DNA of 64,000 nt from a virus. Lineage: Duplodnaviria > Caudoviricetes. The notes under the pieces are model-generated. The model did no database searches and was not told where the DNA came from. It saw only the letters and a list, made by a program, of their open reading frames with translations. Shown piece by piece: positions 1-64,000 of this stretch. The stretch spans positions 27,615 to 91,614 of the IMG/VR virus record IMGVR_UViG_3300031951_000074, one strand, 5' to 3'. How positions within the stretch are numbered: the stretch's first letter is position 1; the number at the start of each line of letters is the position of its first letter. A program made the position numbers and the translations under genes.

Positions 1-2
1 AA

Positions 3-80
3 AACGGCGATGCGTTGAACGTGTTGGCTGTGGAAGGAAGCGTAACAACTCTGAGCTCTATACAAGGTGGTCAGTTCTGA
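3..80 (+). CDS. 3' end of an upstream structural gene (partial), ending ...SIQGGQF*
   Basis: Open frame from the window edge to TGA at 78-80; the C-terminal GGxF resembles the DGGTF end of ORF 8906-9151. Confidence 0.55.
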   Translation, partial: NGDALNVLAVEGSVTTLSSIQGGQF

Positions 81-137
81 CCACCTTTTTACCTAGTTTT
101 ATTTGACTAGTAGAAACCCACCTTTTTAGGAAAAACA

Positions 138-3100
138 ATGATACCTATTATTCTAAAAAAATCTAATGTACCATCAAAAGCCCCAACCACAGCAGATTTG
201 GACTGGGGCGAACTTGCTGTAAACTATACAGATGGTAAGTTGTATTATAAAAAACAAAGCGACAACGATCCAACTGGAACAATAGATTATTTTACCTCTT
301 CTACGGCTGCAACCGGAGTAAATAATGGAGCTTTAACTCTTGCATCTGCCTCTGGAACTACAAACACAGCCGTAACAATAAATAACGGTACGGGTTTCAC
401 AGCAAATTCTAGTCAGAACATACAGTACACAATAGCAGTAGGTCCAGCACTTACTGCTTTGTCTACTGTTATGTCGCCAAACAATACAGGCTTACTTAAA
501 AAAACCGGCACAGATACTTACACTCTTGATACTACCAACTACTTAACATCTGCTGTTACCAGTGTTAGTGGTACAGGAACAGTCGCCGGCTTGTCACTGA
601 GTGGAACTGTGACTTCTACAGGAAACCTAACACTGTCCGGTACGTTGAGTGCTCCAGTGACTAGTATCAATGACAGTACTGTGGTAGGTAGAAACTTAGT
701 AAAGCTAGCAGATCCAAATAATATTACATTTTTAAGAGTTAACGCAGACAATACAGTCAGTGCTTTAAATGCAGCTGACTTTAGAACTGCAATTGGTGCT
801 GGTACGGGCGGAGGCGGTACCGGCACTGTTACCAGTGTTAGTGGCACAGGAACAGTAGCCGGCTTGTCATTGAGCGGAACAGTCACTACTACAGGAAACT
901 TGAGTTTGAGTGGTACTTTGAGTGCTCCAGTGAGCAGCATCAACGACAGTACGACAGTTGGTAGAAACTTAGTAAAACTAACAGATCCAGGCAGCATCAC
1001 CTTTTTAAGAGTTAATGCAGACAACACAGTCAGTGCTCTTAACGCAACTGACTTTAGAACTGCAATTGGGGCCGGTACGGGCGGAGGTACTGGCACTGTT
1101 ACCAGTGTTAGTGGTACAGGAACGGTGGCTGGTTTGTCTCTCACTGGAACAGTCACTACTACAGGAAACTTGAGTTTGAGTGGTACTTTGAGTGCTCCAG
1201 TGAGCAGCATCAACGACAGTACGACAGTTGGTAGAAACTTAGTAAAGCTAGCAGATCCAGGTGCTGTTACATTTTTAAGAGTTAATGCAGACAACACAGT
1301 CAGTGCGTTGAATGCAACTGACTTTAGAACTGCAATTGGGGCAGGTACTGGAGGCGGTGGAGTTATTCAAGTAACTGCTTCTGCCCCAATATCCAGCACA
1401 GGTGGTAGTACTCCAACAATATCTATAGATCCAGCTACAACTTCTGCTGCAGGCAGCATGAGTGCAGCAGATAAAGCTAAACTAAATGGCATTGAAGCAG
1501 GTGCTCAGGTTAATTTACCAACAAATTTAGGTATAGGTGAACGTACCGGTTTAACTGCAGCTATTACAAGTTCTACTGGTACAAGTGCAATTTTATTTAA
1601 TGCTACAGATACTTTAGCAGGCTTAATGAGTGCAGGAGACAAAATTAAACTAAATGGTATTCCAGCAGGAGGTAATGCAGCTACAAATTTAGGTATAGGT
1701 GAACGTACCGGTTTAACTGTAGCTATTACAAGTTCTACTGGTACAAGTGCAATTTTATTTAATGCTACAGATACTTTAGCAGGCTTAATGAGTGCAGCAG
1801 ATAAAGCTAAACTAAATGGTATTCAAGCAGGAGCAACAGCCAATACAGGAACTGTTGACAGCGTAGCCGGTAAGACAGGCGTAGTTACATTGACCAAAAC
1901 CGATGTTGGGTTAGGTAACGTAGATAATACGTCTGATGCAGACAAGCCAGTAAGTACAGCACAACAAGCTGCTTTAAATCTAAAAGCTAACATTGATTCT
2001 CCAAACTTTACAGGATCTGTAAAAGAAAATAATAATCAAGTATTGCATGCTGGTAACTACAGTGGATACTCGCCAACACTAACCGGAGGTGGAGCAAGTG
2101 GCTCTTGGAGTATTTCTGTTACTGGAAACGCAAGCACTGCTACAACATTGCAAACATCTCGTACAATCAATGGTGTTGCTTTTAACGGTTCTCAAAACAT
2201 TGTTGTTCAAGACAGTACAAAACTTCCACTAACTGGTGGTACATTAACAGGATCTGTAACTTTAAATGGTGGAAGTATTGGGATCGATGTTGCCCCAACA
2301 GATCCGGCCGTTTCAGGCAGATCAATACAAATAGTTAATGGCGGTGGTTTGTTGTGGGCAACAACTGGGAGTTTTGTAGTTGCAAACAATATTACAATAG
2401 ATTCTTCTGGTAATGGTGTTTATCAATTAGCTACTGCTGCTTCTTCGTACTCACAAACTGCTGGCACTCATAGATGGTATACTGCAGCTGGTGGTACAGC
2501 GGGATCTGTGGCTAATATGGTAGAAGGTCTGAGTTTGAATTCAACAGCTCTAGACTCTAAGGTTGCCATCAAAGAAAATAACAACCAAGTATTACATGCT
2601 GGCAACTATAGCAATTATGCAATACCAGCTGTAGCACCTGGCACAAGCGGCAATGTGTTAACTTCCAACGGGTCTAGTTGGACTAGTCAAGCACCATCAG
2701 GAGGTGCTGGAAACTCAGTTAACATACAAGAGTTCTCCACAGTAGGTACTTCTACTTGGACCAAACCAGCAGGTGCCAAGTTAATACATATTATTTTACA
2801 AGCCGGAGGTGGTGGGGGTGGATCGGGACGTGTTCGAGCTTCAGCAAGTTTTAGTACAGAAACTGCTGGAGGAGGCGGCGGAGGTGGTGGAGGCGGTAGA
2901 ACAGAGTTCTTTTTTCCAGCCAGTCTTTTTGCAAATACAGAAAATGTGGAAGTGGGTGCTGGTGGAAGTGGTGCAGCATCACAAACATCAATAACAAGTG
3001 GTAATGCTGGAAGTACGGGTGGCAATTCAACATTTGGAACCACAGTTCGCGCCAGAGCTCGCGGAGGCGTGGGCGGAAACGGAGGCTCGGCAGGTGCTGC

Positions 3101-3566
3101 TACTACTGGAGCACTTGCCGGCGGTGTAACCAGTACAGGAACACCTTCAGGTACTTTTGTCTATTCTGCTTCTGGTGGTACCGGATACAATATTGGTGGT
3201 TCTGGAGGCCGTGGAGGATACAATGGTGGTGGTGGTGGTGGTGGTGGCGGGTATAATTCTAATAGCAGTATCGGCGGTGCTGGAGGTGCTGGAGGCTTGG
3301 GGGGTGCAATTATAGACTCTAGTACTAATAGTAGTGGTGGTGGTGGTGCTGGAGGTGCTTCTGGAAATCCTGGAACTGCCGGCTCTAATGCCACCGATCC
3401 ATTTTTGGGTGGCAGTGGTGGTGGCGGTGGTTCTGGTGGGCAGCCCGGCGCCGCAGGTGGAATACCTGGCGGGGGTGGCGGAGGAGGTGGAGCCGGTTCA
3501 AATGCCGTTTCTGGAGCAGGTGGTAATGGTGGGCATGGTTTTGTTCGCATAACTACATATTTCTGA
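138..3566 (+). CDS. Long tail fibre / receptor-binding protein with internal repeats and a glycine-rich C-terminal domain
   Basis: 1142 aa; AGGA RBS; N-terminal 'ILKKS..GELAVNYTDGKLYYK' fibre anchor motif; Thr/Gly/Ser-rich repeats; 'VDSVAGKTGVVTLTKTDVGLGNVDNTSDADKPVS' fibre motif; Gly-rich C-terminus. Confidence 0.85.
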   Translation: MIPIILKKSNVPSKAPTTADLDWGELAVNYTDGKLYYKKQSDNDPTGTIDYFTSSTAATGVNNGALTLASASGTTNTAVTINNGTGFTANSSQNIQYTIAVGPALTALSTVMSPNNTGLLKKTGTDTYTLDTTNYLTSAVTSVSGTGTVAGLSLSGTVTSTGNLTLSGTLSAPVTSINDSTVVGRNLVKLADPNNITFLRVNADNTVSALNAADFRTAIGAGTGGGGTGTVTSVSGTGTVAGLSLSGTVTTTGNLSLSGTLSAPVSSINDSTTVGRNLVKLTDPGSITFLRVNADNTVSALNATDFRTAIGAGTGGGTGTVTSVSGTGTVAGLSLTGTVTTTGNLSLSGTLSAPVSSINDSTTVGRNLVKLADPGAVTFLRVNADNTVSALNATDFRTAIGAGTGGGGVIQVTASAPISSTGGSTPTISIDPATTSAAGSMSAADKAKLNGIEAGAQVNLPTNLGIGERTGLTAAITSSTGTSAILFNATDTLAGLMSAGDKIKLNGIPAGGNAATNLGIGERTGLTVAITSSTGTSAILFNATDTLAGLMSAADKAKLNGIQAGATANTGTVDSVAGKTGVVTLTKTDVGLGNVDNTSDADKPVSTAQQAALNLKANIDSPNFTGSVKENNNQVLHAGNYSGYSPTLTGGGASGSWSISVTGNASTATTLQTSRTINGVAFNGSQNIVVQDSTKLPLTGGTLTGSVTLNGGSIGIDVAPTDPAVSGRSIQIVNGGGLLWATTGSFVVANNITIDSSGNGVYQLATAASSYSQTAGTHRWYTAAGGTAGSVANMVEGLSLNSTALDSKVAIKENNNQVLHAGNYSNYAIPAVAPGTSGNVLTSNGSSWTSQAPSGGAGNSVNIQEFSTVGTSTWTKPAGAKLIHIILQAGGGGGGSGRVRASASFSTETAGGGGGGGGGGRTEFFFPASLFANTENVEVGAGGSGAASQTSITSGNAGSTGGNSTFGTTVRARARGGVGGNGGSAGAATTGALAGGVTSTGTPSGTFVYSASGGTGYNIGGSGGRGGYNGGGGGGGGGYNSNSSIGGAGGAGGLGGAIIDSSTNSSGGGGAGGASGNPGTAGSNATDPFLGGSGGGGGSGGQPGAAGGIPGGGGGGGGAGSNAVSGAGGNGGHGFVRITTYF
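555..1360 (+). repeat. Three tandem ~270-nt coding repeats in the tail fibre
   Basis: Units start at 555, 828 and 1098 (VTSVSGTGTVAGLSL...DFRTAIGAGTGGG) and are near-identical at DNA level. Confidence 0.9.
1521..1822 (+). repeat. Two tandem 162-nt-period coding repeats in the tail fibre
   Basis: acaaatttaggtataggtgaacgtaccggtttaactg... at 1521 and 1683 (TNLGIGERTGLT..AITSSTGTSAILFNATDTLAGLMSA). Confidence 0.9.
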
Positions 3567-3574
3567 GGTTATTT

Positions 3575-3805
3575 ATGAGAAAACAATTTTTATTAAACAC
3601 AGATGGATCTGTTCCAGCAGGTGTAGATATAAACCTGTTAAGATCTGAAAATATACCATTAGTAATTCCTACCCCAGTACCAGTACAGTCAGGTATGGTT
3701 GCAGTAGAACAAGACCCTAAACCTGACGAGTATGGCGTACTGCGGCAAGTTTGGAAACTGGAACCTTTTGTTGCAGAAAATCAACCAACCCCTGAAGAAC
3801 TATAA
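3575..3805 (+). CDS. Small tail-fibre-associated protein (possible chaperone)
   Basis: 76 aa, GAGG RBS, directly after the fibre gene; 'QVWKLEP' motif resembles fibre assembly proteins. Confidence 0.6.
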   Translation: MRKQFLLNTDGSVPAGVDINLLRSENIPLVIPTPVPVQSGMVAVEQDPKPDEYGVLRQVWKLEPFVAENQPTPEEL

Positions 3806-3836
3806 AACCCAAACCAAGCGTTCCATATTTTTTAGC

Positions 3837-3865
3837 TTGTACACTTGAGTACGATATGTTATAAT
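3837..3865 (+). promoter_or_regulatory. Sigma70-type promoter TTGTAC-N17-TATAAT
   Basis: Intergenic, 17-nt spacer, upstream of ORF 3913. Confidence 0.7.
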
Positions 3866-3912
3866 ACAAACAAATACCAGCATAATTTTTAACCTTTTTA
3901 AAGGGCTATTAA

Positions 3913-4269
3913 ATGACAACAGAATTCAAAATTGTTATCGATAACATTCGTACTCATGATGTTCAAAACTTTGAAAAGGTAGTAAAACAAATTGATTTTA
4001 CTATTAGTGGTACAAAACAATCAGAAACATTCTCTTTACCACAAAGCTTGGTTTTGACGGATAAACAAATAGAAAACTTTATTCCTTTTGAAGATCTTAC
4101 AGAAGCCTGGGCCGTAGACTTGATTGAAAAGAACTTTGATAACATAGAACAAGTAAAGTCACACATTGAATACGTACTAGATACTATGGTTTTAAAAAAG
4201 AATCTAGTTCAACAAAGTCTACCTTGGGCTTCGGCAAGCAATGCTGTACGCCCTTTTGTTCTTTTTTAA
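3913..4269 (+). CDS. Hypothetical phage protein (FIPFEDLTE...LPW family, often beside tail genes)
   Basis: 118 aa ORF with FIPFxDLTE and LPW motifs. Confidence 0.65.
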   Translation: MTTEFKIVIDNIRTHDVQNFEKVVKQIDFTISGTKQSETFSLPQSLVLTDKQIENFIPFEDLTEAWAVDLIEKNFDNIEQVKSHIEYVLDTMVLKKNLVQQSLPWASASNAVRPFVLF

Positions 4270-4281
4270 AGGGTATGATTT

Positions 4282-6321
4282 ATGAAAGTTATTAAACCAA
4301 TTGAGGTGTTACGTGATACGTACACAGATGTAAACACAAGAGATGTTGTACCAGCTTGGAACAGCGGTACTACATACGGAAGCAGTAGTACTTTTGATAA
4401 AGTATGGGTACAGTATCTTGGAGTGGTGTACGAGAGCATCAAGCCCGTCAATTTAAACAACACACCGTCTAGTGGCAGTACTTGGTGGAGAACTGTAACC
4501 ACAACGTCCTCAGACGATTTTGCCGGTTCTGTTTATAACAGTGGTACTACCTACAGTACCGGAGACATAGTATACTACCAAACAAGTAGTACCGACTGGC
4601 CAAAGTATTATCAGAGTTTGCAAAATACCAACTTAAACAAAACACCACCAGATAATTTGACTGGAACAACACCCTACTGGCTAGATCTGGGATACACAAA
4701 CACAAGTAAATTATACGATATTGAAACCAGTACACAGACCATTACAACCGACGAACTAATAACCACTTTTACTGCCCGCAAAGTTACTAGTGGTGGAATA
4801 TTTGGTGCTTATGGTTCGAGAGTTTTATTAACAGCAAAATCAGAACGCAACCTGTACTCCAAAATAGACTGGAATACTACTGCGTCAGTTCATACTACAA
4901 CTCCAACACTGAACTCAATGGTTTTTGCAGCAGACAAAAACATATTGTTGTTGTGCGGTAACAGCGGGTTTTTGAAGTACAGCAAAGACAATGGAGTTAC
5001 TTGGATTAATTGTGTTACTCCTGCCACAGCGCCAAATTTAAAAACACTGAGTTACAGCAAGGATAACTCTGTTTTTATAGCTGCAGGTACGAGTAGTGAT
5101 TCAAGCACTGCCATAATTTGGAAGAGTTTGGATGGTATTAACTGGACTAATATAACAGGATTGCCAACAGGTAGTGTTTCCTTAAACAAGGCTATCTGGA
5201 TAAAGCAATTAAACAAGTTTGTAATTGCTGCCAGTAATGGAAATATTTATACTTCAGATGGTACAGCCACAACATGGTTAGCTTCAAGCGTCGGGGCTGG
5301 TACGACCGACTTGGTAGGAATTGTTTATAATCCAGCAAATGGACTAGTTCACGTAATAGGAAATAATACACTAAGATATAGCAGCGATTTGAATACTTGG
5401 ACAGCTATAATGTGGCTAAACAATATAAGAGATATTGCAGTTGTAAATAACAGTGATTATTCAACAACCGGTTCTACAACACAATATTGTATAGTAGCTG
5501 GAACTAGTGGGTCGCTGAGTACTACTCATAAGAGCTCTGATGGTATCACTTGGTCAACAGCTGCAATACTGACTGGAATTCCAACAAATTATGTATCTTC
5601 TGGGGTAACATACTGCTATACAGAATCTAAGTGGGTATTAAACATAGGTGGGTATATACTAACCTGGGATGGCAGCGCGTCTACTAGTTATACAGATATT
5701 ACACCCAGCAACAATCCAAATACCAATCGTACAAGAGTGTACTACAATAACTCAACAGACAGTCTTTTCTTTTTTGGTAATAATAGCACTCTAGTAACAA
5801 GCCCAAACATTTACTTTAAAGAGTACAACTTGAATAGTTCCCTAGTAGATAATTGGTATGATTATTTTTACAAAGATTACACTCTTTTGAGCGAGTCAAT
5901 TTTTGAAGATATTCCTGTTTATACGCGTACAAGAATTACTATTTGTGTTATTGGAGATGTAGTGCGGTGTGGTATTGCTTTTGCTGGTATAAGTAACAAA
6001 ATAGGAACAACACAATATGGAGCGTCAGCCGGTATTATTGACTACAGCAAAAAAGAAACAGACGAGTTTGGTACCACTACGTTTATTAAGCGAGCTTTTA
6101 GCAAGCGAATGAATGTAAACTTAATTTTACTGAGCGCTGATTTGTACAGAGTACAAAAAGTTTTAAGCGATGTTCGTGCTACTCCGTGTATTTGGATAGG
6201 AAGTGACACAGATATTTACAAGAGTCTTACCATGTATGGGTATTACAGAGATTTTAGCTTGGAAATTCCATATCCAGAATATTCCTATTGCAGCCTACAA
6301 GTAGAAGGATTAACAGAATGA
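4282..6321 (+). CDS. Tail/baseplate protein with an inserted BNR/beta-propeller-like domain
   Basis: 679 aa; SxDGxxW (BNR/Asp-box-like) repeats; N-terminal carbohydrate-binding-like 'WNSGTTY' repeats; C-terminus 'GIIDYSKKETDEFG...KRAFSKR' typical of phage tail proteins. Confidence 0.7.
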   Translation: MKVIKPIEVLRDTYTDVNTRDVVPAWNSGTTYGSSSTFDKVWVQYLGVVYESIKPVNLNNTPSSGSTWWRTVTTTSSDDFAGSVYNSGTTYSTGDIVYYQTSSTDWPKYYQSLQNTNLNKTPPDNLTGTTPYWLDLGYTNTSKLYDIETSTQTITTDELITTFTARKVTSGGIFGAYGSRVLLTAKSERNLYSKIDWNTTASVHTTTPTLNSMVFAADKNILLLCGNSGFLKYSKDNGVTWINCVTPATAPNLKTLSYSKDNSVFIAAGTSSDSSTAIIWKSLDGINWTNITGLPTGSVSLNKAIWIKQLNKFVIAASNGNIYTSDGTATTWLASSVGAGTTDLVGIVYNPANGLVHVIGNNTLRYSSDLNTWTAIMWLNNIRDIAVVNNSDYSTTGSTTQYCIVAGTSGSLSTTHKSSDGITWSTAAILTGIPTNYVSSGVTYCYTESKWVLNIGGYILTWDGSASTSYTDITPSNNPNTNRTRVYYNNSTDSLFFFGNNSTLVTSPNIYFKEYNLNSSLVDNWYDYFYKDYTLLSESIFEDIPVYTRTRITICVIGDVVRCGIAFAGISNKIGTTQYGASAGIIDYSKKETDEFGTTTFIKRAFSKRMNVNLILLSADLYRVQKVLSDVRATPCIWIGSDTDIYKSLTMYGYYRDFSLEIPYPEYSYCSLQVEGLTE

Positions 6322-7565
6322 TTACAACAATTTCAACCCTACCACAATCACCAAATCGTAACGATCCTGCAACTTTTAGTGACAAAGCAGACGCTCTTTT
6401 GGGGGCAATGCCTACTCTTGTAACAGAACTAAATAGTTTTGTTAACGAAGTTAATACACTCAGTTTTAAAACTGCTTGTAAAGCCGCTACACTCGCTGCA
6501 ATTACATTAAGTGGTACCCAAACAATTGATGGGCAAAACATAGTTGCAGGCGACAGAGTATTGGTAAAAAATCAAGCCAGTCTGGCAGAAAACGGTATTT
6601 ATACAGCAAGTATTAATGCTTGGACAAGAGCACCAGACATGGATACAGTTGCTGAAGTTGCTGGCAGCTTTGTACCTGTTACTTTTGGGGCACAGCAGGG
6701 TGGAAAGATCTACTATACCACTTTTAATGCCACTGGAGCTACTTTGGGAACAACAGCTATTCCTTGGAATAGTTTAACAGAAGCCAGTATTACTGGAATA
6801 GGTACTGTTGCAGTTGCAAATGGCGGCACTGGTATTGCAAGTTATGCAATTGGTGATTTGATTTACGCCAGCGGTACAACTACTCTTGTAAAGCTAGCAG
6901 CAGCAGCGAGTGGTAATGTTTTAAAAAGTGGCACTGCGCCTAGCTGGGGCAAAGTAGCTTTAACATCTGATGTGTCTGGTACGCTTCCTGTGGCGTCTGG
7001 CGGTACTGGCGCAGCCACTCTGACCGCGAACAACGTCTTGCTGGGCAACGGCACCTCTGCTGTTCAGACGGTAGCGCCTGGTACGGCGGGCAATCTTTTG
7101 ACCTCTGTTGGTGGCACTTGGGCAAGCGCTCCTCCACCGGCGGGTGGAGTGACAAGTCTCAACAGCCAGACAGGTGCTGTTGTAACGACCGGATTTGGTG
7201 ATATCGGTAGTGTTGCGGTACTGATGATTGCAACTAATACCAATGTGGCGGTTGGTTCGACTGTTGCGGGTAGCGATCTTCGATACGGTTGGAATCCCAA
7301 TTTTGGTGCAATGACCTACGGAGGTCTTACCGATTTTGCGACCAATCGTGGAAACAGTTCGGCAACATATAACGGCGGTGGCACTGCCCCGGCCGGGGGT
7401 GTCGGAACTTGGCGAAAGATAAGCTCTGGGAATACGTATTTTTCATCTGGTGGGTCTTACGCGGGAGTCAATTTAGTTTCTGCCTGCTGCGGCTCTTTTT
7501 TACAAGTTCAAGTATTTTCGGCTTCTTACGTTTGGGCCGCAGCCCTCTACGTCCGTGTTTCTTGA
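6318..7565 (+). CDS. Tail fibre protein with a mosaic, GC-richer C-terminal tip
   Basis: ATG at 6318 overlaps the previous stop, with an AAGGA RBS; 'LSGTQTIDG..GDRVLVKNQ..ENGIY' and 'LPVASGGTG' fibre motifs. Confidence 0.8.
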   Translation: MITTISTLPQSPNRNDPATFSDKADALLGAMPTLVTELNSFVNEVNTLSFKTACKAATLAAITLSGTQTIDGQNIVAGDRVLVKNQASLAENGIYTASINAWTRAPDMDTVAEVAGSFVPVTFGAQQGGKIYYTTFNATGATLGTTAIPWNSLTEASITGIGTVAVANGGTGIASYAIGDLIYASGTTTLVKLAAAASGNVLKSGTAPSWGKVALTSDVSGTLPVASGGTGAATLTANNVLLGNGTSAVQTVAPGTAGNLLTSVGGTWASAPPPAGGVTSLNSQTGAVVTTGFGDIGSVAVLMIATNTNVAVGSTVAGSDLRYGWNPNFGAMTYGGLTDFATNRGNSSATYNGGGTAPAGGVGTWRKISSGNTYFSSGGSYAGVNLVSACCGSFLQVQVFSASYVWAAALYVRVS

Positions 7566-7573
7566 GGTGCATC

Positions 7574-7846
7574 ATGTTCAATGTTCAATATGCAACTGAT
7601 CTGGTCTGGGCAGATGCGGATCAAACCAACTTCAAATGCAACGTCAAGCTGGCCGAGTTTGATGAAGTCATGCCGTGCGGTGTAAACGCAACGGATCGGT
7701 ACGCACACATCAAAGAGCTTTGGACCAGGGGACTCGCGGGAGAGTACGGCCCCATCGCGCCCTATGTCGCGCCGCCTGAGCCGGAGCCCGAGTCCGTTGC
7801 ACCTGTACAGGGACAGCCTACGCAGACGGGTGCGGAGCAGTTCTGA
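7574..7846 (+). CDS. Tail fibre assembly chaperone-like protein
   Basis: GAGG RBS and ATG at 7574; 'WAD..', 'AGEYGPIAPYVAPP' motif of tail fibre assembly proteins. Confidence 0.7.
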   Translation: MFNVQYATDLVWADADQTNFKCNVKLAEFDEVMPCGVNATDRYAHIKELWTRGLAGEYGPIAPYVAPPEPEPESVAPVQGQPTQTGAEQF

Positions 7847-8124
7847 TGAAATCTGTTTCCTCCAAATACAGCGTGACCTACGACGGTGCGGTGATGAACA
7901 TCTACCACGCCAACAAGGGCGAAGGTCTTCCGGCTCACGAACATCGGTACTCGCACCTGACCATGTGCCACTCCGGTCGCTGTGTTGTGCGGAAAGAAAA
8001 GGGCGAGCGCATCATCGACAAGAACTCTACGCCGCTGAACTTGGTTGCCGGGGAGTGGCATGAGATCGAGGCGCTGGAGGATGATACGGTGTTTGTAAAC
8101 GTCTTTGCAGAGGGAAAGCAGTGA
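7846..8124 (+). CDS. Cupin-fold protein
   Basis: 92 aa; HxHxxxH...H cupin metal motif (PAHEHRYSHL...WHEIEALED). Confidence 0.75.
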   Translation: MKSVSSKYSVTYDGAVMNIYHANKGEGLPAHEHRYSHLTMCHSGRCVVRKEKGERIIDKNSTPLNLVAGEWHEIEALEDDTVFVNVFAEGKQ

Positions 8125-8216
8125 ACTTCGATGCAGCTTTCAACACCCTTCTCAATCCAGCACCCAACAGCCACCAACTTCGATATAGTATCACTATCGA
8201 TTATATAAGAATAAAT

Positions 8217-8249
8217 AAAATACACCCACTAACCCTGGGTGTATTTTTT
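8217..8249 (+). terminator. Rho-independent terminator
   Basis: TACACCCA/TGGGTGTA stem followed by a T-run. Confidence 0.7.
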
Positions 8250-8251
8250 AC

Positions 8252-8280
8252 TTGACAATTTTTACCCTGTATAGTATAAT
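8252..8280 (+). promoter_or_regulatory. Perfect-consensus sigma70 promoter TTGACA-N17-TATAAT
   Basis: Exact consensus, directly after a terminator and upstream of ORF 8325. Confidence 0.85.
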
Positions 8281-8324
8281 TATACCTATAAAAAAATCTA
8301 TACTTGTTTTAAGCAGGAGTTATT

Positions 8325-8909
8325 ATGACAGCACCTACCCGACTAAATTTAAAGATTTATCAGGGCAGTACCTTTAGGCAAATCTTACGTTGGGAAAGTG
8401 CTACAAAGGTATATGTTCCTGTAACCTCTATTACAAACGCAGCACCAATGGTAATTACAGCCAATGCTCATGGAGCCCCTCAAGGCTGGAGAGTAAAACT
8501 CAGCAATGTGAATGGAATGAAAGAAGCCAATAATCTAGACTATGTAATAGCCACCGGAACCACTACAAACACCGTTACTATAAACAGTGTAAACAGTATT
8601 GGTTTCGCTACTTATACTAGCGGAGGCGTACTGGAGTACAATCAGCCCGTTGATTTAAGTGGTGTAACAGCAAGAATGCAGATCAGACCAAAAGTAGACA
8701 GTGATCAAATATTAGACACTTTAACAACAGAAAATAATAAGATTGTTTTAGATAACGTTTTAAAAACTATTACAATAGAAATAGACGAATCTGTAACTGC
8801 ATCGTACTCTTTTAAGAGTGCAGTCTATGATCTAGAAGTCGTCAAAAACAACGATGTTATCCCATTTTTAACAGGAACAATCCTGCTTACTAAAGAGGTA
8901 ACACGATGA
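8325..8909 (+). CDS. Fibre-attachment/collar-like beta-sandwich protein (T5 p132/LtfC-like)
   Basis: 'LKIYQGSTF', 'PVDLSGVTARMQIR', 'AVYDLEV..G.I..EVTR' motifs; AGGAG RBS. Confidence 0.65.
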   Translation: MTAPTRLNLKIYQGSTFRQILRWESATKVYVPVTSITNAAPMVITANAHGAPQGWRVKLSNVNGMKEANNLDYVIATGTTTNTVTINSVNSIGFATYTSGGVLEYNQPVDLSGVTARMQIRPKVDSDQILDTLTTENNKIVLDNVLKTITIEIDESVTASYSFKSAVYDLEVVKNNDVIPFLTGTILLTKEVTR

Positions 8910-9151
8910 GCTTTTACACTACTATAGAAAACGATTCAACCTCTAGTCTAGTAGTTATTGATGATACCAGAGAAATCATTATTGTTAGTGGAGCTATTGG
9001 CCCAAAGGGGGATAGTGGCGGAACCAACATAGGAAGTTATCCGGTTGTAGTATCAAATATTCAGGGCAATGATCTATTGTTGTTTAGCCAACCACAAAAT
9101 GCTTGGGTAAACGTACCTCAGACTTCAATAACAGACGGCGGAACTTTTTAA
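8906..9151 (+). CDS. Small structural adaptor ending in DGGTF
   Basis: 81 aa, overlaps the previous stop; short GPKGD collagen-like stretch; DGGTF terminus. Confidence 0.6.
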   Translation: MSFYTTIENDSTSSLVVIDDTREIIIVSGAIGPKGDSGGTNIGSYPVVVSNIQGNDLLLFSQPQNAWVNVPQTSITDGGTF

Positions 9152-9160
9152 GGAGGTTAG

Positions 9161-10444
9161 ATGGCGAATGTAATCAAATTAAAAAATTCCGGAAATCCAG
9201 GGGTTATTCCAACACCAGTACAGTTAGTACATGGCGAATTGGCTATTAACTATGCTGATGGTAAGTTATATTACAAAAAATCAGATAATACCATAGGCAC
9301 AATAACCGCACAAGGCGGAAGCGGTTATGCACTAGCAGGTAACAACACAGATATTACCAGTCTTACAGGTATTACTGGTAATATCTCAACAATAAGTTAT
9401 GTAGACTTTAATTTAAATAGTAATGTTACTGACCAAGAAGGCCGGTTGTATTGGAATAACCAAGACAATACCTTGGATATTTCTCATTCTAGTACATTTA
9501 AATCTGCTGTCAATCAAACTTCAGTAGTTCCTCCATGTTTAAACAACAGTGGAACAGCGATTGCAAAAGGCAATCTTGTAATGGCCACAGGCAGTCAGGG
9601 CGATAAAATAACTATCGCAAAGGCTGTTACCAATGGAACTATAGCAGCACAGTACATGCTGGGTGTTGCAGGCGAAAATATAACATCAGGACAAGAATTT
9701 TCGCATATCATAACAACTGGTGTTGTTAGAGACATAAACACTGAAATTTGGCCTGTTGGAACTGTGTTATACCCAGATCCTGCAGTGCCTGGCGGCTTGA
9801 CGAGTGTTGTTCCAACAGCCCCAAGTCTAAAAACTCCAATTGCAATAGTACTTCGTTCGCATCAAAATACTGGGCGAATTTATGTACGAATGACTTGGGC
9901 CAGTGGTTTAGGAATCACAGACTCAAATGTTCAAGTCTCCAATGTACAAAATCAAAACGTTCTTCAGTATAACTCACTGTTGGGCGTTTGGCAGAATGTT
10001 CAAGATTTGTACTTAAATGGAGAGTTAAGCCACAAAGGATTGGTGTTAACAGAAGGTAATAAAATAGATCAGGTACTGACTATTACCAAAACTCTTACAC
10101 TTACAACAGACTGGCAAGACACAGGAATAGATTCCACAGACTTAGAAACTGGCACTTATATAGTCCAACTTTACGCAAACGACACTGGCTCAGGCGGAAC
10201 AAATAGTAATGAGTATTACAGTGGCACAATGAGTTGGTACAGTGGACAAACAAATAGTTCATTAGAACTACCAACAGACGAAATTGTGTTACACAGAGCA
10301 GGGGGCAGTGGCGACGGAGCCATGTACCTTAGAACCTATAGAACACCACTAGCGGATCCTAGTGATTTAAAACTTCAAATCTACTCAAACACGGCCAGTG
10401 CATCTAGCAGCAACTACGTGTTTAAATTTAGAAAAATGATATAA
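9161..10444 (+). CDS. Tail fibre / structural protein
   Basis: 427 aa; AGGAGG RBS; same N-terminal 'GELAINYADGKLYYKK' anchor as ORF 138. Confidence 0.75.
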   Translation: MANVIKLKNSGNPGVIPTPVQLVHGELAINYADGKLYYKKSDNTIGTITAQGGSGYALAGNNTDITSLTGITGNISTISYVDFNLNSNVTDQEGRLYWNNQDNTLDISHSSTFKSAVNQTSVVPPCLNNSGTAIAKGNLVMATGSQGDKITIAKAVTNGTIAAQYMLGVAGENITSGQEFSHIITTGVVRDINTEIWPVGTVLYPDPAVPGGLTSVVPTAPSLKTPIAIVLRSHQNTGRIYVRMTWASGLGITDSNVQVSNVQNQNVLQYNSLLGVWQNVQDLYLNGELSHKGLVLTEGNKIDQVLTITKTLTLTTDWQDTGIDSTDLETGTYIVQLYANDTGSGGTNSNEYYSGTMSWYSGQTNSSLELPTDEIVLHRAGGSGDGAMYLRTYRTPLADPSDLKLQIYSNTASASSSNYVFKFRKMI

Positions 10445-10458
10445 CTTAGGAGCACGAC

Positions 10459-12357
10459 ATGGCTTTTAAAATTAAAGACGGTGTTAGAATAGGCACCACG
10501 GACATATTTGATAATGCTGGAACGTTACTAGTTAACGCACCAACTGCAACCAAGTGGCTCAACGCAAGAACCATCACTCTTGGTGGTGATCTGAGCGGTA
10601 GCGTGTCCGTAGACGGGTCACAAAACGTTACACTAACTGCAACTATTGCTGCAGACTCTGTTGCTTTAGGCACAGATACAACAGGTAATTACGTAAGTCT
10701 GGTACAAAGCAGTGGAACTGGTATTGTTGTTAGTGGAACCGCTGGAGAAAATGCAACATTTTCAGTTGCCCACGCAGACACCTCAACACAAGCTACTGTA
10801 ACCAACAGTGGCAGAACATACCTTCAAAGCATTACACTAGATGATTTTGGACACATTACTGCAGTAACTAGTGCAACAGAGCCAACAGAAGGCAGTGGTA
10901 CTCTTACCCTAAACATAGGCAGTGCTGGAGCAACTGGTAGTTCTGTAACAATTGCTACAGGTACTGGATTTAATGCTAACAGCAGCTCAAACGTTACATA
11001 CAGTGTAAGCGTTGGTCCAGCCCTGAGCGGATTAGCCACAACAATGACAGGTGCTGGGTCAGGCTTCTTGAAAAAGACCGCGGCCGATACTTATACAATC
11101 GACACAAACACGTACTTAACGGCCGAATCAGACACGTTGGCCACAGTAACAGGACGTGGGGCAACAACAAGTACTGCATTGAGCTTAACCAACTCAACAG
11201 CAAGCTCTAATACAACCACTGGTGCTCTAGTAGTAACTGGCGGTGTTGGTATTGGCGGTGCTTTAAACGTTGGCGGAAACACAGGAGTTACCGGCAACTT
11301 AACCATCACCGGCAACTTGATTGTAAATGGCACAACCACAACAGTCAATTCAACCACAACAACCTTAGACGATCCCATTATTACTCTGGGTGGCGATAGT
11401 GCTCCTGGTACTGACGACAACAAAGATCGTGGTGTTGAGTTCCGTTGGCACAATGGTACCTCCGCTAAAATCGGTTTCTTTGGGTACGACGACAGCACAG
11501 GCAAGTTTACCTTTATTCCAGATGCTACAAACTCTTCAGAAGTGTTCTCTGGCACTACTGGAGAAATTGATGCAAAGATTGATTGGAGTAACATTCTTAA
11601 TACTCCAGCCGCAGCAACAGTAAATAACGGTACATTAACATTAACAGCATCAGCTGGTGCAACAAACACTTCAGTTACTATTGGTACAGGTACTGGCTTT
11701 AGTGCAAACGATTCAAACAACGAAACTTATGACATTGATGTAGGCCCTGCATTAAGCAACTTGGCTACAACAATGACTGGTGCTGGTAGTGGTTTTTTAA
11801 AGAAAACAGCACAAGACACTTATACTGTTGATACAAACACATACTTAACGACCGAGTCCGACACATTATCTAGTGTAACAGCCCGGGGAAATACTACTAC
11901 TGATATCATCATCGCTGCAAATACTACACAAAGTACCAGCTCTCTTACAGGTGCTATTGTAGTAGGCGGTGGTTTGGGTGTTGCAAAGAACATTACAACA
12001 AAAGCATCGGTTGTATATAACAATTCAAGTGACGCAAAAATCAGTGAAGATTCTGGTCTATCAGCAACAGTAGCAACCACAACTACTACAGATTTGGATA
12101 CTTGGGCAGTTGCAACTTATCGCAGTGCACGTTACTTGGTACAGATCACACAAGGATCAAACTATCAAGTTAGCGAAGTATTGGTATTACACAACGGTAC
12201 TACTACAACAATGACTGAATATGCTGTATTGGAAAGCAACGGTGCCTTGGGTACATTGACCAGCGACATAAATGCAGGTAATGCCCGCCTACGAGTTACG
12301 ATGGGCACCTCAACTTCTGCTACTGTCAAGATTCATCGCACTCTGGTAACAGTATAA
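10459..12357 (+). CDS. Tail fibre protein
   Basis: 632 aa, Thr/Gly-rich; 'ARTITLGGDLSGSVS.DGS', 'TGALVVTGGVGIGG', 'DPIITLGG..DDNKDRG' fibre motifs. Confidence 0.8.
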   Translation: MAFKIKDGVRIGTTDIFDNAGTLLVNAPTATKWLNARTITLGGDLSGSVSVDGSQNVTLTATIAADSVALGTDTTGNYVSLVQSSGTGIVVSGTAGENATFSVAHADTSTQATVTNSGRTYLQSITLDDFGHITAVTSATEPTEGSGTLTLNIGSAGATGSSVTIATGTGFNANSSSNVTYSVSVGPALSGLATTMTGAGSGFLKKTAADTYTIDTNTYLTAESDTLATVTGRGATTSTALSLTNSTASSNTTTGALVVTGGVGIGGALNVGGNTGVTGNLTITGNLIVNGTTTTVNSTTTTLDDPIITLGGDSAPGTDDNKDRGVEFRWHNGTSAKIGFFGYDDSTGKFTFIPDATNSSEVFSGTTGEIDAKIDWSNILNTPAAATVNNGTLTLTASAGATNTSVTIGTGTGFSANDSNNETYDIDVGPALSNLATTMTGAGSGFLKKTAQDTYTVDTNTYLTTESDTLSSVTARGNTTTDIIIAANTTQSTSSLTGAIVVGGGLGVAKNITTKASVVYNNSSDAKISEDSGLSATVATTTTTDLDTWAVATYRSARYLVQITQGSNYQVSEVLVLHNGTTTTMTEYAVLESNGALGTLTSDINAGNARLRVTMGTSTSATVKIHRTLVTV

Positions 12358-12387
12358 TTTTAACAACCTCGTGGATAGGGAAACGGG

Positions 12388-13812
12388 ATGGCTAACGAAT
12401 TCAAAGTAAAAAACGGGATTAAATTTCCAGACAACACAATCCAAACTACCGCTGCTGCCGGCAGCGGTACTAGTTCATTAGTAAGCGGCACAGCAGTAAA
12501 TAGTACTAGTGGCACAACAATTGATTTTACCAGTATTCCATCTTGGGTAAAACGCGTTACTGTTATGTTTAGTGCTGTAAGTACAAGTGGTACTTCGTCT
12601 TTATTGGTTCAAATCGGCGATAGTGGCGGAATCGAAACCACAGGGTACGATAGTTATGCATTGTACGCCCCTTCTAGTGGTGGATTTATTTCGTCCACTT
12701 CTGGATACGTTCTAGAACCAACAGGATATTTGAGCGGCACAATCGCCAGGTATGGTATGATTGTACTAGCCAATTTAACAGGTAACAACTGGGTAGCATC
12801 TTCGAATTTGTACGAAGGATCTGGCGGTGTTGTAGCAATGGCCGCCGGAGGAAAAACCCTTTCTGCAGTATTGGATCGTGTTCGTGTTACCACAGTTAAT
12901 GGTACCGATACTTTTGACGGCGGCACTATCAACATATTATATGAAGGTGGTGGCGTTGGAGGCACGCTGGATTCAATAACAGACGTTAGCGCCCCGGCTC
13001 CTTCTAATGGCCAAGCACTGGTTTGGAACAGTACTACTAGTCAATGGGAAGCTCAAACTGTAAGTGGTGGTGGTGGAACAGGTATTTCTTGGAGTAAAAA
13101 GACTAGTAACTATACTGCGTCAAGCGGAGACTTTTTATTAACCGATACAGGATCTGGCAGTTTTACCGTAACATTGCCGTCTTCACCAACTACTGGAAAT
13201 TTTGTTGTAGTAGCAGATGCCAATGATTGGAAAACAAACAATCTAATAATTGCAAGAAACGGTAGTACAATAGAAGGATTATCTGAAGACTTGTATTTAA
13301 ATATAAAAGGAATCCAGGTAAGTATTATATTTGATGGCACTACTTGGGAAGTGTTTGCTTTTGCAGCACCTTCTATAGATATTACAAACGATACTTCTAC
13401 CAATACTACACAGTATCTTACAATGTCGCGAGCCACAAGTGGGGCTCTGAACGGTGCCTATGTTAGCAATAGTGGTTTAACATTTAATCCAAGTACTGGT
13501 ACTCTGTCTTCTACCAATTACAACTCTTTATCAGATAAAAACCTTAAAAAGAATATACAGCCACTAGAAGATTATGGCTTTATATTAGATCAATTAAACC
13601 CTGTAAAATTTCAATGGAAGTCGAACGACAAAACAGGATTTGGTTTAATAGCTCAAGAGGTTGAAAAAGTATTACCAGAAATAGTAGAAGATAATGATAC
13701 TTATAAAACAGTAAGCTATCAACAGCTTATACCATTTTTATTAGCGTGTGTTAAACAACAGCAAAAAGAACTAGAAGAATTAAAGGAGATAGTAAATGGC
13801 AACATTAACTGA
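12388..13812 (+). CDS. Tail fibre with a C-terminal intramolecular chaperone (peptidase S74-like)
   Basis: C-terminal 'LSDKNLKKNI...GLIAQEVEKVLPEIV...' followed by a coiled coil. Confidence 0.85.
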   Translation: MANEFKVKNGIKFPDNTIQTTAAAGSGTSSLVSGTAVNSTSGTTIDFTSIPSWVKRVTVMFSAVSTSGTSSLLVQIGDSGGIETTGYDSYALYAPSSGGFISSTSGYVLEPTGYLSGTIARYGMIVLANLTGNNWVASSNLYEGSGGVVAMAAGGKTLSAVLDRVRVTTVNGTDTFDGGTINILYEGGGVGGTLDSITDVSAPAPSNGQALVWNSTTSQWEAQTVSGGGGTGISWSKKTSNYTASSGDFLLTDTGSGSFTVTLPSSPTTGNFVVVADANDWKTNNLIIARNGSTIEGLSEDLYLNIKGIQVSIIFDGTTWEVFAFAAPSIDITNDTSTNTTQYLTMSRATSGALNGAYVSNSGLTFNPSTGTLSSTNYNSLSDKNLKKNIQPLEDYGFILDQLNPVKFQWKSNDKTGFGLIAQEVEKVLPEIVEDNDTYKTVSYQQLIPFLLACVKQQQKELEELKEIVNGNIN

Positions 13813-14071
13813 TTTATTGGGCTCTACTTTTAGTGGGTTGGGCTTTACCTTTTATCCTTCTTTTAATTTAGCAACTGTTTACAATAAAAATGACGTAGTT
13901 CATTACAGTACAAATGGAAATACTTATGTGGCTATAGCTAACGGTATATCCACGGGAACTACTCCAGACCTGGATACTTCTAACTGGGCACTGTTTGTTC
14001 CAAAGGGTGATACGGGCGGTGGTGGAATTACAACAGGAAAAGCCATTGCAATGGCCATAGTTTTTGGATAA
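13796..14071 (+). CDS. Small structural protein (carbohydrate-binding-like module, ends GKAIAMAIVFG)
   Basis: AAGGAG RBS; 'YNKNDVVHY..NTYVA..TPD...W' module. Confidence 0.6.
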   Translation: MATLTDLLGSTFSGLGFTFYPSFNLATVYNKNDVVHYSTNGNTYVAIANGISTGTTPDLDTSNWALFVPKGDTGGGGITTGKAIAMAIVFG

Positions 14072-14083
14072 GGATAATAAAAA

Positions 14084-14449
14084 ATGGCAAATCCTAATAT
14101 TGTAAACGTAGCAACCATACTTGGAAGAACTGTTGGTGCTGCTTTAACTACAACTAGTGCCGACATTGTAACCAACAGTGCGGGTAGTAACAAGATTTTT
14201 AAAATCAACTCCGTCTATGTGTCTAATGTAGACGGAACCAATAATGCGACTGTTGATGTTACTTTTTACGATGCCAGCGCAACAACAAGTTATTATTTAG
14301 CGGATGCGATTGTTGTGCCTGTTACATCAACCTTAAAAGTAGTAACAAAAGATGCTTCTATTTACTTAGAAGAGGGCGATAAAATTGCAGCACTAGCCAG
14401 TGCTAATAATGATTTACAGATCGTTGTTAGTTACGAGGAGATCAGCTAA
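14084..14449 (+). CDS. Small virion structural protein (MANPNIVNV family)
   Basis: 121 aa; 'VSNVDGTN', 'IYLEEGD', 'VSYEEIS' motifs common in aquatic phage tail regions. Confidence 0.7.
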   Translation: MANPNIVNVATILGRTVGAALTTTSADIVTNSAGSNKIFKINSVYVSNVDGTNNATVDVTFYDASATTSYYLADAIVVPVTSTLKVVTKDASIYLEEGDKIAALASANNDLQIVVSYEEIS

Positions 14450-15366
14450 TGAACGGTAATTTAATAGGTGCTGTAAATTTACCAACTATTAGTTCTGCTT
14501 CAGGTGTATGGACTATTGAAGAAGTAAAACTAGCACGGCAGCAGAGTATTTGGCCAGGACTCATAGTTATAGACTACTTGATAGTTGCAGGCGGTGGCGG
14601 TGGTTCTGATTATGGTGCTGGTGGCGCCGGCGGATATAGAACAGGTACTATTAATACTGGTGTGTTTAATAACAGTTTTACTATTACTGTTGGTGCAGGT
14701 GGTTCCGGTGCAGCCACAGGCTCTAACGGATCAGACTCTGTACTAGGTACATTTGTATCATCAGGCGGCGGTAGAGGGGGAAAAGCAAACACAAGCCCGG
14801 GGCAAAATGGCGGATCTGGTGGCGGTGGTGGTTATGCAAGTACAGGCAATCCCGGAGGTTTGGGTAACACCCCAGCAACTACTCCATCACAAGGTAATAA
14901 CGGTGGAGCAGGTTATAATCTAAACGGTGCACCATTTGCAGCAGGTGGCGGAGGTGGTGCAGGTGCAGTGGGTCAGGCAGGTCAATCCACCATTGGTGGT
15001 GCGGGTGGTGCGGGGTCTTCTTCAACAATAACAGGTTCGTCAGTCACTTACGCAGGAGGTGGTGGGGGAGGACATTTCAGCGGAACCGGAGGAAATGCAA
15101 GTGGTGGTACCGGTGGGGGTGGTACAGGTGGTAAAAATAGCTCTGGTACAACTGCAGGCACTGCAAATACTGGCGGCGGCGGCGGCGGTTCTGGTGTAAC
15201 TAGCGGTTCTGGAGGATCTGGTGGTTCGGGGGTAGTAATTATAGCATATCTTGATTCTTTTCCGGCATTAAGTAGTATAGATGTTGGGTTAACATACGAC
15301 CAACCTTCAAGATCAGGTTACAGAGTATATAGATTTACTGCAGGTACCGGAACCGTTACGGTTTAA
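14449..15366 (+). CDS. Glycine-rich tail fibre/adhesin protein
   Basis: 305 aa; 'YLIVAGGGGG...GGAGGY...GGSGVVII' glycine-rich domain. Confidence 0.75.
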   Translation: MNGNLIGAVNLPTISSASGVWTIEEVKLARQQSIWPGLIVIDYLIVAGGGGGSDYGAGGAGGYRTGTINTGVFNNSFTITVGAGGSGAATGSNGSDSVLGTFVSSGGGRGGKANTSPGQNGGSGGGGGYASTGNPGGLGNTPATTPSQGNNGGAGYNLNGAPFAAGGGGGAGAVGQAGQSTIGGAGGAGSSSTITGSSVTYAGGGGGGHFSGTGGNASGGTGGGGTGGKNSSGTTAGTANTGGGGGGSGVTSGSGGSGGSGVVIIAYLDSFPALSSIDVGLTYDQPSRSGYRVYRFTAGTGTVTV

Positions 15367-15381
15367 ATAAAGAGAATAAAA

Positions 15382-15756
15382 ATGGCACACTATGCTTTTA
15401 TAGATGACAATAATATAGTCACAGAGGTTATTGTAGGAAAAGATGAGAATGAAGGTTTAATTAATTGGGAGGAATACTACGGTAATTTTAGAAAAAAACG
15501 CTGCCTTCGCACTTCTTTTAATACATACGGTAATAAGCACTTAAATAATGGCACACCGTTTAGGAAAAATTATGCAGGTGTAGGATATACCTATGACACT
15601 CGACTAGATGCATTCATTCCACCTAAACCATATAGCAGTTGGGTATTAGATGAAGAAACATGTATTTGGCAAGCACCTGTTCCCATGCCGAATGACGGAT
15701 CGTCGTATATTTGGGATGAAGAATCAACGTCTTGGAAAAATAATAATATCAATTAA
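15382..15756 (+). CDS. Conserved tail-associated protein (MAHYA...FRKNYAG...DAFIPPKP family)
   Basis: 124 aa; motifs typical of partners of glycine-rich fibre genes. Confidence 0.7.
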   Translation: MAHYAFIDDNNIVTEVIVGKDENEGLINWEEYYGNFRKKRCLRTSFNTYGNKHLNNGTPFRKNYAGVGYTYDTRLDAFIPPKPYSSWVLDEETCIWQAPVPMPNDGSSYIWDEESTSWKNNNIN

Positions 15757-15782
15757 ATAAGCCGAGTTCAAAAGGAGCGAAG

Positions 15783-16313
15783 ATGGCTATTAAAGTACAA
15801 AATACTACTGTAATAAATGACAGTAGACAGTTAGAAAATATAAGTAATTTAAAGACTGTTAACAGTCAAAGTATATTGGGGGCTGGCGATATTTCTATTA
15901 CTGGTATTCCAACAGCCGGTACAACGGGACAAGTACTTACAAAAAATAGTTCTACAAACTACGATGTTTCTTGGATAAATCCAGGAAATGAAGTAACCTC
16001 AACTGTTACCAGTAGTGCAGGTGCTGCTACCATAAATACCAGTCTAGCAACTGTATTTTTGCATTCTTTAACAGAGAATACCACATATACATTTTCTAAT
16101 CCTCCTGCAAGCGGAACTGGATATACTATTACTTTAAAAATAGTACAAAACAGCACTCCTCGTACAATTACTTGGCCAGCCAGTGTAAAATGGGTAGCTG
16201 CATCACCGCCAACACTATCAACAGGAAGCGGCGACGTTGACGTATTTGCGTTTTTTACGCATGATGCAGGAACTAACTGGTATGGTTTTGTTGCTGGACA
16301 GGATCTGTCATGA
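15783..16313 (+). CDS. Tail fibre-like structural protein
   Basis: AGGAG RBS; 'RTITWPASVKW...PTLS..DVFAF' C-terminal domain. Confidence 0.7.
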   Translation: MAIKVQNTTVINDSRQLENISNLKTVNSQSILGAGDISITGIPTAGTTGQVLTKNSSTNYDVSWINPGNEVTSTVTSSAGAATINTSLATVFLHSLTENTTYTFSNPPASGTGYTITLKIVQNSTPRTITWPASVKWVAASPPTLSTGSGDVDVFAFFTHDAGTNWYGFVAGQDLS

Positions 16314-17860
16314 GTTCCAATAGAAAGATATTAATGGCAGCTGCTGGTAACACTAAGCCTGGGTGGGAATTGGACAAAGCAGTTTTACCAAATTTTTTGA
16401 ATGTTAATAGTCAGACCGCCAATGCATTTGGAATGTTCTTTAGCCCTGATGGCTTAAACTTGTATATTGGAGGTGATTCTTCAGTATTTCAGTATGTGTT
16501 GAGTACTGCTTGGTTGGTATCCACAGCTACATACACAAGATCTTTTACTTTTACAAATTCAATAGTGGGTGTACATTTTAGTACAGACGGTACTAAAATG
16601 TTTATAATAAATCCGAATCACTTAATAACAAGGTACACAGTGAGCACTCCTTGGAATATAAGTACTCTTACCTATGGTGGAGAAATTCAACTCTACTCGT
16701 ACGATACCTCACCCCAAGATCTATTTTTTAGCTCTGATGGTACTATCATGTATACTTTAGGATCTACAACTGACTCCGTGTATCAATTTACTTTAGGATC
16801 TGCCTGGAGTTTGTCTAGTGTAACGTATGTTCAAAGCTTTTCAGTCACAGCACAAGACACAACGCCAACTGGTTTATTTTTTAAAGCAGACGGCACTAAG
16901 ATGTACGTCATGGGACTTGCAGGAGACGATATAAATGAATACGCTCTTAGTACTGCATGGAATATAAGTACAGCAAGTTTTGTGCGAGTCAGCGGAGGTA
17001 CTCCAGAAGGAAGTCCAGGTGGTTTATTTTTTAAACCTGATGGTTCTGTGGTATATTTTGTCGGAAGTGGTCTAGACACAGTTTATACCTATATTGCTAC
17101 AACTCCTTGGAATGTATCCACGCTTAAAACAGACAGATTTTTTAGAGTTGCAACCCAAGAGACGAGTCCGCAAGCAATATTCTTTAAACCAGATGGTACA
17201 AAAATGTACGTCATGGGATCTACAGGAGACGATGTCAATGAATACAGTCTTAGTACTGCCTGGGATATATCCAGTGCTACTTATGTAAGAATATTTGTTG
17301 TTTCAACACAAGAAACAACGCCAACTGGTTTATTTTTTAAAGCAGACGGTACTAGAATGTACGTAGTAGGTAGTACTGGCGACGATATAAACGAATACAG
17401 TCTTAGTACTCCATGGGATATAAGTACTGCTACTTATGTAAGAGTTTCTTTAGCGCTAACGGAAACTAATCCACAAGCACTATTCTTTAAACCAGATGGT
17501 ACTAAGATGTATTTAATAGGTAGTACATACGATCAGGTGGCGGAATACGACTTGTTAACTGCATGGAATGTAAACACTCTAGCCTCTGTAGGAACATTCT
17601 CTCCTGGATTCGACACTGGGCCTACAGGAATATTTTTTAAACCAGATGGTTCTAGAATGTTTCTTTATGGATTTGGTAATGACAAAGTTTATTCTTATAA
17701 TCTAAGTACTGCATGGAATATTTCAACGGCATCATACTACCAACAATTGAGTTTAAAAAATCTGGATGAAATAATAAATGATATTTATATAAGACCAGAC
17801 GGTAAAAAGTTGTATGCTGTAGGCAGTACAATTGATGCAGTTTTTGAAATAAATTTATAA
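16310..17860 (+). CDS. Beta-propeller repeat protein (putative receptor-binding/tail tip)
   Basis: About ten ~50-aa repeats 'P.GLFFKPDGTKMYV.G...D.INEY.LSTAWDISTA'. Confidence 0.8.
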   Translation: MSSNRKILMAAAGNTKPGWELDKAVLPNFLNVNSQTANAFGMFFSPDGLNLYIGGDSSVFQYVLSTAWLVSTATYTRSFTFTNSIVGVHFSTDGTKMFIINPNHLITRYTVSTPWNISTLTYGGEIQLYSYDTSPQDLFFSSDGTIMYTLGSTTDSVYQFTLGSAWSLSSVTYVQSFSVTAQDTTPTGLFFKADGTKMYVMGLAGDDINEYALSTAWNISTASFVRVSGGTPEGSPGGLFFKPDGSVVYFVGSGLDTVYTYIATTPWNVSTLKTDRFFRVATQETSPQAIFFKPDGTKMYVMGSTGDDVNEYSLSTAWDISSATYVRIFVVSTQETTPTGLFFKADGTRMYVVGSTGDDINEYSLSTPWDISTATYVRVSLALTETNPQALFFKPDGTKMYLIGSTYDQVAEYDLLTAWNVNTLASVGTFSPGFDTGPTGIFFKPDGSRMFLYGFGNDKVYSYNLSTAWNISTASYYQQLSLKNLDEIINDIYIRPDGKKLYAVGSTIDAVFEINL

Positions 17861-17871
17861 AAGGAATAATA

Positions 17872-18303
17872 ATGCATTTAAAAATCCTACCAGACAATTC
17901 TGTATTATTTCCATACAGTTTATCTGATCTATACAACTCAAATCCAAATACAAGTTTTCCCTCAACATTATCAGAAGAACTATTAAATAGTTATAAAATA
18001 TATTCTGTAAAAGCAACTCCACCAATACAAATCGACCCTAAAACGCATAAACTGGTACAAAGTGCAGAAAAAGTAGGTGAAATCTGGACTCAGGTTTGGA
18101 ATACTGAACCACTGAATGTTGAAACCGCCAGCCTAAACGTACGAGCACACAGAAATAAATTGTTAACAAAATCAGACTGGACACAAACAGAAGACAGTCC
18201 TGTTAACAAGGCCTCTTGGAAGACATATCGTCAAGCACTACGAGATATTAGTCTTCAAACCAACTTTCCCCATGAAGTAACGTGGCCGACACCACCAAAT
18301 TGA
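17872..18303 (+). CDS. Phage tail assembly chaperone
   Basis: C-terminal 'VRAHRNKLLTKSDWTQ..W..YRQALRDI..Q..FP..V.WP..P'. Confidence 0.85.
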   Translation: MHLKILPDNSVLFPYSLSDLYNSNPNTSFPSTLSEELLNSYKIYSVKATPPIQIDPKTHKLVQSAEKVGEIWTQVWNTEPLNVETASLNVRAHRNKLLTKSDWTQTEDSPVNKASWKTYRQALRDISLQTNFPHEVTWPTPPN

Positions 18304-18325
18304 GATTTAAATAAAGGAGTCCACT

Positions 18326-18790
18326 ATGGACCCTATTACTGCAATAGCTATGGCGAGTACTGCATTGGGTACAATTAAAAGCGCTATAAACACTGGAAAG
18401 GAAATTCACGAAGTAACCAGTGAAATAGGCAAATTTTTTGGAGCGGTAACAACCGCAAGGAGTATTCCAAAAAAGAAAAAGTCTATTTTTAAAAAGTTAT
18501 TGGATAAAGGGTCCGTAGAGCAAGAAGCTCTGGAAACAATTGTCAATCAGAAAAAACTGGAGCAAATGGAGTCTGAACTACGTGAGTTAATCGTGTATAC
18601 TTATGGTGTAGAAACCTACAGAGACATGATTATCTTGCGTAGAAAGATAAAACTGGACAGAGAATTAGAGGAAAAGAAAGAGCTTTTGAAAAGAAAAGAA
18701 CTGTTTGAAAACTATATTTATGCAGCCGTTATAATGGGATGTGTTGGTGTAATAGCTTGGATAACAATCGTAATACTACAAAATATATAA
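18326..18790 (+). CDS. Membrane-anchored coiled-coil protein at the head of the lysis cassette
   Basis: AAGGAG RBS; MDPITAIA start; C-terminal TM helix. Confidence 0.6.
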   Translation: MDPITAIAMASTALGTIKSAINTGKEIHEVTSEIGKFFGAVTTARSIPKKKKSIFKKLLDKGSVEQEALETIVNQKKLEQMESELRELIVYTYGVETYRDMIILRRKIKLDRELEEKKELLKRKELFENYIYAAVIMGCVGVIAWITIVILQNI

Positions 18791-18794
18791 AATC

Positions 18795-19262
18795 ATGGAA
18801 CAAGTATTGTGGATTTTAGGGTTCTTGCCCAAAGCTTTCTGGTTTCTTTTGTTGATAATCTCTTTTTTAGTGTTGTTATTGAATAGGCTTTTAAATAAAA
18901 TTCCAGGATTTTATTTGTACAGTGGTTACATAAAAACCGCCTCCGTAATAGCACTGATTGTTTCTTCTTGGTTTATTGGATACAACTACAATGAAACCAA
19001 GTGGCAAACAGAAATAAAAGAAACAAAACAAAAGATAGAAGTACTGGAACAAAAGAATAAAGACTTGAGTAACACACTAGAAACCCGTTCTCAAGAAAAG
19101 ATTGTTGAAATACAAGAAAAAACAAGAAACGTAATAAAGTTTGTAGAAAAGCAAGTGCTCCAAGACAAAGAAGTAATTAAGTATGTAGAAAGTTGTCCAA
19201 AACTGCCAGATGCTGTATTAGAAGCACATAATAGAGCAGCTCACTTGGAGAAGCAAAAATGA
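18795..19262 (+). CDS. Putative inner-membrane spanin (Rz-like)
   Basis: N-terminal TM helices and a periplasmic coiled coil; overlaps a lipoprotein gene. Confidence 0.65.
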   Translation: MEQVLWILGFLPKAFWFLLLIISFLVLLLNRLLNKIPGFYLYSGYIKTASVIALIVSSWFIGYNYNETKWQTEIKETKQKIEVLEQKNKDLSNTLETRSQEKIVEIQEKTRNVIKFVEKQVLQDKEVIKYVESCPKLPDAVLEAHNRAAHLEKQK

Positions 19263-19516
19263 AAATTTTTGTAGGTTTAGTACTGAGTTTGTTATTAACC
19301 GGCTGTTGGAAAACTATTCCCACTTTTCCAACACCTCCGCCTTCAGCCATGGAAAGTTGCCCCGTTTTAGAAAAAGCAAATGACGCAGATTTAGAGTCTT
19401 TTATTAAAACAGTAATAAAAAACTATGAGTCTTATTATTTGTGTAAAAATAAAACAGATACTTGGATAAAGTGGTATAGTGATACTTCAAAAAACTATAA
19501 GGAATCTATTAAATGA
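19259..19516 (+). CDS. Putative outer-membrane spanin lipoprotein (Rz1-like)
   Basis: Lipobox LLTGC, Pro-rich linker, overlaps the i-spanin candidate. Confidence 0.7.
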   Translation: MKIFVGLVLSLLLTGCWKTIPTFPTPPPSAMESCPVLEKANDADLESFIKTVIKNYESYYLCKNKTDTWIKWYSDTSKNYKESIK

Positions 19517-20124
19517 TTTCAGAAGATAAATTAAAGGAATTGATTCCTAAAAACAAATATGTCCCTCAGTGGTCAAAAGCTTTGAATTTAATACTTCCAG
19601 ACTACGAGATTAATAGTACACTGAGAATTGCTGCATTTTTAGCACAGTGTATTCATGAAAGTGGTGGTTTTATTTTCTTAACAGAAAACTTAAACTACAA
19701 GGCTGAAAGTTTAATGAGAGTATGGCCACGTCATTTCCCTACTTTAGAAATTGCAAAAAGCTATGAGCGTAATCCACAAAAGATTGCAAATAAGGCGTAC
19801 GCAAACAGAATGGGTAATGGGGATGAAAACAGTGGCGACGGTTGGCGATACTGCGGACGCGGGTTAATTCAATTGACTGGTAAATCAAACTATCAAGCAT
19901 TTGCAGACTCAATTGAAACACCACTACAAGATATTCCAGAGTATCTTCAGACATTTGAAGGAGCAGTTCAAAGTGCTTGCTGGTTCTGGGAAACAAATAA
20001 CTTGAATGTGTTAGCTGACAAAAAAGATATTTTGGGATTAACTAAAAAGATCAATGGCGGAACTATTGGATTAGATGATAGAATAAAACACTACGAACAT
20101 GCACTCCATGTTTTAGGAGGCTAA
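19513..20124 (+). CDS. Endolysin, glycoside hydrolase family 19
   Basis: 'FLAQCIHESG', 'ENLNY', 'GRGLIQLTG..NY', 'SACWFW', 'INGG..GL.DR' motifs. Confidence 0.92.
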   Translation: MISEDKLKELIPKNKYVPQWSKALNLILPDYEINSTLRIAAFLAQCIHESGGFIFLTENLNYKAESLMRVWPRHFPTLEIAKSYERNPQKIANKAYANRMGNGDENSGDGWRYCGRGLIQLTGKSNYQAFADSIETPLQDIPEYLQTFEGAVQSACWFWETNNLNVLADKKDILGLTKKINGGTIGLDDRIKHYEHALHVLGG

Positions 20125-20126
20125 TA

Positions 20127-20426
20127 ATGTTAAACGACAAAAAATTGTTTTTGGGATTATTGGCACTATTAATAATTCCTATCACGGCATCCTTTATAAT
20201 GTTTGGAAAAGATCATTTTAGATATCAATGTCAGGATCCAAAAAATTGGAGCTCAGAACAGTGTAAGCCGCCTATATGTGATGTTACGCGCTCTTGCCCA
20301 GAACACGTATTTAAAGGTCAAAGAGATCCGCGATTAGGGCCACCACCACCAGTCGTATTTACCGCACAGCCTCCAAGCTGTCCTAGTAGTTGTGTTGCAG
20401 GAGCACAAGATGGAAAACAAAAATAA
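20127..20426 (+). CDS. Membrane-anchored Cys-rich protein
   Basis: N-terminal TM; 'FRYQCQDPKNW...C.PP.C...CPE'. Confidence 0.6.
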   Translation: MLNDKKLFLGLLALLIIPITASFIMFGKDHFRYQCQDPKNWSSEQCKPPICDVTRSCPEHVFKGQRDPRLGPPPPVVFTAQPPSCPSSCVAGAQDGKQK

Positions 20427-20826
20427 TTTTATGTACACAGAAGAACAGCTCATGGCAAGATTAAAGTTTTTTATAGGTGTATGTCTTGCACTAACACTGT
20501 TCGGAATTGTGTTTGTGGTACTGTACAGCATTATATTTGTTGCTCAACCATTGAATGCAATAAGTCCAATAGATCAAAAGTTCTTTGAATTGATTGTTCC
20601 TATCGCAACTTTTTTGACTGGTACATTGAGCGGTATTATGTTGGCTGGCAATAAAAAAGAAGATCAAGAAGCAATGTTGAGTGCTCAAAAACTGGCAAAC
20701 GACAACTTTGCAGAAACAAAAAAGACTATTGCACGAGTTCATGAAGAAAAAAAGGAACCGGCTTTAGGTCTTCCACAACCACAAGTGTTAAAAGCCCCCA
20801 TCCAACCACCACATCCGGAGATTTAA
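20410..20826 (+). CDS. Two-TM membrane protein (holin candidate)
   Basis: AGGAG RBS before ATG 20410; two hydrophobic helices; lies near the endolysin. Confidence 0.55.
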   Translation: MENKNNFMYTEEQLMARLKFFIGVCLALTLFGIVFVVLYSIIFVAQPLNAISPIDQKFFELIVPIATFLTGTLSGIMLAGNKKEDQEAMLSAQKLANDNFAETKKTIARVHEEKKEPALGLPQPQVLKAPIQPPHPEI

Positions 20827-20827
20827 A

Positions 20828-21025
20828 ATGAAAAAAGTTTTTGCACTGTTAGTTTCTTTTAGTTTGTTGATGCCGGTATATGCGGCAGAAACAAAAGAAG
20901 TATGTAAGCCCAAGATGACAAAAGATAACAAAGAGGTTTTGGATAAAAATAAGAAACCTGTTATGGACTGCAAAAAAATAAAAGTTCATAAAAAGCATGA
21001 AGGAACTCCTGTACCTTCAAAATAA
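20828..21025 (+). CDS. Small secreted Lys-rich protein
   Basis: Signal peptide MKKVFALL...VYA; two Cys. Confidence 0.55.
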   Translation: MKKVFALLVSFSLLMPVYAAETKEVCKPKMTKDNKEVLDKNKKPVMDCKKIKVHKKHEGTPVPSK

Positions 21026-21048
21026 TCTTTAACTAACCAAGGAATAGC

Positions 21049-21735
21049 ATGGCAGTATCAAGTGGTAAAAAAGCTAGAAAAGCTCATAACTCGGAAGACT
21101 CTTTTTTTGCAACAGAATTTAAAGAAGTCAAACCACTTAATTATATCCAAGAAACATATTTAGATGCTATAAAACATAACGATATAGTGTTTGGTGTAGG
21201 AAGTGCGGGTACTGGTAAAACCTACATTGCTGCAAATTATGCGGCACATGAACTGTATCACAGAAACATAGAAAAAGTAATATTAACACGCCCAAACATT
21301 GAAACAGGTAAAAGTTTGGGCTTCTTACCGGGTACATTGGAAGAAAAATATCAACCATACTTAGAACCATTTGACTCAATATTTTCTAGATCTCTTGGCA
21401 AAGGATTTTACGAATACTGCTTGAAGAACAAAAGAATTGAGCCACGCCCATTGGGCTTTATGAGAGGAACTACGTTTGAAAATTGTGTTGTTTTAGTCGA
21501 CGAAGCTCAAAATTGCACAAAGACCGAACTAAAAATGTTATTGACAAGAGCAGGTAGAAATTGTAAAATAATAGTTTCAGGAGACACCGACCAGTGTGAT
21601 ATTGAAAACAGTGGCCTGCAGGATGCAGTGAACAGACTGAGTCACATAGAAGGAGTAGAAGTAGTTCGCTTCTTAGACTCTGACATTGTTCGCAGTAGAC
21701 TTTGTAAGAATATAATTATGGCTTATAGGAATTAA
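21049..21735 (+). CDS. phoH: PhoH-family ATPase
   Basis: GSAGTGKT Walker A, 'LGFLPG', 'MRGTTF', 'DEAQN', 'GD..Q.D', 'DIVRS'. Confidence 0.95.
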   Translation: MAVSSGKKARKAHNSEDSFFATEFKEVKPLNYIQETYLDAIKHNDIVFGVGSAGTGKTYIAANYAAHELYHRNIEKVILTRPNIETGKSLGFLPGTLEEKYQPYLEPFDSIFSRSLGKGFYEYCLKNKRIEPRPLGFMRGTTFENCVVLVDEAQNCTKTELKMLLTRAGRNCKIIVSGDTDQCDIENSGLQDAVNRLSHIEGVEVVRFLDSDIVRSRLCKNIIMAYRN

Positions 21736-21736
21736 A

Positions 21737-22507
21737 ATGGAAGAACTAAAAAGTTGCCCTGTTGGTACACTGTACTCAGAGGTAAATCTACAAAATCATA
21801 TTTTTGCCTTAGAACTTGGTGAGTACGGACCAGCAGACCCTCGTCAGCCCAACACAGAGTTTTGGCAAAACAAAATGAAGATCTGGGATGTAAATGAGGG
21901 CACCGCAATAATGAGAGTTTGCACCAGCTGTCATTTTGCAGATAAAACTGCAGAAATGCAAGACTGCATTATTGAGGGACCAGGCGGCGAGTTCAAAGAA
22001 AGCGATCTTCCATTGAACCCTGTTTGGGCAGAGATTGATGGATTACCATACTACTACTGTACCAGATGGAACATGACAATCAATCCATTACGTACATGCA
22101 ATGGTTGGCAACCAGAAGACTGGGAACCAGACGAAGACGAAGACGAGGAACACTCTAAAAACTACGTCGAAAAAGCACTTACTTACAAACCTACAACCGG
22201 AATGGCAAGTGCAGCAAGACGAGCATTAAAGTGGAAAGACGAAGGTCGTCGTGGTGGTACACGAGTAGGATTGGCACGAGCCAATCAGCTTGTACGCCGT
22301 GAAAACCTGAGTGAGAGTACTGTGTTACGCATGTATTCTTTCTTTAGTCGACACGCTGTTGACAAACAAGCAACAGGATTTAGTAGTGGCGAAGAAGGTT
22401 TTCCTAGCCCTGGCCGAGTTGCGTGGGACTTGTGGGGTGGTGACGCTGGCGAGAGTTGGAGCAAAGCCAAGCGTGATCAAATCATGAGAAGACGAGAAAG
22501 CAAGTAA
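21737..22507 (+). CDS. Two-domain hypothetical protein (Cys-rich N-domain; basic C-domain with AWDLWGG)
   Basis: 256 aa; CxxC motif; acidic linker; C-domain 'GGTRVGLARANQL...RM.SFFSRH...VAWDLWGG'. Confidence 0.7.
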   Translation: MEELKSCPVGTLYSEVNLQNHIFALELGEYGPADPRQPNTEFWQNKMKIWDVNEGTAIMRVCTSCHFADKTAEMQDCIIEGPGGEFKESDLPLNPVWAEIDGLPYYYCTRWNMTINPLRTCNGWQPEDWEPDEDEDEEHSKNYVEKALTYKPTTGMASAARRALKWKDEGRRGGTRVGLARANQLVRRENLSESTVLRMYSFFSRHAVDKQATGFSSGEEGFPSPGRVAWDLWGGDAGESWSKAKRDQIMRRRESK

Positions 22508-22509
22508 AT

Positions 22510-22550
22510 AAAAAAGCCCGCTTAGATAATACTAAGCGGGCTTTTTGTTT
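22510..22550. terminator. Bidirectional rho-independent terminator between converging units
   Basis: AAAAAGCCCGCTTAG-loop-CTAAGCGGGCTTTTT. Confidence 0.9.
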
Positions 22551-22759
22551 TAGTCGTCGTGTTCATGAACAAGGTGTTTGTAGTGTTTCATTGTTAACAC
22601 AGCACCCTTCTTTTCTTCTGTTAAACGCACAATCTTTTCCATTAATTCGTGCAAGTCTTCGTCTGTTGCATCTGTTGCGTATTCCATAAGCCGTAGCAGC
22701 AGTGGAATATTTAGTTTAACAACATCTTCTGTATCCTGACGTACAATAAATAGCATCAT
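22550..22759 (-). CDS. Small hypothetical protein (DVVKLNIPLLLRLMEYA)
   Basis: 69 aa; last gene of the minus-strand cassette. Confidence 0.6.
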   Translation of the reverse strand: MMLFIVRQDTEDVVKLNIPLLLRLMEYATDATDEDLHELMEKIVRLTEEKKGAVLTMKHYKHLVHEHDD

Positions 22760-22775
22760 GATCTTGTGCTTTCAA

Positions 22776-23180
22776 TTAAACTGCGTTCCAGTTTGTTCCA
22801 TTAAAAACTAATGTAACACTTCCGTCTGTTGCTGCTAAAATTGTATAGCTTGCTGCATTTTCAATCGTTTCTGCTCCGTTTGGAACAATGGTAATGTCAC
22901 TTGTTTGACCGGCTTCTGATTTGATTACAACTGTTCTGCCATTAGTGCCTGCAGTTAGGTTGATCGTAACACCACCCCCAGCCCCTTGCACGCCCAAATA
23001 ATAATTTGGAGTAGTACCAGCACTGTCCAGTGTATACGGACTGGCTGCATCAGTAACTGTGTAAACATTAACAGTGTCGTTTCCTACAACAGAAATGATA
23101 CCGTTGGTTACACTGATATTTGTTCCAACTTTAACTACACCGTAGCCTGTAGTTGAGGCTAATGGACTATTGAATGCCAT
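22776..23180 (-). CDS. Small beta-domain protein (cassette paralog) with an N-terminal GVVKVG motif
   Basis: AAGGA RBS; shares 'GVVKVG..ISVTNGIIS' with ORF 23505 and its C-domain with ORFs 23198 and 24059. Confidence 0.75.
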   Translation of the reverse strand: MAFNSPLASTTGYGVVKVGTNISVTNGIISVVGNDTVNVYTVTDAASPYTLDSAGTTPNYYLGVQGAGGGVTINLTAGTNGRTVVIKSEAGQTSDITIVPNGAETIENAASYTILAATDGSVTLVFNGTNWNAV

Positions 23181-23197
23181 GATTTTTTCCTTTAGAG

Positions 23198-23503
23198 TTA
23201 TCCTGCTATTGTTTTCCAGTTAATACCGTCATATAATAACAACAGTCGGCCGAACTGGGTGTTTATAATAGCAAATGCTGCACCATCAACGGTCTTGCCA
23301 CCAGGTGCTGTGATTGTAATTGGGTTGACTTTGGAATTGCCCGAAAAATCTTTGACGTAATAACTTCTGCCTTTTTTGTCGCCAGAAACTGCTGGTAGTA
23401 TTATGGACGAACTTGTGGCCACATTACTCAGTATTACTTCGTCATCGGTAGTAATGATATAAGGAGTAGTGGTAATTATTTTGGTATCATAATTTATGGC
23501 CAT
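23198..23503 (-). CDS. Small beta-domain protein (cassette paralog)
   Basis: 'ILPA..G..Y.VKD.SG....NPITI....TVDG...LLYDG.NW' motif. Confidence 0.75.
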   Translation of the reverse strand: MAINYDTKIITTTPYIITTDDEVILSNVATSSSIILPAVSGDKKGRSYYVKDFSGNSKVNPITITAPGGKTVDGAAFAIINTQFGRLLLLYDGINWKTIAG

Positions 23504-23504
23504 T

Positions 23505-24062
23505 TTAGTCTATCCTTGTTACCGTGACTTTGGCAGCATACCCAGTTGGTCGTGTTGGATTAACCTGTGCAGCAATAGGAGAAAAACCGGTTGTTATATC
23601 GGGACTACTCCAGCACATTTGAATATTATCACCAGCTGATAGTGCTAGTGTAAAATTACCACTTAAAAATACAATAGATAACACGTTGGTTAGTTGCAGC
23701 TCTTGAGTACTACCAACCACATCTACACCGTTTTTTCTTAACCAAATACTAAGCGTTGCAGTTCCACCACTGGTTTTTGTAGTAATTAAATCAAATATTT
23801 GAGTGTATGTTCCAGCATTGCTGACAACAATACTATCACCGCCGCCAATGCTAACACCATTTGAAGGACCCAAAGTATCAAAGGTTACTATGTTGACTGC
23901 ATTAGCAACTGGATTGGACTGAGGTGTACTGCTACTAATAAAACCGTAATTGTTAGATCCCGCAGCTCCAGCACTGATTATTCCATTTGTTACACTAATA
24001 CCACTTCCTACTTTTACGACTCCATAGTCTGTGGCACTAGCTATATTCTGATTGTAGCTCAT
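23505..24062 (-). CDS. BclA-C-terminal/C1q-TNF-like domain protein
   Basis: ATG at 24062 overlaps the previous stop; 'VTFDT...SIVVSNAGTY...WLRKNGVDV.GS...L.AGD.I' pattern. Confidence 0.65.
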   Translation of the reverse strand: MSYNQNIASATDYGVVKVGSGISVTNGIISAGAAGSNNYGFISSSTPQSNPVANAVNIVTFDTLGPSNGVSIGGGDSIVVSNAGTYTQIFDLITTKTSGGTATLSIWLRKNGVDVVGSTQELQLTNVLSIVFLSGNFTLALSAGDNIQMCWSSPDITTGFSPIAAQVNPTRPTGYAAKVTVTRID

Positions 24063-24553
24063 ACCACGTTCCATTCTATTCCGTTGTAGATCAAACTAAT
24101 AGATCCCCAGTCTGTATTTAGAGTATAACTTGGTTGAATATCTATTGTTGAGGACGTTGCAGTTATTGTAATAGGATTTGTATTTGCAGCTCCAACACTA
24201 TCTTTTACAATAAACACTTTGCCTAGAGTACCAGCTGGTAAGTTTATTGTAACTGTGCCATCATAAATAACGCCTAAAAAGTATTCGTCAACAGTGGCGT
24301 TGTATGTGGGGTCGTCTATTAAAGTAACAGGAACGTTTGCAAGTGTGCCGGGGGGTCCTTGTGGACCTTCTGGTCCCTGCGGCCCTGGCGGACCCGGTGG
24401 TCCAGGAGGACCAAGCATACCGCCGTTATAATTAATAAAAAGGTCATTATCTTCGAGTAGGGGTGGCGGAGAACATGGAGCTACTGGCGGTACTGGAGGT
24501 ATTACAGGACACCAACCAATAATGGGCAATAAGTGCTGTCTTTGGTTTATCAT
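24059..24553 (-). CDS. Collagen-repeat protein with a C-terminal beta domain
   Basis: AGGAG RBS; Pro/Cys-rich N-terminus; eight consecutive Gly-X-Y triplets ([24 protein letters not shown]). Confidence 0.8.
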
Positions 24554-24567
24554 AGATAACTCCTAGT

Positions 24568-24600
24568 AAAAGCGCCCCCAGGTCTTTTGAACATGGGGGC
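24568..24600 (-). terminator. Intra-cassette hairpin (terminator/attenuator)
   Basis: On the minus strand GCCCCCA-loop-TGGGGGC followed by GCTTTT. Confidence 0.55.
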
Positions 24601-24617
24601 CAACCGTTAATTAGAGA

Positions 24618-25517
24618 TTATCTAATATTTGTATTTGTGTTTGCTGGATTAGCGGTTTGTGTTCCACTACCAACATTGATTGCTGAGTTAGTGCTCTGAA
24701 TTTGTTGGGCAATACCCCAGAGAGCATTGTAAAGCTGACCGTATTGTTGTTGCTGTTGAGCTTGCTGTTGCATCTGATTGATGTTGTTGGTTGTGTTGAC
24801 CTCAACACCACGAGTACGTTCGGCTGTATCGAAACGTGCCTGTAGAGCAATAACTGCTGCATTAGCATCGCTTAGCTGACGATTTAGTGTGGCCTCATAC
24901 TGTTGAGTAATAAGAGCACGTGTTTTTTCGCCGTCGTTAGAAATGTCTTTGGACAGTTCGTAACGATTTTGCATTACTTGCTGCTGAACACCATTTAACT
25001 GCTGAGAAAGCATCATTGTGCCTTGACTAACATTGTCTTTGACACCTTGAATAGCAATTAGATTTGCGCTAGTAGCTGAGTTAATTGCATTTGTTAGCTG
25101 GCCTGTTTGTGTGGCATTGCTAGTTTCTGTGGTTGCAGTGCCTAGAGCAACAGAACGATTAACATCGCCAATTGCTTGCATGAGGCTCATGTTAGCGTCA
25201 ACTTGCTCAGGCGGACTACGTAGAGTTGCTCCAGCACCACTGCCGTCGTTTCCGAAAAAGTTTCCGTTGTTGCGTAGAAGGCTTCCGAGGATAAGACCTC
25301 CAATTAGTCCGCCTCCGCCACCGCCCCCGAAAAGACCGTCGCCGCCGCCGCCGCCGCCCATAATCATGCTTGGAGTTAATACTTCTGCCATTTCATTTTC
25401 CTTTTCAGTAATTTTATCAGCCAGTTTCTTGTAATAACGCTTAGCTGATTCTTCTAATTTTCTTACATCTGCTGCTATGCTGTCCATAGTAGCAGGTACA
25501 ACTGCTTCTTCTGCCAT
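24618..25517 (-). CDS. Gly-rich, Q/N-rich coiled-coil protein (GEKTRALI motif); alternative in-frame start at 25391
   Basis: AAGGA RBS before ATG 25517 (299 aa) and before ATG 25391 (257 aa); the longer ORF-track start crosses a promoter and terminator. Confidence 0.8.
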   Translation of the reverse strand: MAEEAVVPATMDSIAADVRKLEESAKRYYKKLADKITEKENEMAEVLTPSMIMGGGGGGDGLFGGGGGGGLIGGLILGSLLRNNGNFFGNDGSGAGATLRSPPEQVDANMSLMQAIGDVNRSVALGTATTETSNATQTGQLTNAINSATSANLIAIQGVKDNVSQGTMMLSQQLNGVQQQVMQNRYELSKDISNDGEKTRALITQQYEATLNRQLSDANAAVIALQARFDTAERTRGVEVNTTNNINQMQQQAQQQQQYGQLYNALWGIAQQIQSTNSAINVGSGTQTANPANTNTNIR

Positions 25518-25596
25518 ATTTTCCTTCCTTTGTAAGTTTTGCAGGAAGTTCGTTTCGTTGATTTTTATATTTGTTATTTTACCACCAACTTTTACT

Positions 25597-25625
25597 ATTA
25601 TACTATTTTTGCTGGTAAAAAACAA
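25597..25625 (-). promoter_or_regulatory. Sigma70-type promoter TTGTTT-N17-TATAAT driving the 22.5-25.5 kb cassette
   Basis: 17-nt spacer, A-rich upstream element, just after the nrdJ terminator. Confidence 0.7.
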
Positions 25626-25645
25626 TATGTAATTTTTTATGACAA

Positions 25646-25686
25646 TAAAAAAAAAAAAGCCTGCTAAAAATTTAGCAGGCTTTTTT
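25646..25686 (-). terminator. Rho-independent terminator after nrdJ
   Basis: GCCTGCTAAA/TTTAGCAGGC stem with a long T-run on the minus strand. Confidence 0.85.
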
Positions 25687-25687
25687 G

Positions 25688-27712
25688 TTAACGTATTGGA
25701 CAAGCGCCAGTACTGCAGTCTTGATCTAGCAATTCATCGAAACTATTGCTGGTTTCAATATCTACTGGTAACAACTTACGAACATATTCTTCGTATGACT
25801 CTTTGGTAGTTACTTCTTGAGGCAGGTAAGGATATCCCAAATCTTTAGCAGTCTTGCTTGGATCGTTACGGAACAAGAAACTTACGGCAACATAACTATC
25901 CCAGTTTTGGTATAGCCAGTTTACAATTTCTTCTGTTTCATCCACGCTGTAAGAAATTGTACAGCTTACATTTTGTTGACAGTAGTTGTCCATCAACATC
26001 TTGTAAACTTCTAGCTGCTGAACAGCGGAATCCAAGTTTACTTCTTTGTTATCGACTACATCAAACTCTACTCCGTCATTTTTGACCGGAAATGTAATCA
26101 GTGTAGCACTGTCGTCGTAGGGATGGTTAAAAACATTATAGTTTGCACTACGTAGCTTTTCCACTAGTGGATCGTACTTTGAAAAAGCAACATTGTTGAA
26201 AATGTACTTTCCAAGCGGCTTGTGCATTCCCTCCAGTGAATCATAACACTTTGATTGTGTGCCTTCAGGCTTCAAAGCAGTAATATTCTTTGGATAGGAC
26301 AAGTCCAGTTCTTTAGCCATTTCGTAGGCAGCGGCTGTAACAACACGCTCTAAACGTCGATAGTCATAGGCCTTCATGTCGTTGCGACCGGCTACACCCA
26401 TCAGACTAACACCACACAATCGTAGGTGTTCGTTGTTTAAGTGCCAGCTTTCTTGTAATATACCGTCTCTGAAATCTACAACAGTCTGACGGTAGTTGGC
26501 GCGAGCAATAATTTTTGCTGCACGCAATAGCCCCAAATTGTCGTTTTTGAACTTCAACACATCAATACTGACCAGATTGCAGAAGCCCTTGTTTGGCAAC
26601 AAGATCTCTGCACAAGGATTCATTCCCACTGCCCAAGGTGCACGAGCACGAAGTTGTTGGCCGTTGATTAGTCCAGGCTCACCATTTCCGCCTTTATTGA
26701 TCTTTTCAAACCAAGCAGTCAGCTCTTCGTAGCTGGGCTTTTTCCAGAAAATAATAGAATTATTACTCTGTGCACGGTGGTTATTGCCATTTTCCCAAAT
26801 GTTGTACTTTGCTTCTGCAAAGTCGTAGATCACAGGACTGTGGTCGTCCAACACAGCAATCTGTGCGCTCCGACGAGTGCTCAACACAGTACCCAATAGA
26901 TTTACAATATCTAAGATGTCGATTTCTGATAGTAATGAATCGGCCTTTGCATTTAAGATTTCATAGACCTTTGTATAGGCTTTTGTCAAACCAACATCAC
27001 CCTGACTCAACCAGCCGTAGTTCTTTAAACGAACGCCAGGCTTGCGAATCTGTGAAAAGTCCAACACCAGCTTTTGGGCTGCAAACTTGCCAGCCAACAA
27101 CTTGCCGATACTCTTGGCCCATGCCTCAGCTGAGTCTCCGATTCTAATGGTCCAGGTCTTGGTAGTATTGTCCCAAGTCTCTGTATTAGTTTCGATTCCT
27201 TTATCGGTAGAATTATTACTGCGTACAATCTCCAGTTCTGGAATGTACTTTCGGAATCCTGTTAGTGAACCGCTAACAGGACGGAAGCCTACTCCACAGC
27301 CCTGCAGTAGTAACCAGAATACATCTACTACGTCGTATACAGTTTCCACATTTGTAAAACTGCAATTAAACATGCTGGCTTCACGACGACGAGCAATGTC
27401 TGTTCCACCCAACCACAGAGTACGACCCGCAACCGCTACTTTGCGATCGTGTAGTAGTGCCTTCAACTCTTGCAGTTCCGACTCTTCTTTTTCAGTTAAA
27501 GCTACCCAGTCTTTTGACTCGCGTACAATGTTGTGAAGTGCAACATCTGGGATTAGGTTGTGTGTTTTTGCTCGTTCCCACAAAAACCGTTGATGATTTA
27601 CAACTCGTTCAACAGTTTGAGCCCAAGTCTCAAAAACTGTGCCTTCATCGTTTAATGGACGGTTGTAGGTTCGTCGTGTGATTACTTGTGCTCTTGTACT
27701 AGGATTATTCAT
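25688..27712 (-). CDS. nrdJ: Class II (adenosylcobalamin-dependent) ribonucleotide reductase
   Basis: 674 aa; 'RRTYNR', 'FNCSF', 'GCGVGF', 'RRSAQIA', 'NPCAEI', 'KPEGT', C-terminal 'C..GACPIR'. Confidence 0.92.
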   Translation of the reverse strand: MNNPSTRAQVITRRTYNRPLNDEGTVFETWAQTVERVVNHQRFLWERAKTHNLIPDVALHNIVRESKDWVALTEKEESELQELKALLHDRKVAVAGRTLWLGGTDIARRREASMFNCSFTNVETVYDVVDVFWLLLQGCGVGFRPVSGSLTGFRKYIPELEIVRSNNSTDKGIETNTETWDNTTKTWTIRIGDSAEAWAKSIGKLLAGKFAAQKLVLDFSQIRKPGVRLKNYGWLSQGDVGLTKAYTKVYEILNAKADSLLSEIDILDIVNLLGTVLSTRRSAQIAVLDDHSPVIYDFAEAKYNIWENGNNHRAQSNNSIIFWKKPSYEELTAWFEKINKGGNGEPGLINGQQLRARAPWAVGMNPCAEILLPNKGFCNLVSIDVLKFKNDNLGLLRAAKIIARANYRQTVVDFRDGILQESWHLNNEHLRLCGVSLMGVAGRNDMKAYDYRRLERVVTAAAYEMAKELDLSYPKNITALKPEGTQSKCYDSLEGMHKPLGKYIFNNVAFSKYDPLVEKLRSANYNVFNHPYDDSATLITFPVKNDGVEFDVVDNKEVNLDSAVQQLEVYKMLMDNYCQQNVSCTISYSVDETEEIVNWLYQNWDSYVAVSFLFRNDPSKTAKDLGYPYLPQEVTTKESYEEYVRKLLPVDIETSNSFDELLDQDCSTGACPIR

Positions 27713-28022
27713 TTCTTGGTTTCCACAATTTGCTAAATTTTAATACATTTGGTACGTCTTGTCTTGGACACACCACAATACAGCTTTTGACACCATCCAG
27801 TGTTTTGCTTTCATGTGCTAAATACACCAGTTCTAAAGCTGCGATCTTCTCAAATTCTTTTTTGTTTACTCTTACAACACACTTTTTAAAGGAATTGTTT
27901 AGCCACAGATTATAGTCTAGTATGTCCTTAAAAAGTAAATGCGCACCCAATACTGAGTGCGCAACAAGAGTCGGTGTTATAAAGTCCGGTACGTCTTCTA
28001 ACACCGCTATATACAGCTTCAT
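27705..28022 (-). CDS. Peptidyl-tRNA hydrolase 2-like protein
   Basis: 'KLYIAV...LVAHS...W...FKKCVVRV' resembles Pth2-fold phage proteins. Confidence 0.55.
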   Translation of the reverse strand: MKLYIAVLEDVPDFITPTLVAHSVLGAHLLFKDILDYNLWLNNSFKKCVVRVNKKEFEKIAALELVYLAHESKTLDGVKSCIVVCPRQDVPNVLKFSKLWKPRNE

Positions 28023-28588
28023 TGCTTTCCAGTACTGCCAAATCCGCCAGCACCACGAGCTGTGTTATTCCATTGTTCTTCTGTGGAATAATTGTCTACT
28101 TTTATCATTGCGTAAGGAACAGGCATTACAACCAACTGTACTACGCGCTCATTTTTGGGAATTATTACTCCATTTTCAAATTCGCCCACGTACATCAAGC
28201 TGGCCAAGATCTCTCCTCGATAATCAGAGTCGATTACGCCAACAGAATTGGTCATAACAATGTTATTTTTGCTCAGTGAACTGCGAGGAAATAACAGTCC
28301 TACATGATTTTCTGGAATAATTGCTCTGACCCCAGTACCTACCAGTGTGCGCTTGTTTGGCTTTAAAACAACTTCCTCTTTAGACCTTAAATCAAACCCA
28401 GCACTTCCGTTTGTGCCTTTTTGAGGAATCAAGTCTCCGTGTTCTACCTTTACCACTAGTGGCATATACGGCTTTGTAACTCTCACACTAGTACCACCAT
28501 CTGCACAACCACTGTAGTAGTAGGTGTCTTCGTTTGTGTATTTAAACACTCCTCCAGTTACATCACCAAATTTAAAATGTTCAACCAT
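28019..28588 (-). CDS. dut: dUTPase (trimeric)
   Basis: 'SAGFDL', 'PRSSL', 'GVIDSDYRGE', 'RGAGGFGSTG'. Confidence 0.95.
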   Translation of the reverse strand: MVEHFKFGDVTGGVFKYTNEDTYYYSGCADGGTSVRVTKPYMPLVVKVEHGDLIPQKGTNGSAGFDLRSKEEVVLKPNKRTLVGTGVRAIIPENHVGLLFPRSSLSKNNIVMTNSVGVIDSDYRGEILASLMYVGEFENGVIIPKNERVVQLVVMPVPYAMIKVDNYSTEEQWNNTARGAGGFGSTGKQ

Positions 28589-29429
28589 TGCTTTTTAATA
28601 CCTCTTTAATAGTGTTGCAGTTTGTTTCGCCTAATGCTTCGTCGCAAAATTCCAACAAATCCATTAGTTTATAGTTGTTTAGTAGTTGCGCGGCCCCAAA
28701 ATCGTTAAGATTACTGATATACTTATAACGACTGCTAATGGGCATATTAGCAATAATATCGTAACAAGTTCCGTACTCTTTAACAAGAGCCTGTGCTTTC
28801 TTAGGACCAATGCCAACAACACCAGGAATGTTGTCACCAGCATCACCCATAAGACACTTGATAGAGATATGGTCATCTGGATCGTAGTCATAGTGAGTAC
28901 TCCAGTTATCCCAAGTGACCTCTTTACGTGTTACGTAAGAGAACCTCATTACATCAGGTCTAATCAACAAATCCCAGTCTTTATCGCTAGAGATCAAAAC
29001 AATATTTTTGAATCCAAACTGCTTTTTGTGTTTTACAACATAAGCAGCAATATCGTCGGCTTCACACTTGTCAAACCTAAAAACAGGATATTTGTTTTTG
29101 TTTTGATAGTCTTCTATTGTTCTGTTGAACTCGTTAAAGAACATTTCAAACGCTTTGCGTTCTTCTTCGGTTTGAGTTTCAAACTTGTCTTTGCGATTTT
29201 GCTTGTAGGTTGGTAGTAGATTCTTTCTGTAGCTGCTGCTACCACTATCACAAGCCAAGATTACTTTGGATGCTTTGTAAGACCTTTTTAGACTTTCTAC
29301 TGTTTTTTGATATTCGTCTAGAAACTCAGCTGCTCCGCTGTGCTTCCAACGAAATCCCAAATTTAAGCAGTCTACAATCATTACCGTAGATTCTGCTTCT
29401 TGTGTTAGATTGTTAAATGTTTTGCTCAT
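28581..29429 (-). CDS. D15: Flap endonuclease / 5'-3' exonuclease (T5 D15-like)
   Basis: 'YKQNR', 'EADD', 'SSDKDW', 'GDAGDNIPGV.GIGPK'. Confidence 0.9.
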   Translation of the reverse strand: MSKTFNNLTQEAESTVMIVDCLNLGFRWKHSGAAEFLDEYQKTVESLKRSYKASKVILACDSGSSSYRKNLLPTYKQNRKDKFETQTEEERKAFEMFFNEFNRTIEDYQNKNKYPVFRFDKCEADDIAAYVVKHKKQFGFKNIVLISSDKDWDLLIRPDVMRFSYVTRKEVTWDNWSTHYDYDPDDHISIKCLMGDAGDNIPGVVGIGPKKAQALVKEYGTCYDIIANMPISSRYKYISNLNDFGAAQLLNNYKLMDLLEFCDEALGETNCNTIKEVLKSNG

Positions 29430-29435
29430 TTATAA

Positions 29436-29464
29436 ATTATATACTATTGTGATGTTTTTATCAA
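29436..29464 (-). promoter_or_regulatory. Sigma70-type promoter TTGATA-N17-TATAAT
   Basis: Directly upstream of the D15-like gene. Confidence 0.7.
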
Positions 29465-29913
29465 GTCACAAATTTGGGATTTGTGTGGGTTATCCAGTCT
29501 TCTAGTATCGACACAAAAAACTGATGCGGATCTCTGGAAATATAAACAAAGTTATAGTCCACATCAGGAAAGTCCTCAAATCCAACAAAGATTTTGCTGC
29601 GATCGTGTTTGAATAACAGCAGTGGCTTTTTATTTACTTGAACGGCCTGTCTAACAGCTTGAGACCACCAATCAATTATAGTAGGATTTTTACTTGTTAG
29701 TATTTCCGACGTCAAATGATCTTCTTTGTAGTGTTTGCATTCTACACAGAATACGTTGGTAACTCCAGGCACGTACAGATCTCCCTTTAATAGGTGTTTA
29801 GGATCTAGTGCCCCGCTGCCTGGAGTTCTTTGCCAGCCCAAGCCCGTTAGGGCTTTGAGCTTGTCTTTTATTAGTGTTTCTGCTCTTGAACCTTTGTCTC
29901 TGCTGTCAACCAT
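29461..29913 (-). CDS. D14: Holliday junction resolvase-like endonuclease (T5 D14-like)
   Basis: 'SRDKG.RAE', 'R.PGSGA', 'KGD', 'VECK' PD-(D/E)xK motif; T5 synteny. Confidence 0.85.
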   Translation of the reverse strand: MVDSRDKGSRAETLIKDKLKALTGLGWQRTPGSGALDPKHLLKGDLYVPGVTNVFCVECKHYKEDHLTSEILTSKNPTIIDWWSQAVRQAVQVNKKPLLLFKHDRSKIFVGFEDFPDVDYNFVYISRDPHQFFVSILEDWITHTNPKFVT

Positions 29914-31705
29914 TCTCTATCCTTGATATATTCTTTGTTTTTACAACATGAATCTTTTCTAACAAAGGATGAGAAAATCCGTGAGAGATAATAAAAGTGT
30001 TCAAGTAAGGTTCTTGTAACAACACTTCTATTAGCTTTTCTTTGCCTTCTAGGTCTAGATTCTCAATTGTTTCATCTAAAATCAACACATTGATTCGTGT
30101 ATTGCTAATACCCTGCATTAATTTGCGAATTCCCAACAGTGCAGCTGCATTTACTCGTGCACGCTCACCACTGCTCAGTGCAGTCATTTCTATGTCTTTG
30201 CCGTTGTCTGTTACTACAACGTTCAATTTGTCACTGTCATTGATTTTAAAACTGAGCTGAAACCTTCCATCACTCAATGTACTCAAGTAACGGTTGATTA
30301 AATCTTCTAAGTCTTTTACCAAACACTCTATCTTGTACGCAATCAATCCAGTACTGCTAAAAGTTTTTGTCAAAACGCCGATTTTGGAGATTTTATCTTC
30401 TAACAGCTTTTTGGACTCAAACAGTTCTAACAACTCTTTGTTGTGGTCTACCAATTGTTCTTTTATCAACACCACTCTTGCATTGTGAGCCAATACTTCG
30501 TTGTTTGTTTTTGTGGCTGCTGCAATAGAGGCTTCAATATCTTTTATTTTGATACTATTGACAGCTATTTCTTTTTCTAGTTCTTTTTGATCTGTTGTTG
30601 TCTTTTCCATTGTTGGATCGTACAGATTGTAGTATTCTTCATACTGCTTTTTAGAACGCTCTTTACGTTCCCATTCTGAAACGTCCTTGTAAAAACTAGA
30701 AATAACTTCTTCAAGCATCTTGGACTTGCTTAGTCCGGCCTCACAGATTTCATTGTGTTCTTGTACCAGTTCGTTGATCTTGGTCTGATCAATCTTCTGC
30801 AAACAGGTAGGACAAGAAGACCCTAACCTGTTCATTTTTAGTATAAAAGCAGAACTGTCTTTTACTGCTTTGTCGTGTTCTGCTTTTTCAGTAATCAGTG
30901 TGTTGACTAGTAGCTTCGGCTTTTCACCCGGTAGTTCAACAATTATGGAATCTAATAACTCTTTGTATTTGTTGTTTTGAATTACACGCTTGTTGAGCTT
31001 TTCTAAGTTTCTCAGCCTGTCCAACAATACAGCATTCTTTTCTTCCAAGTCTTTTGGGTAATTCAACACCTCTACTAACGCTTTTTGTTCTTGTGGCTCT
31101 TTGGAGTACTTTTTGATCAAACTATCTGTTGTGTTTATTTTGGTGTTTATAACAGCCAGGTTCTTGTCTAGAGTTTTTAATTCTTCCTTAAAGTACTCAC
31201 CAATCTCAACGTACTTGTTCAAATTCAACAAATCAATCAAAAACTTTTTGCGGTTTGTGTCAGTTGCTGTTAGAAACTCTAAACTTGCAGCACTGCTTTG
31301 GTATACAATCTGACAAAACGTTTTGTGATCGTACCCTATCAAACCCTCTATTGCTTTAAATGTGGCCGTTGCAGTGTGGCTGGAAATGTCTGTGTTGTCT
31401 TTTAGTAGCACAACTGTTTGAGTAGCACCTCTAACAGTTTTTATGTTGTAAACACTGTTGTCTTTTTCAAACTCCAATTCAATAGAGTACGTCTTTGCTT
31501 TGGAGTTGCGGTTTAAGATATCGGCTTTTTTAATGTTTTTGCTGTTTTTGTTGTACAACACTTCTTCCAATATAAGTGCTATACTACTCTTGCCGTGGCC
31601 GTTAAATCCTACAATCTGCGTTAAGGGACTGCTATCAAAATTAATATAGTTGTTTTCTCCATAAGAAAAAACATTGCTCCAACTCATCTTTTTTAGTTTA
31701 ATCAT
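29906..31705 (-). CDS. D13: SbcC/Rad50-like recombination ATPase (T5 D13-like)
   Basis: 'GFNGHGKSS', CPTC zinc hook, 'LSSGE', 'LILDE'. Confidence 0.9.
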   Translation of the reverse strand: MIKLKKMSWSNVFSYGENNYINFDSSPLTQIVGFNGHGKSSIALILEEVLYNKNSKNIKKADILNRNSKAKTYSIELEFEKDNSVYNIKTVRGATQTVVLLKDNTDISSHTATATFKAIEGLIGYDHKTFCQIVYQSSAASLEFLTATDTNRKKFLIDLLNLNKYVEIGEYFKEELKTLDKNLAVINTKINTTDSLIKKYSKEPQEQKALVEVLNYPKDLEEKNAVLLDRLRNLEKLNKRVIQNNKYKELLDSIIVELPGEKPKLLVNTLITEKAEHDKAVKDSSAFILKMNRLGSSCPTCLQKIDQTKINELVQEHNEICEAGLSKSKMLEEVISSFYKDVSEWERKERSKKQYEEYYNLYDPTMEKTTTDQKELEKEIAVNSIKIKDIEASIAAATKTNNEVLAHNARVVLIKEQLVDHNKELLELFESKKLLEDKISKIGVLTKTFSSTGLIAYKIECLVKDLEDLINRYLSTLSDGRFQLSFKINDSDKLNVVVTDNGKDIEMTALSSGERARVNAAALLGIRKLMQGISNTRINVLILDETIENLDLEGKEKLIEVLLQEPYLNTFIISHGFSHPLLEKIHVVKTKNISRIENG

Positions 31706-31950
31706 TTTTTATTCATAAAGTAAAGTTCTAGCCCTCCAAGACCACCAACGTGTTCGCCTTCAACAAAAATCTGTGGCACACTTCGTGCATTGGGTAATAC
31801 CTCAAACAGATCTTTTTTAGTCCAGGTGCCTTCGCCTATCAGTCTGTAGTCTACCACATAGTCCATGCTTTCTAGTATTGCTTTTGCTTTTTTGCACGCA
31901 ACACAGTTTGTTTGACCCCAAACTACAGCAGTTTTACCACTTTGATTCAT
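31702..31950 (-). CDS. Glutaredoxin
   Basis: CVAC motif, 'SVPQIF', 'VGG'. Confidence 0.88.
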   Translation of the reverse strand: MNQSGKTAVVWGQTNCVACKKAKAILESMDYVVDYRLIGEGTWTKKDLFEVLPNARSVPQIFVEGEHVGGLGGLELYFMNKK

Positions 31951-32899
31951 GATTTTTAAACTCCTCTATTACAGAACCCACAACTTCTTCGTTTAATCCA
32001 AGTGCGTATGTTAAGTACTCCTCTACTTCTTGTTGCAGTGTCATATTGGAGTCTAAAATAAGTGTTAGGTCATTTACTGTTTTTACTAATTTTTTGTCTA
32101 CGAGTTCGCTGTCTTCTATGTTTATCAACTCAGAAAGATTGCCTTCTACCTCATAAACAACATGATCAAAAGTACCTGGCGTCATTTCTTCACCAGCCTT
32201 GACCGTTTTACGAATTAATTGAGGTAGGTTTAATTTGTGCCAAGTATGGGTCAAGTCATCAGTGTCTAACACTACTACACCAGTTTCTATGGTATTACGG
32301 TGAAAGCTTGTAGAAAGTGGACTACCGGGATAGACAATATTACGCTGACTATTGCTATAACTGTGTAGATCGCCGGCAAGAACCACCTGCCATCTGGAGA
32401 AAATATCGAGATCAACTTCTGCTTTAACATGGGGCGGAATATCTCCTCTGACATGGGTACATAAAATCTTGTTGTGTAGGCTGTGAAAAGCGTTGTCTTG
32501 CTCTTTTTCGTATTCCTTTAACTTGTTGTAAGGAATAATATCGATTGGTAGAACTGGATGTGACCAGTAGTCGTCTACGACTGTCACTAATTTATTGACT
32601 TTGTTTGTGACCGCTTTTAGGCTGGTCAAAAATGTTGTGTTCTTTTTAACAGCTTCGTGATTTCCGCTGTAGATAAAAGTAGGAATCTTGCAACTGGCGA
32701 CAAAATTAAAGTAGATTTCTAACTCGTCCATGTTGGGTAGTTTGTCGAACACATCACCACCGACAACGAACAAGTCACAACCTTCTTGCAAGTCCCATAG
32801 CTGATCCAACAACATTTCGTAGCGGTTTAGGGTCCAGGTTGTGGGAACATTCTTTTGACCGATCTTTATGTGTATGTCTGCTGTGAATAGTAATTTCAT
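31934..32899 (-). CDS. D12: SbcD/Mre11-like recombination nuclease (T5 D12-like)
   Basis: 'ADIH', 'GGDVFD', 'GNHE', 'GDLH', 'YPGSP'. Confidence 0.9.
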   Translation of the reverse strand: MKLLFTADIHIKIGQKNVPTTWTLNRYEMLLDQLWDLQEGCDLFVVGGDVFDKLPNMDELEIYFNFVASCKIPTFIYSGNHEAVKKNTTFLTSLKAVTNKVNKLVTVVDDYWSHPVLPIDIIPYNKLKEYEKEQDNAFHSLHNKILCTHVRGDIPPHVKAEVDLDIFSRWQVVLAGDLHSYSNSQRNIVYPGSPLSTSFHRNTIETGVVVLDTDDLTHTWHKLNLPQLIRKTVKAGEEMTPGTFDHVVYEVEGNLSELINIEDSELVDKKLVKTVNDLTLILDSNMTLQQEVEEYLTYALGLNEEVVGSVIEEFKNHESKW

Positions 32900-32911
32900 G
32901 GTTTTTATAGT

Positions 32912-32949
32912 AAAAGAAGCCCCTAGGCTTTAGGCTTAGGGGCTTCTTT
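32912..32949 (-). terminator. Rho-independent terminator after the ssb-like gene
   Basis: AAGAAGCCCCTA/TAGGGGCTTCTT stem. Confidence 0.8.
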
Positions 32950-32951
32950 GT

Positions 32952-33587
32952 TTATAGATCTTTGACTGATTCTTTGTCTACTGTTGCAGGAACTTCTTCG
33001 TCTACACCACTAGCAAACTTTTCTAGAAGTGCTAGTACGTCGTCGGGTGTTGGACGGGGGTACTTTGTGTCAATGCTTTCCGCTGCGTCCGCAACAGCCT
33101 GTTCGTCCTTTGATAGAGCCCTGCGCTTGCACTTCAAAACTGCAAGAGTGTATTCTACATTGAAAGGTAGAGGGCCAGTCTTTTGACGCTTGAACACTAC
33201 GTCCCAACCAGTATCGTAATCAGTAGGATCGCCCAGGTCTTCTGCAGCAGTTAGGATCTGCTCAAACAGCTTCTTTTTAAGGTTCAATACCTTGACCTTG
33301 CCGTCCTTTGGATCAATACAGTTGATGCTGTAAGACCAAGAGCACTTGGCTTCTGGATAAAACGTTGGTACGTGATCTGTTTCTTTGTTTGTAAACTTTT
33401 CTTTGTCACGATCAAAAGCCAGGCATTCTACGGGAATATCTTTGTTGTTGCTTCCCTTTAGCCAGTAAACATACCGTGGCAGTACTCCGCCAACTAGTCG
33501 TACTACATTCTCGCCATCTTTGTACTCGTATGCTTCTACTGACTTCTTTACTGCCTTGCCCTTTGTTTCGTTAAACTTTAGTGCCAT
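32952..33587 (-). CDS. D11: Single-stranded DNA-binding protein (T5 D11-like)
   Basis: 'GENVVRL', 'PRYVYW', 'LKKKLFEQI', 'DPTD.DTGWD'; acidic tail; T5 synteny. Confidence 0.8.
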   Translation of the reverse strand: MALKFNETKGKAVKKSVEAYEYKDGENVVRLVGGVLPRYVYWLKGSNNKDIPVECLAFDRDKEKFTNKETDHVPTFYPEAKCSWSYSINCIDPKDGKVKVLNLKKKLFEQILTAAEDLGDPTDYDTGWDVVFKRQKTGPLPFNVEYTLAVLKCKRRALSKDEQAVADAAESIDTKYPRPTPDDVLALLEKFASGVDEEVPATVDKESVKDL

Positions 33588-33969
33588 GATCTTCCTCGTG
33601 TTTAAACTTTATTTGTTTGTTGGTGATTGTTAGTAACGGATTGTTTTTTATGTTTTGTATATTTAAATCCGGAAAAAAACTTAAATCTAAGTATTTTATC
33701 TTGTATGTTCTATACAGTAACAGATCGCGACGTCCTGCTAGTTTAATGTATTGTACTATGTCTGAGAGTTTGCGATCTGTACTATATAAAACCGGATTCG
33801 GATTTAAAATAAAACTATTTCCTGCAAGTGACTTTGTTAGTGGCTTGTATTTTTCTTTCTTGGGTACTACTATTGTTTTTTCGTGATGATACTTTAACAG
33901 TTTTAAAAACTTTTCATCATTATTTTCAGCTTCTTGCTCTAGAAGACTCAAATTAAAAAATAAAGCCAT
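33571..33969 (-). CDS. Conserved T5-like hypothetical protein
   Basis: GAGG RBS before ATG 33969; 'G.SFILNP', 'QYI.LAGRR'. Confidence 0.65.
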   Translation of the reverse strand: MALFFNLSLLEQEAENNDEKFLKLLKYHHEKTIVVPKKEKYKPLTKSLAGNSFILNPNPVLYSTDRKLSDIVQYIKLAGRRDLLLYRTYKIKYLDLSFFPDLNIQNIKNNPLLTITNKQIKFKHEEDHGTKV

Positions 33970-33988
33970 ATTCGCCTCAAGAACAACT

Positions 33989-34017
33989 ATTATAGCACTT
34001 TGGCTATGTCGTTGCAA
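33989..34017 (-). promoter_or_regulatory. Sigma70-type promoter TTGCAA-N17-TATAAT
   Basis: 17-nt spacer, AAAATTT upstream. Confidence 0.75.
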
Positions 34018-34026
34018 GTGTAAATT

Positions 34027-34329
34027 TTAGTTAGGTTTGTTATTGTTGTTAATAACTGGTTTGTTGTAGTAATAGGTTAGTTTTTCCCATAGTTTTAATA
34101 AACCAGGAGTATAGAGATCTACTATTAATGCGAAAATATTTATTACAGGCATAAAAGAAGCAACAAGCCTTAACACTACGTCACCCCACGTGAGTTTGAC
34201 AACGTAGTAGTCTAAGTTATCTCTGCTTTTATCTCGCTTATAATCTTGGTAGGTTTTGTAAGTATATCCAATCAAACACAGTATTGTTGGTAAAACATAC
34301 ACTAGTATTATTAAATTAAAGTTGGTCAA
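34027..34329 (-). CDS. Hypothetical membrane protein
   Basis: 100 aa with two hydrophobic segments ('PVIN' motif). Confidence 0.55.
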   Translation of the reverse strand: MTNFNLIILVYVLPTILCLIGYTYKTYQDYKRDKSRDNLDYYVVKLTWGDVVLRLVASFMPVINIFALIVDLYTPGLLKLWEKLTYYYNKPVINNNNKPN

Positions 34330-35266
34330 TTTTCCATCCTTTGCTCAAGTAAAATCCCATCTTTATAGCCTGTTGTTTCTTTTCTGCAGGACTATTGAAA
34401 TGTAAATCAATGACTACGGGATCCTGTTTGTCTTCATGCATTCTCATTACTCGTCCAATGATCTGCTCTAAGTTTACTAGGTTAGAGCTTGGTACTGGCA
34501 GAATAACGCAACTCAAACGGTTGATTGAAATCCCTTCTGAGAATATCTGACGCGATCCAGCAATACACAACACTTTGCCGTTGTTGACTTTTTCTGCGAT
34601 TTGCTGTCGTTCTTCAAAAGAGGTTTTGCCTGTAACAAGCGCGCAATCTTCACCAAGTTTTTCCTTTAAATTTTCTAGAAATTCTACTCTATCAGCAATA
34701 ACTAAAACACTGTGCTTTTGAAGGATTTGTGCTCTAGCTACGCCAGCTACAAAGTTTTGATAGTCTTCGTCGTACAATAATTCGTTTATTTTTTCAACCC
34801 AAGTCTTTGAACTACTCAATCGTAGTCCTGTGTTCAGTATTTTAACTGTGGGGTTCAACGTATTGCTTTGTGGTGGACGAATTACTTTTGTTCCAAAAAA
34901 GTCTTTGAACAAAACGTGCTTTTTGTCTTTTCGTTCCATTGTCCCACTCAGTGCAATTCTATAACGAGAATACATAGAGTCTAAAAACTCGTGAAACGTT
35001 TCAGCTGGAACGTGGTGTGCTTCGTCTAGGATAATGGTTCCAAACTCTTTTTGAATTTGTGGAACCATTTTAATAGCAGTCTGAATGTTTGCTATAACAA
35101 TAAAATGATCTTCGATGTCAAACACACCGCTGCCAATGATGCCAGGCTTCATTCCAAATAGCTTTTCTACTTCTGTAGCCCACTGATCTCGTAGGAAAGT
35201 ATTGTGAGTTAAGACCAGTGTTTTTTGTTCTAGTTTTTTAGCAATGTGCAATGCAGTAAATGTTTT
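34316..35266 (-). CDS. D10: SF2 helicase (T5 D10-like), exon 2
   Basis: Begins AAA ACA TTT (KTFTALHIA), completing Walker A GWGKT; DEAH, 'LSGT', 'EQIIGRVMR' motifs. Confidence 0.88.
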   Translation of the reverse strand, partial: KTFTALHIAKKLEQKTLVLTHNTFLRDQWATEVEKLFGMKPGIIGSGVFDIEDHFIVIANIQTAIKMVPQIQKEFGTIILDEAHHVPAETFHEFLDSMYSRYRIALSGTMERKDKKHVLFKDFFGTKVIRPPQSNTLNPTVKILNTGLRLSSSKTWVEKINELLYDEDYQNFVAGVARAQILQKHSVLVIADRVEFLENLKEKLGEDCALVTGKTSFEERQQIAEKVNNGKVLCIAGSRQIFSEGISINRLSCVILPVPSSNLVNLEQIIGRVMRMHEDKQDPVVIDLHFNSPAEKKQQAIKMGFYLSKGWKIDQL

Positions 35267-36335
35267 CGTTTGTGGACTATACCTTTATCTTACTATTATA
35301 GAACTAAAGAAGCTGTATCGTATTTTCTATCTAATCTAGTTTTTTCTGTAGAGTTAGCGTATAAAAGACTTAGTATATCTTTACTATCGTCCAAATTAAA
35401 ACGTATAGTGTATACACTACCTTTTTTATTATTTTGCAACGTTATTTTTTGTGGAATAATTCTATTTATGAGAATACCACATAACTCTACATATTCTTCT
35501 AAGAAATTTCTATTTGCAGAACACAGATGGAGAGCTACTCTTTTAGAGGCACTTTTTTCTAAGTGCCCATCTCCGTCTATATAACCGCGCATAAATTCAA
35601 GAAATAGGTGTGGTTCTTCAAACTCAGGCATTTTATAAGTAAAAGTTTTTGCTTGAGTTATATTGAATTTACTCTCTAAATCTTTTACCATTTGTTCACT
35701 ATTAAATCTAATTCTAAATGCAGTATTATTCATAAAAGGACATATATCGTGCCCAGACTCTACCGCATTTTTAAATTTTTCTAGATGTTTATAGTCTTGC
35801 GCCTGTAGGGCCAACCCCACTCTGTTTCTTTCTTTCTCTATCCAACCATCGGCCGCTAAAAATCCGGCCCAGTAATATACTGCTTTTTCTTTACCTGAAA
35901 AATAGTACTCATTCAATGGTTTTTTCTTAGAATAGTCTAGACCCCAAGATTTCGTCCTATAATTAACCTGTCTTTCTGTCAGGTCAAAAATAGTTCCTAT
36001 TTCTGAGAAAGTCTTTCCTTGTTGTCTTAGATTTAAAAATTCTTCTTTAGTCATACTATGTACCCCATATGTGGTTTTGATACAAAGTAAGATATTCGCC
36101 GTGTTATACTACTATTAAATACCTTACCAAGGTATTTAATTTTACCCCATCCAACAAAAATCTTCAAGGATAATTTTTCGTATCCCAGTCCAGTTCCGTT
36201 CTGGAGCTGCTGTGAGTCTCTGAACCATTTGAAGGCATTCCTGCCAACTCTGGCTGCTGATTGTCCTGTTTAGGCTTTCCAGCAATTGAGCGAATTTATT
36301 ACTAATTAGTCGCCTAATTAGAGGGCAAAACATTT
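35267..36335 (-). mobile_element. Group I intron (1069 nt) in the D10 helicase gene
   Basis: 5' exon ends in U pairing with G in P1 (GGGU/GCCC); terminal G; P10 AAAUGUUUU pairs with the 3' exon AAAACAUUU; P (AAUUGCUGGAAA), Q (AAUCAGCAG), R (GUUCAGAGACU) and S (AAGGUAUAGUCC) elements in order; removal restores the frame. Confidence 0.92.
35296..36054 (-). CDS. Intron-encoded LAGLIDADG homing endonuclease
   Basis: Two motifs, 'YWAGFLAADG' and 'FMRGYIDGDG'; N-terminal HTH-like segment; lies between R and S. Confidence 0.9.
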   Translation of the reverse strand: MTKEEFLNLRQQGKTFSEIGTIFDLTERQVNYRTKSWGLDYSKKKPLNEYYFSGKEKAVYYWAGFLAADGWIEKERNRVGLALQAQDYKHLEKFKNAVESGHDICPFMNNTAFRIRFNSEQMVKDLESKFNITQAKTFTYKMPEFEEPHLFLEFMRGYIDGDGHLEKSASKRVALHLCSANRNFLEEYVELCGILINRIIPQKITLQNNKKGSVYTIRFNLDDSKDILSLLYANSTEKTRLDRKYDTASLVL

Positions 36336-36701
36336 ACCCCAGCCTACTAGGGCATTAATAAAGCAAGTGTCGTTTACTTCTTCGTATACAGGAGTTTGTG
36401 TGTCACGCAGTTCCAACAGTGTTTTAGGAAACGGAACTTCGTTTTTTACTCGCTTGTCTACTATTAAGTAGTCTTGTGGAATCAAGTCTGTTCGACCTTG
36501 TGGAATGCTGATTACGTCACCTGGTAGTAACTTGTAGTTTTTAATAATTTCTAGTCTTTTTGTTTTGCTAGTTTTTGCACTTCCGCCAATATTGTGTTCT
36601 ATTACATAAGTGAGTTCACTCATTATGAAATTTTTGTACTCGCGGTCTTTGCACTTAAAGTATATTCGATTGCTTATGATTGCTTTGTTTTGTTCTGTCA
36701 T
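36336..36701 (-). CDS. D10: SF2 helicase (T5 D10-like), exon 1
   Basis: 122 codons ending ...CFINALVGWG; spliced product 438 aa. Confidence 0.88.
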
Positions 36702-37219
36702 ACTGCTCTTACTGTGTCGTCGTACTTTTTATCGAACATTCCGTACAACACTGTGCCTTCTGGAAGAAGTAAAATTCCTGCCCATTTTTGGTCTTCGGTT
36801 GGCGCGTACAAAGTTTTAAATCTTGTTACCATGCCTTCTACTTCAATCAACACACCTGCACTGTGTTGTATTACTTTTTTTATCTTTTTGAACACCAGTG
36901 GCACACGTCTTGTCTTTTTATAGTTAAAGACCTTGCCATTGCTGTCTATAAACCAAGTGTTGCCTTTGCTTATCTTGATGAGATCGCCTACAAAATATAC
37001 CCCATATTTTATATTGTACAACATATCGCCAGACTTAAAAACTTGTAGCCTTCTTTCTGCAAGAGTGTTTCCCGGTTTGTTTTTGTCGTCAATGATCTTT
37101 ATTATGTTGACGTCGTCTTCCAGGTTCTTTTTTCTGTACAAAAAGAAGGTTACGTTGTTTTCAGTAATGGGTTCTTTACCTAACAGATATGCCGGAAAAG
37201 CTATATCTGCTAAATTCAT
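36698..37219 (-). CDS. Conserved T5-like hypothetical protein between pol and D10
   Basis: 173 aa; 'IIDDKN.PG.TL..RRL', 'FIDSNG'; synteny. Confidence 0.7.
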   Translation of the reverse strand: MNLADIAFPAYLLGKEPITENNVTFFLYRKKNLEDDVNIIKIIDDKNKPGNTLAERRLQVFKSGDMLYNIKYGVYFVGDLIKISKGNTWFIDSNGKVFNYKKTRRVPLVFKKIKKVIQHSAGVLIEVEGMVTRFKTLYAPTEDQKWAGILLLPEGTVLYGMFDKKYDDTVRAV

Positions 37220-39504
37220 TTTTTAGTCAACAGTTCCCCGTTTTTTACTTCGTAGTACTCATCGTACTTTCCAAAGCTGTAGTCGGTTCCCACATCTTGA
37301 TCTACACCGATCGGAGTATTTGGAATACTGCAGCCTCGATCGCGCTGAGTACAAGTCTTCAATACTTCACAGTAGCGCTCAACGTGTTCGTCTTTTACTA
37401 GTGCAACAATGGAGTCGTGTACTAGCATAAAGATTTTAGCATCCAGCTTCAAACGATTGATTTCGTCTTGAGCGTCCATTGCACCCAATAAGTTGATATC
37501 ACTACAAACGCTCTGTATTTCGGCATTGATTCCGCTTCTTACTTCGTGCGAAGCAATGCCCTTGTCTGCTGAAAACACATTTTCCAATCGTCGTTTACGA
37601 CCAAAGAAGCTGTATGTATAGCCGTTGGCTTCAATAAACTCTTTGCGAGCTTTCAACCAGCTTTTTAGTTTATTGAAACGTGTAAAGTAGCTGTCAATGT
37701 CGTCTTGAGCCTGCGATATTGGATAGTTTTCGCCTGTGGCTTTTGTAACACTCTCTGATACCTTTTTGGCCCCCGAACCGTATAAAATCCCGAAACTAAT
37801 AGCTTTTGCACTCTGCCGCATGTTGCTATACAGTTTCTTGACGTCTTCTACACTGCATGGCAGGTTGAATACCATTTTTGCAATACTAGAGTGAAAGTCT
37901 CCTTTGGAAACAAACACACTCTGTAGGTTTTTATCTCCACTCAGTACAGCTGCATAATACATCTCACCTGTTTGAAGGTCTTGTGAAACTATTTTGTAGC
38001 CGTCTGGGGCAATGATGCATCCTTTGATAATAGGATCATCACGAGGAATCTGCTGCGCATTAAACTTGCCACTTGAAGATAAGCGCCCACTTGTGGTAAA
38101 AATAAGATTGAAATTTGTACGAATTCGCCCATCGCGATCTAGTTCTGGTAGGATTTTAGAAACATAGCTAGATTGAATCTTGGCCAGTTGACGAACCTGC
38201 AGGATTTGGGCAGGCAGTGGATGTTGTTCACTTAATTCTTCAAGTACTTCGGCATCTGTTGATAGGGCTCCGGTTTTTGTGAGCTTGCCAGTTGGTGAAA
38301 GTCCCACATAGTCGAATAAAACAGTTCGTAGTTGTTGAACTGAGTTGGGATTGAAGATTTTGTTACTGTCTTGTTCAAAACGTTTTACCTCGTCAAACTC
38401 GTAGATCTTGCTTTTTGCAGCTTGGATCTTTTCGTCCAAGTAAGTCATTGCAGACTCCAAACGAGACTTGCTCATTGGAATACCCACTTCTTCCATTTCC
38501 ATTAAAAAGTGAGTTCCGCGAACTAGTAGGTTTTTGTATACCCAAGACAGTTTTGCGTTCTTTTCAATGAGTGGAAGAAACTTTTGATGTAATTCCCAAG
38601 TTACGCCAGTATCTTTTGCAGCATAAATTTTGATAATGTCAAACGGGATCAAGTCGTAAGTAAAGTCTTCTTCTTTGATTGCGTATTTTCTGCAATAGTC
38701 CTTTTTAAAAGTCTCCAACGGAGAATCATAGTCTCCGTAGTCTGTGTACTTCAACGCCAAGTCTTTTAGACTGTGAGAACTGTTTTCATCCAACACATAA
38801 TGCTGAAGCATTGTGTCGTGTGTTCTAGACTTGTTGAAGTTTAAGGAAATATGGTAACGCAACATTTTGAAGTCAAACTTCATGTTGTGCATTACTGCTT
38901 CGTACTTGTCTGAGATTTGTTGCAGTACTTCTAAATGGCGTTCGTCTAGAATATCTGTTAGAATATACCTGCCCTGCTTTGGTTTGTATGTCATGCTGAT
39001 ACCCAACACATAGCCGTCTCGAGGGTATAATGCAGTGGTTTCTGTGTCCCACGCCACATGAGTGGTATTGCTGTTCAATACTTCATAAAAGTATTGTAAT
39101 GCCTGCTCTGCATTGTCGATGCCATCAAAGTCTCCGGTCGATACGGGTTTAACATCACCAGACACATACTCATGAATCTTTTTTAGTGCTCTTTCAAAGT
39201 CTGGTTTGCCTTCTGGCTTGAATACCAGCATGCTGGGGTTTGTTAAACAAACGTACTTGTCGTTTGTTAATGTGCCCTGATAGTTTGTAACACTTGTAAT
39301 CTTTGCGTACTCTTTTGCAGGCTCTGAGCCTACCAGTATAATCAAATCGTACGGTTCCAACAGTTTAGGGTCTAGATCTACGTCTTTCTTTAGTAGCTTT
39401 TGAATGGGAACGCTACTCATGTGAAAAACATCAAACTCAAACTCAAAGTACTTTTTGTAGTCTGCTCGTGACGGTGCTTTATCAATTACTGCTATCTTTT
39501 TCAT
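37216..39504 (-). CDS. DNA polymerase, family A, with 3'-5' exonuclease
   Basis: 'DTETT', 'HNMKFD', 'YAAKD', 'TTSGRLSS', 'RQSAKAISFGILYG', 'VHDS'. Confidence 0.95.
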   Translation of the reverse strand: MKKIAVIDKAPSRADYKKYFEFEFDVFHMSSVPIQKLLKKDVDLDPKLLEPYDLIILVGSEPAKEYAKITSVTNYQGTLTNDKYVCLTNPSMLVFKPEGKPDFERALKKIHEYVSGDVKPVSTGDFDGIDNAEQALQYFYEVLNSNTTHVAWDTETTALYPRDGYVLGISMTYKPKQGRYILTDILDERHLEVLQQISDKYEAVMHNMKFDFKMLRYHISLNFNKSRTHDTMLQHYVLDENSSHSLKDLALKYTDYGDYDSPLETFKKDYCRKYAIKEEDFTYDLIPFDIIKIYAAKDTGVTWELHQKFLPLIEKNAKLSWVYKNLLVRGTHFLMEMEEVGIPMSKSRLESAMTYLDEKIQAAKSKIYEFDEVKRFEQDSNKIFNPNSVQQLRTVLFDYVGLSPTGKLTKTGALSTDAEVLEELSEQHPLPAQILQVRQLAKIQSSYVSKILPELDRDGRIRTNFNLIFTTSGRLSSSGKFNAQQIPRDDPIIKGCIIAPDGYKIVSQDLQTGEMYYAAVLSGDKNLQSVFVSKGDFHSSIAKMVFNLPCSVEDVKKLYSNMRQSAKAISFGILYGSGAKKVSESVTKATGENYPISQAQDDIDSYFTRFNKLKSWLKARKEFIEANGYTYSFFGRKRRLENVFSADKGIASHEVRSGINAEIQSVCSDINLLGAMDAQDEINRLKLDAKIFMLVHDSIVALVKDEHVERYCEVLKTCTQRDRGCSIPNTPIGVDQDVGTDYSFGKYDEYYEVKNGELLTKK

Positions 39505-40351
39505 TAATCCATTCCTTTATGCTGTTAACGTATTCTTGCGACAAATCGCCAGGGTCCTGAGTTTCTTCCAACACTATTTTTTCAACCAAATAGTTGCATT
39601 CTTGAAGAATGGGCTCTAGCTTTTCCATTGCTTTTTGACCAGGCTCATCGCCGTCGTACATTAAGTAGATTTTGTTTATTCCTTGTGTTTTTAGACTTAA
39701 TAGCTTTAATTGTGCGTCTTCAAAAAGTGTGTTTGTGCCAAAAGTACAAGCAACATTCTTTAAGCCTTTGTCGTACAAGTTCAGCATATCAAATATGCCT
39801 TCTACTAACACAACACTCTTTGCGTCTTCAAATACTTCTGGATAGATAGGAAGTCTTACTCCGGACGGATAGTTTAAGTATCTAGGATTTCCACTACTCA
39901 ACATATGTCTTCCAACAAACACCTGAATCTTATTTCTCAAGTCTTTTATTGGAAACCAGATTCTGTCTTGAAGTTTTTCATCCCCTGTTGTAGTGCAAAA
40001 CGCATCAAAGTGCTTTAGTGTTGCTGTACTTATTCCTCTAAAAGGCTTTGTTATTGGAACCTGTCGCTCTGGAAACTCAACACCGTTCATGCTAATATTT
40101 AGGTTTTCTAACTTCTTTTTTAGCTTTGCTATTTTAACACTGTACGGTGTTGTTGTTATTCCAAAATACTTGAATATGTTTGTTTTAAACCCACAACTAA
40201 AGCAGTGTGCTATTCCACTGCTTTTGTCGATTCTAAAGCTGGGGTTTCTGTCGTCGTGATCTGGGTTTAAACAATGTGTGACCCAGTCTTGACCACTACT
40301 TGTGGCTGGTATGTTGTTCTTTTGTAAAAGCTGTAATACTGGGTCTGACAT
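39482..40351 (-). CDS. DNA primase
   Basis: Zn finger (C..P.H...CFSC) and TOPRIM 'VEGIFD', 'DGDEPG'. Confidence 0.92.
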   Translation of the reverse strand: MSDPVLQLLQKNNIPATSSGQDWVTHCLNPDHDDRNPSFRIDKSSGIAHCFSCGFKTNIFKYFGITTTPYSVKIAKLKKKLENLNISMNGVEFPERQVPITKPFRGISTATLKHFDAFCTTTGDEKLQDRIWFPIKDLRNKIQVFVGRHMLSSGNPRYLNYPSGVRLPIYPEVFEDAKSVVLVEGIFDMLNLYDKGLKNVACTFGTNTLFEDAQLKLLSLKTQGINKIYLMYDGDEPGQKAMEKLEPILQECNYLVEKIVLEETQDPGDLSQEYVNSIKEWINEKDSSN

Positions 40352-40352
40352 T

Positions 40353-41729
40353 TTATAAATTCCAAGGTATGTCGCTGCTGCTATCGTCTACTTCTTTTGT
40401 CTTTTTTACTTTTTTGATCGTTTCTTTCTTCTCTGGGGCATCAATAGAATTAGGACTAATTCTCAAGGTTTCCCAATTTATAGGAGAAGTTATTGTAAGC
40501 TCGCTCGCACCTCTGATCTTTGTAGTGCTAAAAGTAAGTGCGGCTTTTTCTTTGTCGTGGGCTTCCATTACCAGTGCAATATCTGCTGCATCTAAAATGC
40601 CTTTGGCAAATCTTGCTTCGCCACTTGCATCTATTTGATAAGGAGAAACCATTACTATTTCGTACTTTCGTGCCAAGTTTTTGAGTTTTTTACTGATTTC
40701 TATCTGAGGCTGCCAGTCGTATTGACTAGCACCTTCTATTACAATTTGGTTTAAGTAGTCTACAACACAAACAGTAAACTTGTCTCCAAACTTAGATTTC
40801 AGCTTTCCTAAGTGCAAATCTAAGCTGGTAATGGTAAGAGCTCTGTCGTCAATAATAATCATTTGATTATCTTGATTCAGTGCTTTTTCTCGTACCAGTC
40901 TGTTTTCAAAGCGATAACGATCTCGAGTTCTACGGAACTCGTCTACCAGATCGTCTGCGTCTTGAAACATGCCGGCTCGTGCTTTTACCAGTTTTAACAA
41001 GTCTTCTTCTGTTAACTTGTTTTGCTTGATGGCCTGATGGTTTACGTCGGCCAGAATACTCATGTTTCGTTCTAGTACTTCTTTTGCTGTCATCTCAATT
41101 GTGAATATAACAGCAGTGTTTCCGTTTTCGTACTGATTTACAAGAATATTACTACTACAAATAGATTTGCCACTGCCTCTTTTGCCACCTATCAAGATCA
41201 GTTCTTGTCGTGCAACACCACTGAGTGCAGCATCAAAACTATTATTGAATCCAAGAAACACTCTGTCTCGTGCAAGGTCTTCTGGATTTGTAAACAGCAG
41301 TATGTCTGACATATTGTAGACCCCTTCGGTTGTTAGGGTCTTGTCTTCTAGTGTCAATACAATGCTGCTCAAATTGTCTTTTATTTCCTGACTGTCGTAT
41401 ACCGGTAGTTTGTCGATAAACTTGTCTAAGAGCTTTATGGCCTCATTTTGTGTATACTGATCAATCAGGGCATTTAGTGCCACTTCTGCACTAATGTCTT
41501 CGTTTGTTGCTAGTTTTACGGTTGCCAGCGTTCTAAGTGCTGGACCTTCTCGTAGTGTTAGCTCTAGTTCGTCGAAACTTGGAATGTTACTGTAGTTATC
41601 GTAGTACTTAGAAATAGCACTATATAAACTGCTAAAGGCTGGATCCAAAAAGGCGAGTTTTAGCCTAGACCAAATATCCAAGTTTCTTTCTACTAGCAGT
41701 TTATTTAGTACAATAGCACTACAATCCAT
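40353..41729 (-). CDS. Replicative DnaB-like helicase (T5 D6-like)
   Basis: 'GGKRGSGKS', 'IEM', 'VDYLNQ', 'RFAKGILDAAD'. Confidence 0.88.
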   Translation of the reverse strand: MDCSAIVLNKLLVERNLDIWSRLKLAFLDPAFSSLYSAISKYYDNYSNIPSFDELELTLREGPALRTLATVKLATNEDISAEVALNALIDQYTQNEAIKLLDKFIDKLPVYDSQEIKDNLSSIVLTLEDKTLTTEGVYNMSDILLFTNPEDLARDRVFLGFNNSFDAALSGVARQELILIGGKRGSGKSICSSNILVNQYENGNTAVIFTIEMTAKEVLERNMSILADVNHQAIKQNKLTEEDLLKLVKARAGMFQDADDLVDEFRRTRDRYRFENRLVREKALNQDNQMIIIDDRALTITSLDLHLGKLKSKFGDKFTVCVVDYLNQIVIEGASQYDWQPQIEISKKLKNLARKYEIVMVSPYQIDASGEARFAKGILDAADIALVMEAHDKEKAALTFSTTKIRGASELTITSPINWETLRISPNSIDAPEKKETIKKVKKTKEVDDSSSDIPWNL

Positions 41730-42028
41730 TAGGTCACTCTTGATTCATTGTCTATGATAACTTGATTAAGTATTTCCTCAACTTTTGCTAGTATGTCGTT
41801 TCTCAACTCTTTTATTTCGTGCTGATAAAACGCTTTTTTATCAAAAATAATACTTAACTGCTTGTGTGTTATTAACTGCTGAATGCCAAAATAAATGGCA
41901 TCGTACGCTATCCAGCTTTCAGGCGTTATTTCTACTGTTACATTTTTGCCGTAATTGTGCTGTGCTTGGCGCACGATTTCCTCCACAGTCAAGCTGTCGA
42001 GGTCGTGATATGATATGTTTACCTTCAT
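41729..42028 (-). CDS. Hypothetical protein
   Basis: 99 aa, coupled to its neighbours. Confidence 0.65.
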   Translation of the reverse strand: MKVNISYHDLDSLTVEEIVRQAQHNYGKNVTVEITPESWIAYDAIYFGIQQLITHKQLSIIFDKKAFYQHEIKELRNDILAKVEEILNQVIIDNESRVT

Positions 42029-42288
42029 TTATATTTTTGTTCCAAAGCCTCAAGCTGGGCCAGTTCTACTAATTCTTTTTTGTGTTTCTCTTTTAAGTCG
42101 ATCAGCTCTTTTTCTTGATTTACAAACAGCTTTAGTCGCTTGTTGGTGTACCCCAGGCTTAGACCACGATGTGCAAGATTGTATTCTGGAGAATACAGCT
42201 TCCAGTCTGTTCCCACTACGCCGGCCCGGATTTTGAATTCTGACCAGCTCTTCTCGTCGTCGTAAATAGCACTGATTGATGAACCCAT
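42025..42288 (-). CDS. Hypothetical protein
   Basis: 87 aa, GAGG RBS. Confidence 0.6.
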   Translation of the reverse strand: MGSSISAIYDDEKSWSEFKIRAGVVGTDWKLYSPEYNLAHRGLSLGYTNKRLKLFVNQEKELIDLKEKHKKELVELAQLEALEQKYK

Positions 42289-42304
42289 ATTATTTCCTCA
42301 GAAC

Positions 42305-42344
42305 AAAAAGGCATAGAGCTTTTTAGTTCTCTATGCCTTTATTT
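42305..42344 (-). terminator. Rho-independent terminator after the D5-like gene
   Basis: AAAGGCATAGAG/CTCTATGCCTTT stem. Confidence 0.8.
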
Positions 42345-42358
42345 ATACAATCTGTATA

Positions 42359-43105
42359 TTACTCAGCAGATTTGGCTTCTGCTTTTGCCTTCTTGGCAGC
42401 ACCATCATAGTCTGCTACCTTGATACCACGGCGAGTCAGCATTGTCTTGATGCCGCGCTCGGTCTTGTCTACAGCCTGTGCGATCTGTGTAACAGTCATG
42501 GTATTGATCTTGTCGCCAAGTTGAGCAACTGGATCTGGCTGTGCATTGCTGTGTGAAGTCTTTTGAGCGGGGATCTTTGAGATCTGGCCGTTGCGAGTAA
42601 GGCTGAGTGCCTTTCCGCGAACTGAGGCAATGGTCTTTCCAAGAGCGTCTGCAATGTCTTCGATAAACTTGCCAGACTCTGCCATCTTTACGAAAATGGC
42701 TTCTTCTTGTTCTGAATAAGACTTGGCAGCCTCTACCTTTTCAGCTGGCTTGACCATGCCGGTAAGTTCCATGCTCAAAATCTTGCCCTGAATTTCCTTG
42801 GCAGAGAACTTGCCTTCCAAGAACACTTCTGAGATCTGCTTGTAGGTCATTGTGCCTGAGTTTTGCTCAACAAAACGTGCAAGGCTTTGTGCTTCTTGGT
42901 CTGAGAAGCGTGAGACCTTTACCTTAGCCAGTGAGGCTACTTCACGGTCTAGCTGACGTAGCTTTGATGCTACTGAACGGGTAGATACACCTAGTTGTGC
43001 TGCTGCGGCTTCTACGGTTTCGGCACTGACTGGGGACTCGTTTCCTACTGCGGCTAGTAGAGTTTGAACTGCTTCGTCTGACCACTTCTTGGTTTTTTCT
43101 GTCAT
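42359..43105 (-). CDS. D5: DNA-binding transcription regulator (T5 D5-like)
   Basis: Repeated HTH-like units; 'RSVASKLR', 'SVRGKALSL', 'LTRRG...DYDG'; T5 synteny. Confidence 0.85.
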   Translation of the reverse strand: MTEKTKKWSDEAVQTLLAAVGNESPVSAETVEAAAAQLGVSTRSVASKLRQLDREVASLAKVKVSRFSDQEAQSLARFVEQNSGTMTYKQISEVFLEGKFSAKEIQGKILSMELTGMVKPAEKVEAAKSYSEQEEAIFVKMAESGKFIEDIADALGKTIASVRGKALSLTRNGQISKIPAQKTSHSNAQPDPVAQLGDKINTMTVTQIAQAVDKTERGIKTMLTRRGIKVADYDGAAKKAKAEAKSAE

Positions 43106-43106
43106 T

Positions 43107-43862
43107 TTAGATTTCTTTCTTTAAAAATTTGTCGAGGTTACTGATGATTGTTATGCCATAACTGTCTGCTTTTTGTCTTTTTGTGCTGTTATCGTTTGCT
43201 TCGTCTACCAAATAGTCAAGCGACTTTGTGACAGACTCTACTACTTTATAACCGCCTTCTTCTAGAGCTTTTTGTGCTAGTGCTTTTGTTTTGAAGGTTT
43301 TTAGCTTGCCAGTGATGCATACTGTGGCCAAATATTCTTTGGCCTGTTGCTTTGATGCAGAAGTCCAGGAAAATGGCAAAAATTCCTGAAGCTCTGCTAG
43401 TTCTGAGTTGATCCAAGCCATAAGGTTTTGTGTGGCCTTATCGCCTAGTCCAGCTTCTTTACATTTGGTTTCGGTTATCTCACTTACATGATTTACTACA
43501 CCTGAAATCTTCTCACTTGCCGTAGACCCGATAAGTGGAATAGAAAAGCTCTGTAGCACTACGCTGAGCTTTGCAGACTTTGACAATTCTATTTCTTGAA
43601 AGAGTTTTTCTGCAAGTCTTGCACTGCCAAGAGCAATTTCTACTTCTTTTTGATCTAGAAAGTAAATTTCGGTGATATCGTTGAGTGATAGTTTTTCAAG
43701 TGTTTTTGGGCCCATGCCCTTAATACCAATTGTTTTACAAAAATGTTCAATCTTTTTGAACACTTGAGCATCGCACAGGGGGTTGCGGCAAAACAATTGT
43801 TCATTGATTGTTTCAAGGGTATAGTTGCAGCAGGGGCAATTATTTGGTATGGTAATTTGCAT
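43107..43862 (-). CDS. NAD-dependent DNA ligase, subunit B (Zn finger, HhH, BRCT)
   Basis: CPCC...C...C, 'IKGMGPKT', BRCT 'VCITGKL...VTK..DYLV...K.KA'. Confidence 0.9.
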   Translation of the reverse strand: MQITIPNNCPCCNYTLETINEQLFCRNPLCDAQVFKKIEHFCKTIGIKGMGPKTLEKLSLNDITEIYFLDQKEVEIALGSARLAEKLFQEIELSKSAKLSVVLQSFSIPLIGSTASEKISGVVNHVSEITETKCKEAGLGDKATQNLMAWINSELAELQEFLPFSWTSASKQQAKEYLATVCITGKLKTFKTKALAQKALEEGGYKVVESVTKSLDYLVDEANDNSTKRQKADSYGITIISNLDKFLKKEI

Positions 43863-43887
43863 GGGTCTTTAACTAATCAAGAACACT

Positions 43888-43916
43888 ATTATAGCCTAAA
43901 AGATACCGTCGTACAA
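43888..43916 (-). promoter_or_regulatory. Sigma70-type promoter TTGTAC-N17-TATAAT
   Basis: 17-nt spacer, AAAATTT upstream. Confidence 0.72.
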
Positions 43917-43982
43917 CATTAAATTTTTAATGCTCGACGTAGCCAATTCTTGCTTTTTGGTTGAAAGTGGGCAGCTGCTGAG

Positions 43983-44159
43983 TCAATCATGCAGCCACTC
44001 CCTGGTAATACGTCTCATGGTTTTAAGATAGTCCAGCAATATCTGATTTTCTTTGTAGATATGCTCCAAAGCGTCTGCAGCTTGTTCAATCAAGTCTGGA
44101 TTTGCTCCGGTTTCGGGTACAGCCCTCAGTTGTTGTACAATGTCTTGGACGTTAAACAT
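43983..44159 (-). CDS. Small hypothetical protein (MFNVQDIVQQLR...)
   Basis: 58-aa ORF read manually, AAGGA RBS; 'DIV..LR...AAD.LE' motif. Confidence 0.55.
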   Translation of the reverse strand: MFNVQDIVQQLRAVPETGANPDLIEQAADALEHIYKENQILLDYLKTMRRITREWLHD

Positions 44160-44760
44160 AGTTCTTTTCCTTTAGCTTGGCCTCAACGGCACGGACAATG
44201 TCTGCCCAATCACCGCCCTCAAGACCATCGTCAAAAATCTGTACAATTTCCTCATTAGTCAGACTCACCCACTCGACTCGAGGTGGAACGGTGTAGACCA
44301 CATCACCCTTGCGTACAGAAGTGCTTTTAAAGTGGCAAATGTCTCCCAGTTTGCCAGTGATCTTGTAGGCCGACGGATCTTGTTGTTCTTGAGCCCACGT
44401 CCCGCAGTGAATGCATCGGTACTGCCCAGGTTTCATGCCTCCGGTTCGGAACCATTCGTGGTTGTGCGAAATTGCCGCCGGTTCCTGCGCCAGCGCGAGC
44501 TTGTGCATCGTCCAGTCCCGAATCCACACCCGCAGGAACTCTCGGGCAGACTGGCGGGCACCAGGAGCTGCGCCTAGACCGTCCAGAATCGCGTTCAGTT
44601 GGGCAACGCTCGGCTCTGGGCTGTACCCCTGATCTGGTTGCTCCAACACTGCGTCTAAGGCGATAAGGGCTTCGGACCAGTTGTCACATCTGCCGCGATA
44701 GGCAAAGTCTTCCAATGCCTTTATGGCTTTTTCTAATACTGCTTCGTCAACCGTCTTCAT
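44152..44760 (-). CDS. Mosaic hypothetical protein (QEP...VEAKLKEKN family)
   Basis: ATG at 44760; GC-richer middle; CxxC; 'WVSLTNEEI...VRAVEAKLKEKN' terminus. Confidence 0.6.
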   Translation of the reverse strand: MKTVDEAVLEKAIKALEDFAYRGRCDNWSEALIALDAVLEQPDQGYSPEPSVAQLNAILDGLGAAPGARQSAREFLRVWIRDWTMHKLALAQEPAAISHNHEWFRTGGMKPGQYRCIHCGTWAQEQQDPSAYKITGKLGDICHFKSTSVRKGDVVYTVPPRVEWVSLTNEEIVQIFDDGLEGGDWADIVRAVEAKLKEKNYV

Positions 44761-45100
44761 TTTTGTACTTTTTCCACAGTGCTTCATGCAACTCAGTCCA
44801 GTATTCCATGTCCATTGCAGTTGGTTCGTATGTTTCATCGAACACTATGTCGTTTGCAATTTGCAGTTTAATAGTTTTTCGTGCTTCAATGCGTAGCAGG
44901 GTCTGCAGTTGTGGAAGACTCCAGTTGATGTTGTCGTACAGCTCCTGGGCTTTTTCAGATACCTTTGGATCTAATGCAATTTCTGTCTCCATTTGTATTA
45001 GATCGTTTAGTGCCTTGACTGGGTCCTCATCATGTGAAGGGTTGTAGATGTGCAGACTCACCAAACGATCAATGACAGCATCTTTCCAATTATTGTTCAT
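44747..45100 (-). CDS. Hypothetical protein
   Basis: 117 aa; 'WKDAVID..V...DP.KAL..LI...ALDP.VS'. Confidence 0.6.
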   Translation of the reverse strand: MNNNWKDAVIDRLVSLHIYNPSHDEDPVKALNDLIQMETEIALDPKVSEKAQELYDNINWSLPQLQTLLRIEARKTIKLQIANDIVFDETYEPTAMDMEYWTELHEALWKKYKNEDG

Positions 45101-45251
45101 GTTTATTTAGTTTGTATTGTAGACGTGCTGCTATAGCTGCCCACATTGCTACGCTTAGTTGTGATGTCGCCAAAGCCCAATGTTGGTCGGCAAGCGACAT
45201 TCCGCACAACACCAAGTTCAAAGCACATATTGCTAGTGATAATACTATCAT
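45090..45251 (-). CDS. Small membrane protein
   Basis: 53-aa hydrophobic ORF (MIVLSLAICALNLVLCG...) overlapping the ligase A stop by ATGA. Confidence 0.45.
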   Translation of the reverse strand: MIVLSLAICALNLVLCGMSLADQHWALATSQLSVAMWAAIAARLQYKLNKHEQ

Positions 45252-46195
45252 ACTTTGTACACAATCTCAGGAATGATTTCGCCTGCTCGACGAATGCCTA
45301 CTACATCACCAATACACAACTCCAGTGCTTTGATAAAGCCAGGATTGTTCAACGTGGCTCGGCTCACTGTTGCATCGCCTACCATAACGGGTTCCAAGAT
45401 GGCTACAGGAGTTACTTTGCCTGTCTTGCCAACTTGCCATTCCACGTCCAGCAACACAGTCTCAACACACTCCTGACGAGTCTTCAACGCATAAGCACCA
45501 CGAGGATGCTTGCTGGTGTGCCCCAGTTCATCAAAGCGTTCATTGTTGTCTACACGAAATACCAAACCATCAGTGGGATAGATCTTTTCCAGGTGGTTAT
45601 CAAACACAGTAGAAAAGCCCACTGCACTCAGTGTGTTCATGTCTTGAGTGAAGGTTTCGGTTAGATATGGATACACACCATATGCAAAAAACTCAACACT
45701 GCGAGTTTTCCACTCTGACAAGTCACTCAAGTTCAAGCTGCCTGCTGCATAGTTGCGAGCATTCTCAATGTGACTCGGAGCACACACTTCTCCAGTGATC
45801 TGAACTGTGTGACCCCAGAAGTCTGGAATCTTGACAGGAACCAGACGAGCTACCTTGTCTGTTACATCACGACCGTTCACACCATCGCCTCGGGTGAGTG
45901 CACGAACAAAATTGCCGTTTACGTATAGCACACTGATTGCTGCACCATCCAGCTTTACAGTGACTGCAATGTTCTTTTCGTTGTGCAGTGGGCTGGGCTT
46001 GTTTGAGTCTTCGTAGTGCTTTTGAAGACTGTACATTTGATACATATGGGCTTGTGAGTCACCCCACTCACTGCTACCTACTTTGTTGTAGTTTGAGATA
46101 GCCGCCAGTCGATCAAACTGTTCGTCAGAGATGATGGGCACACCGTTGTAATATTGACGGCTGCACTCGTCTAGATAGTTGTGTAGTGTTTTCAT
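45248..46195 (-). CDS. NAD-dependent DNA ligase, subunit A (adenylation and OB domains)
   Basis: 'KLDG', 'LTRGDG..G.DVT', 'RNYAAGSL', 'DGLV', 'WQVG.TG.VTPVA', 'RATL.N', 'GEIIP'. Confidence 0.93.
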   Translation of the reverse strand: MKTLHNYLDECSRQYYNGVPIISDEQFDRLAAISNYNKVGSSEWGDSQAHMYQMYSLQKHYEDSNKPSPLHNEKNIAVTVKLDGAAISVLYVNGNFVRALTRGDGVNGRDVTDKVARLVPVKIPDFWGHTVQITGEVCAPSHIENARNYAAGSLNLSDLSEWKTRSVEFFAYGVYPYLTETFTQDMNTLSAVGFSTVFDNHLEKIYPTDGLVFRVDNNERFDELGHTSKHPRGAYALKTRQECVETVLLDVEWQVGKTGKVTPVAILEPVMVGDATVSRATLNNPGFIKALELCIGDVVGIRRAGEIIPEIVYKV

Positions 46196-46228
46196 AGTAT
46201 CTATTATACAACAATAATTGATTAAATT

Positions 46229-46495
46229 CTAGTCTTTAATTCTAGAACTAATATGCTGTTTGATTGAATCCCACCCTTCACTCTTGCTTAACACATCCAA
46301 CAATCCGTCTAAAATATTATAAGTATTTTGAATAGTTGCTGGAATACTTGCCCCTTCTTTGCTTGGATGGTAGTCACCGTCATAGGTTAAAAAATATTTT
46401 CGAAGGTGTATATACTCCACGTCCCTAAACGTACTGTACGTTAGTCTGTATTGATAGCCTTTTTCTTCATTTTCATAAATTGTTTTTTCGTACAT
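46229..46495 (-). CDS. PC4/p15-like ssDNA-binding protein
   Basis: 'STFRDVEYIHLRKYF...PSKEG'. Confidence 0.75.
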   Translation of the reverse strand: MYEKTIYENEEKGYQYRLTYSTFRDVEYIHLRKYFLTYDGDYHPSKEGASIPATIQNTYNILDGLLDVLSKSEGWDSIKQHISSRIKD

Positions 46496-47103
46496 TAGGT
46501 TATTCCGTATTCTTTTAAGTGTTGTAGACTTGCTAGCTCAGATGCTGGCTGCATTGCATATTGTTGCCAACGATCGCTAACTAGCCAGATTCGGTAAACC
46601 TTTTCTAGATGGTGTGGAACTTCTGCTTCGATTGTGCAAAGGCTGTCGTATCGTGCACTGTAAACTTTTTCTCCAATGGAAAATTGTGTTCTTACACAAT
46701 CTTCTGGAATGAGTTCTGGTTTAAAGTAGTCGTGCTTTCGCTGACGGCGAGGAATGTTGTAGGTGTTCAATACTTGGGTTACAAAAGTTGAGGGTCTGTG
46801 AAGAGACTCGCTGATCTTTTCTACCGACTCTCCGTTGAGATAGTATTTTGCAATATAACTGATCTCGTCTTTTGTTGCAGGCATACCGCGCTTTTGAGCC
46901 CTCAGCCGCTTGTCTCTTTCCTGACTTTCACGATGCTTTTCAAGGATCTTGTCTAAGCGAGTGGTATTGTAGGCAATGTTCAGGATTTCACAAGCTGCTT
47001 TTTTGGTGATGGGCGGCACAGCACTCAACAGCTTTAACACCCTTTCAATGTTATTTGAATCCAGCTTTTCATTTTCACCATTCTTTGTTTTCTTGTTAGC
47101 CAT
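46495..47103 (-). CDS. Putative DNA-binding protein (T5-like)
   Basis: 'TKKAACEILNIAYNTTRL' and HTH-like segments. Confidence 0.65.
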   Translation of the reverse strand: MANKKTKNGENEKLDSNNIERVLKLLSAVPPITKKAACEILNIAYNTTRLDKILEKHRESQERDKRLRAQKRGMPATKDEISYIAKYYLNGESVEKISESLHRPSTFVTQVLNTYNIPRRQRKHDYFKPELIPEDCVRTQFSIGEKVYSARYDSLCTIEAEVPHHLEKVYRIWLVSDRWQQYAMQPASELASLQHLKEYGIT

Positions 47104-47124
47104 ATATGATCTCCTGAAAAAATT

Positions 47125-47147
47125 AAAGCGGCACGAGGCCGCTTTTT
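47125..47147 (-). terminator. Terminator hairpin
   Basis: AAAGCGGC/GCCGCTTT. Confidence 0.65.
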
Positions 47148-47148
47148 A

Positions 47149-47511
47149 TTAGCTGATTACTTCTGCTAGATACAGTGCAGCTTTGCCGGTGAGCTTGTCA
47201 AGAATGTCGTCATCGACTTCCTTGCCACGACCACGAATAGCTTCCTTCAGTGCGGCAATGGCTGATTCCTTTGACACACGCTTAGTGCCCTCTGAGGCAG
47301 TTCCGGACTTTTTGGTAGTTGTAGTACCAGTCGCGGCTGCTTCCTTTTTTACATATACTCCTGCTTGAACAAGAATCATACGTACACCGTTTGCACTCTG
47401 CTCATACTCTTGAGCAAGTTCTTGTACAATTTCCAGTGAGTTTTCTGCTGTGGGATTTGCTGCTTGATATGCTTCGATTACGGTTTGCTTTAGTTCTTCA
47501 GTCCATGCCAT
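47149..47511 (-). CDS. T5 D3-like protein
   Basis: 'WT.E.K..VI..Y...PT.E.S.EIV', 'NGVRMIL..AGVYVKK', 'KLTGKAA'. Confidence 0.75.
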   Translation of the reverse strand: MAWTEELKQTVIEAYQAANPTAENSLEIVQELAQEYEQSANGVRMILVQAGVYVKKEAAATGTTTTKKSGTASEGTKRVSKESAIAALKEAIRGRGKEVDDDILDKLTGKAALYLAEVIS

Positions 47512-47523
47512 GATTATTTTCCT

Positions 47524-47790
47524 TTAGTGATGTGTTGTGGTTGATTTGGGATAGCCGTGAGTAATAAGTTCTTCTTCTAACAACTTGTCGTACATTGCTT
47601 CGTAACACAACAGCATTTCATAGAATGTTGCTGTTGGTACGATACTTTGTGGTAGTTCTTCTATTGATAGATTGTTTGTGATTGCTACATTTTCTATTTG
47701 ATCTTTAAATTGTAGTACTCGCTCCAAGTTTTGAAATAACAGCCTGTTATCCCAAAAACGAAACTTTCTTTGCGATTTCGTTACACTCAT
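47524..47790 (-). CDS. Hypothetical protein
   Basis: 88 aa; start uncertain because it overlaps a -10 box. Confidence 0.55.
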   Translation of the reverse strand: MSVTKSQRKFRFWDNRLLFQNLERVLQFKDQIENVAITNNLSIEELPQSIVPTATFYEMLLCYEAMYDKLLEEELITHGYPKSTTTHH

Positions 47791-47817
47791 TATAGATTCT
47801 TTTTACAAGTTATTCAA
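47789..47817 (-). promoter_or_regulatory. Sigma70-type promoter TTGAAT-N17-TATAAT
   Basis: 17-nt spacer. Confidence 0.65.
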
Positions 47818-47830
47818 TATAAAAATTTCT

Positions 47831-47920
47831 CACCATATCTATAACCACAAAGGACTCGAACCTCATTTCTAGAATAGTTCCAAACTACCAGAGCGACTGG
47901 CTGTGGCTATAGATATGGTG
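47831..47920 (-). ncRNA. tRNA-like element with a 19-bp closing stem and no CCA
   Basis: CACCATATCTATAGCCACA/TGTGGTTATAGATATGGTG stem enclosing the T-arm GAGG-TTCGAGT-CCTT. Confidence 0.55.
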
Positions 47921-47990
47921 CCGCATGAGGGATTCGAACTCTCGACCTACCGCTTACAAGGCGGTTGCTCTACCACTGAGCTAAAACGGC
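47916..47990 (-). tRNA. tRNA-Thr(UGU)
   Basis: Cloverleaf; anticodon arm ACCGC-CT TGT AA-GCGGT; CCA encoded. Confidence 0.92.
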
Positions 47991-47994
47991 GGCG

Positions 47995-48104
47995 GCACGA
48001 CAGCCCATCCTGTTTTCGTCGTGCACTGAGGCGGGTTCGCAATTGCGGGGTGTACAGGCCCGCCCAAGACAGCCACCACGTACATTACTGCAGAGGTGGT
48101 TGGC
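47995..48104 (-). ncRNA. Unassigned GC-rich three-hairpin structured RNA
   Basis: Stems GCACGAC/GTCGTGC, GGCGGG/CCCGCC, GCCA(A)CCAC/GTGGTGGC; possible CCTGT/ACAGG pseudoknot. Confidence 0.45.
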
Positions 48105-48189
48105 ATTTTATTAGGGTAGCAAGTGGTACGATAACCGTCGCAAGTGCTTACTCGACGTACATCACATGAGCTACCCTAATAAAATGCCA
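48101..48189. repeat. 20-bp perfect inverted repeat enclosing a structured insert
   Basis: TGGCATTTTATTAGGGTAGC (48101-48120) / GCTACCCTAATAAAATGCCA (48170-48189). Confidence 0.85.
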
Positions 48190-48530
48190 CGTGATTTGAT
48201 AACAAGGACACGTGGCGAAAACCCTGGCTCAGCTAGTTTTTCAGGCTGCTAGAGCAAATACCTCATCGTTGGCATTTATTTTTGTTTTGCTGTTTCGGCC
48301 AGGAAACTCCCAACCCTACGGCTTTCGCATTGCCGAGCTGTCCATTTCGTTACTCATTGCCCCGTCGAAACCAGGTCAGGCCCATCAAAAGCATACTAAG
48401 CGCACACGCAAACTCCTACAACTTCCGTCATCTAAGCTTGAGGCCTTAAGGTGTTAAGTATGCTTTTGGTGGACCTGGGCGGAATCGAACCGCCGTCCGG
48501 AACACTTTTCTCTCTACTTCATACAGCCAT
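48186..48530 (-). ncRNA. ssrA: Circularly permuted (two-piece) tmRNA, tag ANDEVFALAA
   Basis: The acceptor/T-arm end GGACGGCGGTTCGATTCCGCCCAGGTCCACCA (ends 48467) precedes the 5' end GGGCCTGACCTGGTTTCGACGGG (starts 48383); G3.U70; tag frame 48273-48241; outer ends approximate. Confidence 0.9.
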
Positions 48531-48540
48531 ATTTAATTTT

Positions 48541-48813
48541 TCAGATATACTCTGAAAAATTAATCTTCATGCGTTCTGGAACGAACTCACGATAGTTATT
48601 TACCACGTCATATTCTTGGTAAATCTTCATCAGAGCAGTTTGAAACTCCTCCAGTGCTTTGTTGTACGCTGCGGCAAACTGTGCTTGTTCATCAGCCTCC
48701 AGTTCGCTAACATCAATGCAGGCCATTTTGTCAGTTGGATTGTTGAGCACAAGAGCTTCTCGGTTAGAAACCCGGTTATTACGATCCACATATTCAAAGT
48801 CAATGAACTTCAA
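48541..48813 (-). CDS. Hypothetical protein (WYL-like 'FEYVD...S.R' start)
   Basis: 90 aa, GGAG RBS, own promoter. Confidence 0.6.
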   Translation of the reverse strand: MKFIDFEYVDRNNRVSNREALVLNNPTDKMACIDVSELEADEQAQFAAAYNKALEEFQTALMKIYQEYDVVNNYREFVPERMKINFSEYI

Positions 48814-48838
48814 TGCACTCTCCGTTGTTTAAAAATCT

Positions 48839-48867
48839 ATTATAGCCCTATAAACAAAAACATTCAA
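48839..48867 (-). promoter_or_regulatory. Sigma70-type promoter TTGAAT-N17-TATAAT
   Basis: 17-nt spacer; upstream of ORF 48813 and the tmRNA. Confidence 0.72.
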
Positions 48868-48868
48868 A

Positions 48869-49135
48869 TCAATATTTTTGTTCTGTGATTAAACTGACAT
48901 ACAAACGATTCTTAAATTTTTCACTCAATTTTGGAATCAACACACTCCAGATCAAGATTGGAGCTAACACAAGCCCGCCGATCAACAACGAAAAGGTGGC
49001 CATTTTCCAGTTTCGTGCCACCATTGTTTCTGGTTCTGTGACGCGAACTTCTTTAATAACTGGCCAAAAAAGCTCGTACATTGCAGACAGTGATGTTGTG
49101 ATACAGAACAAACAGTAATATCCAAACAGTTCCAT
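48869..49135 (-). CDS. Hypothetical membrane protein
   Basis: Two hydrophobic segments. Confidence 0.55.
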   Translation of the reverse strand: MELFGYYCLFCITTSLSAMYELFWPVIKEVRVTEPETMVARNWKMATFSLLIGGLVLAPILIWSVLIPKLSEKFKNRLYVSLITEQKY

Positions 49136-49518
49136 TATACAAACCTCGCGCGCAAGCCAAGTTGAAACATCGTCTTTGTGTTCAAGTCGGGCTGGGTCTT
49201 TGTTTTGCTGTACGGGCCAGGCATCAACAATGCAGCTGCACTGATCTTTTCGTTGCTGTGAAAGATGTCACGATCTACACTACCCCTAAAAGTCTTGAAC
49301 AGTCGTGCAATTTCAATCTGAGTGTGTGACCACTGTGGAGTCTTTGGAATCTTGCGGCGATAAACGATGTTGTTTACAGCCTTTTCAGCCACTTTATCTT
49401 CTGGAAAACGTTTTAGATGGCGTGCAATCTTTTTCAGTCTGTTAGATTCCCACCGCTTTAGGGTCTTGTAGTTATTTGCTTGGGCTGTCTTGCTGTTACC
49501 GCCGCTCTTATTGCTCAA
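49135..49518 (-). CDS. Basic hypothetical protein
   Basis: 127 aa, GGAG RBS, K/R-rich. Confidence 0.6.
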   Translation of the reverse strand: MSNKSGGNSKTAQANNYKTLKRWESNRLKKIARHLKRFPEDKVAEKAVNNIVYRRKIPKTPQWSHTQIEIARLFKTFRGSVDRDIFHSNEKISAAALLMPGPYSKTKTQPDLNTKTMFQLGLRARFV

Positions 49519-50182
49519 TGTGTTCTCCGATAAAAAATTCTTTTAGTGATGGAAAGTGTTCTGTCAGCTGGTCACGACAGCTAAAAGCAACCTGACGATG
49601 CTCTTTTTGTGTTCCGGCTTCACACCGAAGTTCGCAGTAGTGAATCCAGCTACGCAGTGTGCCGCTCATGTACAACCGGCTCATTGTTAAACCCTCTGGT
49701 AGAATGGCACGGGCTTGTTCTTTTGCAATACCGTTACTAATGGCCCAGTCGTACGTTTGCTTTGCTTTGCGTACTACGTCTTGTTGCAGTTCTTTCCACA
49801 GATCCTGCAGCTCAGCATCGCTGGTTTCAATACTGTTTTGACGGTTTTTGTTGTCTTGTAACCGCGCTTCTTTGAACTCAAAGCCCAATTCGTCTACAAC
49901 AGCATATCGCTGAGAAAACTCCTGAAATGAAAAGCTGCGGTGTCGTAGGATCTGACGTGCAATGTCACGAGTTGTATTGATTTCCATTACAACACTCACC
50001 ATTTCAAATGGTGACCAGTGCTTGTTTTTAGCCAAATATTTTAACAGCTTTGGGGCAGTTGAGGTATTATGTTGGTTGCTTGGATTGCTGACTCGTGCTG
50101 TGTAGGCAACCAAGTCTTCTGCACTAGACAGGTCTAACTCAAGAGGTTTTGTAATACCAATAATTTTGGCAATGTGCATCAA
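49508..50182 (-). CDS. thyX: Flavin-dependent thymidylate synthase
   Basis: 'HWSPFE', 'RQILRHRSFSFQEFSQRY', 'KEQARAILP', 'TQKEH'. Confidence 0.95.
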   Translation of the reverse strand: MMHIAKIIGITKPLELDLSSAEDLVAYTARVSNPSNQHNTSTAPKLLKYLAKNKHWSPFEMVSVVMEINTTRDIARQILRHRSFSFQEFSQRYAVVDELGFEFKEARLQDNKNRQNSIETSDAELQDLWKELQQDVVRKAKQTYDWAISNGIAKEQARAILPEGLTMSRLYMSGTLRSWIHYCELRCEAGTQKEHRQVAFSCRDQLTEHFPSLKEFFIGEHIEQ

Positions 50183-50463
50183 AACTCCGAAGTTGATGGA
50201 GTATCAAAACTGTTTTTTGCTGTTTTTTGTGCGTTGTAGACTTGTTCTACATCAAACATTAAGTCACCCAGTTCTGTTAAAACCTCAACTGGAAGCGGCA
50301 TTACTCGACCACACGTGTCGCGAATAACAAACTCGTCGTTGTCTGTGTATTGGACCTCAAACCAGTAGTGATTTACACCATCACTAAACACTGGAAAATC
50401 GTCGTCTTGTTGTAGGTCGTGGATTTTTGTGTTGATCTTTCCGATATACTTTGATAGATTCAT
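50179..50463 (-). CDS. Hypothetical protein
   Basis: 94 aa acidic ORF. Confidence 0.55.
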   Translation of the reverse strand: MNLSKYIGKINTKIHDLQQDDDFPVFSDGVNHYWFEVQYTDNDEFVIRDTCGRVMPLPVEVLTELGDLMFDVEQVYNAQKTAKNSFDTPSTSEF

Positions 50464-50488
50464 TTTGATTTTGATTTGTGTTGTTGAT

Positions 50489-50563
50489 TGGCGGTCCTGA
50501 CGGGAATCGAACCCGTGTCACCGGCGTGACAGGCCGGCATAATAACCGTTATACTACAGAACC
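50489..50563 (-). tRNA. tRNA-Asp(GUC)
   Basis: CCGGC-CT GTC AC-GCCGG; CCA. Confidence 0.93.
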
Positions 50564-50890
50564 TTTGATTTCGCCATTACTGTAAGCGTGTAGAAACTCT
50601 TTGTTGTATTGCTCAACAGAACACCCTGTTGAGTTTACAACAAACTGCTCCAGTTGAAGGTCTTTAAAGCCGTAGCTCATGCCTTCTAGAATTGCTGCAA
50701 AGATAAAGTAATTGTTCATATTTACTTAGCTAATAGTTTTACTTGAACGCAGGTAGCTTCTTGGTATTTTACTGCTTGCTGCATTCTAACACAGCTGGCT
50801 AGGTCTTCTACTGGAGGCCCAAACACAGTTGGTTTACCACCAGAACTAACTACCAATACCCACACCAGTACAAAAGTTGTCATATTTGTT

Positions 50891-50952
50891 TGGCCCCCAC
50901 TCTTAGATTCGAACTAAGCACGCCAGGCTCTTCAGGCCTGCGCTAAATGGGG
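50891..50952 (-). tRNA. tRNA-Phe(GAA) lacking the D-arm (probable pseudo-tRNA)
   Basis: Acceptor CCCCATT/AGTGGGG, anticodon arm CAGGC-CT GAA GA-GCCTG, T-arm and CCA intact; only TAGCG between the acceptor and anticodon stems. Confidence 0.7.
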
Positions 50953-51224
50953 TTAGTTGATACAAAACCCTCGCCTTCTGCTACAACACACATAAGGTTA
51001 TTGTCTGTTAAAACAAAAGTCCAGGTTTTGGTTGTTTTGTTCAAAAACAAACCGTATACAATCTCCTTTTTTTGTGACATCCAAACTGGAGATTCTTTGT
51101 ACTTGGTTTGTAGTGCGTTAACTACAACGTCGTGCTTGTCGCATTGTAGTTGACTGTTGATTGTGATGGGATCAGCATATGCTAGATTTGCTGATAGTGC
51201 AAGCATTAAAAATGCTTTTTTCAT
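50943..51224 (-). CDS. Secreted hypothetical protein
   Basis: Signal peptide; 'KYKESPVW...TKTWT...C.VAEG'. Confidence 0.6.
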   Translation of the reverse strand: MKKAFLMLALSANLAYADPITINSQLQCDKHDVVVNALQTKYKESPVWMSQKKEIVYGLFLNKTTKTWTFVLTDNNLMCVVAEGEGFVSTNPI

Positions 51225-51233
51225 ATAATCCTT

Positions 51234-51308
51234 TGGTACATCCTGTAAGAATTGAACTCACGACCCTCTCTGTGTAAAAGAGACGCTCTACCACTGAGCT
51301 AAGGATGC
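51234..51308 (-). tRNA. tRNA-Val(UAC)
   Basis: TCTCT-TT TAC AC-AGAGA; CCA. Confidence 0.92.
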
Positions 51309-51309
51309 A

Positions 51310-51388
51310 TGGAGCGGGTAGGGAGAGTCGAACTCCGCGTTCATCAGCTTGGAAGGCTGCTCCTGGCCCCTTCAGGTAGTCTACCCGC
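51310..51388 (-). tRNA. tRNA-Gly(UCC), atypical D-arm
   Basis: GCGGGTA/TACCCGC acceptor, U73, CAGC-CT TCC AA-GCTG. Confidence 0.8.
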
Positions 51389-51478
51389 AGTTTTAGTTTG
51401 ATACTACTACACAACTAACAAAATTGTGTTTTGAAATACCCCATACAATGAAGCTGGGCTTGTGTGGTGTTAGTACAA

Positions 51479-51718
51479 TCACAGTTGATGTACACCAGCA
51501 CTGATGTCTTGATCTTCCAAGTACGCTAGCAGAGTGTCTACTGCTTCGTCGTATTCCATGTTGGACACGTCTGGTACAGTATCCATGTGGAAGTCTTCGT
51601 CTTCCAAGAAGCCCAGAATTGCATCTACACCAGAAGTGCAGTCGTCGTACACTTCGATTTGAACTGTACCGTCAATGTGATGATAAGCTGCAATTACAAA
51701 ACTGTAAAGAGGTTCCAT
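51479..51718 (-). CDS. Acidic hypothetical protein
   Basis: 79 aa, AAGGA RBS, own promoter. Confidence 0.55.
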   Translation of the reverse strand: MEPLYSFVIAAYHHIDGTVQIEVYDDCTSGVDAILGFLEDEDFHMDTVPDVSNMEYDEAVDTLLAYLEDQDISAGVHQL

Positions 51719-51749
51719 TTGTTTGTTCCTTTGTTAGCGTTAAAAGAAT

Positions 51750-51778
51750 ATTTTACTTCAAAAACACATCATACTCAA
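51750..51778 (-). promoter_or_regulatory. Sigma70-type promoter TTGAGT-N17-TAAAAT
   Basis: 17-nt spacer, AAAATTTT upstream. Confidence 0.6.
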
Positions 51779-51792
51779 GATTAAAATTTTAT

Positions 51793-51885
51793 TGGAGGAA
51801 GCGGTGAGACTCGAACTCACACACCTTTTTCAAGGCCTTCTGTTTTCAAGACAGTTGCCGCTAGTCCAACTCGGCTAACGCTTCC
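51793..51885 (-). tRNA. tRNA-Ser(UGA)
   Basis: CTGT-CT TGA AA-ACAG; long variable arm; CCA. Confidence 0.9.
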
Positions 51886-51889
51886 TTTT

Positions 51890-52441
51890 TTATTTATTTG
51901 CTAATGGATTGTCGAGTGCTTTCTTTATTTTTTCATCCATTTCTTTTGACATTTTTCTAAGATCTTGATCAGTTTCACGATCTAGTTTATTCATTTCCAT
52001 TCTTACAGATTTCATTTCTTGATCTACGTCGCGTTGACTTTGTTTTGCACTTCTTTCAACGTTATCTACAACGCCTTCTAATCTGCGAATATCTGTTTTT
52101 AGATCGTTTTTAATGTTGTTTGTGTAGTCTGTGGCTTGGGCTACATTAGTCTCTATGCCATCTAGTTTTTTGTCTAGTACACTTAACTTTTCAGTTATAG
52201 CAGTTAGGTCTGGGGTAACATATTCTGCTATTTTCTTTTTCATGTTTTGATAGTCTTTGTAGACCTCAAAAGCCCCATATAATCCGCCTAAAATACTACT
52301 TGCAAGTGTAAAAGCTACCATTAGTTTAGCTGGCGTAAACTCATATCCGCCAATACTGATTACAGTATCTTTGCTTGCGTATTTTTTGGCCGTTTTTTCA
52401 AGTTGTTCTATTTTTTGATCAAGATCTTTTGTCTCCGCCAT
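51890..52441 (-). CDS. Single-TM coiled-coil protein (ends KALDNPLANK)
   Basis: TM 'LMVAFTLASSILGGLYGAF' followed by a long heptad-rich region. Confidence 0.7.
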   Translation of the reverse strand: MAETKDLDQKIEQLEKTAKKYASKDTVISIGGYEFTPAKLMVAFTLASSILGGLYGAFEVYKDYQNMKKKIAEYVTPDLTAITEKLSVLDKKLDGIETNVAQATDYTNNIKNDLKTDIRRLEGVVDNVERSAKQSQRDVDQEMKSVRMEMNKLDRETDQDLRKMSKEMDEKIKKALDNPLANK

Positions 52442-52443
52442 TA

Positions 52444-53670
52444 TCAATCTCCACGCCTGAACTGTATATCTACTAGTTCCTGCCAGCGGTTTTCTTGTGC
52501 GCCACCTAGTGTTCTTTGTGCGCTTCTGTTGTCGATTGCTCTTTGATTTCTATATACCTCTCGTACTGGATAAAAAGGAATGTCTTTTAAGACCAAAGCA
52601 CTGTAGTTTGAAAAGCCAGTTGGTATAACCTGAAAAGCACTAACCTCTGGTCCGCCTACAATTTCTTGCGGTGAATTAACCGCCAGTGGTTGTTGTTTTT
52701 CTGTTGTTTGAGTAGGTTTAGGTGCAACATTCTGTATTAAAACTACTGGATTTTCTTTTTGTTCTTGTACTACTACTTCTTGCTGAACAACCACTCTAGT
52801 ATTTTCTGTTACCCTGCTTGCTACCACATTTTGTTGCGTTACACGCTGCAGTGCTGTTGGTACGATCTCTGCGGCTTCTACTGCAGTGGTTCTACCACAA
52901 ATCTGTGGATTTGTACTACAATTCTTTTCTAAAAGTGCTCTGGAGTATCCTGAACACTGCGTGCTGTATAATGGATCTAAGTTACATTGTTGAGACAAGT
53001 AGGCAGCATTGTAGTTTTTACAAGAAACATTGTATACTGGGTTAAAGTCGCACTGCTGTAGTGGGTCGTAGTAGTAACTAAAATCTTTTAACTCTGTGTT
53101 ATTTCCGTAGCTTCTAAACCAGTTTTTATATTCATATTTACTTAAGTCACCGCTGTAACCTATTGTAACTGGCTGGCGAGATAACGACACAGAGTTGTAT
53201 CTAAACTCAAAACTGTTGTTATTCCACAACTGTACTTCAAAGCTGTTCTTTCTAACAGGATTGCGATATTCCATCATATCGTACCAACCTATTACTACAT
53301 TGTCGGTCCCCAGTCTTATATAAGGACTTTTGTTGTTAGACACTAAGTCTGTCCAAAGTGGAAACAATGTGTAATTGTACTGAGAATCCAGGTTTTTATT
53401 TAATACCTGTGGCCAATACCCGGGCCTTATGTTTTCATTAAAACTAACAATGCCATTGGTATTTACTGCAACAGTATTAAAGTTTCTGCCGAAAAACTGA
53501 AAACTAAAAGGTAGTGTTATAGGACCACTGGTACCCTCGTCACTTAAGTTGAGCGGCGTTCCTGTTTTTCGTATATCTAATAGTGGATTAGTGCTGTGAA
53601 AAGTCTGACCACTAGAACAACCAACCCATGATCCTAGTAAACAAGCCAGGACTGTTACTTGTTTTTTCAT
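52444..53670 (-). CDS. Secreted protein with a nidogen(NIDO)-like domain and Cys repeats
   Basis: Signal-like N-terminus; 'LPF.F.FFG..F....VNTNG.VSF', 'PLWTDL', 'NSFEVQL'; repeats QC..[ND]P.Y...C..Y. Confidence 0.65.
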   Translation of the reverse strand: MKKQVTVLACLLGSWVGCSSGQTFHSTNPLLDIRKTGTPLNLSDEGTSGPITLPFSFQFFGRNFNTVAVNTNGIVSFNENIRPGYWPQVLNKNLDSQYNYTLFPLWTDLVSNNKSPYIRLGTDNVVIGWYDMMEYRNPVRKNSFEVQLWNNNSFEFRYNSVSLSRQPVTIGYSGDLSKYEYKNWFRSYGNNTELKDFSYYYDPLQQCDFNPVYNVSCKNYNAAYLSQQCNLDPLYSTQCSGYSRALLEKNCSTNPQICGRTTAVEAAEIVPTALQRVTQQNVVASRVTENTRVVVQQEVVVQEQKENPVVLIQNVAPKPTQTTEKQQPLAVNSPQEIVGGPEVSAFQVIPTGFSNYSALVLKDIPFYPVREVYRNQRAIDNRSAQRTLGGAQENRWQELVDIQFRRGD

Positions 53671-54250
53671 TTTGTGTGTCCTTGTTCAAGACTGGTTTTT
53701 GATGTGGATTGTTAGTCCACAAGACCTTGGCTTGGTCTCCTATTTTTCCATCATACGGACAAGGAGTGCCTGCTTCCCACATGGCATCAAACACTCGTCT
53801 GTCTTGACACAACAGTGTAACAGCTGCCACTTTCATTCCCATGTCGAATAGCGTTTTACTCAGCTTTAGTCGTTCACAGTTTAGATCTCGCACAGTACTG
53901 CCACTGCTCAATCCCAATACCTGGGTTTGCATTGCACCGCCTGTTCCTGTAGCGCATAAATCTGGGTTACCGCCACTCATCATGCTTGGCGCAACAGCCG
54001 TTGGCGGAGGCTGGATTATTTTTTGAACAGTATCGTTTTTGTTGGTACTTTCTTGTACAACACTGCTTTGATTTATGTTTGTGTTTGTGCTGGTAGTATT
54101 TCCGTTATTTGTGCTAGTAATAACACTAGTAGTTGTATTTGTAGTATTTGTATTTGTGTCTAACAGACTCTTATTATCGTAGACTGTTTGCCCAAACACA
54201 TAAAAGCTGCTAATGCAAAGCATTGCAGCTACAATTTTTGTCTTTAACAT
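53612..54250 (-). CDS. Secreted Cys-containing protein (PPPTAVAP...NCERLKL...AGTPCP family)
   Basis: AGGAG RBS before ATG 54250; signal peptide; T/N-rich linker. Confidence 0.7.
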   Translation of the reverse strand: MLKTKIVAAMLCISSFYVFGQTVYDNKSLLDTNTNTTNTTTSVITSTNNGNTTSTNTNINQSSVVQESTNKNDTVQKIIQPPPTAVAPSMMSGGNPDLCATGTGGAMQTQVLGLSSGSTVRDLNCERLKLSKTLFDMGMKVAAVTLLCQDRRVFDAMWEAGTPCPYDGKIGDQAKVLWTNNPHQKPVLNKDTQNEKTSNSPGLFTRIMGWLF

Positions 54251-54263
54251 TACTGCTCCTAAT

Positions 54264-54338
54264 TGGGTTCCCATTACGGACTCGAACCGCAACTCCAAGG
54301 TTTTGGAGACCTGGCGACTACCACTATCTTAATGGGAA
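54264..54338 (-). tRNA. tRNA-Trp(CCA), atypical (U1-A72, C73)
   Basis: AGGT-CT CCA AA-ACCT; T-arm TGCGG-TTCGAGT-CCGTA; CCA. Confidence 0.78.
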
Positions 54339-54508
54339 TCAGACAATCAATTCTTCAAATTTGGGAAATACTAAAGTAGTCTTGTGTACCCAAATTGTAA
54401 CACAACGGTCTAGTGTTTTATCGTAATAACAAACTTCGTATGTGTCGTTGTGATGTGACTTTACTTCACAGTCGATTAGCTTGTTGTTGTGGTTGTACTT
54501 AACACTAA

Positions 54509-54655
54509 TCATACAGTTGTCAATACAAACTCTTCTTTTGCTGAACCGCAGTGTGGACAGTTCCAGTACTTGGGTAGTTGTTCCCAGTTCATGCCTGTAT
54601 CTTCTTCGTCGTATAAATACTCACACACTGTACACACCCAATTGTGGTTTTCCAT
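54509..54655 (-). CDS. Rubredoxin
   Basis: 48 aa; CTVC..LYD...W..LP..W.CPHCG..K..F. Confidence 0.88.
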   Translation of the reverse strand: MENHNWVCTVCEYLYDEEDTGMNWEQLPKYWNCPHCGSAKEEFVLTTV

Positions 54656-54672
54656 TTTAAATTCCTTTTTGT

Positions 54673-54750
54673 TGGAACACAGGGTGAGATTCGAACTCAC
54701 GAATCAACGGGTTTGCAATCCGCGCCATTGGACCGCTCTGGTACCTGTGT
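54673..54750 (-). tRNA. tRNA-Cys(GCA)
   Basis: Anticodon loop TT GCA AA; U73; CCA. Confidence 0.88.
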
Positions 54751-54760
54751 ATTAATTATT

Positions 54761-54849
54761 TGGCGGAAGTAGTAGGACTCGAACCTACGCGCCCCTATTA
54801 AGGGCGACAGTTTAGCAAACTGCTGGTTTAACCACTCACCCATACTTCC
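54761..54849 (-). tRNA. tRNA-Ser(GCU)
   Basis: GCAGT-TT GCT AA-ACTGT; long variable arm; G73. Confidence 0.93.
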
Positions 54850-54888
54850 TTAGTAAAAGACTCTTTATAGAACTTTTTACTAAAGAAC

Positions 54889-54963
54889 TGGCTCCCCCGG
54901 GATGGATCGAACATCCGACCAACAAATTAACAGTCTGCTGCTCTACCTCTGAGCTACGAGGGA
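54889..54963 (-). tRNA. tRNA-Asn(GUU)
   Basis: GCAGA-CT GTT AA-TTTGT; CCA. Confidence 0.92.
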
Positions 54964-54968
54964 ATATT

Positions 54969-55154
54969 TTATGGTCTACTGTGGATTATATAGTCTTTTA
55001 CAACATCTGGATCTACATCCCACTGTTGTAGTGGAGTGAGCAATCCAAAAGCTACGTTTGGTGAATTCCACCAGTTGTCACACAGTAACTTACTGCCTAA
55101 AATATAATACACTGCGAGCTGATATTTTGAGGGGATACTTGTTATAGTTGTCAT
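54969..55154 (-). CDS. Hypothetical protein (WWNSPN.AF..TP motif)
   Basis: ATG at 55154 overlaps the deaminase stop. Confidence 0.5.
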   Translation of the reverse strand: MTTITSIPSKYQLAVYYILGSKLLCDNWWNSPNVAFGLLTPLQQWDVDPDVVKDYIIHSRP

Positions 55155-55459
55155 GTGTGATCTACAATTTTGATGCCGGCAGCGGCAATGGCACTGCAAC
55201 AGATACTACACGGCTTTGCTGGGGCCGGAGAACCGTCTTCCAAGAACCGAAAAATCTTCATGCTATGTGCTTTAGATAAGTCTTTACACAAAGTAATAGC
55301 ATGGACTTCGGCATGAAGATACATTTTGTACGGTTCTCCGGTTTTAACAGCGTGATGAGCCTGAAGTGGATGTGTTTTGACGTAACTGTTTTTACCAATG
55401 CTCAACACACGTCCACGACGGTCATAGATTATTGCAGTGATCTTGTATTGCTTCGACAT
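55151..55459 (-). CDS. Zinc-dependent cytidine/dCMP deaminase-like protein
   Basis: HAE and PCxxC motifs. Confidence 0.8.
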   Translation of the reverse strand: MSKQYKITAIIYDRRGRVLSIGKNSYVKTHPLQAHHAVKTGEPYKMYLHAEVHAITLCKDLSKAHSMKIFRFLEDGSPAPAKPCSICCSAIAAAGIKIVDHT

Positions 55460-55466
55460 AGACTAT

Positions 55467-55495
55467 ATTATAGCCTAGTGTGCGTTATTTTTCAA
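55467..55495 (-). promoter_or_regulatory. Sigma70-type promoter TTGAAA-N17-TATAAT
   Basis: 17-nt spacer; transcript close to leaderless for ORF 55459. Confidence 0.65.
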
Positions 55496-55666
55496 GTCTG
55501 AGTTTTTGACTTCTTTTGTGCAGTCGTCACAGTCACCATCAAAATTTTTGTTTTCTCGTGCGTGAACGGCACGTTCTGCTGCTTTGCAAGCCTCCAGTGT
55601 GTCAAACACACAACGGCCCTTTTCACCATACTTGTACTTGTTGTTATTGCATTTATAGCACGGCAT
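55475..55666 (-). CDS. Small basic Cys-containing protein
   Basis: 63 aa 'MPCYKC...KYG.KG.C'. Confidence 0.5.
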   Translation of the reverse strand: MPCYKCNNNKYKYGEKGRCVFDTLEACKAAERAVHARENKNFDGDCDDCTKEVKNSDLKNNAH

Positions 55667-56177
55667 GTTCTAGTTCTTTCTTTAAAGAGTTCCATTCCAC
55701 TGGAATATAGTCAACACACTCCACACTTACATTGTAGTATTTTGGGTGTGTGTTGTTACTGCTATCCAACACTCGGCGATGATGTAAGTGACCGTGAATG
55801 TTGTATTTCCAACGGTAAAGATTGCTTTCATGCACTGGAATGTGTGACAGCAAACAATCTTCTAAGACATGGTAACCACGAATGTCATCAAAGTATGGCA
55901 CATAGTCATGTAGCTTGAAAATGTCGTGGTTGCCCTTGATTAACACTTTGCGGCCGTTTAAACGACTTAAAATCTTCAATGCTTTGCGGTTGATGACCAC
56001 ATCGCCTAGATGATAGACACGATCTTTTGGAGACACAACAGAGTTCCAATTCTTCACCAAATCCTCGTCCATGGAGTCCGCAGTGGTCCAGGGGCGTAGT
56101 TTTGTGTTGTCGTCTCGCAAAAAGTTACACACACCTTGGTGGCCAAAGTGTGTGTCTGAGATCAAAAAGGTTTTCAT
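55653..56177 (-). CDS. Calcineurin-like metallophosphoesterase
   Basis: 'SDTHFGH', 'HLGD', 'GNHD', 'SHIP', 'HGHLH'. Confidence 0.9.
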   Translation of the reverse strand: MKTFLISDTHFGHQGVCNFLRDDNTKLRPWTTADSMDEDLVKNWNSVVSPKDRVYHLGDVVINRKALKILSRLNGRKVLIKGNHDIFKLHDYVPYFDDIRGYHVLEDCLLSHIPVHESNLYRWKYNIHGHLHHRRVLDSSNNTHPKYYNVSVECVDYIPVEWNSLKKELEHAVL

Positions 56178-56539
56178 GACTTATTCAAGTAAAAGTCTGT
56201 TGCCATTGCTGCTGGATTTTCAACACCACAGTGTGCTGCAAAATGTTCTAACAATTCGCGTTCGTGTGATGCGTCGTAGATCGAATTGTGGATCTCCAAG
56301 TACCCTGCATCTTGTGCAGCTGCATAGGCTTCGGGTCCGAAACCAAAGATTTGGTACAACACATAACGATACGTTCCACCGTCCTCAATCTCACCTTTGT
56401 GAATTCGGCGAGATACTGCACAGAAAGCAGCCAACTGCTGTGACGGTGTTAACGAATTCCAGTAGGCCTCTTGTTCGTTTTCGAGTTCTTTCATGGCCTC
56501 TGTATAAAGTCTGGAAAGATTGTCGAATTCTGCGTTCAT
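56174..56539 (-). CDS. Hypothetical protein
   Basis: ATG 56539; 'GTYRYVLY..FGF...AY....GY..IHN'. Confidence 0.6.
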   Translation of the reverse strand: MNAEFDNLSRLYTEAMKELENEQEAYWNSLTPSQQLAAFCAVSRRIHKGEIEDGGTYRYVLYQIFGFGPEAYAAAQDAGYLEIHNSIYDASHERELLEHFAAHCGVENPAAMATDFYLNKS

Positions 56540-56856
56540 ACCAATGTGCTCCAGTCTGTTGATTGTGGTAGGACTTCTACTTTTGAACCAGCTGCTACTG
56601 CGCCCTTGATTAGGAATTCCAGCTGAGAAACACCCCAACTACTTAAACCATAGGATTGAAGATTACACAAGTACTGAGACCCACTGTTACCGTGAAATAG
56701 CACGCACCCATCACTCACTTCGAGAGACGCAACGCCTGAGTTCAACTGCCAGTTATTGCCTCCCATGTAGCCACCATACCAAACTCCAAAAACTTTGTAG
56801 ACAGTTTTGTTTTCTGTTTCAATCTTCAGGACAACCCAGCGATCTGGAATATTCAT
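56536..56856 (-). CDS. Conserved phage hypothetical protein (PD.WVV...W.GGY..W.LNSG...F.G.SGS.Y.C)
   Basis: GAGG RBS before ATG 56856. Confidence 0.7.
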   Translation of the reverse strand: MNIPDRWVVLKIETENKTVYKVFGVWYGGYMGGNNWQLNSGVASLEVSDGCVLFHGNSGSQYLCNLQSYGLSSWGVSQLEFLIKGAVAAGSKVEVLPQSTDWSTLV

Positions 56857-56871
56857 TTTTTCCTCTGTTAG

Positions 56872-56974
56872 TGGTAGGAGAGGTGGGAATCGAACCCACA
56901 TTACTCCGCCTTATCTAGACGGTGCTCTACGAGTTTATAAGGCTCGCCCTTAGGCCAATATTAGCAACTCTCCC
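56872..56974 (-). tRNA. tRNA-Ile(UAU) with a very long variable region (103 nt)
   Basis: Acceptor GGGAGAG/CTCTCCT-A-CCA; loop CT TAT AA; ~30-nt variable region; T-arm GTGGG-TTCGATT-CCCAC. Confidence 0.8.
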
Positions 56975-57064
56975 ATAAGTTAGCATACATTAAAATATCC
57001 TTCAGTAATTGCAATACTATCTCCCGTTTGCATCGGGCGGAATATTTGTATGCTAACTTATGGG
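56972..57064 (-). ncRNA. Unassigned structured RNA: 18-bp stem and a junction with two GCA-centred 7-nt loops
   Basis: CCCATAAGTTAGCATACA/TGTATGCTAACTTATGGG; inner CCCG-ATGCAAA-CGGG and AGTA-TTGCAAT-TACT. Confidence 0.5.
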
Positions 57065-57189
57065 AAGAAAGCGGTCTACTATTACACGCCGGTTACACTA
57101 TCCGGTCGCTACCGTTACGCTAGTGAGGCATCCTAGTCGCCAGTAATAGCATTATAGGTTCAGCAGAATTTTCCTGCAGCCGCTTTCTT
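57065..57189 (-). ncRNA. Unassigned multi-branched structured RNA
   Basis: AAGAAAGCGG/CCGCTTTCTT closing stem; inner CTATTAC/GTAATAG, GCAG/CTGC, CTAG/CTAG and CCGG/CCGG stems. Confidence 0.5.
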
Positions 57190-57192
57190 GTT

Positions 57193-57268
57193 TGGTAGGA
57201 AAGAGTGGGATCGAACCACTGACCTATGCTTTATCAAAACATTGCTCTACCAACTGAGCTACTTTCCC
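57193..57268 (-). tRNA. tRNA-Ile(GAU)
   Basis: ATGTT-TT GAT AA-AGCAT; CCA. Confidence 0.92.
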
Positions 57269-57565
57269 TTAGTCTTTAAATGGAACATCACCACCTACCG
57301 CATAACCATTGTGCTTGTCTGGATCGTAGATTTTCCAAGAACCTTCGATGTTGCCTGAGTAACTTTCATCAAACTCCTCGCCCAGCTCACCGTTGATTTC
57401 TCGATCACTTTCCGGGTAGATCCCATACGACTCTGCGTTTTGAAGTGCAAACATCCAAGCTTCTTGGTCCAATTGTTCGTTTGTGACGTCGTCGTTGTAC
57501 TCACAGAACTCTACAGACTCCATACCAGCATAACCGGTGTGTAGAAAGAATACAATCTTTTTCAT
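57269..57565 (-). CDS. Acidic hypothetical protein
   Basis: ATG 57565; 98 aa. Confidence 0.55.
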   Translation of the reverse strand: MKKIVFFLHTGYAGMESVEFCEYNDDVTNEQLDQEAWMFALQNAESYGIYPESDREINGELGEEFDESYSGNIEGSWKIYDPDKHNGYAVGGDVPFKD

Positions 57566-57577
57566 AGTATGTTTGTT

Positions 57578-57652
57578 TGGCAGGGGATGATGGATTCGAA
57601 CCACCGAATGCTTGAATCAAAATCAAGTGCCTTACCGCTTGGCCAATCCCCT
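57578..57652 (-). tRNA. tRNA-Gln(UUG)
   Basis: CTTGA-TT TTG AT-TCAAG; G73. Confidence 0.92.
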
Positions 57653-57863
57653 ATAGAATGCGTATTTCGTCGATGCGGTTCCAAGCAATCCAAGCTGTGC
57701 TGCAGGTGTCTTCAATGTACTTCAGATCACGAATGCTGCAGTATGGACCGCCAATGATTTTGAAATCTTTTCCGGCCTTCCAGTCTGACAGTGCTTCTTC
57801 TGCAGAATCGTAAATTTTTCCGTAACACGGAAGCAATACCATTGGTCCCATTGCAAAGTTCAT
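57651..57863 (-). CDS. Hypothetical protein (DW.AGKDF...GPYCSIRD)
   Basis: 70 aa ORF coupled to the upstream gene. Confidence 0.55.
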   Translation of the reverse strand: MNFAMGPMVLLPCYGKIYDSAEEALSDWKAGKDFKIIGGPYCSIRDLKYIEDTCSTAWIAWNRIDEIRIL

Positions 57864-58162
57864 AGGTCTTCAATCTTTGTTAAGGTCTTTACTTTGTGAC
57901 CAACAATGGTATCTGTTGGTTCGTACTTGTCGCCGGTTTTCTGATATACTCTGATTAGAGCACCAGGATCTTCTGGTGTGCCAGTGATTTTGAAACTGGA
58001 GCCTGGAACTTGTTCTTCTCCAGACTCAATGATTTTTGTGATCTTGCCGCGGGCAGTGCCACCGCTTGAATTCCAGCTAACGCTGTCTCCTCGTTTAACA
58101 CTGCCGGGTTTTGCTTTTTCTAGCAGTTCTACTACTGCTTTGTAGAAGGTGGAAGCACTCAT
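57860..58162 (-). CDS. Tudor/SH3-like domain protein (HVA1/DUF2945-like)
   Basis: 'GDSVSWNSSGG.A.G.I..I...GTPEDP' motif; AAGGA RBS. Confidence 0.65.
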   Translation of the reverse strand: MSASTFYKAVVELLEKAKPGSVKRGDSVSWNSSGGTARGKITKIIESGEEQVPGSSFKITGTPEDPGALIRVYQKTGDKYEPTDTIVGHKVKTLTKIEDL

Positions 58163-58182
58163 AAGTGTCCTTTATGTGGGTT

Positions 58183-58258
58183 TGGTGGAACGTGCGGGGT
58201 TCGAACCCACGACCAATAGATTAAAAGTCTACTGCTCTACCAACTGAGCTAACGTTCC
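58183..58258 (-). tRNA. tRNA-Lys(UUU)
   Basis: GTAGA-CT TTT AA-TCTAT; CCA. Confidence 0.94.
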
Positions 58259-58270
58259 GATTAAAACATT

Positions 58271-58299
58271 ATTATAGATGAATAAAGCAAAGATATCAA
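58271..58299 (-). promoter_or_regulatory. Sigma70-type promoter TTGATA-N17-TATAAT
   Basis: 17-nt spacer, directly upstream of tRNA-Lys. Confidence 0.72.
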
Positions 58300-58310
58300 A
58301 TCTAAAATTT

Positions 58311-58517
58311 TCAACGATTGAATAGGTGACTAAAAGTCCAAGTCAACAAACTAATCAATCCGCTACCAAGCGCAATAATGCCCCAACGAAGTGCTGAGTC
58401 GCGGTCACGTTGTAGTTGCGCTAAAAGACTCTTTTCTTCTTGTAATTCTTTTTCTAGTAATTCTACTTTTTGCTCTAGTCTTGCAAGAGCTACTGCTTTT
58501 TCAATTTCATCAGCCAT
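58311..58517 (-). CDS. Coiled-coil plus C-terminal TM protein (XhlA/holin-like architecture)
   Basis: GGAGG RBS before ATG 58517. Confidence 0.55.
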   Translation of the reverse strand: MADEIEKAVALARLEQKVELLEKELQEEKSLLAQLQRDRDSALRWGIIALGSGLISLLTWTFSHLFNR

Positions 58518-58576
58518 AGAGGCCTCCCGTCTAATACATATCTCCAAAATTCAAGCTAGTAGCCCTCCTATAAAAA

Positions 58577-58652
58577 TGGTGGAAGATATCGGACTCGAAC
58601 CGATCACCTACGGCTTGCAAAGCCGTCGCTCTCCCAGATGAGCTAATCCCCC
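58577..58652 (-). tRNA. tRNA-Ala(UGC)
   Basis: ACGGC-TT TGC AA-GCCGT; G3.U70. Confidence 0.94.
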
Positions 58653-58692
58653 ATAATAACTTTGATATGGCTAACGCCATATCAAAACTATT

Positions 58693-58771
58693 TGGTCTGA
58701 GTGAGAGGATTCGAACCTCTGACCTCCGAGTTCCAAGCTCGGCCGTCTAACCTGGCTGACAATACACTCAG
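58693..58771 (-). tRNA. tRNA-Pro(UGG)
   Basis: CCGAG-CT TGG AA-CTCGG; C1-G72. Confidence 0.9.
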
Positions 58772-58977
58772 ATTGTTTTGTTCTTACAACAGTCCTCAAA
58801 AGTCTCGAATAGTGTTTCAAACTTCAACTGGTATAAGCTGTGAATTCCTGTCAATAGATTCACAATCTCGTCTTTACTCAAGTCACGTTCCAAAATGGCT
58901 TCGTTGATTAACTCTACATCATTAACAACATTCCAGCAGTGAAGAATTTCTTGTTCTAAGTCAAATCGTGTTTTCAT
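58768..58977 (-). CDS. Hypothetical protein (RFDLEQ.I..CW.V...LY..KF..LF..FE)
   Basis: 69 aa ORF. Confidence 0.6.
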   Translation of the reverse strand: MKTRFDLEQEILHCWNVVNDVELINEAILERDLSKDEIVNLLTGIHSLYQLKFETLFETFEDCCKNKTI

Positions 58978-58993
58978 AGTGTTGTGGTGTGGT

Positions 58994-59069
58994 TGGTGGA
59001 AATAGTTAGATTCGAACTAACGACCAATGCCGTATGAAGACACTGCTCTACCTGCTGAGCTATATTTCC
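58994..59069 (-). tRNA. tRNA-Met(CAU) (elongator or Ile2)
   Basis: GTGTC-TT CAT AC-GGCAT; CCA. Confidence 0.9.
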
Positions 59070-59070
59070 T

Positions 59071-59146
59071 TGGTTGCGGTGCCCTGGAGTCGAACCAGGT
59101 TTCTCTGGCTTATGAGGCCAGCGGATTGCCATCTTCCCCGCCCGCC
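59071..59146 (-). tRNA. tRNA-Met(CAU), initiator-like, with a bulged acceptor stem
   Basis: CTGGC-CT CAT AA-GCCAG; 1:72 mismatch; extra A in the 3' acceptor strand. Confidence 0.78.
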
Positions 59147-59150
59147 ATTA

Positions 59151-59483
59151 TTACCAGTAATAGTTGAATGGTTTTTTCTTTGTGTCTACAAAATCAAAGT
59201 CTTCCAAGTCACAAAACAGAATCTTGTGTTCCATCAAGTGGTGTTGTCGCCGTGTTGGACGATTCATTGTTAGTCGTGTCCACCATGACGGAGTAGTCAT
59301 CCAGTGGTATTCTAAATCCACTTCTTTTCGCTTTTTAGGCTTCAATCCTGGAAGTTCTTTGTACCAGTACCGCAGCTTGTCATTTTCGTTTAAATACGCT
59401 ACTTTTTCAGTAGTGTATAACCAGTCGTATACATCGCGAGGCTTGCGGTGCTTCACTGGAACATCTTTGTGTGTTCTACTCAT
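59151..59483 (-). CDS. Basic hypothetical protein (MSRT...TPSWW..RP.R)
   Basis: GGAGG RBS before ATG 59483. Confidence 0.6.
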   Translation of the reverse strand: MSRTHKDVPVKHRKPRDVYDWLYTTEKVAYLNENDKLRYWYKELPGLKPKKRKEVDLEYHWMTTPSWWTRLTMNRPTRRQHHLMEHKILFCDLEDFDFVDTKKKPFNYYW

Positions 59484-59492
59484 AATACCTCC

Positions 59493-59569
59493 TGGTGCCC
59501 AAGGCGAGACTCGAACTCGCAAAATTTGGCTTCTAAGACCAACACGTATACCAATTCCATCACTTGGGC
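59493..59569 (-). tRNA. tRNA-Leu(UAG), short variable loop
   Basis: TTGGT-CT TAG AA-GCCAA; 77 nt. Confidence 0.88.
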
Positions 59570-59577
59570 TGTCTGAC

Positions 59578-59654
59578 TGGTACCCTCGAAGGGACTCGAA
59601 CCCTTAAAATTTGGATTTTGAATCCAACACGTATACCTATTCCGTCACAAGGGC
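59578..59654 (-). tRNA. tRNA-Leu(CAA), short variable loop
   Basis: TTGGA-TT CAA AA-TCCAA; 77 nt. Confidence 0.88.
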
Positions 59655-59655
59655 T

Positions 59656-59886
59656 TTAAAAGATTGTTACTGCATTAAACTTGTTGTAGTTGTGTTCGTC
59701 TTCGTTGTTCCACCAACCAAGTGATTCGTGAGCGCCTACCCACGACCGACCCTTGTTGTAGTTTTCCAGCAACGTCAGTTCTGAAATGCCAGCAACATTA
59801 TTGTAGCCGCCTTCGTAACCACTGACGACTACTTCTAAATCGGGCTCGTAGTCTTTCAACAGATTGATGAGTTCGTAGACTTTCAT
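59656..59886 (-). CDS. Hypothetical protein (MKV.ELI..L...D.EVVV.GYEGG)
   Basis: 76 aa ORF. Confidence 0.6.
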   Translation of the reverse strand: MKVYELINLLKDYEPDLEVVVSGYEGGYNNVAGISELTLLENYNKGRSWVGAHESLGWWNNEDEHNYNKFNAVTIF

Positions 59887-60080
59887 AGGTTTGCTTTGTA
59901 TTGTTTGATTGCGTCAGCATCCACAGATGCGTAAACACGGAACTTGTCTCGTCCTACGACCTCGTAGAACTCGTTATACATTTTTTCTAGGCTTTCGACT
60001 TGCTCTGCGGTCAGCAGACTGCAATGCACAAAGCGGTCAAGAGCCACATCTATCAAAAACTGTTTAGAATAGCCTGCCAT
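59883..60080 (-). CDS. Hypothetical protein
   Basis: GAGG RBS before ATG 60080. Confidence 0.55.
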   Translation of the reverse strand: MAGYSKQFLIDVALDRFVHCSLLTAEQVESLEKMYNEFYEVVGRDKFRVYASVDADAIKQYKANL

Positions 60081-60103
60081 AGTATTCCTCATCAAAGGAA
60101 ACT

Positions 60104-60132
60104 ATTATACAGGCTATGATTAAACAATTCAA
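60104..60132 (-). promoter_or_regulatory. Sigma70-type promoter TTGAAT-N17-TATAAT
   Basis: 17-nt spacer. Confidence 0.7.
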
Positions 60133-60134
60133 TC

Positions 60135-60947
60135 TTAGATTTCTACAGTCTTCAACCTGAAAGTCTTAGCCAGACTTTCGTATCCAATGTACCCACGAGG
60201 ATTGCACACTACTCGTGTGTTTCCAATGTTGTAGTCATGCGGATCGTGGGTGTGTCCGTGAAACCACAGTGGCACATTGTTGAAGCCTAGGATATCTTCT
60301 TCCAGGTTGCTGTAGTATGCCCAGTTAACAGAGTCGTTTGCTGGGTAGCGTGGGTGTTTACTCAGTGAGCTAGGACCATGATGAGTAACAACTACTACGG
60401 GCAGGTCTGTGTTTTTCACAAAACCCATTAGTGCGTTCTTGCTGTGTACATGCCGACTAACACTATCTTTTGCTTTCAGTTTTCTGTACGTGCCACTATC
60501 ATAGGTGATCTTGGCGTAGTCGTTCATGGAATATTCAATATCCATCATTGTGAGTGGATCCATGTTGTTCATGTCTGTCCACAGAGTACAACCGTAGAAT
60601 TCTACGCCGCCTACTCTTACATGATTGTCTTCCAAAAAGTACACGTTGTTGTAGTTGTCAACAGTCCAGTCACGTAGAACGTCTAGGGTCTTGTTCCACT
60701 TGTAATTGTAAAACTCGTGGTTTCCTGCAACATAGACAACACTTTCAAACTGTTGACTAGCTTGATCAAAGAACTTTTTTGTTGCCAAATACGTTTCGTA
60801 ATACGGGCCTTCAGAGCTGGAGCTGGTTTTTACTGCTCGTGCAAGTGTGACGTCTCCTGCACAGACCAATACGTCTGCATCGTCTGTATTTACTACATCC
60901 AGTTCACCAAATTCAAGGTGAACATCACTGCAAATTGAGATCTTCAT
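60135..60947 (-). CDS. Metallophosphoesterase
   Basis: 'SDVHLEF', 'AGD', 'GNHEFY', 'TLWTD', 'THHGPS', 'HGHTH', 'CNPRGY'. Confidence 0.9.
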   Translation of the reverse strand: MKISICSDVHLEFGELDVVNTDDADVLVCAGDVTLARAVKTSSSSEGPYYETYLATKKFFDQASQQFESVVYVAGNHEFYNYKWNKTLDVLRDWTVDNYNNVYFLEDNHVRVGGVEFYGCTLWTDMNNMDPLTMMDIEYSMNDYAKITYDSGTYRKLKAKDSVSRHVHSKNALMGFVKNTDLPVVVVTHHGPSSLSKHPRYPANDSVNWAYYSNLEEDILGFNNVPLWFHGHTHDPHDYNIGNTRVVCNPRGYIGYESLAKTFRLKTVEI

Positions 60948-61131
60948 TTTTTACTTCTTCAGCGGGTGTGTTATTGCTTCTGTTCAATCCTTCGATCACC
61001 TGTTGAAGCGTTACAATAGCTCTTGCTGCTTGTAGCTCCAAACTGGTTGGAGGGGTGTGGCCCACCAACACATCGTCTTTGTAAACAGGTTTTGGATTGT
61101 TTAATTCTTGTACTAGAATGTTATAGTTCAT
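60925..61131 (-). CDS. Hypothetical protein
   Basis: ATG overlaps the last base of tRNA-Arg; 'PPT.L.L.AARAI'. Confidence 0.5.
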   Translation of the reverse strand: MNYNILVQELNNPKPVYKDDVLVGHTPPTSLELQAARAIVTLQQVIEGLNRSNNTPAEEVKNEDLNLQ

Positions 61132-61205
61132 GGTCAGGCGTGCAGGAATCGAACCCACATTCAGAGCTTAGAAGACTCCTGTATTCTCCATTATACGAAC
61201 GCCCG
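61131..61205 (-). tRNA. tRNA-Arg(UCU)
   Basis: GGAGT-CT TCT AA-GCTCT; CCA. Confidence 0.9.
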
Positions 61206-61307
61206 GTTTGTGGTTTATTATAACTTTTTTCATTGGCTGGTTCAACATCATAATCAATGATGTCATAATATTCTGCTTTTAAGATAACCAGCTTTTCCCA
61301 AGTATCT

Positions 61308-62303
61308 TTATTCATGATTCATTTCAATACAGAATTTATTATGGGCCAAGTTTTTGGTCTTAGACTCCAGCATAATATCATGTGTGTTGGAGAAGCTGTA
61401 GGCCCAACGATTGCATGAACGATTCCAGTAGTAGTCTGAGTGTGCTCTCAATTGAGTTTTTGTAAACCCGTTGTTGATCAACAGGTTTAATTCTGGAAGG
61501 TCAGACTCGCTCCACACATCGCTCAACACTTCTTCTCGTGAGACTGAATAGTGGATCACTGGACGTACACCACGCCAACTGTCTATGATCTTCAACACTC
61601 GAGCATCGGTGGGTTCTATATACTCGCCAGTACGAATCCAGTGATGATGAATGTCTAACACTAGTGCACAGTGGTCTACTAACTCCAGACTGCTTTCAAT
61701 CCCCCACTTGAACTCGTCGTTTTCGATTGTGATGACATTGCGTGCTGTACTGCTCAGCTTTTTCAACACACTTTTAATGCCGTCTGGACCCTGTTGACCG
61801 CCGATGTGTACGTTGCATTTGAAGTCTTGAAACTGTTCGCCATAACCCATCATTCGGATCATGTCGCAGTGGTATTCAAACTCCATGATGGAGTTTGAGA
61901 CAACGCCTGGATTGTTGGATGCCAAAACACAAAACTGACCGGGATGGAAACTCAGGCGAACGTCAAGAGAACGGGCTAAGTCACCAATGTCTTGAAACTC
62001 CCTCACCAGTACCTGTTGGACGGCTGGTTGGCAATAAAACCAGAACCAGTCGTCGTGAGTGTAGGCTGGTAATACATCGCTAGAGATGCGTAGCATACGG
62101 TGACCTGGCGAACGGCTCCCCACCCACTTTACCTGCTGATATAACGCGTTTAAGTTGTGGTCGACAAGACTGTGCAACTTTGATTCTGCAGCCTGTTTGG
62201 TGGCGTTATTCAACCACGTAATAGTGGTAGTCTTGATGTTCGGTACTGGTACATCCTCGAACTTGCAAGCAAAGCCTACTCGATTGATATTTTGATTGAA
62301 CAT
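61308..62303 (-). CDS. uvsE: UV damage endonuclease
   Basis: 'R.SSD.LP', 'RLSFHPGQF.VL.S', 'N.H.GG', 'IENDE', 'VLDIHHH', 'HYS', 'AHSD', 'DIMLESK.K'. Confidence 0.92.
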   Translation of the reverse strand: MFNQNINRVGFACKFEDVPVPNIKTTTITWLNNATKQAAESKLHSLVDHNLNALYQQVKWVGSRSPGHRMLRISSDVLPAYTHDDWFWFYCQPAVQQVLVREFQDIGDLARSLDVRLSFHPGQFCVLASNNPGVVSNSIMEFEYHCDMIRMMGYGEQFQDFKCNVHIGGQQGPDGIKSVLKKLSSTARNVITIENDEFKWGIESSLELVDHCALVLDIHHHWIRTGEYIEPTDARVLKIIDSWRGVRPVIHYSVSREEVLSDVWSESDLPELNLLINNGFTKTQLRAHSDYYWNRSCNRWAYSFSNTHDIMLESKTKNLAHNKFCIEMNHE

Positions 62304-62325
62304 ATTAGTGGTTTGTTAAAACACT

Positions 62326-62354
62326 ATTATAGAGCTTTATAGCAAATAAAACAA
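62326..62354 (-). promoter_or_regulatory. Sigma70-type promoter TTGTTT-N17-TATAAT
   Basis: 17-nt spacer, upstream of uvsE. Confidence 0.65.
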
Positions 62355-62355
62355 G

Positions 62356-62952
62356 TCAGGGATTGTGTAAGTAAAATGCTTTGCTAAAACCAAGTGGAGT
62401 AATACTGCGTAGTTCTTTTGTTTTTTCTGATTTGCCACCCAGTTTCATGATGGGTGAGTTGCCTAAAAGAGGGTATACTGGTTTTTTGACAGGAACATTG
62501 AAAACTCCCCACAGTCCAGTACGCTTGTTATATGCCTCTGATGTTGGGTCGTCTAAGTACCCAGCATAATCACACGGATTAAAGTAGTATGGCTTTTTTA
62601 GGTGGGGAAATAACTTATTCAATCGTCCAACTGGATTTTCCAAACACCACCAGACCGGCTTGTAGTACTCAACAAACTCAAACACTTTGTTGACCAATGA
62701 CACGCTGTAGTCTGTGCGCCCGTCCAAATCTTTGGTTTTCCAATACTGAGCGCCACTGCTTGCAAAGTCTGTGCATGGAGGAGCTGCTAATATTCCGTGT
62801 ACATGATCCAGTCCCAACTCGCTTGGTATGACATCTAACACGTCTATGCCCAATTTTAAGTCAAACCTGTAAACATCATAACCGGAGTTTTTGTAATAAC
62901 TACTCCAGTTTCCGCTGTAATCAAAAAGAGATATTATTGTTTTACAATCCAT
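62356..62952 (-). CDS. Compact C5-cytosine DNA methyltransferase-like protein
   Basis: 'ISLFD.SG' (motif I variant), 'APPCTDF' (PC), 'ENPVGR', 'RSITP'. Confidence 0.75.
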   Translation of the reverse strand: MDCKTIISLFDYSGNWSSYYKNSGYDVYRFDLKLGIDVLDVIPSELGLDHVHGILAAPPCTDFASSGAQYWKTKDLDGRTDYSVSLVNKVFEFVEYYKPVWWCLENPVGRLNKLFPHLKKPYYFNPCDYAGYLDDPTSEAYNKRTGLWGVFNVPVKKPVYPLLGNSPIMKLGGKSEKTKELRSITPLGFSKAFYLHNP

Positions 62953-63148
62953 AAAATCGCTTACACACTTTGCAGATTGGATTGGAGTCCAAGTCTAATA
63001 CCAATTCACTACTCTTATACCAGATACTACAGCTGCTGCATGTTTCCAAGGTGTTCAGTGGAGCGTCTTCGACTGGTATGTTGAATTCTTTGCAGGCCTC
63101 TAAAAGGCTTATTTTTCTGCGGTAAATACTGTTTTCAAAACTGTTCAT
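62942..63148 (-). CDS. Small zinc-finger protein
   Basis: CSSC...CKVC. Confidence 0.6.
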   Translation of the reverse strand: MNSFENSIYRRKISLLEACKEFNIPVEDAPLNTLETCSSCSIWYKSSELVLDLDSNPICKVCKRFYGL

Positions 63149-63486
63149 CTTATTTTTCTGTCGTCATTGGTATAAATATCCTTGTGTTGGATGTAATACA
63201 AAAGAAAGATTAGGTTACACACAGCGTGTGCTAAGTGGCTTTCGTTAGTTTCTGGATCCAGATCACGTCCTCGAGTCCACTCAAAGATGTGGCGCAGAGT
63301 GGCTGAAATTACTCGTGTGTACTTAAAGCCAGATCCCTCACTCCAGTTCCATGCTGAGTACTTCTGACTACCGAAGTGTAACACTCGTACCACTGGTTCT
63401 AATGCTTCCATTGGAATCAGACTCCAGTCCAGCTTGAGGTTGTCGTGTTTGACTGGAGATATTTGTTTTGTTAGGTTATCATTCAT
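63145..63486 (-). CDS. dATP/dGTP diphosphohydrolase-like protein (DUF5664)
   Basis: 'KHD..K..WSLIP', 'FG..KY..WNW..G', 'RH', 'DPE...SHLAHA.CN..FL'. Confidence 0.85.
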   Translation of the reverse strand: MNDNLTKQISPVKHDNLKLDWSLIPMEALEPVVRVLHFGSQKYSAWNWSEGSGFKYTRVISATLRHIFEWTRGRDLDPETNESHLAHAVCNLIFLLYYIQHKDIYTNDDRKIR

Positions 63487-63504
63487 TTATAGTAAAATTG
63501 AGAG

Positions 63505-63723
63505 GCCCGGTACTTCCCCGGGCAAAAAGAACGGTACCTTTCTTTTAAGCACGATTACCCTGTGCTTCTAGTATAAAACGCAGATATAACACAATTTCTG
63601 CAAATAACTGCCGTGCGGGTTTTGTAGAAGTTTGTGTGGTATTTCTACGCTTGCGAACGGCTTAGGGACTATTTTTTTACTTCTTGGCTACTCGCCTGTT
63701 AGAGGTAAATGCCAAAACCTCTA
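63505..63723 (-). ncRNA. Unassigned ~220-nt multi-hairpin, multi-pseudoknot RNA
   Basis: Six hairpin domains with mutually complementary loops in an ORF-free gap (see findings). Confidence 0.6.
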
Positions 63724-63903
63724 GTGGTATTCTTTTTTGGGCTGCAGTAGAGCGGCCGTTTTGGGCTTTAAAACTTTAAACAACTCTAGTGTTAGTGCTG
63801 GAGGGTCCAGGTTCTTTTCTTGGAAGTAACGATTGTAGACTGGTAATAGTTCGTTTACAATGCATTCTTCTAAAACTGTAACATAGGGTTCTTTAAAATT
63901 CAT
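63721..63903 (-). CDS. Hypothetical protein
   Basis: GGAG RBS before ATG 63903; 60 aa. Confidence 0.55.
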   Translation of the reverse strand: MNFKEPYVTVLEECIVNELLPVYNRYFQEKNLDPPALTLELFKVLKPKTAALLQPKKEYH

Positions 63904-63925
63904 GTGGAGTCTCCAACAAAACAAC

Positions 63926-63954
63926 ATTATAGCATAGGCATGGTGTTGTTTCAA
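63926..63954 (-). promoter_or_regulatory. Sigma70-type promoter TTGAAA-N17-TATAAT
   Basis: 17-nt spacer, AAAATTT upstream. Confidence 0.72.
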
Positions 63955-64000
63955 ACGCAAATTTTAAAGTGGTATAAAAACAAAAAGCCCACGAAAGTGG

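Follow-up and report, generated by a model that had tools for sequence, protein, structure and literature searches.

A block of six minus-strand genes (g1 to g6) in a freshwater relative of phage T5 may form an accessory, self-transcribed module that adds a further fibre of modular make-up to the virion, an explanation that we favour tentatively. The window, which is the whole stretch of 64,000 nucleotides analysed, encodes a capsid protein with ~35% identity to T5-like phages, and the host is probably Gram-negative. The conserved core of the cassette is g1 and g2 only; g3 to g5 come and go. Collagen stalks, C1q/TNF-type heads and gp9/gp10-type sandwiches are known building blocks. What is new is that the fibre parts are split over several tiny proteins, an arrangement not previously described, and that they are linked to g1, a protein without annotation that is highly conserved and seems to be abundant.

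An initial annotation had proposed a self-contained unit with its own promoter between two terminators, and this layout holds. All six open reading frames were verified in the ORF list at the coordinates claimed for the 22550-25625 unit, and 15-pair hairpins stand at both ends (Table 1). The promoter-like site is absent from the standard promoter scan list because its -35 hexamer matches at only 3/6 bases; a looser pattern recovers it. It is identical in the relative L004, and TTGACT-17 nt-TATAAT can be read by eye upstream of g1 in the relatives L023 and L027. The first 16 nt of g3 lie within g2, and no gap between g3, g4, g5 and g6 exceeds 17 nt. The promoter-like site and the two terminators thus support the cassette as an autonomous transcription unit. 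Since it lies outside the structural operon, occurs in both orientations and is missing as a whole from some close relatives, it cannot be essential for assembly; its position and dispensability were counted against a virion fibre. In a search of 50,697 phage records all matches to g1 and g3 came from phages without a T5-like name and g5 gave no match, in keeping with the earlier view that these genes do not belong to the T5 core.

Table 1. Coordinates of the cassette and its signals in the window.
Feature	Position	Strand	Description or basis
g1, long form, 299 aa	24618..25517	-	helical N-terminal extension (residues 1-42) and family core
g1, core, 257 aa	24618..25391	-	begins at conserved internal Met-Ala-Glu with its own Shine-Dalgarno-like sequence
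g1, Gly-rich segment with canonical GxxxGxxxG glycine zipper, residues ~54-82	25272..25358	-	alignment
g1, predicted long alpha-helix, residues 103-277, A/Q/N/T-rich	24687..25211	-	AlphaFold2, composition
Terminator-like hairpin and T-run, g1/g2 gap	24568..24600	-	stem 24574-24600, CAAAA loop, conserved
Outer stem around g1/g2 hairpin	24553..24625	-	RNAfold, duplex -10.8 kcal/mol
g2, 164 aa, collagen and beta-sandwich	24059..24553	-	Pfam, PHROG, profile search
g2, G-X-Y collagen triplets (9)	24341-24421	-	read from sequence
g2, C-terminal beta-sandwich, putative T4 gp9/gp10 N-terminal type	~24062-24331	-	profile match
g3, 189 aa, N-terminal motif and jelly roll	23505..24074	-	AlphaFold2, Foldseek against PDB
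g4, 101 aa, single putative gp9/gp10-N-type beta-sandwich domain	23198..23503	-	profile comparison
g5, 134 aa, N-terminal motif and putative gp9/gp10-N-type beta-sandwich	22776..23180	-	profile comparison
g6, 69 aa, small acidic protein	22550..22759	-	ORF list; without assigned family
Bidirectional terminator-like hairpin, 15 pairs	22511..22546	.	common to cassette and converging plus-strand block
Bidirectional terminator-like hairpin, 15 pairs, T-runs on both sides	25653..25686	.	between RNR gene and cassette
Sigma-70-type promoter-like site TTGTTT-17 nt-TATAAT	25597..25625	-	~80 nt upstream of g1; looser pattern search

Judged by its sequence relationships, g1 is the founder of a large unannotated phage family, whose protein clusters at 90% identity number more than 2,128 in public databases, all of them 'hypothetical'. 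It has no Pfam match and no PDB match by sequence, profile or fold, and searches of Pfam, PHROG, PDB and the family clusters gave no relative of known structure or function, which we counted against a virion fibre. The glycine zipper described initially is there, a poly-Gly run being followed by G-LIG-G-LIL-G, and so is a long helix, predicted by AlphaFold2 as a single element of ~175 residues (pLDDT 70-87 there; 64.8 for the whole model, with a pTM of 0.24). Gln makes up 10% of the protein and Asn 9.4%. The coiled coil also claimed was not borne out, as a search of the helix for 3.5-residue (heptad) periodicity found none; with no PDB match in sequence or fold, g1 as a fibritin-type trimeric coiled-coil whisker was rejected. 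That the zipper is the best-conserved feature of g1 and that heptads are absent were likewise counted against a virion fibre. Invariant columns of the family are most numerous in the zipper region and a C-terminal block, among other regions, and the zipper recurs in the homologues from phages phiPLPE (gp38) and At2. The internal Met-Ala-Glu is the only start in 14 of 21 aligned homologues. An N-terminal extension, together with a conserved internal start that has a ribosome site of its own, occurs in several homologues, and L056, L060 and L063 carry an in-frame fusion of a beta-rich domain with the g1 core.

Glycine zippers are best known from membrane channels, and by analogy the dual-start layout recalls dual-start holin/antiholin pairs. 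It is conceivable, if unlikely, that g1 is a membrane-inserting factor acting inside the cell (lysis-timing, holin-like or superinfection-exclusion) that oligomerises through its zipper, the fibre genes being separate cargo. The many invariant zipper columns, the extension with its internal start, and the promoter in front and terminator behind all point this way, as does gene order: g1 directly precedes the endolysin and i-/o-spanin genes in the L032 lineage (counted against a virion fibre), lies three genes before a lysin in At2, where it comes after a 1,348-aa tail protein, and is ~4.5 kb from the lysis genes in the window. Only in the L032 lineage, and loosely in At2, does g1 adjoin lysis genes. 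However, the hydrophobic stretch is short, with a core of 11 residues and a best Kyte-Doolittle value of 1.37, below the transmembrane threshold of 1.6 used over 19 residues. The beta-rich N-terminal fusions and the positions of homologues in head modules would be unusual for a lysis protein, and the sequestering of the g2 ribosome site by the g1 stop region argues that g1 and g2 act jointly. The window moreover holds a full lysis set at 18326-20124 (holin-like gene, i-spanin, lipoprotein o-spanin and endolysin) without g1, so that g1 as the missing member of a lysis cassette was rejected; this completeness we counted for a virion fibre.

The hairpin noted earlier behind g1 is found in all 20 aligned loci, with 88.1% of cells paired compared to 71.1% in shuffles (0/500 shuffles reach the observed value) and compensatory changes at 7 of 10 pairs. 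RNAfold places around it an outer stem in which the g1 stop-codon region (~24613-24625) pairs with the ribosome-binding region of g2 (~24553-24564); 1/200 shuffles gives a duplex as good as -10.8 kcal/mol. The stem is significant in 10 of the 20 loci (at most 3/200 shuffles), with one further locus at 8/200. This combination of a covarying terminator-like hairpin and a sequestered g2 ribosome site supports a design for making g1 in excess over the downstream genes, as had been suggested, and fits one of major plus minor subunits, g1 being the conserved and apparently abundant partner. Transcripts would start at the g1 promoter, the leaky hairpin would reduce readthrough, and the outer stem would mask the g2 ribosome site until a ribosome arrives at the g1 stop codon, so that g2 to g5 should come in smaller, coupled amounts. 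The locus would be a clean natural case of fixed-ratio expression.

In g2 a conserved N-terminal Gln/Pro/aromatic motif is followed by the nine collagen triplets, of the form Gly-Pro-X, and a putative gp9/gp10-N-type beta-sandwich. Its matches to Pfam Collagen (17.9 bits, cut-off 27.2) and T4_gp9_10_N (PF07880; 17.5 bits, cut-off 25) are sub-threshold. Its relatives have collagen repeats much longer than 9 triplets, and across loci the N-terminal motif is conserved and collagen length varies several-fold, so the collagen-repeat protein first proposed stands. The g2 C-terminus is a third copy of the beta-domain in g4 and g5, which are paralogs as had been noted. Against the PDB the profile of this family finds T4 gp10 residues 68-137 (E 6.2e-5), followed by a tailspike (7rfv; E 0.042) and gp9 (E 0.057). 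Matches to Pfam T4_gp9_10_N, StcE_b-sandwich and Phage_depo_C are all below cut-offs, and the PHROG matches are to 'tail fiber' and 'baseplate' families.

A BclA/C1q-like protein had also been proposed, and g3 is a BclA/C1q/TNF-type jelly roll at the level of its predicted fold. It has a ~30-aa N-terminal motif, 70% identical over 30 aa to that of g5, and then the jelly roll (residues ~40-189). The AlphaFold2 model (pLDDT 89.8) matches 9h38, 3tyj and 1wck in a Foldseek search against the PDB at E 5e-8 to 5e-7 and TM 0.5-0.7. The proteins matched are the F-BclA tip fibrillum, BclA, ExsFA/BxpB and C1QL1, and also the phi812 central-spike knob and the portal-tail complex of cyanophage A4. There is no match to Pfam BclA_C, for which relatives reach 36.7 bits, below the cut-off of 38. 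The g3 domain occurs in 6,541 representative clusters, collagen repeats being present too in 8 of the 10 clusters scanned. g6 is linked to g1 in relatives, yet mostly upstream of it, and is probably a loosely linked gene that is not part of the structure.

The fold of g3 bears on the original proposal of a non-virion structure, by which g1 would self-assemble apart from the virion into a matrix, mesh or coat decorated by the fibre proteins. The g3 matches to exosporium and endospore-appendage proteins suit such a structure, as do the autonomy and accessory character of the unit, the high-expression design of g1 and its low-complexity, Q/N-rich, helical nature. We nevertheless find it highly improbable, as every identifiable domain is an ordinary phage fibre part of the kind found in tail fibres, baseplates and spikes, the collagen and the C1q-like head are on separate chains, unlike in BclA, and distant g1 homologues lie within morphogenesis modules. 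No signal peptide was seen by eye in the protein sequences of g2 to g5, and with no export signals seen any such structure would have to assemble in the cytoplasm, to be released only when the cell lyses.

The genomic surroundings of g1 give further clues. The earlier expectation that g1-type genes would keep company with collagen and BclA-like genes was right for collagen, a collagen plus beta-sandwich gene directly following g1 in 27 of 31 loci, and failed for g3, which is present in 12 of 31; with g6 mostly upstream, conservation does not extend to the full set of six genes. Members of the g1 family occur in a dwarf myovirus, in a distant T5-like lineage of probable siphoviruses and elsewhere, and four other phage lineages have distant homologues within their head, neck or tail-fibre modules. 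For instance, phiPLPE gp38 (NC_011142; hhalign probability 98.9%, E 1.5e-17), annotated as 'putative tail-fiber protein', sits between a tail-fibre gene and neck genes, and in L049 the homologue adjoins a 732-aa collagen-like tail fibre. In L050 the order is portal, g1 homologue, scaffold and capsid, and in L046 terminase, other genes, g1 homologue, protease and capsid.

Phage fibres often need dedicated chaperones, such as gp57A and gp38 of T4, and g1 might act as an assembly factor (chaperone or scaffold) for the collagen-like fibre that is absent from the finished structure. Its tight linkage and coupling to the collagen gene, the collagen fibre beside it in L049, and its predicted all-helical nature and apparent abundance are what such a factor might show. 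However, no collagen gene neighbours g1 in At2, phiPLPE, the L032 lineage or L027, and the genes for fibre chaperones usually lie behind the fibre gene and are not expressed more strongly than the rest of their unit, making this role very unlikely. Another candidate role for g1 is that of a 'pilot'-type protein, internal to the head or ejected, which enters the host envelope on infection. The H pilot proteins of microviruses resemble g1 in general layout, with a Gly-rich hydrophobic N-terminal part and a long Q/N-rich helix, and the L050 and L046 homologues do lie among portal, scaffold and capsid genes. The chances of this are slim indeed: neither Pfam nor a PDB profile search up to E 1 gave any pilot or ejection protein, it is difficult to see why an internal protein should be paired with a collagen fibre, and the cassette is dispensable in relatives.

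It is because the distant homologues lie in head, neck and tail-fibre modules that we favour a virion-attached fibre over a non-virion structure. Also counted in its favour were the regulation between g1 and g2, the pairing of g1 with the collagen gene, the fibre-type identities of the domains, the beta-rich fusions to the g1 core and the lack of visible signal peptides in g2 to g5. In such a fibre g1 would oligomerise by way of the zipper and the long helix and so form a stalk or anchor gripping the conserved N-terminus of g2. g2 would be the collagen-type stalk, for which the collagen implies a trimer, with its gp9/gp10-N-type beta-sandwich at the tip. g3 and g5 may dock through their common N-terminal peptide, g3 supplying a BclA/C1q/TNF-type head and g4 and g5 more copies of the beta-sandwich. 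The beta-sandwich and jelly-roll heads would bind glycans of the host surface or the environment, and the assembly would be carried on the head, neck or tail, where it would serve adhesion or host range without being essential. It is also imaginable, though decidedly unlikely, that g1 represents a novel class of phage proteins, abundant and self-assembling, that form a coat, mesh or membrane-anchored array, on which low-stoichiometry collagen fibres with exchangeable lectin-like heads are planted. Such an array could cover the capsid or exist separately from the virion; it would be the phage counterpart of the 'nap' of spores, and widespread in freshwater phages. Locating g1 in the virion, the membrane or a separate structure would give thousands of genes an annotation and explain an optional module with a probable effect on how abundant lake phages adhere or which hosts they infect.

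Several known systems resemble parts of the cassette. T4 fibritin (wac) and other whisker or fibre proteins are helical and non-essential, and g1, whose phiPLPE homologue stands just before the neck genes, is a candidate for a fibre of this kind, dispensable, oligomeric and long, with conserved ends. g1 differs in having no sequence or fold match to fibritin and no heptad periodicity, and a glycine zipper is not known as a feature of fibritin. A genuine homologue of g1 is phiPLPE gp38, with the same order of N-terminal extension, extended glycine zipper and NDGEKTRAL motif, then a Q-rich stretch and a Gly/Ser/Thr-rich C-terminus. It comes from the structural module of a dwarf myovirus, has no collagen gene behind it, and owes its name to annotation only, the record marking gp34 and gp35, not gp38, as confirmed by mass spectrometry.

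The domain of g2, g4 and g5 gives profile matches to the N-terminal (XD1-type) beta-sandwich of T4 gp9 and gp10, and its matches come from modular, trimeric fibre-building parts. In T4 the domain is basal in a large protein of the baseplate; here it is C-terminal in very small proteins or alone (g4). XD1-type sandwiches are also described in branched tailspike complexes (CBA120 TSP4), where the CBA120 paper gives XD1 as a spacer of unclear function and assigns docking to XD2 and XD3 (PMC8825819). As our match is to gp10 residues 68-137, the XD1 type, and not to the trimeric XD2/XD3-type modules by which gp10-like adaptors (CBA120, G7C) bind the N-terminus of a second fibre, a docking role for the beta-domain is at most putative, which we counted against a virion fibre.

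Another likeness is to the spore fibres of Bacillus. The earlier comparison with BclA is right in that a collagen stalk and a C1q-like head are encoded side by side, and fails in that BclA carries both on one polypeptide, here split between g2 and g3. The BclA stalk is Thr-rich and glycosylated, its dedicated glycosyltransferases being encoded nearby, whereas the g2 collagen is Gly-Pro-X and the six cassette proteins gave no glycosyltransferase match in Pfam or PHROG; the setting also differs, a spore in one case and a phage of a probably Gram-negative host in the other. The TNF/C1q-type jelly roll of BclA and F-BclA (PDB IDs: 1wck; 3tyj; 9h38) is nevertheless that of g3, and the ExsFA/BxpB anchors (PDB IDs: 7r1m; 8d02; 9h3d) have this fold in common with it. 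In the spore system one fold is both the fibre head and the anchor that binds the N-terminal peptide of the fibre protein (entry title of 9h3d).

All six minus-strand open reading frames of the cassette (g1 to g6, g1 being the first) are present as the initial annotation described them, and its picture of a self-contained unit is both borne out and sharpened. On one side the cassette faces a converging plus-strand block of tail fibres, lysis genes, PhoH and a gene for a 256-residue protein, and on the other lies a ribonucleotide reductase gene on the minus strand. Neighbouring genes overlap by as much as 16 nt or stand up to 17 nt apart; only g1 and g2 are separated by more, at 64 nt. Rfam gave sub-threshold 'leader' matches only, on both flanking terminators, and the g1–g2 hairpin had no match. 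By eye, TTGACT-17 nt-TATAAT is seen upstream of g1 in two relatives (L023 and L027). Promoter type cannot serve as a clock of expression, since sigma-70-type sites also precede structural genes, for instance just upstream of the tape-measure gene. The C-terminal domain of the 256-residue protein (phrog_2859) is found twice, and at different positions, in some relatives (L057, L059), as if it were a small domain gene that can move.

Coordinates of the cassette and of other features discussed (G000, coordinates upstream of the window; L numbers, contigs of relatives)
Feature	Sequence	Coordinates	Description
g1	window	24618-25517	first gene, minus strand
g6	window	22550-22759	last gene, minus strand
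Flanking hairpin	window	22511-22546	15-pair, bidirectional terminator-like
Other flanking hairpin	window	25653-25686	15-pair, bidirectional terminator-like
Promoter-like site	window	25597-25625	TTGTTT-17 nt-TATAAT; below promoter scan's threshold
g1 leader	window	25518-25600	pyrimidine stretch
g1–g2 hairpin	window	24568-24600	
RNA-library contigs	window	24584-25236	parts of g1
256-aa protein	window	21737-22507	beside PhoH
Lysis block	window	18326-21025	holin-like 154 aa (C-terminal membrane segment), i-spanin 155 aa, o-spanin 85 aa, endolysin 203 aa
474-aa protein	window	12388-13812	tail-fibre/baseplate-wedge-like
516-aa repeat protein	window	16310-17860	end of tail-fibre block
Beta-rich domain fused to g1 core	L056	2751-3059	
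Beta-rich domain fused to g1 core	L060	3096-3440	
Beta-rich domain fused to g1 core	L063	11211-11600	
g1 homologue	L049	5995-6984	
Collagen-like tail-fibre gene	L049	3507-5705	732 aa
Protease and major capsid protein	G000	12689-14686	single ORF, 665 aa (L034 3690-5684)
Promoter-like array	G000	298-8584	plus strand

The hairpin between g1 and g2, which had been taken as a hint that g1 is made in excess, recurs in 20 of 20 aligned loci, with about 10–12 pairs and a C-A-(A/C)-A-A-type loop, and is followed by a T-run in most of them. Over the alignment 88.1% of cells are paired; shuffled alignments give 71.1%, and none of 500 attains the observed share. Changes on both sides are seen in 7 of the 10 pairs, and pairing in slid controls does not exceed 57%. 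Around it an outer stem joins the stop-codon region of g1 to the ribosome-binding region of g2. This duplex has an energy of -10.8 kcal/mol in the window, equalled by 1 of 200 shuffles, and is strong (at most 3 of 200 shuffles) in 10 of the 20 loci, a lower bound since automatic placement of the ribosome site went wrong in four or more of the remaining loci (L004, L008, L026 and L029); one further locus stands at 8 of 200. Together the two elements suggest a leaky terminator with translational coupling, an arrangement that would supply g1 in excess and g2 and the downstream genes in smaller, linked amounts. The earlier remark thus stands, extended by conservation, covariation and the second stem. 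The g1 leader, here and upstream of g1 in L005-L026, holds a run of pyrimidines, CTTCCT or CTCC, that complements the ribosome-binding site of g1 some 20–30 nt downstream and may add a second layer of translational control. Contigs from RNA libraries of four studies map to parts of g1, some at 98-100% identity, and none to g3–g6. We set them aside as evidence of expression: the runs were chosen by shared words, g1 is better conserved than the other genes, contigs do not allow expression to be ranked, and DNA may have been carried over.

The family to which g1 belongs is large: more than 2,128 of 8,000 candidate proteins match at E 0.001 or better, and among the 120 matches listed 'hypothetical protein' is the sole name and there are no Pfam domains. 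We found no real match to g1 in Pfam or PHROGs, only chance matches to proteasome subunits when its profile was compared with the PDB (best E 0.7), and only unnamed viral clusters in the ESM Atlas. AlphaFold2 models g1 with low confidence (pLDDT 64.8, pTM 0.24), placing helices at residues 11-46, 73-82 (short) and 103-277 (long), and a Foldseek search of the PDB with this model gave a best E of 3.1. No heptad periodicity was found, so the coiled coil of the initial annotation is not established; neither is a transmembrane helix, the zipper segment having a Kyte-Doolittle value of only 1.37.

An alignment of 21 homologues reveals six features: an optional helical N-terminal extension (7 of 21 as aligned, to which L027, aligned from its internal start, adds a further upstream extension), a near-invariant Met-Ala-Glu start, a Gly-rich stretch with a canonical GxxxGxxxG zipper at its end, a long A/Q/N/T-rich region including an NDG(D/E)KTRAL motif, a poly-Q stretch, and an invariant block at the C-terminus that closes with NT..IR. 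Each of the Met-Ala-Glu starts, including the internal ones of long forms, comes with a Shine-Dalgarno-like sequence of its own, so that one g1 gene could possibly give two products. In L056, L060 and L063 the place of the helical extension is taken by a beta-rich domain of about 100-130 residues, an in-frame N-terminal fusion to the g1 core; the three domains are homologous and match no Pfam or PHROG family, and L063 lacks the internal Met-Ala-Glu that usually serves as a start. A search of 7,997 candidates for longer, fused forms of g1 gave none, a result of little weight.

Distant homologues place the family in a wider context. For instance, gp38 of the Iodobacter phage phiPLPE is a g1 homologue (hhalign probability 98.9%, E 1.5e-17) annotated as a 'putative tail-fiber protein', with a tail-fibre gene on one side and neck and sheath genes on the other. 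The phiPLPE record marks mass-spectrometry confirmation for gp34 and gp35, not for gp38, and the name 'gp38' does not occur in the accessible part of the comparative paper (PMC3391216). In the Acinetobacter phage At2 a 1,348-residue tail protein and then two small genes come before the homologue, and a lysin comes after it. Gene order is portal, homologue, scaffold, capsid in L050, and terminase, two genes, homologue, protease, capsid in L046. In L049, a phiPLPE-like contig, the homologue lies just downstream of a collagen-like tail-fibre gene, a second, independent link of the family with collagen proteins, and in the L032 lineage it directly precedes the endolysin and spanins. Judging from these neighbourhoods, and from a single match among 185,579 bacterial and archaeal species genomes, on a viral-looking MAG contig, the family belongs to the late regions of lytic phages, mostly in morphogenesis modules and sometimes beside lysis genes. 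A chaperone role for g1 we consider improbable, and a role as an ejection protein very improbable.

The main rival to a virion fibre makes g1 a protein active on membranes in the infected cell, which would fit the strong conservation of the glycine zipper and the lysis-gene neighbourhood in some lineages. However, the lysis cassette of the window is complete without g1, and we regard this explanation as unlikely; g1 was likewise set aside as the phage's own holin or spanin. With a holin-like gene, an i-spanin, an o-spanin that is a lipoprotein (LLTGC lipobox) and an endolysin, the cassette suggests a Gram-negative host. Behind these genes three further small envelope proteins are encoded: one of 99 residues, rich in Cys and Pro and with a hydrophobic segment at its N-terminus, one of 144 residues with two hydrophobic segments, and a Lys-rich secreted protein of 65 residues.

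The remaining genes are more readily placed. A beta-domain of about 90 residues is common to g2, g4 and g5, and a 30-residue N-terminal motif, 70% identical, to g3 and g5. Among solved structures the beta-domain profile matches residues 68-137 of T4 gp10 (E 6.2e-5) and a second gp10, and more weakly gp9 (0.057) and a 250-residue tailspike (0.042); sub-cut-off Pfam matches are T4_gp9_10_N, Phage_depo_C and StcE_b-sandwich, and PHROGs assigns g4 to 'baseplate protein' (1.5e-8) and g2 to tail-fibre families. By these profile matches the domain would be an XD1-type module. The consulted portion of the work on CBA120 TSP4 (PMC8825819) describes this module as common to gp9 and gp10 and of unclear role, perhaps a spacer, and ascribes docking of other trimers to XD2 and XD3; we therefore claim no docking function. 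A weak copy (residues 242-322, E 0.003) lies in a 474-residue tail-fibre/baseplate-wedge-like protein, so the domain is also found in the regular tail genes of the phage. The tail-fibre block ends with a 516-residue protein of about ten tandem repeats of some 45 residues (…FFKPDG.KMY..G…D.V.EY.LST.W.IST…), probably a beta-propeller, for which PHROGs gave no match at E up to 1e-5.

The layout of g2 is uniform in 16 of 16 aligned homologues, with an N-terminus of conserved Gln, Pro and aromatic residues and an acidic x-D-x-D-h-h-I-N motif, then collagen repeats of widely differing length, then the beta-domain. The model of g3 is a high-confidence jelly roll (pLDDT 89.8, pTM 0.78), and its best PDB matches (E 5e-8 to 3e-6) are the F-BclA tip fibrillum of Bacillus endospore appendages, 4-1BB ligand, BclA, ExsFA, BxpB, C1QL1, the phi812 central-spike knob and a cyanophage portal-tail component. 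The domain occurs in 6,541 representative clusters; of ten scanned, eight have Pfam Collagen repeats and three a sub-threshold BclA_C. The label BclA/C1q-like was thus correct at the level of fold. For g6, Pfam, PHROGs and the ESM Atlas gave neither a family nor a lead.

We scanned 31 loci with g1 homologues (29 from IMG/VR, At2 and one MAG contig, with near-duplicates among L009-L012, L027/L031 and L029/L030), counting genes with custom HMMs. A collagen and beta-domain gene stands directly behind g1 in 27 of them, a jelly-roll gene of the g3 type is present in 12, additional beta-domain genes in 14, and a collagen gene alone, mostly long, in 12; L026 ends just past g2 and could not be judged. 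In 18 of 30 loci a homologue of g6 lies close by, downstream of the fibre genes only in the near-identical relative L004 and upstream of g1 in the other 17. The six-gene set proposed as a unit is thus not conserved together, while its core pair of g1 and g2 is. Of 15 loci fetched via PhoH (L056 and L057 being the contigs of L029 and L030), six have the cassette: L051 and L061 carry it on the minus strand, L056, L057, L060 and L063 on the plus strand; six lack it (L052, L053-L055, L058, L059), and three were not judgeable. In L058 PhoH, the 256-residue gene and the reductase are directly adjacent. The cassette is therefore an optional, invertible module with g1 and g2 as its conserved core.

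Our preferred reading, held tentatively and short of an even chance, is a non-essential, modular fibre attached to the virion. It is favoured because those parts that can be identified belong to phage fibres, inspection by eye shows no export signals in the proteins, g1 is coupled to g2, distant g1 homologues lie among structural genes, and some g1 proteins carry the beta-rich N-terminal domain. The initial annotation had instead proposed a structure separate from the virion; its abundant subunit with minor fibre subunits is retained, but the non-virion part is not supported, and we consider such a separate structure improbable.

The window spans positions 27615-91614 of its source record (91.6 kb, IMG/VR, estimated completeness 87%). 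No near-identical DNA was found in the phage collection, and a sequencing-run search finds the stretch in lake and freshwater metagenomes. The protease and capsid protein, fused in this virus, show about 35% identity to those of T5-like phages (My1, AhSzq-1 and Salmonella T5-like phages), and a 2,705-residue ORF occupies the tape-measure position in the upstream part of the record. On these matches the virus is a distant T5-like phage, as had been assumed, and probably a siphovirus. In the matched phages the corresponding stretch carries two annotated features, a protease and a capsid protein, whereas here it is one ORF. Further upstream, about 12 near-identical strong promoter-like elements, TTGAC(A/C)-18 nt-TATAAT with the spacer core GGCCCAAAATTAT in common, lie within 8 kb, similar to the repeated strong promoters of the T5 early region. 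As for the cassette itself, its fibre parts are of known kinds; that they are split into tiny proteins, and tied to a family that is huge, unannotated and equipped with a conserved RNA element for the expression ratio, is novel enough to merit bench work.

Follow-up and report, generated by a model that had tools for sequence, protein, structure and literature searches.

Does the 234-nt gap between two small minus-strand genes of a phage hold an ordinary spacer or a structured RNA, and what would such an RNA do there? The DNA analyzed here, called the window (64,000 nt), is taken from an IMG/VR virus record, linear, 91.6 kb long and 87% complete, and spans its bases 27615-91614. The element in question occupies 63723-63505 on the minus strand of the window, 277 nt from the record end. 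A preliminary description, drawn from the letters of the window, had proposed a structured RNA with several loop-loop pseudoknots in this gap and had offered a ribozyme, a protein decoy or a riboswitch-like leader as its possible identity.

Genes around the element

The gene order is as described beforehand, with a promoter and a 60-aa ORF (ORF60) upstream and the DUF5664 (now PF18909), zinc-finger and methyltransferase genes downstream (Table 1). The promoter-like site in front of ORF60 is likely the start of the transcript that carries the RNA. ORF60 matches no Pfam or PHROG family. Its predicted structure (pLDDT 75) consists of a long helix and a short one, which offers too little for a fold search to be informative. 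The UAG stop codon of ORF60 (63723-63721) constitutes the first three bases of the first hairpin of the element, P1.

The 68-aa ORF behind the PF18909 gene overlaps both the hydrolase stop (ATGA) and the methyltransferase start, which suggests a translationally coupled set of three genes. Its two-CxxC protein is strongly conserved (window 62942-63148; 2812-3018 in the relative L095) and matches no Pfam or PHROG family.

With Rfam models, 19 tRNA matches and a permuted tmRNA were found in the window, spanning 47919-61205 on the minus strand; tRNA genes lie within 2-3 kb of the element's counterparts in relatives as well. The tmRNA (48167-48576) matches the permuted (two-piece) and the betaproteobacterial models over the full length of both, and two-piece tmRNAs of aquatic phages appear in the available part of PMC9004378. 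PurZ (PF00709) is absent from the 87%-complete record, hence there is no sign of a Z-genome.

Table 1 Features of the element, its neighbors and the long variant
Feature	Position	Strand	Evidence or remark
Sigma-70-type promoter-like site, TTGAAA-17-TATAAT with TG	63926..63954	-	11/12 match; upstream of ORF60
ORF60, conserved 60-aa protein	63721..63903	-	33 database relatives
P1 hairpin, UAGAGGU/ACCUCUA, conserved loop UUUGGCAUUU	63700..63723	-	100% paired in 10 sequences
P2 small hairpin, GGC-GAGUA-GCC	63686..63696	-	GC:9 CG:1
Conserved A-rich linker and GUCCCUAAGC, after P2	63685-63660	-	alignment
P3, GCCGU (63661-63657)/ACGGC (63614-63610), enclosing P4	63610..63661	-	covariation
P4 hairpin, GUAGAA/UUCUAC, loop L4 AUACCACACAAAC	63624..63648	-	covariation
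ACACAA in L4, partner of L5	63637-63632	-	loop-loop pairing
P5 hairpin, GCAGA/UCUGC, loop L5 with UUGUGU (63594-63589)	63580..63601	-	kissing partner of L4
P6 hairpin, AAGCAC/GUGCUU, loop with conserved AGGGUAA	63547..63567	-	comparison
P7 hairpin, AAAAGAA/UUCUUUU	63525..63546	-	ACACAGAU/AUCUGUGU at the same position in relatives
P8 hairpin, GCCCGG/CCGGGC, 3′ boundary of the conserved element	63505..63523	-	18 nt before the start codon
PF18909 gene (dATP/dGTP diphosphohydrolase N-terminal domain, formerly DUF5664), 113 aa	63145..63486	-	E 2e-27; PHROG 801
68-aa CxxC...CxxC ORF, after the PF18909 gene	62942-63148	-	ORF list
DNA methyltransferase gene, after the 68-aa ORF		-	PHROG 757; followed by UvdE
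Strong promoter-like site in L006	1871-1899		ahead of the RNA of the long variant
Terminator-like hairpin in L006	2416-2435		U-run can also pair downstream

The element in a single sequence

All seven hairpins and the enclosing GCCGU/ACGGC helix of the preliminary description are present on the minus strand at 63723-63505. The gap is free of ORFs, as had been said: stop-free runs reach at most 24-39 codons across the six frames, and no minus-strand ORF of at least 30 aa lies inside. Nor is any reading frame kept between lineages, where stop-free runs reach 19-69 codons at most. When deep lineages are compared in translation, the matches do not exceed 23 aa and fall in several frames on both strands, with none between the window and the divergent homolog L007.

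Taken singly, the sequence folds little better than its shuffles. The z-score of its minimum free energy is −1.9, with 7 of 200 shuffles as good, and single-sequence z-scores are weak altogether (−1.9, −1.65 and −2.46). Loop complementarities in the single sequence are no more than chance. When the stems were kept and each unpaired stretch was shuffled, 6 of the 7 loops had a complement of at least 5 nt elsewhere versus a mean of 4.0 in the shuffles (fraction at or above the observed value, 0.07), and a loop-loop match of at least 6 nt, of which the element has one, arose in 13% of the shuffles (fraction 0.13).

Homologs upstream of the same gene

A blastn search against 50,697 phage records of GenBank found no match, and locus searches of viral contigs with single proteins found no relatives. 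A PF18909 protein profile led to 160 loci, of which 9 gave a full-length nhmmer match to the window RNA, located on the upstream side of the gene; an nhmmer profile added one partial match and L007. A covariance model of the 5′ domain, R1, was then built from the window and 7 relatives, leaving L007 out. R1 scores 100 bits on the window, 134-145 bits on the 9 relatives, and 42.8 bits (E about 1e-8) on L007, which is not in the model. Weak matches are L005 and L089 (21 bits), L215 (15.6 bits), and L006, L091 and L092 (15 bits), the homology of the RNAs of L215 and of the L005/L006 group being weaker. All remaining loci (about 230 were searched) stay at or below 16.4 bits with R1, and none of them was accepted as homologous.

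The homologs in the 9 close loci and L007 occupy the same place, between ORF60 and PF18909, and every homolog accepted by nhmmer or R1 among the roughly 230 loci is directly upstream of the PF18909 gene. One copy was found in each of 5 phage records. The closest relatives by protein (P0001-P0004 and P0036) are known as proteins only. The RNA is conserved over its full length while the neighboring protein is just 56-60% identical. Between deep lineages, identity is 56-68% in the 5′ domain versus 50-57% in the 3′ part, a small difference. The RNA family is small, with about five lineages, and its fixed synteny may therefore merely reflect relatedness.

Wider searches extended the family no further. 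A pattern scan of 185,579 species genomes gave 45 matches, about the estimated chance number and none convincing. Among the loci L169-L213, the nhmmer profile matched nothing convincingly (best E 0.079), and R1 hit only L207, L208 and L212 of the pattern-scan loci, at 11-13 bits (E 0.35-1). The last viral scan added 14 loci, none above 16.4 bits with R1. Incidentally, L165-L167 were set aside as chance matches, and the R1 matches in L090 and L041 (13 bits) as spurious, L090 having no spacer at all.

Helices kept by compensating changes

When the 5′ domain was aligned across 10 sequences, standard pairs made up 97.6% of 207 cells, and 10 of the 21 pairs proved to be changed on both sides. In control, 0 of 500 shuffles reached any of five measures, and slid partners were only 29-47% paired. 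Over the full length of 8 distinct relatives, 57 pairs were assessed, among them those of the kissing contact described below; 98.5% of cells are paired and 7 pairs show double changes, in P4, P5a and P6. G-U pairs make up 38 of the 207 cells of the 5′ domain; these would be A-C mismatches on the opposite strand, so the RNA strand is that of the genes. Since the helices are kept via compensating changes in related phages, the element is a real RNA element.

The outer three pairs of P1 vary among the 10 sequences (UG/CG/AU, GC/GU and GU/GC/AU), and the counterparts of P2 are GC-GAAA-GC in relatives and GCC-UCA-GGC in L007. Three of the 7 pairs of P3 are changed on both sides, with 97% paired, as are 5 of the 6 pairs of P4, and the P5 stem differs in sequence in every lineage. 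AGGGUAA, in the P6 loop, was found in the window, 9 relatives and L007, and the short closing stem of P6 covaries among relatives (CG:6, UA:2). The P8 stem is identical in the window and 8 relatives. P7 and P8 are invariant within the relatives, so that it is the window-versus-relatives comparison by itself that speaks for these two.

In L095 (2056-2305) and other relatives, the octamer AUCUGUGU occurs twice. One copy is in loop L5 and the other forms the 3′ strand of P7, and each is complementary to L4 and to ACACAGAU, the 5′ strand of P7, which allows mutually exclusive pairings. The window does not have this doubled-octamer arrangement.

A search of Rfam 15, which had been suggested at the outset, returned nothing at 63487-63730 at gathering score with 4227 models. 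At E≤10 there were only three matches of 14-16 bits, all on the plus strand and none on the RNA strand. No Rfam model matches the RNA of L095, L004, L007 or L093, or the long variant in L006 (see below), and the tRNA and tmRNA models match 20 other places of the window, not the element. The P8 loop reads GGAAGUA in the window versus UGCGAUC in relatives, hence no T-loop is conserved. Together with the compensatory helix changes, the lack of an Rfam match bears out the proposal of a structured non-coding RNA outside the known classes. The element represents a structured-RNA family that is genuinely new and for which a single kissing contact is supported. T-box, RNase P, SRP RNA, 6S RNA, Y RNA and phi29 pRNA, weighed by their known features, were dropped for want of an Rfam model match.

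One supported kissing contact

The preliminary description had listed four loop-loop pairings and proposed a covariation check in homologs. The check favored the contact between L4 and L5, and the other three pairings fell, so the several pseudoknots had been overstated. Pairing of UUGGC with GCCAA has its middle pair in 1 of 10 sequences, the window alone, and shows no covariation; the GCC of this pairing is the 3′ strand of the covarying hairpin P2. Opposite an invariant GGGU, relatives read ACUA or ACCA in place of ACCC. For GGUAC with GUACC, 3 of the 5 pairs are unpaired in 8 of 9 sequences.

The pairing of ACACAA with UUGUGU (L4:L5), by comparison, is represented by 6-8 contiguous pairs in all 10 sequences. 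There are 6 Watson-Crick pairs each in the window, the L004 group and L007, and 8 in the L095 group. The two loops read ACACAA/UUGUGU in the window, CUACAA/UUGUAG in L007, and UAUACAGA/UCUGUGUG or UAUACA/UGUAUG elsewhere. The contact is kept despite unrelated P5 stems and loop lengths of 12, 15-20 and 6 nt. Relative to shuffled L5 loops, it gives fractions of 0.0025-0.05 for 9 sequences and 0.32 for L093. Among relatives, at one position 4 sequences have a G-C and the other 4 no pair, and in a cross-lineage table L007 alone is clearly specific for its own partner. With this half-unpaired position and specificity in L007 only, the comparative support for an L4:L5 kissing contact is moderate, below R-scape grade.

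A caution on method follows, as single-sequence loop complementarity was at chance level and it took several phages side by side to tell the one supported contact from the three unsupported ones.

The gene pair with and without the RNA

Spacers between ORF60 and PF18909 were surveyed in 29 loci having both genes, two of which have an unmeasured spacer. The genes overlap by 4-34 nt in 3 loci (L085, L090 and L216) and are separated by 48-70 nt in 8 (L082, L083, L084, L088, L094, L103, L104 and L106), by 205-265 nt with the RNA in 11, and by 623-919 nt in 5. As the pair occurs both with and without the RNA, the RNA is an addition in part of the clade, and the gene pair is the older module. The 48-70 nt spacers carry a sigma-70-type, TTGAYY...TATAAT-like pair directly after the ORF60 stop. 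These 8 phages seem to provide the hydrolase gene with a promoter of its own, at the site occupied by the RNA in the window.

Where the RNA is present, neither the RNA itself nor the stretch between it and ORF60 revealed a promoter-like site in four lineages (window, relatives and L007). No U-tract terminator follows P8 in the relatives, and a terminator of the RNA's own is absent from the window, relatives and L007 alike. L007 has an equivalent promoter-like site before its ORF60. No Shine-Dalgarno-like (SD) motif precedes the ATG of the PF18909 gene, and SD-like motifs are found in 38 of 78 of the phage's genes versus a 6% background. The PF18909 genes behind short promoter-bearing spacers also have no SD.

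The reading frame of ORF60 meets the RNA, its stop being the first P1 triplet in the window, and runs through in two other lineages. In L215 (2001-2210), the ORF60 frame is open through P1-P2. In P0036, the last 19 residues match the window's P1-P2-linker translated in one frame (15/19) and end at a UAA before P3. With a small-ORF frame open through P1, P2 and the linker in these two lineages, the structured RNA is partly annotated as coding there.

A long variant is found in L006 (1863-2485) and also in L005, L089, L091 and L092, where about 620 nt of non-coding DNA separate the ORF60 homolog from PF18909. Its layout is a promoter-like site (11/12), a structured RNA of about 510 nt, a terminator-like hairpin with a U-run, an SD and PF18909. 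R1 matches it weakly (15-21 bits), its fold includes a P1-like hairpin, and 13 of 135 predicted pairs are changed on both sides between its two subgroups. After the terminator-like hairpin of L006, there is no room for a separate PF18909 promoter. In L005, an extra ORF lies between ORF60 and the RNA, which still adjoins PF18909. The long variant could be an enlarged relative of the element, or else a large RNA in its own right.

Function of the element

Our tentative preference, at slightly less than even confidence, is for a structured leader that acts in cis, within the ORF60-PF18909 transcript, and gates the hydrolase gene. Four observations favor it: the fold is on the sense strand, the RNA is invariably placed about 20 nt before PF18909, neither promoter nor terminator belongs to the RNA itself in four lineages, and the long variant is laid out as described above. 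Of the identities offered in the preliminary description (ribozyme, protein decoy, riboswitch-like leader), the riboswitch-like leader fits the position best, and nothing in the analysis pointed to a ribozyme or a protein decoy. As in riboswitches generally, a conserved, aptamer-like element is directly upstream of a gene and on its sense strand. The missing SD agrees with the leader reading, yet it is common to loci without the RNA.

Co-transcription, the regulatory output and the nature of the signal are what we infer in the following scheme. Transcription would begin at the promoter at 63954, and the mRNA would include ORF60 and continue into the PF18909 dNTP-pyrophosphohydrolase gene. The 5′ domain of the element would be made up of P1 and P2, the A-rich linker, the arm of P3 and P4, and finally P5, L4 and L5 being joined by the kissing contact, followed by a lineage-specific 3′ module (P6-P8 here) that ends about 20 nt before the SD-less start codon. 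The fold of the 5′ domain would decide whether the 3′ module permits hydrolase translation or, in the long variant with its terminator-like hairpin, whether the hydrolase gene is transcribed. The input could be a small molecule or a protein, in the manner of a riboswitch, or a ribosome terminating on ORF60 at or inside P1-P2.

A search for a riboswitch platform found a terminator-like hairpin in the L006 group only and a complementarity between the 3′ strand of P1 and AGGGUAA at invariant bases; no alternative (switch) pairing is backed by covariation. A more specific proposal, which we regard as unlikely, is a sensor RNA of a hitherto undescribed class that would respond to a nucleotide-pool metabolite as a riboswitch or be read by the terminating ribosome, and with which a group of abundant freshwater phages would time or dose a dATP/dGTP pyrophosphohydrolase. 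If it is true, the 5′ domain with L4:L5 would be a previously undescribed aptamer-like fold.

Conserved loops and tRNA-rich surroundings equally suit a stable trans-acting small RNA, cut from a polycistronic transcript as phage tRNAs are and directed at a host or phage target, a reading that we hold to be unlikely but a serious contender. Its proposed targeting loops (UUUGRCRUUU, ACAAAC and AGGGUAA) would account for unpaired sequence conserved across deep lineages, and the element is at the edge of the region with the 19 tRNA matches and tmRNA, the relatives' tRNA genes being within 2-3 kb. The L006-group RNA between its strong promoter-like site and terminator-like hairpin is arranged like an independent gene, and short contigs from RNA libraries cover parts of the element (see below). 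However, a trans-acting RNA would hardly be expected to go without its own promoter and terminator in the window, relatives and L007, never to leave the PF18909 start in the loci searched, and to have the ORF60 frame pass through P1-P2 in two lineages; the PF18909 gene of L006, with no room for a promoter after the terminator-like hairpin, also speaks for a leader. A special case of cis action, which we consider improbable, is a translational relay that replaces the stop/start overlap of RNA-less phages: the hydrolase would be translated only after ORF60, either because the fold joins the ORF60 stop to the SD-less start or because the terminating ribosome opens P1. The 4-34 nt overlap in 3 loci, the ORF60 stop as first P1 triplet and the missing SD before PF18909 in RNA-carrying lineages (the long L005/L006 variant has one) agree with such coupling. 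The promoter-like site in the 48-70 nt spacer of 8 loci, however, argues that coupling is not general for the gene pair, and no conserved helix joins the 5′ and 3′ ends, which are about 240 nt apart and share only 2 weak pairs.

The same gene pair with and without the RNA could also reflect a self-splicing or self-cleaving RNA, or another mobile insertion between coupled genes. Small group I introns have a similar size range and a multi-hairpin shape, and the element is within that range in both respects. We nevertheless consider an intron, ribozyme or mobile insertion very unlikely, given that no Rfam intron or ribozyme model matches the window or 4 relatives at E≤10. The first P1 pair is UG in 5 sequences, CG in 4 and AU in 1, with G-C or U-A as inner pairs, so no U-G is conserved. 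P7 and P8 are adjacent (0-2 nt), leaving no strand to close a P7-like pseudoknot, and the sole long-range complementarity, GUCC with GGGU, is invariant. ORF60 and PF18909 are separate, complete and conserved, and RNA-less loci show an overlap or a promoter-like spacer but no fusion. One copy per genome is likewise at odds with a mobile insertion. Least probable of all, in our judgment, is an ordinary spacer whose hairpins arose by chance or serve as a DNA-level signal such as an origin or recombination site. The weak z-scores, the chance-level loop matches and the many gaps of at least 200 nt in this genome would suit it, but it is contradicted by the covariation of the helices, by the 38 strand-specific G-U cells and by full-length conservation beside a protein that is just 56-60% identical.

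Relation to known RNAs

Cobalamin and lysine riboswitches are long structured 5′ leaders with a loop-loop contact. Like riboswitch leaders, the element is on the sense strand directly upstream of a gene and has a multi-helix part held by a kissing contact; its 3′ part is lineage-dependent, and one variant ends in a terminator-like hairpin. Unlike them, it matches no Rfam riboswitch, lies between two cistrons rather than after a transcription start and has no supported switch helix. It shares with small phage group I introns the length, the many hairpins, the tertiary loop contacts and presence or absence at one site, but the defining features examined (P1 U-G, P3/P7 core and in-frame exons) were not found. 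Stable RNAs of phage tRNA regions and the ROOL and GOLLD RNAs resemble it in the position beside a tRNA/tmRNA cluster and the ornate fold; the element differs in having no Rfam match and in being tied to one protein gene, and it is much smaller than ROOL or GOLLD.

The available portion of PMC10690425 reports 8,495 candidate structured RNAs of 29-151 nt from IMG/VR, 879 of them lying no more than 25 bp upstream of a gene whose product has a known domain. The element has in common with these candidates the data source and being a phage intergenic RNA with covariation support, but differs in length (about 220-260 nt); part of it may already be listed in that catalogue. The gene 32 leader pseudoknot, a translational operator of a phage mRNA covered in the same portion of PMC10690425, is also a structured leader before a phage gene of nucleic-acid metabolism and possibly protein-bound, although the element is several times larger and of other architecture.

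Our literature searches turned up no report of an RNA that lies upstream of DUF5664, MazZ or MazG genes. According to the accessible part of PMC12884076, stand-alone DUF5664 proteins hydrolyze dATP, dGTP and dUTP to monophosphates; the words ‘upstream’ and ‘intergenic’ occur 0 times in that text. As such proteins are dNTP pyrophosphohydrolases, the gene behind the RNA would act on the host dNTP pool. If the RNA gates the hydrolase gene, it would be a new example of phage control over nucleotide metabolism, and if it binds a ligand, a new riboswitch class.

Occurrence in sequencing runs

Sampled words of a 901-nt query were found in 20 sequencing runs, and at least half of them in 14 runs from 12 coded studies (freshwater, lake-water and fungus metagenomes), among which the source sample may be included. 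The phage is thus widespread.

Contig cover was assessed in four runs that are RNA libraries or guessed to be RNA, X15 being only guessed. Contigs of X17 cover 63505-63603 with 100% identity, those of X19 cover 63505-63655 and 63384-63458, both at depth 2-4, and X16 covers part of the PF18909 gene only; short contig cover among the four runs also includes 63505-63857. The depth was low and DNA carry-over is possible, hence the contigs do not establish transcription, and stretches left uncovered carry no information.

Contigs of X15, X17 and X19 stop matching the window at 63505, the last base of P8, beyond which variant strains differ. The variant strain of X15 has 71 different letters in place of 46 nt between P8 and the PF18909 N-terminus (window 63458-63505), and the junction that follows P8 is a replacement hotspot.
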